From: an uncultured archaeon
GTDB taxonomy: Archaea > Asgardarchaeota > Lokiarchaeia > Sigyniarchaeales > SOKP01
NCBI GenBank assembly: GCA_964388035.1
Contig: CAYLZE010000108.1
Coordinates: 1-17,822 of the forward strand
DNA: 17,822 bases
Direction of reading: 5' to 3'
The position numbers were made by a program, and so were the translations under genes. Shown here piece by piece: positions 1 through 17,822 of this stretch. Numbering within the stretch: position 1 is the stretch's first letter; each line of letters starts with the position of its first letter. The notes under the pieces were generated by a model. It did not search any database and was not told where the DNA came from. It saw only the letters and a list, made by a program, of their open reading frames with translations.

Positions 1-145
1 GATAACTGCGATTATTTGAGATTAACTAGGTAATATTAAAATTTATCCCATGAAATTAAATATCTATTAAATGATTAAATAAGCATTAATTATATAAGCA
101 GAAGGTTCATTTTTACAAATCAGTAAAGTAAGGGGTTGATGTAAT

Positions 146-2011
146 ATCGAAGAGGATAAGATAGGAAAAATTTTAGAAATCGACTTGCAAACTCAAAAAC
201 AAGATGAAATTGTTTTAGATAAAAATCAAATAAGAAGTTTTCTGGGAGGACCCGGTTTCGCAATTAAATATTTATTAGAAAAAAAGGCTTACGAACATGA
301 ACCCTTGAATGAAAAAAATCCTTTAATTTTCATGACAGGATTTCTCACCGGAACTTCTTTTCCCTCCTCTGGGTTTTATTCCGTGTCCGCTCGATCCCCT
401 CAAACTACATTCTACGGAGAAGGATTATCGGGCGGCTTTTTCGGCGCAGAAATGCGTAAAGTACTTAATGGTATTATTTTCAACAATAAGTCCAATATGC
501 CGGTTTATTTATTTATTGATGAAGATCATTTTGAATTAAAAGATGCTTCTGATTTATGGGGGCTAACAACAGAAAAAACTATTAAGACCCTTCAAAATAA
601 ACATGGAAAACAATTCAAGGTTGCTTGTATCGGTCCTGCAGGAGAACTATTAGTACCCCTAGCTTGTATTATTAATGATCATTTTAGAGCCGTAGGAAGA
701 ACCGGAATGGGAGCGGTCATGGGGTCAAAAAATCTGAAAGCTATTGCGATAAATGGAGGAAAGAAAAAAATTGAATATTTTCAAAAGGAAAAATTCAATG
801 AGCTCAGTAAGACTATATTTAAGGCAATTCAGAAATCCCCCATGGGCCAAGTCTTGAAAAATTTTGGTACTAATAATATTGATTATTTTGAACATCTAAA
901 TGATGTTCCCCATAAGAATTGGACCTTACACAAGTTTAGAGACGTGGCTGAATTAACAGGCGCCATTGTATTTGAAAAGTACCAAGTACGCAATGTACCT
1001 TGCTATCTTTGCCCTTATTCCTGTGGACGAGAAATAGAGATTAAAGAAGGCCCTTATAAAATAGAACATGCCGCAGGAACGGAATATGAAACCACCGCCG
1101 CATTTGGTGCCATGTGCCTCATTTCAAATATAGAAGCCGTCGCCTATTTAAACCACTTATGTAATACTTTGGGCGTCGATACCATTTCTACGGGATGTAC
1201 CATTGCTTTTGCCATGGATTGCTATGAAAATGGGATCTTGACTGAAGAACAAATTGGTTTCCCATTAGAATGGGGTGATATCGATGCGGTCATTAAGCTC
1301 ACGGAATTAATCTGTAAAAAGGAAGGTATTGGAATTATCTTGGGGGAAGGATCACGAAAAGCAGCGAAGGTCTTCGGAAAAGGAGCCGATCAGCTTTTAT
1401 CTGATGTGAAAGGATTAGAAGCGCCCATGCATAATCCACGGGCTATTTTCCCCCTTGGCCTACAATATGCCACCTCCAATCGGGGTGCCTGTCATCTCCG
1501 GGGTTTCGCAAACGATTCTTACTCGGGATTTACCGGCTTTAATGAGGATCTGGGAATAACGAAGGAACTTCCCATCCGAAAGCGAACAATTGATGACCCA
1601 AAATTTGCCAAAGATGTTGCCATCATGCAGAATTTATCCGAGATCAACAATGCTCTTGGAATTTGCCGCCAAGTCATCTCTTCAGGAACCCAAATTGTGG
1701 AACATTTGCTCGATAAAATCTTGAAAGCAATCTATTATTTAAATGGGATGGAACTAAGCTTAAAAGAACTTTTACAAATAGGAGAGAAGATCTTCACCAT
1801 GAAAAGAGTATTCAATACCAAATGCGGAATTACCCGAAAAGATGATATCATACCCCCAAGAATACAACGCCCCTTAGAACAAGGAGTTTTAAAAGGTAAA
1901 GTAGTTAAAATTGATGCAATGCTCGAAGAGTACTATAAATTTAGAGGATGGGATAATAATGGAATCCCAACGCAACAGAAACTGATCCAAATGGGCATCG
2001 TGCTGCCTTAA
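146..2011 (+). CDS. aor: Aldehyde:ferredoxin oxidoreductase family (W/Mo-bis-pterin, 4Fe-4S)
   Basis: AOR-family motifs: GGPG, ACIGPAGE, GRTGMGAVMGSKNLKAIA, CxxCxxxC (CYLCPYSC) plus C in NALGIC as 4Fe-4S ligands, EYET, LGVDTIS, RGACH, YYKFRGWD. The track starts at TTG 185, but the frame is open back to TGA 137-139 and encodes the family N-terminal strand GKILEIDL (164-187). Start is therefore placed at ATC 146, behind SD-like AGGGGTTGAT (131-140); exact start uncertain. Confidence 0.95.
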   Translation: MEEDKIGKILEIDLQTQKQDEIVLDKNQIRSFLGGPGFAIKYLLEKKAYEHEPLNEKNPLIFMTGFLTGTSFPSSGFYSVSARSPQTTFYGEGLSGGFFGAEMRKVLNGIIFNNKSNMPVYLFIDEDHFELKDASDLWGLTTEKTIKTLQNKHGKQFKVACIGPAGELLVPLACIINDHFRAVGRTGMGAVMGSKNLKAIAINGGKKKIEYFQKEKFNELSKTIFKAIQKSPMGQVLKNFGTNNIDYFEHLNDVPHKNWTLHKFRDVAELTGAIVFEKYQVRNVPCYLCPYSCGREIEIKEGPYKIEHAAGTEYETTAAFGAMCLISNIEAVAYLNHLCNTLGVDTISTGCTIAFAMDCYENGILTEEQIGFPLEWGDIDAVIKLTELICKKEGIGIILGEGSRKAAKVFGKGADQLLSDVKGLEAPMHNPRAIFPLGLQYATSNRGACHLRGFANDSYSGFTGFNEDLGITKELPIRKRTIDDPKFAKDVAIMQNLSEINNALGICRQVISSGTQIVEHLLDKILKAIYYLNGMELSLKELLQIGEKIFTMKRVFNTKCGITRKDDIIPPRIQRPLEQGVLKGKVVKIDAMLEEYYKFRGWDNNGIPTQQKLIQMGIVLP

Positions 2012-2024
2012 ATTTTATGAATTA

Positions 2025-2040
2025 TTCTTCTTTCTTTTTT
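2025..2040 (+). terminator. Archaeal-type oligo-T/pyrimidine terminator after aor
   Basis: TTCTTCTTTCTTTTTT starting 14 nt after the aor stop codon. Confidence 0.5.
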
Positions 2041-2212
2041 GATCTCGATCTTCAAAATTATCGGGAGTACGGGCTCTCTGTTTCTCGATTACACCATGCA
2101 TATAAAATTTAAATCTCATGAAAGAAATTTTAAAATAACCTAATAGCAAAGTAAGATTTTATCATAATACATTATTAGATTTTCAACTAATTACATTTTT
2201 AATAGTAAAACC

Positions 2213-2884
2213 ATGTCAAAAAAAAATGCAGAAGCAATAATAAAAGAATATTCAAAATTATATACGTGCGCAGTTTCTGATGCAAATGATGAGTTGGGAT
2301 TAGAACCTGGATTTCTCAACCCGGATGTCAGGCCCATTTGGCCGGGAGCCCGCATGGTTGGGTTTGCGAGCACCATGAATTGGGTAAAATCCAACGAGGA
2401 AATGGATAGAAATATTATTGGAAAATTAACCAAATTCCTGAAACAAGTTCCTAAATTCCCCATAATTTGCGTGGACATGTCTGGAGAAATGATTGCTGCG
2501 GGACTGGGACAATCTACCAGCAGGATCCTACAAAAATTTGGATTTCAAGGTGGGCTGGTTAATGGGCCCGTCCGTGATATACCTCAAGTAATTGATTTAA
2601 AATTTCCCATGTTCGCTCGAGGTATAATTTGTTCCTCCGTGAGAAGCAGAATGGTTCTAGATATGAACTCCATAATGAAACCGGTAGAGTGCGGAGGAAG
2701 AACTATCAATCCCCACGATTTAATCTTCGGAGACGTAAATGGTGTAGTAGTGATTCGAGCAGAGAATGTAGAATTGGTACTGGAAAAAGCGAAGGAAATC
2801 ATTTCTACCGATACTTGGTGGTTTAACCAATTAGAACAAGGAAGAGACCCTTCTGATATTGAAAAGGAAAGGCCATTGCCATGA
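2213..2884 (+). CDS. RraA / 4-hydroxy-4-methyl-2-oxoglutarate (HMG) aldolase-like family protein
   Basis: Family motifs TCAVSDA, RPIWPGARMVGFAST, GxLVNGPVRD, KFPMFARG, PVECGGRTINPHDLIFGDVNGVVVI; 223 aa is a typical length. Confidence 0.9.
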   Translation: MSKKNAEAIIKEYSKLYTCAVSDANDELGLEPGFLNPDVRPIWPGARMVGFASTMNWVKSNEEMDRNIIGKLTKFLKQVPKFPIICVDMSGEMIAAGLGQSTSRILQKFGFQGGLVNGPVRDIPQVIDLKFPMFARGIICSSVRSRMVLDMNSIMKPVECGGRTINPHDLIFGDVNGVVVIRAENVELVLEKAKEIISTDTWWFNQLEQGRDPSDIEKERPLP

Positions 2885-2988
2885 TTCATTTTTTATCACT
2901 TTCATTAATATTAATTTGAGTTTTTTTATTTTCATTTAAATTTATAAACTTCTTTGAGAGCAAAAAACCTTTAATCGTGAGATAAGTA

Positions 2989-3804
2989 TTGACAAATAAG
3001 ATTGAAATTCACCCTTTTGACTGGAGTGTAAGACTTTCCAAGCATGTTGATCTTGTCATAGTGTTAATTTTCTGGATGGTGAGTGTTTTTAATTTGGTGG
3101 CAAATTTCATGGTATATTCAATCTATCCTGCTTACGATTTATATTATCCCGGCGTGAACGCTGTTGAAAAGGTCGTGGAGTATTCGATCATTCTCATACC
3201 CCTAAGTTCGTTTTTTTCTATAGTCTTATTAATAGATCGCTATTTAGCCCTAAAAAACTCGAAAAAAACAAGGAAAGATGATAATAAAGCTTCTTCCCTT
3301 GATTTTAACTTTAAAAAGAGGAATCTTATAAGATTTATCATTGGAGGGGTTATCAGTTTCTTTTCCCTCCCATGGATTCTGGCTGTAGTAGGCATTTATG
3401 TCTCCGATGTACCTTTCCTTTCCCTTGTGTTTCTTGGTCGACAACTCTCTCCCTATTCAAATGGACTTCCTTCCGTGCATCTCGGCACGCATCATGGATG
3501 GGATGCTTATTTATTTGCTATATTGTCCCTTGTTGCTTCCACATCTCTTGATAGCAAGTATTATTTTGAAAATAGAGCGCTCCGCTCTATAATGACGGGG
3601 GCAATTACATTCCTGCTGAGTTATGCCTTTTTTGCTGGTTTTGAAGATGGACTCAATGAACAACTCTTAAACAGGGGTATAGACACACCAATTTATTGGT
3701 TTTTCGAAAAAGTATATTATTCCCCCTTCTTATTTCTGGGATTAACTATTGCATCCATTAGTTTTGCCTTATTCTGGTATCTCAAAATTGAAAAGAATGA
3801 ATAA
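2989..3804 (+). CDS. Uncharacterised multi-pass membrane protein (~6 TM) with a VHLGTHHGWD loop motif
   Basis: 271-aa ORF (TTG start) with about six hydrophobic segments and polar loops; no function recognisable. Confidence 0.75.
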   Translation: MTNKIEIHPFDWSVRLSKHVDLVIVLIFWMVSVFNLVANFMVYSIYPAYDLYYPGVNAVEKVVEYSIILIPLSSFFSIVLLIDRYLALKNSKKTRKDDNKASSLDFNFKKRNLIRFIIGGVISFFSLPWILAVVGIYVSDVPFLSLVFLGRQLSPYSNGLPSVHLGTHHGWDAYLFAILSLVASTSLDSKYYFENRALRSIMTGAITFLLSYAFFAGFEDGLNEQLLNRGIDTPIYWFFEKVYYSPFLFLGLTIASISFALFWYLKIEKNE

Positions 3805-3874
3805 GAAGTATTTTAAAGGATGATGTGAAAAAATCTGATTCAGAGGATAGAGGTTAATGTTCATGAGAAAGCAA

Positions 3875-4735
3875 TCACGATTTTTCTAAGTAGTCATGTA
3901 AGGAAAGAGACTTTTCTTGGTATTTAGTAAAAATACTATTGAAAATGGATTGACTCTTAGGATTCTCTAATATAAAATGATGTTGAATGTCAACATCATC
4001 ATTTCTTACCAGAAAAAAGCACATGGACCCTTCAATTTCCATGATGGTAAAATTGAAGGTGATATCTTCCATGATACGAATGTTATCTTCCATCTCCAGA
4101 TATTTCTTCATATCTTGAAAAAATTCGTGATTTCTCAATTCCTCCACGAACTTTTTATCCGTGATTTGATGAAATCTCACGTTCTTAAAAAATGTCAGAT
4201 AAAATTCCATATCAATTGTTCTATCGGGAAAGTAGGTTTTTAAGAGAGCAAGATCAAACTCTAAACTCCACCATCCTAATACTCTTATTTCTCCCTTAAA
4301 GGTTCCTTCATCAATTTCTTCCTTAAATTTACTTAAAAGTTTATCGATGATATTAAAAAAGTGCCAGGATGTTTCTTGGATATCGATTTCCTTTATGAAA
4401 GGTAGTAGGTGCTCAATGAATTGGTGGGGAATTAAATCTGCGGGAATATCGCCAAAAAAATTTTGTAATCTAAGAATTGGCTCGATCTCATTCAATTTTG
4501 TTAATAAATAATCACCTAAGCTAGATACATGGTACTTCTTTTCACGAACAAATAATAATCTTGATTGGATTAACTTTTTAAGATTATCTTGCACGGTTGA
4601 TATGGGAAGAGCCAATTTCCTAGCAGTATCCGTTAGATTATAACTATTTTCTTTATAAAGATTCAATAGATCATGAGCAGTCTCATTGGATATTGTATTT
4701 AGAAGAAAGCTCAATCCGTTAATTTTATTTTCCAT
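3875..4735 (-). CDS. Winged helix-turn-helix transcriptional regulator (ArsR-like N-domain, archaeal DUF1724-like architecture)
   Basis: N-terminal NLTDTARKLALPISTVQDNLKKL...KKYHVSSLG (HTH plus wing) followed by a ~200-aa C-terminal domain; divergent from the methyltransferase pair. Confidence 0.8.
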   Translation of the reverse strand: MENKINGLSFLLNTISNETAHDLLNLYKENSYNLTDTARKLALPISTVQDNLKKLIQSRLLFVREKKYHVSSLGDYLLTKLNEIEPILRLQNFFGDIPADLIPHQFIEHLLPFIKEIDIQETSWHFFNIIDKLLSKFKEEIDEGTFKGEIRVLGWWSLEFDLALLKTYFPDRTIDMEFYLTFFKNVRFHQITDKKFVEELRNHEFFQDMKKYLEMEDNIRIMEDITFNFTIMEIEGSMCFFLVRNDDVDIQHHFILENPKSQSIFNSIFTKYQEKSLSLHDYLEKS

Positions 4736-4765
4736 TGTTTTATCTAATAGAAGAATAACGATTTA

Positions 4766-4790
4766 AAAATTACGGAATCTCCGTAATTTT
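4766..4790. promoter_or_regulatory. Perfect inverted repeat, candidate operator of the wHTH regulator
   Basis: AAAATTACGGA-ATC-TCCGTAATTTT (11-bp arms, 3-nt spacer), 30 nt upstream of the regulator ATG in the divergent intergenic region. Confidence 0.7.
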
Positions 4791-4976
4791 CAAAAATATC
4801 GGAGATTATCGCTCGTCAAGAGATTCTGGAAGATTTAATTGACTTATAATGCGAAATCTTTAAATTTTCTAATTTTCTTTTAAAGATTAATAATAGATTT
4901 TTTTTTAACTTTAGTCATGGGAAAAAAAAATCATTTTTTATATCAAAAACTAAAAAAATAAAAAAGTGAAAGAATC

Positions 4977-5528
4977 TTGATTAGCTTTTTCAATTTGTGG
5001 CTTTTTTATGCGATAGGATACGGTATCGCCATGGTTGTTCAATTGTGGGCAAATAAGAAGCGGGGGGAGCCGTTTGAAGACCCCGAATTACTATTTAGTA
5101 ATAAAAAACTTTTCATTGTCGCCATGATATGGCTCTTCGGTGGATTTGTCATTAGCCTTTTTGTCCCCGTGAATTTTGGCCTTCTATTCTATATTGGCGT
5201 AATATTTTGTATTATTGGTTTTATTATCGTGTTGATAACCTTCTATAGCTTTGCCCAGAAAGCAGGACTCGTTACAAAGGGGATCCAGCGCTACTCCCGA
5301 AATCCCAATTATATAGGATGGACCATCTTTTATTTTGGGCTCTCTCTCATGGGATGGTCTTTATCTATATGGAGCATCATTTTTTTCATCTACTTCCTTA
5401 TTACCATCCCCTACCTTCACTGGTGCGTTATATTAGAAGAAAAATTTTTATCCAAAAAATATGGCGATCCCTACAGAGAATATCTGAAATCAACCCCTCG
5501 GTATTTAGGTAAATCAAAACAAAAATAA
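4977..5528 (+). CDS. Isoprenylcysteine carboxyl methyltransferase / PEMT (Ste14-like) family membrane methyltransferase, copy 1
   Basis: Hydrophobic protein with LVTKGIQRYSRNPNY (R-[HN]-P-x-Y) and EEKFLSKKYGDPYREYLKSTPRY SAM-binding motifs; TTG start. Confidence 0.85.
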   Translation: MISFFNLWLFYAIGYGIAMVVQLWANKKRGEPFEDPELLFSNKKLFIVAMIWLFGGFVISLFVPVNFGLLFYIGVIFCIIGFIIVLITFYSFAQKAGLVTKGIQRYSRNPNYIGWTIFYFGLSLMGWSLSIWSIIFFIYFLITIPYLHWCVILEEKFLSKKYGDPYREYLKSTPRYLGKSKQK

Positions 5529-5563
5529 TTTCATCTTAATAAAAAATAAAATAATAAAAATGT

Positions 5564-6148
5564 GTGATGGAAATAATGTTAAGTCTTTTTAATCTCTGGT
5601 TATTTTATGTGATCGGATATGCAATCGCATTAATTGTTCAAACATGGGCTAATAAGAAGCGAGGAGAACCATTTGATGATCCGGAATTTTTATTCAAGGA
5701 TAAGAAAATCGTCATCATTGCCATGATATGGCTTTTTGGTGGATTTGCGATTAGTCTTTTTGTCCCTCTATCTTTTGGAATTCTATTTTATATAGGTTTA
5801 GTACCATTTATTATCGGATTGGCTATCGTGATAACTGGATTATACTTTTTTGCAAAGAAAAGCGGTCTCATTACATCGGGCGTTAATCGTTATTCCCGCA
5901 ACCCCGGCTATGTAGGATGGTCCATTTTTTACCTGGGACTCACTCTCATGGGATGGTCTTTTTCCATTTGGAGCATTATCTTTTTGATATATTTCCTCAT
6001 TACCATGCCCTATTTCCACTGGACGGTTCTCCTGGAAGAGAAATTTTTATCGCAGAAGTATGGAGATTCTTATAAAGAATATCTAAAGAATACTCCACGA
6101 TATTTAGGAAGGCCAAAAAAAAATGCCTCCTCTAATGTACCCGAATAA
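5564..6148 (+). CDS. ICMT/PEMT family membrane methyltransferase, copy 2 (tandem paralogue)
   Basis: Same motifs (RYSRNPGY, EEKFLSQKYGDSYKEYLKNTPRY). Aligns without gaps to copy 1 from ATG 5576, about 129/183 identical by hand count; real start may be 5567 or 5576. Confidence 0.85.
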   Translation: MMEIMLSLFNLWLFYVIGYAIALIVQTWANKKRGEPFDDPEFLFKDKKIVIIAMIWLFGGFAISLFVPLSFGILFYIGLVPFIIGLAIVITGLYFFAKKSGLITSGVNRYSRNPGYVGWSIFYLGLTLMGWSFSIWSIIFLIYFLITMPYFHWTVLLEEKFLSQKYGDSYKEYLKNTPRYLGRPKKNASSNVPE

Positions 6149-6157
6149 AATTAAATC

Positions 6158-6170
6158 TTTTTTTTTTCTT
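6158..6170 (+). terminator. Oligo-T terminator after the methyltransferase pair
   Basis: T10 run (6158-6167) plus CTT, starting 10 nt after the stop codon. Confidence 0.55.
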
Positions 6171-6745
6171 ATAAATTGGAATGTTTTTTAGAAGAAATAA
6201 AAAACCCATGGAAAATAAAAATTTTTTAGCTATTATCTGAGGCTCTTTCTATTTTAATATATTTTTTAAAGTAAATATAAGGAGAATAAAAGTCTAGATT
6301 TGCGATTTTGTATCATTATATTTTAAAGACCTGTCATGCAAACGGACATATTCTAAGATTAACAAAAAATTAAATTGCGTTTATTTTTATATTGTATTAT
6401 ATATATAATAGTTGCAGAGAAAATAGCTTCATTGAGAAAATTTATTATTTGGATTGATTTGAATATATATACTTTGTCAAACATTTAAATTCACCTTGAA
6501 TAATTTTCATGAATAGATGAGTACAATAAAATAACAAGATCTACACCCTAAAAGGATAAGGAGTTTTTAAAAAATGTCATTTTAACCCTATTAGATTATT
6601 TTCAGAATTGAGATGATTTTAAATATTCTTTTAAAAATGCAAGCATTCCTATTATTGATATTCAATTTCAAGATATATTATGAACGCTGAATTTAATGAA
6701 CGCATGACAAGTGAGAAAGAAAAAGAGATAATCATTCGATTCATT

Positions 6746-6819
6746 CTTGTAAAGGTCGGGAACTTTCAGGTCGTTTACAAGCGGCGCTTTCACGAGTCGG
6801 GGATTCTGAGCCCCGTTCG
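6746..6819. other. GC-rich multi-hairpin element (candidate ncRNA or mobile-element end relic)
   Basis: About 59% GC (39/66 over 6754-6819) within very AT-rich flanks; stems CTTGTAAA/TTTACAAG (6746-6753/6774-6781) and CGAG(T)CGGGG/CCCCGTTCG (6793-6819). Confidence 0.4.
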
Positions 6820-6922
6820 AAAAAATGTAATTCCTACCACAAGTGACTATGAAATAAATAAAGAAAGTAGGAAAACAAGTTAAATAGAAAAGGATAATTA
6901 GTAGAATTTTCTATTTTTTAAA

Positions 6923-7223
6923 ATGGCAAACGTAAAAATGAATAATAAAACGATTTAAGAAAAAAATACAAGCAGAGCTTATTCTTAAATTAGGGGAGAA
7001 ATTTACTCAACAAGAAATTTTGGATAGAAGCGTTGATTTTGTTTATAAACGGTTAGATCAATTCATATACGAAGAACTTAACCATCCCGTTCTTACAAAA
7101 GAAATCATTGATCAAATAAGAAAAAGTGCAATTGATGAGCCACTTTTGGTTCAGGCTGGCTATCATCTTTTATCGGTAAGCTCCCGATTTAATTTTATAA
7201 GTTATAAAATTTATGTGCGATAG
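6923..7223 (+). pseudogene. Frameshifted small antitoxin-like protein (orphan, partner absent)
   Basis: ATG 6923 MANVKMNNKTI ends at TAA 6956; the +1 frame continues KKIQAELILKLGEKFTQQEILDRSVDFVYKRLDQFIYEEL into the track ORF 7020-7223. The pattern resembles archaeal RHH-like antitoxins found upstream of PIN toxins (recognition from memory). Protein-like character fades after ~7145. Confidence 0.6.
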
Positions 7224-7259
7224 ATTAATTTAGATGTATTTCTACTAATTATATAGAAT

Positions 7260-7493
7260 ATGACTCAAGTTAAATTAGATAAAGCTGTTGCGGAAGATCT
7301 CATAACTTCTAAAATGAGAGTCCTCCAAGAATATATTAACTCAATTCTTAAACGTTGGAATGAAACATCTACAAAATCATTTTTAGAAAAAGCTCGTTCT
7401 GGAGAATATGAAAATGCAGAAGAAGATGCAGTAGAATTGCGACAGCTATTATTGGATTATTCTAAATTTCAAGAGCTTTTAAATGATTTTTAA
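7260..7493 (+). CDS. Small helical protein, putative antitoxin partner of the downstream DUF6516 gene
   Basis: 77 aa; STKSFLEKARSGEYENAEEDAVE resembles the S-x2-F-x4-G-x5-D pattern of TumA-like antitoxins; 26 nt upstream of the DUF6516 ATG. Confidence 0.65.
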   Translation: MTQVKLDKAVAEDLITSKMRVLQEYINSILKRWNETSTKSFLEKARSGEYENAEEDAVELRQLLLDYSKFQELLNDF

Positions 7494-7519
7494 ATTTTAT
7501 TAAGAGTTTGTATTTAATT

Positions 7520-7882
7520 ATGGATTCTCGTGTAAAGCTCAATTTAGCATTCCATATCCTAACTAATGAATTTAAAGATGTTTTAAGAGAAATAATTGTT
7601 TATAAAGATCGCCCTGTTTTAAAAGCAATATTCCAGAATGAGATTATTCTTAATGTTCGCTACAATGATTATGGAGAATATACATATAGTGTAATATATT
7701 CTCCTAATCCCGATGATCAAATGCGTTTTGATAATTATGATGATAGATGGAATGTAAAAACTAGACCACACCATTTTCACATAAGGGGTATGCAATCTGT
7801 AAAGGAAAGTCCAATGAAAGGAGAACCAAATCAAGATATTCCGATCTTAATTAGGAAAATTATAGAGTATCTAAAGAAATAG
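7520..7882 (+). CDS. DUF6516 / TumE-like putative toxin
   Basis: YTYSV...MRFDNYDDRWNVKTRPHHFH matches the R-[YF]-D-N...P-H-H-x-H signature; ATG 7520 preferred over track TTG 7508. Confidence 0.7.
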   Translation: MDSRVKLNLAFHILTNEFKDVLREIIVYKDRPVLKAIFQNEIILNVRYNDYGEYTYSVIYSPNPDDQMRFDNYDDRWNVKTRPHHFHIRGMQSVKESPMKGEPNQDIPILIRKIIEYLKK

Positions 7883-8005
7883 TTAATAATAATCACTTTC
7901 GAATGATATTTCCATTTTCTTATTGGAGATTAACTCTCCTTTATTCTTATCTTTAGTATTAGAAACGTTCTTATCTTTTTTATATTTATCTATCGAAATA
8001 GCCAT

Positions 8006-8038
8006 CATTTTTAGTGACCTAACCATTTTTTAGTGACC
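8006..8038. repeat. Short tandem duplication CATTTTT(T)AGTGACC x2
   Basis: CATTTTTAGTGACC (8006-8019) and CATTTTTTAGTGACC (8024-8038), differing by one T. Confidence 0.7.
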
Positions 8039-8249
8039 CGAAATGCAATACCAGAAATTCTTTTTTCGATAACTGAATTTGATATATTTTCTTCTGCCGT
8101 GGATTAAAGCTAAAAACATCTGATAATAAACTCAAAACAGAAGTAAGTTTATGAATTATATTAAAGCTGAAGAAGAGCAAATATAAGACAAAAATTAATA
8201 AATATTGAAGATAAGCGCTTTGAATGAGTTTTGAATATAAACAGAACTA

Positions 8250-8267
8250 TTTAAATAGATCTATTTA
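8250..8267 (+). promoter_or_regulatory. vapBC TATA box overlapped by a perfect 16-bp palindrome (autoregulatory operator candidate)
   Basis: TTTAAATA (8250-8257) ends 22 nt before ATG 8280, suggesting a leaderless transcript; TAAATAGATCTATTTA (8252-8267) is its own reverse complement. Confidence 0.65.
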
Positions 8268-8279
8268 TAATAAATATAC

Positions 8280-8498
8280 ATGACCCAGAAAACTGTATCA
8301 CTATCTGAACAAGTGTATGAACTGCTTAAACGGGAAAAGAGAGAGGGGGAGTCCTTTTCTGATGTAATTGAACGATTGTTAACAAGAGAAAAGAATCCTT
8401 GGATAACGATACAAAAAAAATTCGATCCCGAAGTATTTGAAGGGTTAAAAGAAAGAATAAGTAGGATAAGGGAAGAAGATTTGACCGGAAGCGATTAA
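8280..8498 (+). CDS. vapB: Archaeal VapB antitoxin (UPF0330/DUF217 family)
   Basis: KTVSLSEQVYELLKREKREGESFSDVIERL signature; 1 nt from the PIN gene. Confidence 0.9.
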   Translation: MTQKTVSLSEQVYELLKREKREGESFSDVIERLLTREKNPWITIQKKFDPEVFEGLKERISRIREEDLTGSD

Positions 8499-8499
8499 C

Positions 8500-8928
8500 A
8501 TGGAAAAAATCATGGAAACAGACGTTGTAATTGATTATTTAAGGGGTAAATCTCCAGATATTACCGAGAAAATCATTAATATGATAGAAAAAGGTACTGA
8601 ACTCATAATAACCCAAATTACTGTTAGCGAATTATGGTATGGTGTATTTAGTTTAAAGTCTAAAAAAAAGCAAATTTCTGAAGCTAAAACTTTAAATGAT
8701 TTCCTTTTAAATTTGATAGATATCAAGACAATAGATAATGCTGCCAGCAAGATTTACGGAGAGATTTGTGCGGAATTAGATAGAGCAGGATTAAGGGTTC
8801 CAAAATTTGATTTATTAAACGCATCAATAGCTATCTCTAATAAAATTAATCTTATTACCCGCGATAAAAGGCATTATTCAAGGATCAACGAATATTCAGA
8901 CTTTAATTTCCTTGAATTATGGAATTAA
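8500..8928 (+). CDS. vapC: VapC PIN-domain ribonuclease toxin
   Basis: ETDVVIDYL, ITQITVSELWYG, FDLLNASIA, LITRDKRHY; 142 aa. Confidence 0.92.
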   Translation: MEKIMETDVVIDYLRGKSPDITEKIINMIEKGTELIITQITVSELWYGVFSLKSKKKQISEAKTLNDFLLNLIDIKTIDNAASKIYGEICAELDRAGLRVPKFDLLNASIAISNKINLITRDKRHYSRINEYSDFNFLELWN

Positions 8929-8994
8929 GCATGTATTTAAATCACACAATATACTCCTTATAATTAAATCCGGATATTTGTCCAAAAACGTGGC

Positions 8995-9027
8995 TTATTC
9001 ATTAAAGCAAGTTGGAAATTTAGGCAT
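8995..9027 (-). pseudogene. hicA: HicA toxin N-terminal stub
   Basis: ATG at 9027 overlaps the hicB end (GATGCCTAA) and reads MPKFP, the typical HicA start MPK[LF]P; similarity is then lost and TAA follows after 10 codons. Confidence 0.45.
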
Positions 9028-9244
9028 CAATAGTCAAGCTTATTGCATATTTTAGAGTGTCATTTTCAGTAGGAATTTCCTCCCAATGAGCATGCAAGCT
9101 TTCAAGATATAATATTATTGCTTCGTTGGCCATCAAAAGAGCATCCTCAATCGTATCACTAAAAGTAACACGACCGCGTAAACTTGGGACAATTACAGTA
9201 TAATCACCTCCTGGTTCTTTTCGGTTTTTTTAAAATACCCTCAT
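9020..9244 (-). pseudogene. hicB: HicB family antitoxin pseudogene
   Basis: Minus strand reads MRVF*KNRKEPGGDYTVIVPSLRGRVTFSDTIEDALLMANEAIILYLESLHAHWEEIPTENDTLKYAISLTIDA*. This is the HicB pattern (Y-x-V-x-VP-x-L-x-G...T-x-E-x-A-x4-EA), with a premature TAA at 9232-9230 and the usual LPGC...G degraded to LRGR...S. Confidence 0.85.
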
Positions 9245-9505
9245 TCTTTCAACGTTCTCTCTATTGAAGGTTAGATTTTGATATATATATGATGAATTCA
9301 ATATTTTTCTGTATTGATTGAACGGATTACATTTTCCTTTTTGTATTCAATAGAAATTTTAATGCTTTCCACTATAAACTTGAAGTAGCTTAAAAACAAA
9401 TATTGGGGAATCCAAAGATATAAATGTCTTATCGGTTGAAATGCTAGTAAAAATGAACAATCTCAACATTTAACAAATAAATTAAACGAATATGAGGTGT
9501 TAAAA

Positions 9506-10030
9506 ATTCCACCACATTGCGATACCTTAGATGGTCCGGTAGTATTAGCCGCAAAAGAGGCATTAAAAAATCAAAATGTTAATTTAATTCTTCCTTGGGT
9601 ATATAAAGAAGGAGAGAAGGAAGTGAAAGATGCTTTTGAAAAAGCTATAAAGGTGTATAATGAGGGGAGCGAGGATGCGAAAAAGCTTGCCGAATATTGG
9701 TTTTTTGAAACCGTCGTTCGCGTGCATCGAGAAGGGGAAGGGGCGTCTTATACGGGGCTAAAACCTGCAGGGTTGGATCCTGGACCAATCATTCCAAAAG
9801 TGGATAAAGCAATAAAAGCGGGAGATATCTCAGAAGTAGTTAACTATATTCAAAAAGCTATTGCAGAAGAAATATCGGAACATTTTAAGCATGTAATGCT
9901 CTCCAAGGATTATGATATTGATGATGTTCCTTCAGCCCGAAAGCACATCAATGCTTATTTACATTTAACTTTATATTCTCATCATTTATATCAATTTATA
10001 AAGAATCCTATCCTACATGAAAACGAATAG
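9506..10030 (+). CDS. DUF6448 family protein
   Basis: PPHCDTLDGPVV, FFETVVRVHREGEGASYTGLKPAG and YSHH motifs. The track GTG 9497 lies inside the SD (GAGGTG 9494-9499), so ATT 9506 is the likely start. Confidence 0.85.
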   Translation: MPPHCDTLDGPVVLAAKEALKNQNVNLILPWVYKEGEKEVKDAFEKAIKVYNEGSEDAKKLAEYWFFETVVRVHREGEGASYTGLKPAGLDPGPIIPKVDKAIKAGDISEVVNYIQKAIAEEISEHFKHVMLSKDYDIDDVPSARKHINAYLHLTLYSHHLYQFIKNPILHENE

Positions 10031-10461
10031 ATAACTCTTCGCGATACGCATCTGAATAGATTATCCTTAGCATAGTAAATTCTTTTTAAATGGAGAGAAG
10101 GCAAATCTTCAAGGGAATGATTATATTGGTTTAGAAAATGAGTCTTGATATAGCTTGGATATCTGTCATATGAATTTATATTTCCTATGAAAGAGAATCT
10201 CGAAACAATTTTTGGTATTCCTAACAATTAGGATATTTTTTTATAAATCTGAAAAACAGTATCACAGCAGGTTAGCCTATATTTGTCGAGCATCACGTTG
10301 TCTTATTAATACACCAATGTCAATAGTAAATGAAGCAATCCTGAAGTTGGCGATGATTAGCCTGATAACTTTAGGGCTGGCCTTTCATCTACTGGAAAGA
10401 TAATTAGAATAAATTCTGAAATTATATAGAAAATTACCAATTATTATAAATAATTTAAAGG

Positions 10462-10929
10462 TTATTCAACAAATATCTCATAACTATTGTTAATTTTAGA
10501 TTTGATTGATTTGGCAAGAGGACACCGTTCCTCAGTTATCTCTAGTATGCGCCGTGCCTTGGATTCTCTTTCCGATGATGGAATCTTCAACACGATTTTT
10601 TGTTCGATTGTTTCCATCATTTTCTCACCTGTCGTTGTACCTACATGTCCCTTGGCTTCAATTATTAACCTATTATATTTAAATTTAGAATTTGATGAAA
10701 CCACTGAAAAAGTTGTTATAAAACACCCGGAAATTGCAGCGATGAAAAAATGTTCGGGAGTGTAGGCTAATTCTCCATTCTCTCCCTTTGGTCCTTCATA
10801 AGCAATGGGAAGCTGGAATTTAATCTCGGGTAAGGAACTATTTTGCGGGTCTTTAACTGCATGTATTCTTTTCCGATTGTCTTCAATAATATCTCCACTC
10901 ACGATTTTCATTTGAAACACATCTGTCAT
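10462..10929 (-). CDS. OsmC/Ohr family protein
   Basis: YEGP...YTPEHFFIAAISGCF and EERCPLAKS with both family cysteines; SD GAGGT upstream of the ATG. Confidence 0.88.
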   Translation of the reverse strand: MTDVFQMKIVSGDIIEDNRKRIHAVKDPQNSSLPEIKFQLPIAYEGPKGENGELAYTPEHFFIAAISGCFITTFSVVSSNSKFKYNRLIIEAKGHVGTTTGEKMMETIEQKIVLKIPSSERESKARRILEITEERCPLAKSIKSKINNSYEIFVE

Positions 10930-11190
10930 TATCTAACCTCTCATGAGATGTAATTTTATTAAAAAATGTAAAGGATAGGAGAAGAAAGTAAAAATTTCTT
11001 TAAGTCTTTTATTATTTGAAGGATAAAGTTAGCTTAGAGGTTAAAGGAAGGTCAATAACTCTTATCTAAATCTCCAAGCATCCACAATTCTCACTTTATT
11101 TTAAATATGTTTTTTTTGATAAAGTCGTGTATTGTTCGTTATTAAGTAGCAAACAACATTAATTATTATCAAGGGAGTTAAATATTATAT

Positions 11191-11823
11191 ATGATTGAGA
11201 ATGAAATCAAAACGGAATCTATTCAAGGAAAGCCTTTTATTGATGAATTTCATGAAGTCTCATGCGAGTATGATAATTTACTCCATGCTTACCCACCTTT
11301 GCAGCAATTCAAGAAACGCTTGAGGAATTTAATTAAGAAAGATTCTTATTATTTTGATTCATATCTCACGCTTGCGGATATTTTAATAGAGGAAAATCAA
11401 TTAGGGGAAGCAAGAAAGCTAATAAAAGAGGGATTTGATAACGCAATAAAAAGATTGACGTGCAATAAGGGAAGATGGCCCAGAATCCTTGAATGGGGAT
11501 ATATGGAAAACCGCCATATCATTAGAATATTGGATAGGTGGGGGATGGATTTATGGGATGATGGAAATACAGAGGAAGCTCTTGATCATTTTAGAAATCT
11601 CTTTAAGAGCAATCCATCCGATAATATCGGTGTCAGATTTAACATTTTAGCAATTCGGATGGGATTAGATTCAAAATATGAAAGGAAATTCGCGTCAACA
11701 ATTCCCGGATTCCTTGATGCACGTAAAGTATTTCAATGGTTTGAGCAAAATTCCAAAAAGTTTCCCGATGAGTTCCAATGGTGGTGGGACAAAATTAAAA
11801 AAGAAGAAAAGGAAATAAAATAA
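11191..11823 (+). CDS. Tetratricopeptide-repeat-like helical protein
   Basis: YFDSYLTLADIL...GEARKLIKEG, LEWGYMENRHIIR and GNTEEALDHFRNLFKSNPSDNIGVRF are typical of a TPR-like uncharacterised family. Confidence 0.75.
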   Translation: MIENEIKTESIQGKPFIDEFHEVSCEYDNLLHAYPPLQQFKKRLRNLIKKDSYYFDSYLTLADILIEENQLGEARKLIKEGFDNAIKRLTCNKGRWPRILEWGYMENRHIIRILDRWGMDLWDDGNTEEALDHFRNLFKSNPSDNIGVRFNILAIRMGLDSKYERKFASTIPGFLDARKVFQWFEQNSKKFPDEFQWWWDKIKKEEKEIK

Positions 11824-12390
11824 AAAGATAAGAAAATAAAACAAGAAGATGAGAGCCATGCATCTCAAATTTATCAATTAAAAATCTCAATAAAAGATAT
11901 CAAAACGCCCATCTGGCGTCGAATTTTAATTTCAAGTCATGTCACTTATGAAGATCTCCATGACGCAATTCAAGAGTTCTTTTATTGGGAAGGGTATCAT
12001 TTGCATGAATTTTATTTCCAGGAAAAGTATTATAATGCTCGCTTTTTAATAATGGGAGCAGATAATGATGAAAACATGGATGAAGATCTTGACTATGACG
12101 CACGGGAAGATGAAATTTACCTTTTTGAGGGGTTTTCAATAGGACAAAAATCAGTGAATTATATCTATGATTTCGGAGATTACTGGGAACATCACATCAA
12201 ATTAGAAAGGATTTTTCCACAGAAGGAAAATTTTCCCTCTCCTCTATGTGTAGGAGGAAAACGTGCAGCTCCTCCCGAGGATTGTGGAGGAATATTTGGT
12301 TATGAAAAAATTCTTAAAATCATTCACAATCCAAAGCATCCTAAATATCAAGAAACAAGGGAATGGGTGGGAAGAAACTTTGACCCCTAA
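11824..12390 (+). CDS. Plasmid pRiA4b ORF-3 family domain (no ATG/GTG/TTG start of its own; possibly part of an interrupted fusion)
   Basis: Same frame as the TPR gene: IYQLKISIKDIKTPIWRRILI...TYEDLHDAIQEFFYWEGYHLHEF...YIYDFGDYWEHHI...CVGGKRAAPPEDCGGIFGY...FDP*. The track ORF at 12001 omits the N-terminal third. Confidence 0.85.
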   Translation, partial: KDKKIKQEDESHASQIYQLKISIKDIKTPIWRRILISSHVTYEDLHDAIQEFFYWEGYHLHEFYFQEKYYNARFLIMGADNDENMDEDLDYDAREDEIYLFEGFSIGQKSVNYIYDFGDYWEHHIKLERIFPQKENFPSPLCVGGKRAAPPEDCGGIFGYEKILKIIHNPKHPKYQETREWVGRNFDP

Positions 12391-12563
12391 GATTTGGGGA
12401 TAGAAATTCAAAAAATGATGCCAAAAAAAATTGAACAAGAATATAGTTCCTAAATAGAAAGACTTATCATCTTAAAAACGAGATATCCTTATGAAAATGA
12501 ATAAAAAATCTATGTTTAGATATTTAATAGTAGAATAATGAAATAAATTAAAAATGAGAGAAC

Positions 12564-12719
12564 ATGTATAAAGAAAATAATGAAGAAGTTCCAATATATG
12601 AAAGACTAGCACCTGGAGAATGTTTAGTAATATCAAAGGACAAGAATGGCATATTAGTTGTGTGCAATAAATACGGTAAAATCGAAATGAGCAAAGTTCC
12701 TTATCCTAAGGAAGGTTAA
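12564..12719 (+). CDS. Small 51-aa hypothetical protein (not in ORF track)
   Basis: MYKENNEEVPIYERLAPGECLVISKDKNGILVVCNKYGKIEMSKVPYPKEG*; ATG start, protein-like beta-strand periodicity, two Cys. Confidence 0.65.
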   Translation: MYKENNEEVPIYERLAPGECLVISKDKNGILVVCNKYGKIEMSKVPYPKEG

Positions 12720-13045
12720 AGTGATTTAAGTAGTGTAATTTTTAATATAGATTTAAATGATCTGTTAAATCGAAATGAACAATTTTTAAAGTAGATTAGT
12801 ATAGGTAAGGAAAAAAAAGAAACCTCTTAACTTACTCTTATTCGAGATTCTTATTGCGGTATTTTTTATAAATTTTCTAAAAATTTTGGGTTTTCAATCG
12901 TGGAAGCTAAATTATTACAACTGAAATTCCTATAAAACCTAATGAAAATATTCATGCATAAACTCAAAATTATTCATTAAATGCCATTAGAAATAAATCA
13001 GTATTTAAGGATTTTTATTTAAATGAGAATTACTTTATATAAATC

Positions 13046-13684
13046 ATGGAAATAGACTTAGATTTTCCCTATAAAATAGTATTAAAAGAAGAATATTTGG
13101 TACTGAAACCAGATGTTTCGGAAGAGAAGTTCTGGGAAATTTCTAACGAAGATACAAATTTCGAACTTTTAAATGGGGTGCTATATATTAATTCTCCTGC
13201 TAACCGAGAACATGAAGAAATTTTTAAATATTTACTAATTATATTCTCATATTATTTAGAAACAATTGAAAAAGGGAAAGTATATGGCTCCCGATTTGCC
13301 ATGCGATTATCTCCAACCTGGATCCCTGAACCTGATCTAATGATACTATTACCTCCAAACTATGACAAAATTAAAGAGACCCGAGTAGAAGGTGCTCCAG
13401 ATTTAGTCGTCGAGATCTTATCAAAAAGTACGAAAGATGTAGATATTCAGAAAAAATTACCAAAATATCTAATGGAGGGTATTAAAGAGGTGTGGATGAT
13501 CAATCCGATGAATAAAGAGATCGAAATTTTTTGGGAAAATGAATCGAGGACTTGGCAGGAAGAAAATATAGAAGAATCCGTGATTTCTGTCGTACTACCC
13601 AAACTTAATTTTCGACCTAAATGGTTATGGCACAGGGAACAATTTCCTGCGAGCTCAGTCCTCAATCTAATCGAGAAGAAGTAA
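13046..13684 (+). CDS. Uma2 (DUF820) family PD-(D/E)xK endonuclease
   Basis: ELLNGVLYINSPANREHE, PEPDL, GAPDLVVEILSKST, KKLPKY...GIKEVWMINP. Confidence 0.92.
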   Translation: MEIDLDFPYKIVLKEEYLVLKPDVSEEKFWEISNEDTNFELLNGVLYINSPANREHEEIFKYLLIIFSYYLETIEKGKVYGSRFAMRLSPTWIPEPDLMILLPPNYDKIKETRVEGAPDLVVEILSKSTKDVDIQKKLPKYLMEGIKEVWMINPMNKEIEIFWENESRTWQEENIEESVISVVLPKLNFRPKWLWHREQFPASSVLNLIEKK

Positions 13685-14001
13685 TCAAATTTTCTCTCTT
13701 TCTGCCTTCTTGTTCAGTTTGGAGTAAAAAGCGGTAGATTAATTGTTTCAATATATTCGGTAATTTAATTGGATGTTACGATCTAATTAATTTAACCTTC
13801 AATTAGAATTTTTACTCTAATATCAAACTTAAGGTAATATAATTAACTAAAAACTTCTAAATATGAAATAGAATTAAATAATATCAAATTTTAATAATTA
13901 AATGGCTTAATAAATAATTATGAGTAATTTTGGTTATTCAACATATCTAAGCAATAAATTTAAGATTTTAAATCAATATAATATAGTAGAGGCTTAAAAT
14001 T

Positions 14002-14187
14002 ATTGCTACAGACCAGGAAAATATATTACAAAGGATTAAACATTTGCCCGATGATATTAATATGGAGGATATTATCGAATCTATTTAAATGAGATATAAA
14101 ATTTTAAAGGGTTTAAATGATTCTGAGGGAGACCGAATATATTCACAAAAAGAGGCAAACAAGATATTAACAAAATGGTTAGAGTGA
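14002..14187 (+). pseudogene. Antitoxin of RelE/ParE-type module, premature stop
   Basis: (I)ATDQENILQRIKHLPDDINMEDIIESI*MRYKILKGLNDSEGDRIYSQKEANKILTKWLE*; LPDD...KI-x-KGL-x-D...EA...KW antitoxin pattern; TAA at 14086; overlaps the toxin ATG. Confidence 0.8.
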
Positions 14188-14465
14188 AATGGACCAAGAA
14201 TGCCCTTGAAGATCTAGATGAAATAGCTCATTATATTTCTAGGGACTCACCAAAATTTGCCAAAATTACGGTTTCTCGAATTTTCGAAATGGCGAGCCAT
14301 TTAGAATAATTTCCCAAATTAGGCAAGAACGTCCCAGAATATAATGATCCTAATCTCCGCGAAAATTTAAATAAAAATTATAGAATTATCTATCTTATTA
14401 AGGATGTACAATTAGAAATTATTTCTGTAATGCATAATAGTCGTAAGTTAAATCTTTTTTATTAA
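14175..14465 (+). pseudogene. RelE/ParE family toxin, premature stop
   Basis: MVRVKWTKNALEDLDEIAHYISRDSPKFAKITVSRIFEMASHLE*FPKLGKNVPEYNDPNLRENLNKNYRIIYLIKDVQLEIISVMHNSRKLNLFY*; full length with in-frame TAA at 14307. Confidence 0.88.
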
Positions 14466-14594
14466 CAGAAATTTAAAACTTGAACCATAATAAAACAGTA
14501 AATGAGAATGTGGATTTCTAAACCCAAATGATTTGAGATTTAATCACGTGAGATTTAATTAAATGTTAAATGGGTAAGAAGCCTCAGGACAAAT

Positions 14595-16058
14595 TTATTC
14601 AATTCTTACAATTTTAATTGGAGTTAAACCATTCCATACGATTTTATACCCTATGAGTTCTAAAGCCTTATCGGTTAAATTATATTTATCTAATATTCCT
14701 TTAATTTCAGAGAATTGTCTTTTTTGACCGATTTCTTTACTTAAATCATCTAAAAAGTCTTGGGAAACAACTTTTTTCCCCACAATAAAATATCCCGGAA
14801 GTTCTAATTGTTCTAATGTTTTTGGGTTTATATTAAGTTCTTTCGCTTTAGACTCTAAATCCACTATTTTCTCCTTTAATTGAATATTTTGCACATGTGA
14901 TAATTCTTGTTCTATTCTCTTTTCTTCTTCTCTTTTAAGAATTTCTAAGATCGGTTTAACAGGGATCCTTTTTTTATAGAAAATGACCTTATCGGGAAAG
15001 TCTGCCCTCGAGCATTTTAAGTTTTGATTGACCGCAACGATAATCTTAGTTTCCGTTTGGTTAAGCTTCTTAATCTTCTTCTGAATATATTCGGGTGTCC
15101 AAAAGCCCACTACTTCTAAATAAATGGTAATATCACCCTTATAAAATCCGAAGTCCGGAATAATTACATGATTCCCCGCCTTAATGAAGGTAGGTTCTCG
15201 TTTTATTTCCCAATCTGGGGCATGAAGTAAAATCGCTTTATAAAATTGCTCTTCAACTTCGCTGTCGAATTCAACGTCTTCTTTCTTAGAAGTGGGAAGA
15301 GGAATAGTATTTTTTGAGTTTAAATTAAAGGTAAAAATTCTTAATTCATTTCCTCGTTCCATCTCAATTTTCGCTTCGATGGACCAATTATTTGATTTTA
15401 TAATATAAGGGATTAGTTTGGCAAAACTACTCCCATATCTTTTTGTATTTTTTATTAATGAAACGGGACCGTTAACCTTTATCTCTGTTCCATCGGTTTC
15501 ATACATTAATCCAAGATAGTTAATGGTTCTATAAACTTGTTGATAGGCTTCATCAACAGTAAAAGTCATTTCCGTGGCATTAAATAAAAGAGTTTGAGTT
15601 AATGATAAATTATATTCTTGAACAAGCTTTTCTGGATCCAAAACACCGATTTTTGTTAGCACGTGTTCTTCTTCTAAATCGGCAAACATCCCTTTTTCAA
15701 TATCTTGTTTCAGAGTGCCATATTCTTCAGAAATGGCTTGGACTATTAGACTTCTTTCATTTTCATCAATGACAAAACCCCTTTCAAACAGTTTTCTTCT
15801 TATTTTAACCGCATCCAAATTCGTGCTTTGAGCAAATTCGCACTTTCTTTTAATTAACTCCGCTAACCCACGAATCCGTTTATAATCAGATCTTCCCGAT
15901 TCAAAATTTTTTATTTCTCTTCTTATTGTCTTTAGTTTTTTTCCCTCGTTTTCTTTAAAAATTGAGATTATTTGCTCTGGCAATTCCAAATCAAATAAAT
16001 AGCTGGGCGTGATATTGCCCCCCTTAAAATCTACAATAAGCAAGGTTTTAGCCAGCAT
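14595..16058 (-). CDS. bax1: DUF790 family endonuclease (Bax1, XPB partner)
   Basis: YNLSLTQTLLF, GPVSL...RYG, FDSEVE, WEIKREP, IPDF, LEVVGFWTPEYIQKK motifs; ATG abuts the helicase stop (TAAATG), with GGAGGA upstream. Confidence 0.9.
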   Translation of the reverse strand: MLAKTLLIVDFKGGNITPSYLFDLELPEQIISIFKENEGKKLKTIRREIKNFESGRSDYKRIRGLAELIKRKCEFAQSTNLDAVKIRRKLFERGFVIDENERSLIVQAISEEYGTLKQDIEKGMFADLEEEHVLTKIGVLDPEKLVQEYNLSLTQTLLFNATEMTFTVDEAYQQVYRTINYLGLMYETDGTEIKVNGPVSLIKNTKRYGSSFAKLIPYIIKSNNWSIEAKIEMERGNELRIFTFNLNSKNTIPLPTSKKEDVEFDSEVEEQFYKAILLHAPDWEIKREPTFIKAGNHVIIPDFGFYKGDITIYLEVVGFWTPEYIQKKIKKLNQTETKIIVAVNQNLKCSRADFPDKVIFYKKRIPVKPILEILKREEEKRIEQELSHVQNIQLKEKIVDLESKAKELNINPKTLEQLELPGYFIVGKKVVSQDFLDDLSKEIGQKRQFSEIKGILDKYNLTDKALELIGYKIVWNGLTPIKIVRIE

Positions 16059-17378
16059 TTAGTTTCTCCTCCGATGAGCCGTTCTCACTTCCATTGTATT
16101 TCTTGTTATAATCTCATATAAAATTGCTTTTTTATCCTTCCCGGGGCGTAATAACCGGCCTAACCGCTGGATGAACTCCCGCGAACTGCCTGTTCCGCTT
16201 AAAATAATTCCAACATTTGCTTCCGGAACATTAATTCCCTCGTCTAATACTTGAGAGGATACAATGGCGCCATAAATACCTCTCTTAAATTTATCTAAAA
16301 TTTCCTTTCTTTCCTCCTTTTTTGTTTTATAGGTGATGCATGGAAGTAGGAATCGTTTGGAAATTGTATAAACCATGTTATTATATTTAGTAAAAATAAT
16401 CGTGCGATTCTTCTTGTCTAATAATTTTACTAATTCAGGTATTTTATTTTTTGAATTGAATGCTAATTTCTCGGCTCTATTTCTTGCCAGAATTGCTTCT
16501 CTCGCTTCGGGATCTCTACCCGATCGCATTACAATCTTTTGAAAATCCCTTGCCCCTCTCATTTTAATATTTCGGGATACCAAGTAATTTTTAAAAAGAG
16601 CTTGGGACTTATCATATTCTTCTTGTTCTTTTTCAGTGAAATCTACGATTATCTTTTTAATCTCAAAATCCGCTAGATACTCCCCCACTAAAGGTTCTGG
16701 GCTTATTTCGTAGATTTTATCTCCAATGAGTCTTGGGATTTCTTTGTGCAACTCATCATCTCGTTCAAGAGTGGCTGTTAATCCTAATCTATAGGGAGAA
16801 GCAAACATTTCAGCAATTTGTTTAAAACTATCTGAAGGAAGATGATGTACTTCATCAAAAATGAGAAGCTTGAATTTATTTCCTAAATAGGCTGCATTAA
16901 GATAAGCCGAATTATATGTAGAAACCGTGATAGCTTCAAGAATTTTCTTATTCCCCGTAAATTCTCCAATTTTAATGGAAAACGCTTTTTTTAATTCTTT
17001 TTTCCATTGATTAACCAAATCTATAGTAGGAACCACAATAAAAGTGGGAGAATTCATTTTTTCAATAACTTTTAAGGCGAAAATAGTCTTTCCCGCGCCA
17101 GTTGGCATTATTACGGCTCCTTTTTTATTTTGCAACCACTTTTTCAGCGCTTCTTTTTGATAATGCCTTAATTTGATAGTTGAAGAAAGTTGTGGACAAG
17201 CTACCAAATCCAGAACTCTATCATCGAAAGAGAGATTCAAATTCTTAAGGTAATTAGTTATCTCCAGATAATAAAGCGCTTCAGCTCTATACTTATTGAC
17301 CCTTTTATCAAATTGCGCGTGAGGAATCTTATTTTTTCCGTTAAAAGTAATAGTGCCTTTATCAAATTGAAGTTCCAT
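16059..17378 (-). CDS. xpb: XPB/Rad25-like SF2 DNA helicase
   Basis: LRHYQ, MPTGAGKT, DEVHH, GLTATLERDD (RED-motif position), VLDEGINVP, QRLGRLLR; SD GGAGTGA upstream; in an operon with DUF790. Confidence 0.93.
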   Translation of the reverse strand: MELQFDKGTITFNGKNKIPHAQFDKRVNKYRAEALYYLEITNYLKNLNLSFDDRVLDLVACPQLSSTIKLRHYQKEALKKWLQNKKGAVIMPTGAGKTIFALKVIEKMNSPTFIVVPTIDLVNQWKKELKKAFSIKIGEFTGNKKILEAITVSTYNSAYLNAAYLGNKFKLLIFDEVHHLPSDSFKQIAEMFASPYRLGLTATLERDDELHKEIPRLIGDKIYEISPEPLVGEYLADFEIKKIIVDFTEKEQEEYDKSQALFKNYLVSRNIKMRGARDFQKIVMRSGRDPEAREAILARNRAEKLAFNSKNKIPELVKLLDKKNRTIIFTKYNNMVYTISKRFLLPCITYKTKKEERKEILDKFKRGIYGAIVSSQVLDEGINVPEANVGIILSGTGSSREFIQRLGRLLRPGKDKKAILYEIITRNTMEVRTAHRRRN

Positions 17379-17562
17379 GTTCTATTTCACTCCGGGTTTC
17401 CTTCTATACATTTAATAAAATGATTATATTTATAAAAGAAAACTCATCTTCAATTTATTGAATTTTTACCTTAATTGCCTGATTTAGCTGTACTTTTATT
17501 AATATTTCTATATTCTTCAATTTAAATAAATAGACAAGAAATTTATATTCTAATTTATATTA

Positions 17563-17822
17563 ATGGGATAGTGAGGATTTAACGGGCATTTTGTTTCATG
17601 ATAAATTGCTCCCTGAGGCGTATACAATAAATATCCAAAATCTTAATTTTAGACGATATCTTGACCATGCTCCATGAAGATATCAAATGTGAATTAATTG
17701 ATGGGGGTTTAATTATTCATTCGCCCGCCTCCTTAGGACACGAATTAATTTTTAAATTTATACTCGTTTATCTTGAATTATATGTTCAAGAGAGCAAGTT
17801 AGAATTGGTTGTGGGCAAGCTT
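17563..17822 (+). pseudogene. Second Uma2 family endonuclease, frameshifted, truncated by window end
   Basis: Reconstructs as MDSEDLTGILFHDKLLPEAYTINIQNLN-LDDILTMLHEDIKCELIDGGLIIHSPASLGHELIFKF, matching EDTNFELLNGVLYINSPANREHEEIFKY of the 13046 gene. This requires removing one G at 17565-17567 and one T at 17647-17650. Confidence 0.75.

Follow-up and report, generated by a model that had tools for sequence, protein, structure and literature searches.

The use of AUU as a start codon is known from bacterial infC, which encodes IF3, and from E. coli pcnB. In these genes a near-cognate AUU behind a Shine-Dalgarno (SD) sequence is read by the normal initiator tRNA and, in the case of infC, the gene of the fidelity factor itself carries the weak codon, which allows feedback on stringency (PMC4705826). 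In eukaryotes, eIF1 rejects non-AUG codons and limits its own synthesis through a weak start site (PMC4705826, PMC6237735), although there initiation relies on scanning and Kozak context and near-cognate starts are mostly CUG, GUG or ACG at low efficiency. Mitochondria routinely use AUA, AUU and AUC as starts, but AUA is apparently also reassigned to methionine and its decoding seems to rely on a modified C34. Archaeal initiation, by contrast, is described in reviews as using only AUG, GUG and UUG (PMC7531240), and S. solfataricus aIF1, the homologue of eIF1, rejects an AUU mRNA in vitro (as cited in PMC4705826). In the papers searched we found a single anecdotal Asgard ATT start, a 'rare ATT start codon' proposed for the tubulin gene atubA of a Kariarchaeaceae MAG, whose deposited protein lacked its first beta-strand and was repaired for cloning by assuming an upstream ATT at a plausible distance from an RBS (PMC13394414).

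We examined a window of 17,822 nucleotides (contig CAYLZE010000108.1, assembly GCA_964388035.1) from a salt-marsh Asgard archaeon of the Promethearchaeota (Lokiarchaeia-type), together with the remainder of its genome and related genomes. Our analysis suggests that, in this organism and its family, ATT and ATA, and less often ATC, very probably act as start codons in about 6-9% of SD-led genes, essential ones included. E. coli AUU starts, in comparison, appear to concern only two or three genes out of about 4300. The pattern further differs from the bacterial one in that AUA is used as well as AUU and that the fidelity factor is aIF1, which is unrelated to IF3; from the eukaryotic one in that selection is SD-positioned and specific to the third base; and from the mitochondrial one in that AUA and AUU remain abundant internal isoleucine codons and no modification is known. 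Unlike the single-gene remark on atubA, it is quantified here genome-wide and traced through a family.

ATH codons at three genes of the window

An earlier note, made from the sequence alone, had proposed that three independent genes of the window begin at SD-positioned isoleucine codons (ATH), at spacings within the range of the ATG genes osmC and xpb. To assess this, the anti-SD was read from the 16S 3' end (...GGATCACCTCCT), which lies at the edge of another contig of the genome, C189; the Rfam archaeal SSU model itself found no 16S gene. All three codons were found in frame and at the spacing claimed. The comparison genes fit the same spacing range: osmC (10462..10929, minus strand; Pfam OsmC) starts at ATG 10929 with an SD run of 5 and a gap of 3 nt, and the xpb helicase (16059..17378, minus strand; Pfam XPB_DRD, ResIII and Helicase_C) starts at ATG 17378 with an SD run of 4 and a gap of 6 nt.

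The aldehyde:ferredoxin oxidoreductase gene aor (146..2011, plus strand) starts at ATC 146-148, 5 nt after the SD-aligned window 131..140 (AGGGGTTGAT), which has 8 of 10 matches to AGGAGGTGAT, the complement of the 16S 3' end, and contains the in-frame stop TGA 137-139. Translation from ATC 146 yields a full-length protein in which AFOR_N (PF02730) covers residues 7-204, corresponding to profile positions 1-198 of 199, and PF01314 is matched over profile positions 1-385 of 385. The first canonical start, TTG 185, is residue 14 and lies inside AFOR_N. Significantly, seven orthologues with 59-75% identity have ATG exactly at the position of ATC 146 (MEKEKDGKILEVD in one orthologous genome, G009, against IEEDKIGKILEID here). 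The ATC is therefore not conserved and could be a recent, tolerated or mildly harmful change.

The DUF6448 gene (9506..10030, plus strand) begins at ATT 9506-9508, 4 nt after the SD window 9492..9501 (core GAGGTG 9494-9499; run of 6, 8 of 10 matches), giving (M)PPHCD. The only canonical alternative, GTG 9497, lies inside the SD itself. Pfam (PF20046, 177.8 bits, profile 1-146 of 147, residues 9-156) cannot decide between the two codons, since the model begins after PPHCD. We therefore turned to homologue N-termini: in 95 of the 120 best homologues the start residue directly precedes PPHCD (MPPHCD, a few VPPHCD). Furthermore, three family orthologues keep GAGGTG or AAGGTG, followed by 2-3 variable codons and then ATT/ATA-CCT-CCA-CAT-TGT. 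ATT 9506 thus lies exactly at the Met1 of the family, although initiation at the in-frame GTG cannot be formally excluded.

The third case was not supported as an independent example. ATT 14002-14004 (with a second ATT at 13999 and the in-frame stop TAG at 13987) follows GAGG 13989-13992, which alone serves as SD, with a gap of 5 nt, and lies near the position of the Met1 of paralogues. However, the antitoxin gene (13990..14187, plus strand) is interrupted by the in-frame TAA 14086-14088, where paralogues on contigs C155 and C172, which start at ATG, read through. The adjoining ParE/RelE toxin gene (14175..14465, plus strand; ATG 14175) is likewise interrupted, by TAA 14307-14309, and matches ParE_toxin (profile 1-88 of 89) and TIGR02385 only if this codon is read as X; its paralogue on C172 is intact. 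The interruptions were missed in the earlier note, and this decayed pair is uninformative.

A further gene, with a PRiA4_ORF3 domain (11836..12390, plus strand), has no canonical start before its domain, which covers residues 11-184 (profile 1-166), while the first canonical start, TTG 12001, is residue 56. It may begin at ATA 11836 or ATT 11869 or, being in the same frame as the upstream TPR ORF and lacking a clear SD, represent the tail of a TPR-PRiA4 fusion broken by TAA 11821-11823. This case remains unresolved.

ATT and ATA behind ribosome-binding sites across the genome and family

We next asked whether the pattern extends to the genome. Raw counts of triplets after GGTGA, GAGGT or GGAGG were uninformative, showing no start peak even for ATG because internal coding copies dominate. 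We therefore examined SD sites with at least 5 contiguous matches upstream of long ORFs with no ATG, GTG or TTG at gaps of 2-8 nt. The in-frame codon was ATH in 46/106 cases at gap 5 and in 23/87 at gap 6, against 9/130 and 10/149 out of frame (p=3e-11 and 6e-5). Taken over 5-6 nt downstream, the figures were 69 of 195 in frame against 19 of 283 out of frame (p=2e-15). Three decoy motifs showed no effect. Remarkably, only ATA (p=3e-8) and ATT (p=3e-7) of 61 sense codons were enriched; ATC alone was not significantly enriched (5 against 3). At gap 5, ATT and ATA are used about as often as TTG and more often than GTG (ATT 27, ATA 15 and ATC 4 against ATG 81, TTG 32 and GTG 12). The excess amounts to about 56 genes beside 562 canonical SD-led starts (about 9%) or, with a 4-nt SD, about 99 beside 1453 (about 6%); genes without an SD fall outside these estimates. 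The second residue is serine in 27.5% of ATH candidates and 17% of canonical starts, against 6.9% after internal ATH codons (p=1e-7). ATH starts do not have stronger SDs than ATG starts (mean run 5.64 against 5.49, p=0.2), giving no sign of compensation for a weak codon.

Candidates whose first canonical start lies at least 15 codons downstream were then compared with Pfam. In 13 of 37 the domain begins upstream of that start. These include ribosomal S10 (residue 5 = profile 1, canonical at 45), PCNA (3 = profile 2), ATP-synt_D of the V-ATPase (12 = profile 1), AOR (3 = profile 2, canonical at 76), Ras, ApbA, aldo-keto reductase, ECH and others. One of the 37 was a false positive, an internal SD-like site in an FGGY kinase.

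Relatives within the family (f1) interchange ATH with canonical codons at the same Met1. The S10 Met1 codon is ATA in 7 genomes, ATT in 1, GTG in 7, ATG in 2 and TTG in 1, with 3 others carrying none of these at the aligned position; the ATH and GTG starts follow a GGTG core. AtpD has ATT, ATC or ATA in 16 of 22 f1 genomes, several with an in-frame stop directly upstream, although in several orthologues an in-frame GTG inside the SD cannot be formally excluded as the start. PCNA has TAA-ATT in two genomes (G000 and G001) against ATG elsewhere. The habit is shared by 13 genera of the family and, at least sporadically, by a sister family (f2). In 205 kb of G024, a genome of another genus, ATH was found in 6/6 cases in frame against 1/10 out of frame. 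In 400 kb of G032, a complete sister-family genome, the counts were 5/10 against 3/18, including a MazF gene whose domain starts 23 residues before its first canonical start, and this sample could thus not serve as a control lineage lacking ATH starts.

Interestingly, the gene of aIF1, the start-codon fidelity factor, itself begins at such a codon. In the 22 f1 loci examined, an ATT or ATC (ATA in one) follows an SD-like AAGGTTGTGA and precedes the Zn knuckle. Most have no canonical start between the in-frame stop and the first Cys; in four, an in-frame GTG lies within or near the SD-like stretch, and in several orthologues a GTG inside the SD cannot be formally excluded as the start. The sister family mostly has ATG, GTG or TTG.

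How ATH starts may be read

We consider it very likely (probability about 0.85), albeit without N-terminal peptides, ribosome profiling or toeprints, that AUU and AUA, and less often AUC, work as start codons on SD-led mRNAs in this genome and its family, supporting the inference of the earlier note that SD-guided initiation here tolerates third-position mismatches. The enrichment indicates that the SD:anti-SD duplex (core GGTGA) places the P site about 5-6 nt after the aligned AGGAGGTGAT window. We infer that the ordinary initiator Met-tRNA, anticodon CAU, pairs with the first two bases and tolerates a mismatch at the third. Discrimination against such codons is normally exerted by aIF1, and the conserved AUU/AUC start of its own gene would hold aIF1 at a level where AUH starts stay usable, a feedback resembling those of infC/IF3 and eIF1 that is inferred and has not been demonstrated.

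Of the alternatives, an unlikely but surviving one is that AUH starts are read by a dedicated component, either a second initiator-like tRNA with another anticodon or a modified C34 on the initiator tRNA, much as f5C34 probably lets mitochondrial tRNA-Met read AUA. ATT and ATA are both used heavily, and the absence of stronger SDs suggests that these starts are not very weak. The one initiator tRNA found (C31:36337-36435; A1:U72, three G:C pairs in the anticodon stem) has an ordinary CAU anticodon, and a scan for GGG-YU-NNN-R-N-CCC stem-loops, with hits read by eye and not folded, gave mostly T-arm sequences and nothing resembling an initiator anticodon arm with another anticodon. However, ARAGORN and Rfam searches recovered only about 20 of an expected 45 or so tRNA genes, because most carry introns, such that a second, unusual initiator cannot be excluded, and modifications cannot be seen in DNA.

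It is less likely that ATH codons are sites of termination-reinitiation within operons, where a ribosome that has just terminated restarts with little regard for codon identity. Many ATH starts are in frame with a TGA inside the GGTGA motif, the PRiA4 candidate ATA 11836 lies 12 nt after the upstream stop without an SD, and S10 and AtpD are probably operon-internal genes in archaea. Nevertheless, the stop inside the SD is part of the SD motif and not usually the end of an upstream gene, aor ATC 146 and DUF6448 ATT 9506 follow AT-rich non-coding stretches with no upstream ORF ending there, and the enrichment depends on the real SD sequence and on SD-like spacing.

We regard as improbable that the ATH codons are ordinary isoleucine codons, with translation starting at the nearest canonical codon (TTG 185 for aor, GTG 9497 for DUF6448, downstream ATG, GTG or TTG elsewhere) and the upstream in-frame sequence untranslated. 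Gene callers do choose such starts: the database entry for the DUF6448 protein of the window begins at GTG 9497 (MLKIPPHCD), which keeps the whole Pfam domain, and isoleucine codons are common in this 33% GC genome, at about 10% of internal codons. However, TTG 185 removes profile positions 1-7 of AFOR_N, the first canonical start lies inside a Pfam domain in 13 tested genes (44 codons into the 101-residue S10, for example), and neither the frame- and spacing-specific enrichment nor the serine signature is expected of internal isoleucine codons. Additionally, GTG 9497 has no SD of its own, and the codons between it and the ATH vary in number and sequence among orthologues whilst ATH-PPHCD is fixed.

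Finally, although the genome is a 211-contig MAG with 7% contamination, the toxin-antitoxin pair is truly broken and the aor ATC is unique to this genome, assembly or sequencing errors or pseudogenes are a very doubtful explanation, since the same ATH start positions recur in independently assembled genomes of 13 genera for essential single-copy genes (S10, AtpD, aIF1), errors would not be restricted to the third base of start codons at one spacing and one frame, and the genes are otherwise intact with full-length domain matches.

Implications for annotation and for start-codon selection

Prodigal-type gene callers allow only ATG, GTG and TTG, and thus perhaps a hundred or more proteins per genome in this family are truncated or given false N-termini. 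This is visible in public DUF6448 entries that begin inside the domain and in the Asgard tubulin case (PMC13394414), and it affects structure prediction and the expression of Asgard 'eukaryotic signature' proteins.

More tentatively, it is possible that Lokiarchaeia-type Asgard archaea run translation initiation at a permanently lowered third-base stringency, set by an aIF1 whose own mRNA starts at AUU, in a homeostat convergent with bacterial IF3/infC and eukaryotic eIF1. On this reading AUU and AUA would be regular start codons, the third and fourth most used, which the cell can tune globally through the aIF1 level. A lineage in which AUU and AUA start essential genes, and aIF1 itself, offers a natural system for studying how the stringency of e/aIF1-type proofreading is set, and bears on how strict AUG selection arose in the archaeal relatives of eukaryotes.

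Start sites on contig C108

The window is a whole 17.8-kb contig (C108) of a 5.47-Mb metagenome-assembled genome (MAG) of 211 contigs, with a GC content of 33%, completeness of 96.7% and contamination of 7.3%. Close relatives are deposited as 'Promethearchaeota archaeon' MAGs, and the stretch occurs in salt-marsh metagenome runs. The 3' end of the 16S rRNA, located at the edge of contig C189, reads ...GGATCACCTCCT, so the ideal Shine-Dalgarno (SD) sequence is AGGAGGTGATCC. The earlier note had proposed that three genes on this contig start at ATT or ATC codons (ATH, here also including ATA) positioned by an SD, and all three sites were found to be as described. ATC 146 is in frame with aor; the only stop upstream, TGA 137-139, lies inside the SD-aligned decamer 131-140 (8 of 10 matches), and the gap is 5 nt. 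ATT 9506 of the DUF6448 gene follows GAGGTG 9494-9499 with a gap of 4 nt, whilst ATT 14002 of the antitoxin gene follows a bare GAGG with a gap of 5 nt.

When aor was read from ATC 146, Pfam AFOR_N was found to cover residues 7-204 (profile 1-198). The first canonical start, TTG 185, is residue 14 and would cut into the domain. The seven closest orthologues (59-75% identity) all have ATG exactly where this genome has ATC; one of them, from the related genome G009, reads MEKEKDGKILEVD where this genome reads IEEDKIGKILEID. This case holds, although the ATC is specific to this genome.

For DUF6448, 95 of the 120 best database homologues begin with the start residue directly before PPHCD (MPPHCD, a few VPPHCD). 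The ATT thus sits at the Met1 of the family, as the earlier note had stated. GTG 9497 is in frame and cannot be formally excluded as the start, but it is part of the SD. Furthermore, three family orthologues keep GAGGTG or AAGGTG, followed by two or three codons that vary in number and sequence and then by ATT/ATA-CCT-CCA-CAT-TGT, which is the behaviour of a spacer followed by a start. Several public Asgard MAG entries of DUF6448 (our set P0011-P0017) begin 10-35 residues inside the domain (for example MVLAAKEAL... and MEGEDEV...). This is what a gene caller produces when no canonical start exists, and is the signature of missed non-canonical starts in deposited annotations.

The antitoxin, conversely, is not a valid case. 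Its frame is broken by TAA 14086-14088, and the neighbouring ParE/RelE toxin matches its Pfam and NCBIfam models over their full length only if TAA 14307-14309 is read through. Intact paralogues elsewhere in the genome start at ATG and run through both positions. A third in-frame TAA lies nearby at 11821-11823, giving three interruptions within 2.5 kb (TPR/PRiA4, antitoxin and ParE toxin) in a stretch that also holds PIN and Uma2 genes; this is most simply a decaying defence or mobile islet. Within 11182-12390 (+), a PRiA4_ORF3 domain begins 45 codons before the first canonical start (TTG 12001), in an ORF that shares the frame of the upstream TPR ORF and is separated from it only by TAA 11821-11823, with Lys/Glu-rich sequence on both sides. 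This is either a fourth ATH start (ATA 11836 or ATT 11869, with no clear SD) or a broken fusion gene. Additionally, the TTG 4977 start of a PEMT-like membrane protein is immediately preceded by an in-frame ATC 4974 behind AAGTGAA, and either codon is at a usable spacing (gap 3 or 6).

ATH codons behind SD sites across the genome

We next sought the same pattern genome-wide. A set of 4441 long stop-to-stop ORFs covering 83% of the genome was taken, and every SD-like site (at least 5 contiguous matches within the 10-nt aligned window) lying at or upstream of the first canonical start was examined. In 562 sites an ATG (423), TTG (102) or GTG (37) follows in frame at gap 2-8. In the remaining sites, the in-frame codon is ATT, ATA or ATC in 46 of 106 at gap 5 and in 23 of 87 at gap 6, whereas the out-of-frame figures are 9 of 130 and 10 of 149 (p=3e-11 and 6e-5). 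Other gaps are near background. Three decoy motifs (ACCACCTGAT, AGGAAATGAT and the reversed SD) gave no such effect.

Of the 61 sense codons, only ATA (26 against 3, p=3e-8) and ATT (38 against 13, p=3e-7) are enriched; ATC (5 against 3) is not, and ACG is borderline (6 against 2, at gap 5-6). At gap 5 the counts are ATG 81, TTG 32, ATT 27, ATA 15, GTG 12 and ATC 4. After subtraction of the out-of-frame background, the excess amounts to about 56 genes beside 562 canonical ones (about 9%), or, with a 4-nt SD threshold, to about 99 beside 1453 (about 6%). ATH starts do not carry stronger SDs than ATG starts. Interestingly, the residue after the candidate ATH is Ser in 27.5% of cases, as at canonical starts (17%) and unlike after internal ATH codons (6.9%; p=1e-7).

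To assess these candidates by homology, we tested 37 whose first canonical start lies at least 15 codons downstream. In 13, a Pfam domain begins upstream of that canonical start and within a few residues of the ATH. These comprise ribosomal protein S10 (residue 5 = profile 1, first canonical start at codon 45 of 101), PCNA (residue 3 = profile 2), V-type ATPase subunit D (AtpD; residue 12 = profile 1), a second AOR (residue 3 = profile 2, first canonical start at codon 76), two Ras-family GTPases, ApbA, an aldo-keto reductase, an enoyl-CoA hydratase, CitMHS (C21:37486), DUF362, Creatinase_N and an alpha/beta hydrolase. One candidate was a false positive (an internal site in an FGGY kinase), and the rest were uninformative.

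Start codons in related genomes

Forty relatives were searched, 24 in the same family (f1; 13 genera) and 16 in three sister families. In f1, the Met1 codon of S10 (M-QKARIRL) is ATA in 7 genomes, ATT in 1, GTG in 7, ATG in 2 and TTG in 1, while three others carry none of these at the aligned position. The ATH and GTG starts follow a GGTG core; the ATG and TTG ones do not. In two genomes (G009 and G019) the S10 Met1 position reads TCG behind CCGGTGAG, with no start-like codon within five codons upstream, and the start there is unexplained. The sister family f2 mostly has ATG. For AtpD, 16 of 22 f1 genomes have ATT, ATC or ATA at Met1 (M-SF-K/R), several with an in-frame stop one to three codons upstream. 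One family member (G003, contig C139) has ACG at this position directly after an in-frame TGA, raising the possibility that second-base near-cognates may be used occasionally. PCNA has TAA-ATT in the genome studied here and its congener, and ATG elsewhere. This free interchange of ATH with canonical starts at a fixed position, in essential single-copy genes of independently assembled genomes, rules out assembly error and pseudogenes as a general explanation.

Partial genomes were then passed through the same pipeline. A 205-kb piece of another f1 genus gave 6 of 6 in frame against 1 of 10 out of frame, and a 400-kb piece of a closed f2 genome gave 5 of 10 against 3 of 18. The latter includes a MazF/PemK gene whose domain (residue 8 = profile 2) starts 23 residues before its first canonical start. 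The habit is therefore family-wide and at least sporadic in the order.

Initiator tRNA, aIF1 and a possible mechanism

The one recognisable initiator tRNA (C31:36337-36435; A1:U72, three G:C pairs in the anticodon stem, one intron of 23 nt after position 37) has the normal CAU anticodon. However, only about 20 tRNA genes were detectable by ARAGORN or the Rfam tRNA model, most of them carrying introns, and tRNA finding in this lineage needs special tools; the set is too incomplete to exclude a second initiator.

The gene for aIF1 (SUI1; C78:3054-3377, +) is present once and is full length. Remarkably, it has no ATG, GTG or TTG before its zinc knuckle: its frame opens only two codons before an ATT, and the first canonical start (TTG) lies after the first Cys pair of the knuckle. 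In the 22 family loci examined, an SD-like AAGGTTGTGA, often with its TGA in frame, is followed about three codons later by ATT or ATC (ATA in one) and then by K/N-D/E...IC. Most of these loci have no canonical start between the in-frame stop and the first Cys, although in four an in-frame GTG lies within or near the SD-like stretch. Sister families mostly use ATG, GTG or TTG. According to the literature, aIF1 destabilises initiation complexes on non-AUG mRNA, and S. solfataricus aIF1 rejects an AUU mRNA in vitro (PMC6237735, PMC4705826). A fidelity factor that itself starts at AUU is the logic of bacterial infC. We therefore favour lowered, self-limited aIF1 stringency acting on SD-positioned complexes, although this step is inference.

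Reviews of archaeal initiation name only AUG, GUG and UUG (PMC7531240, PMC4705826). Our literature searches revealed one remark on 'a rare ATT start codon' for an Asgard tubulin gene (PMC13394414) and no systematic description. The observation made in the earlier note is confirmed, and its interpretation of relaxed start-codon selection is supported, from sequence evidence alone, for two of the three genes and, more importantly, genome- and family-wide. Near-cognate initiation is itself known; what differs here is its unprecedented frequency, and its occurrence in Archaea.
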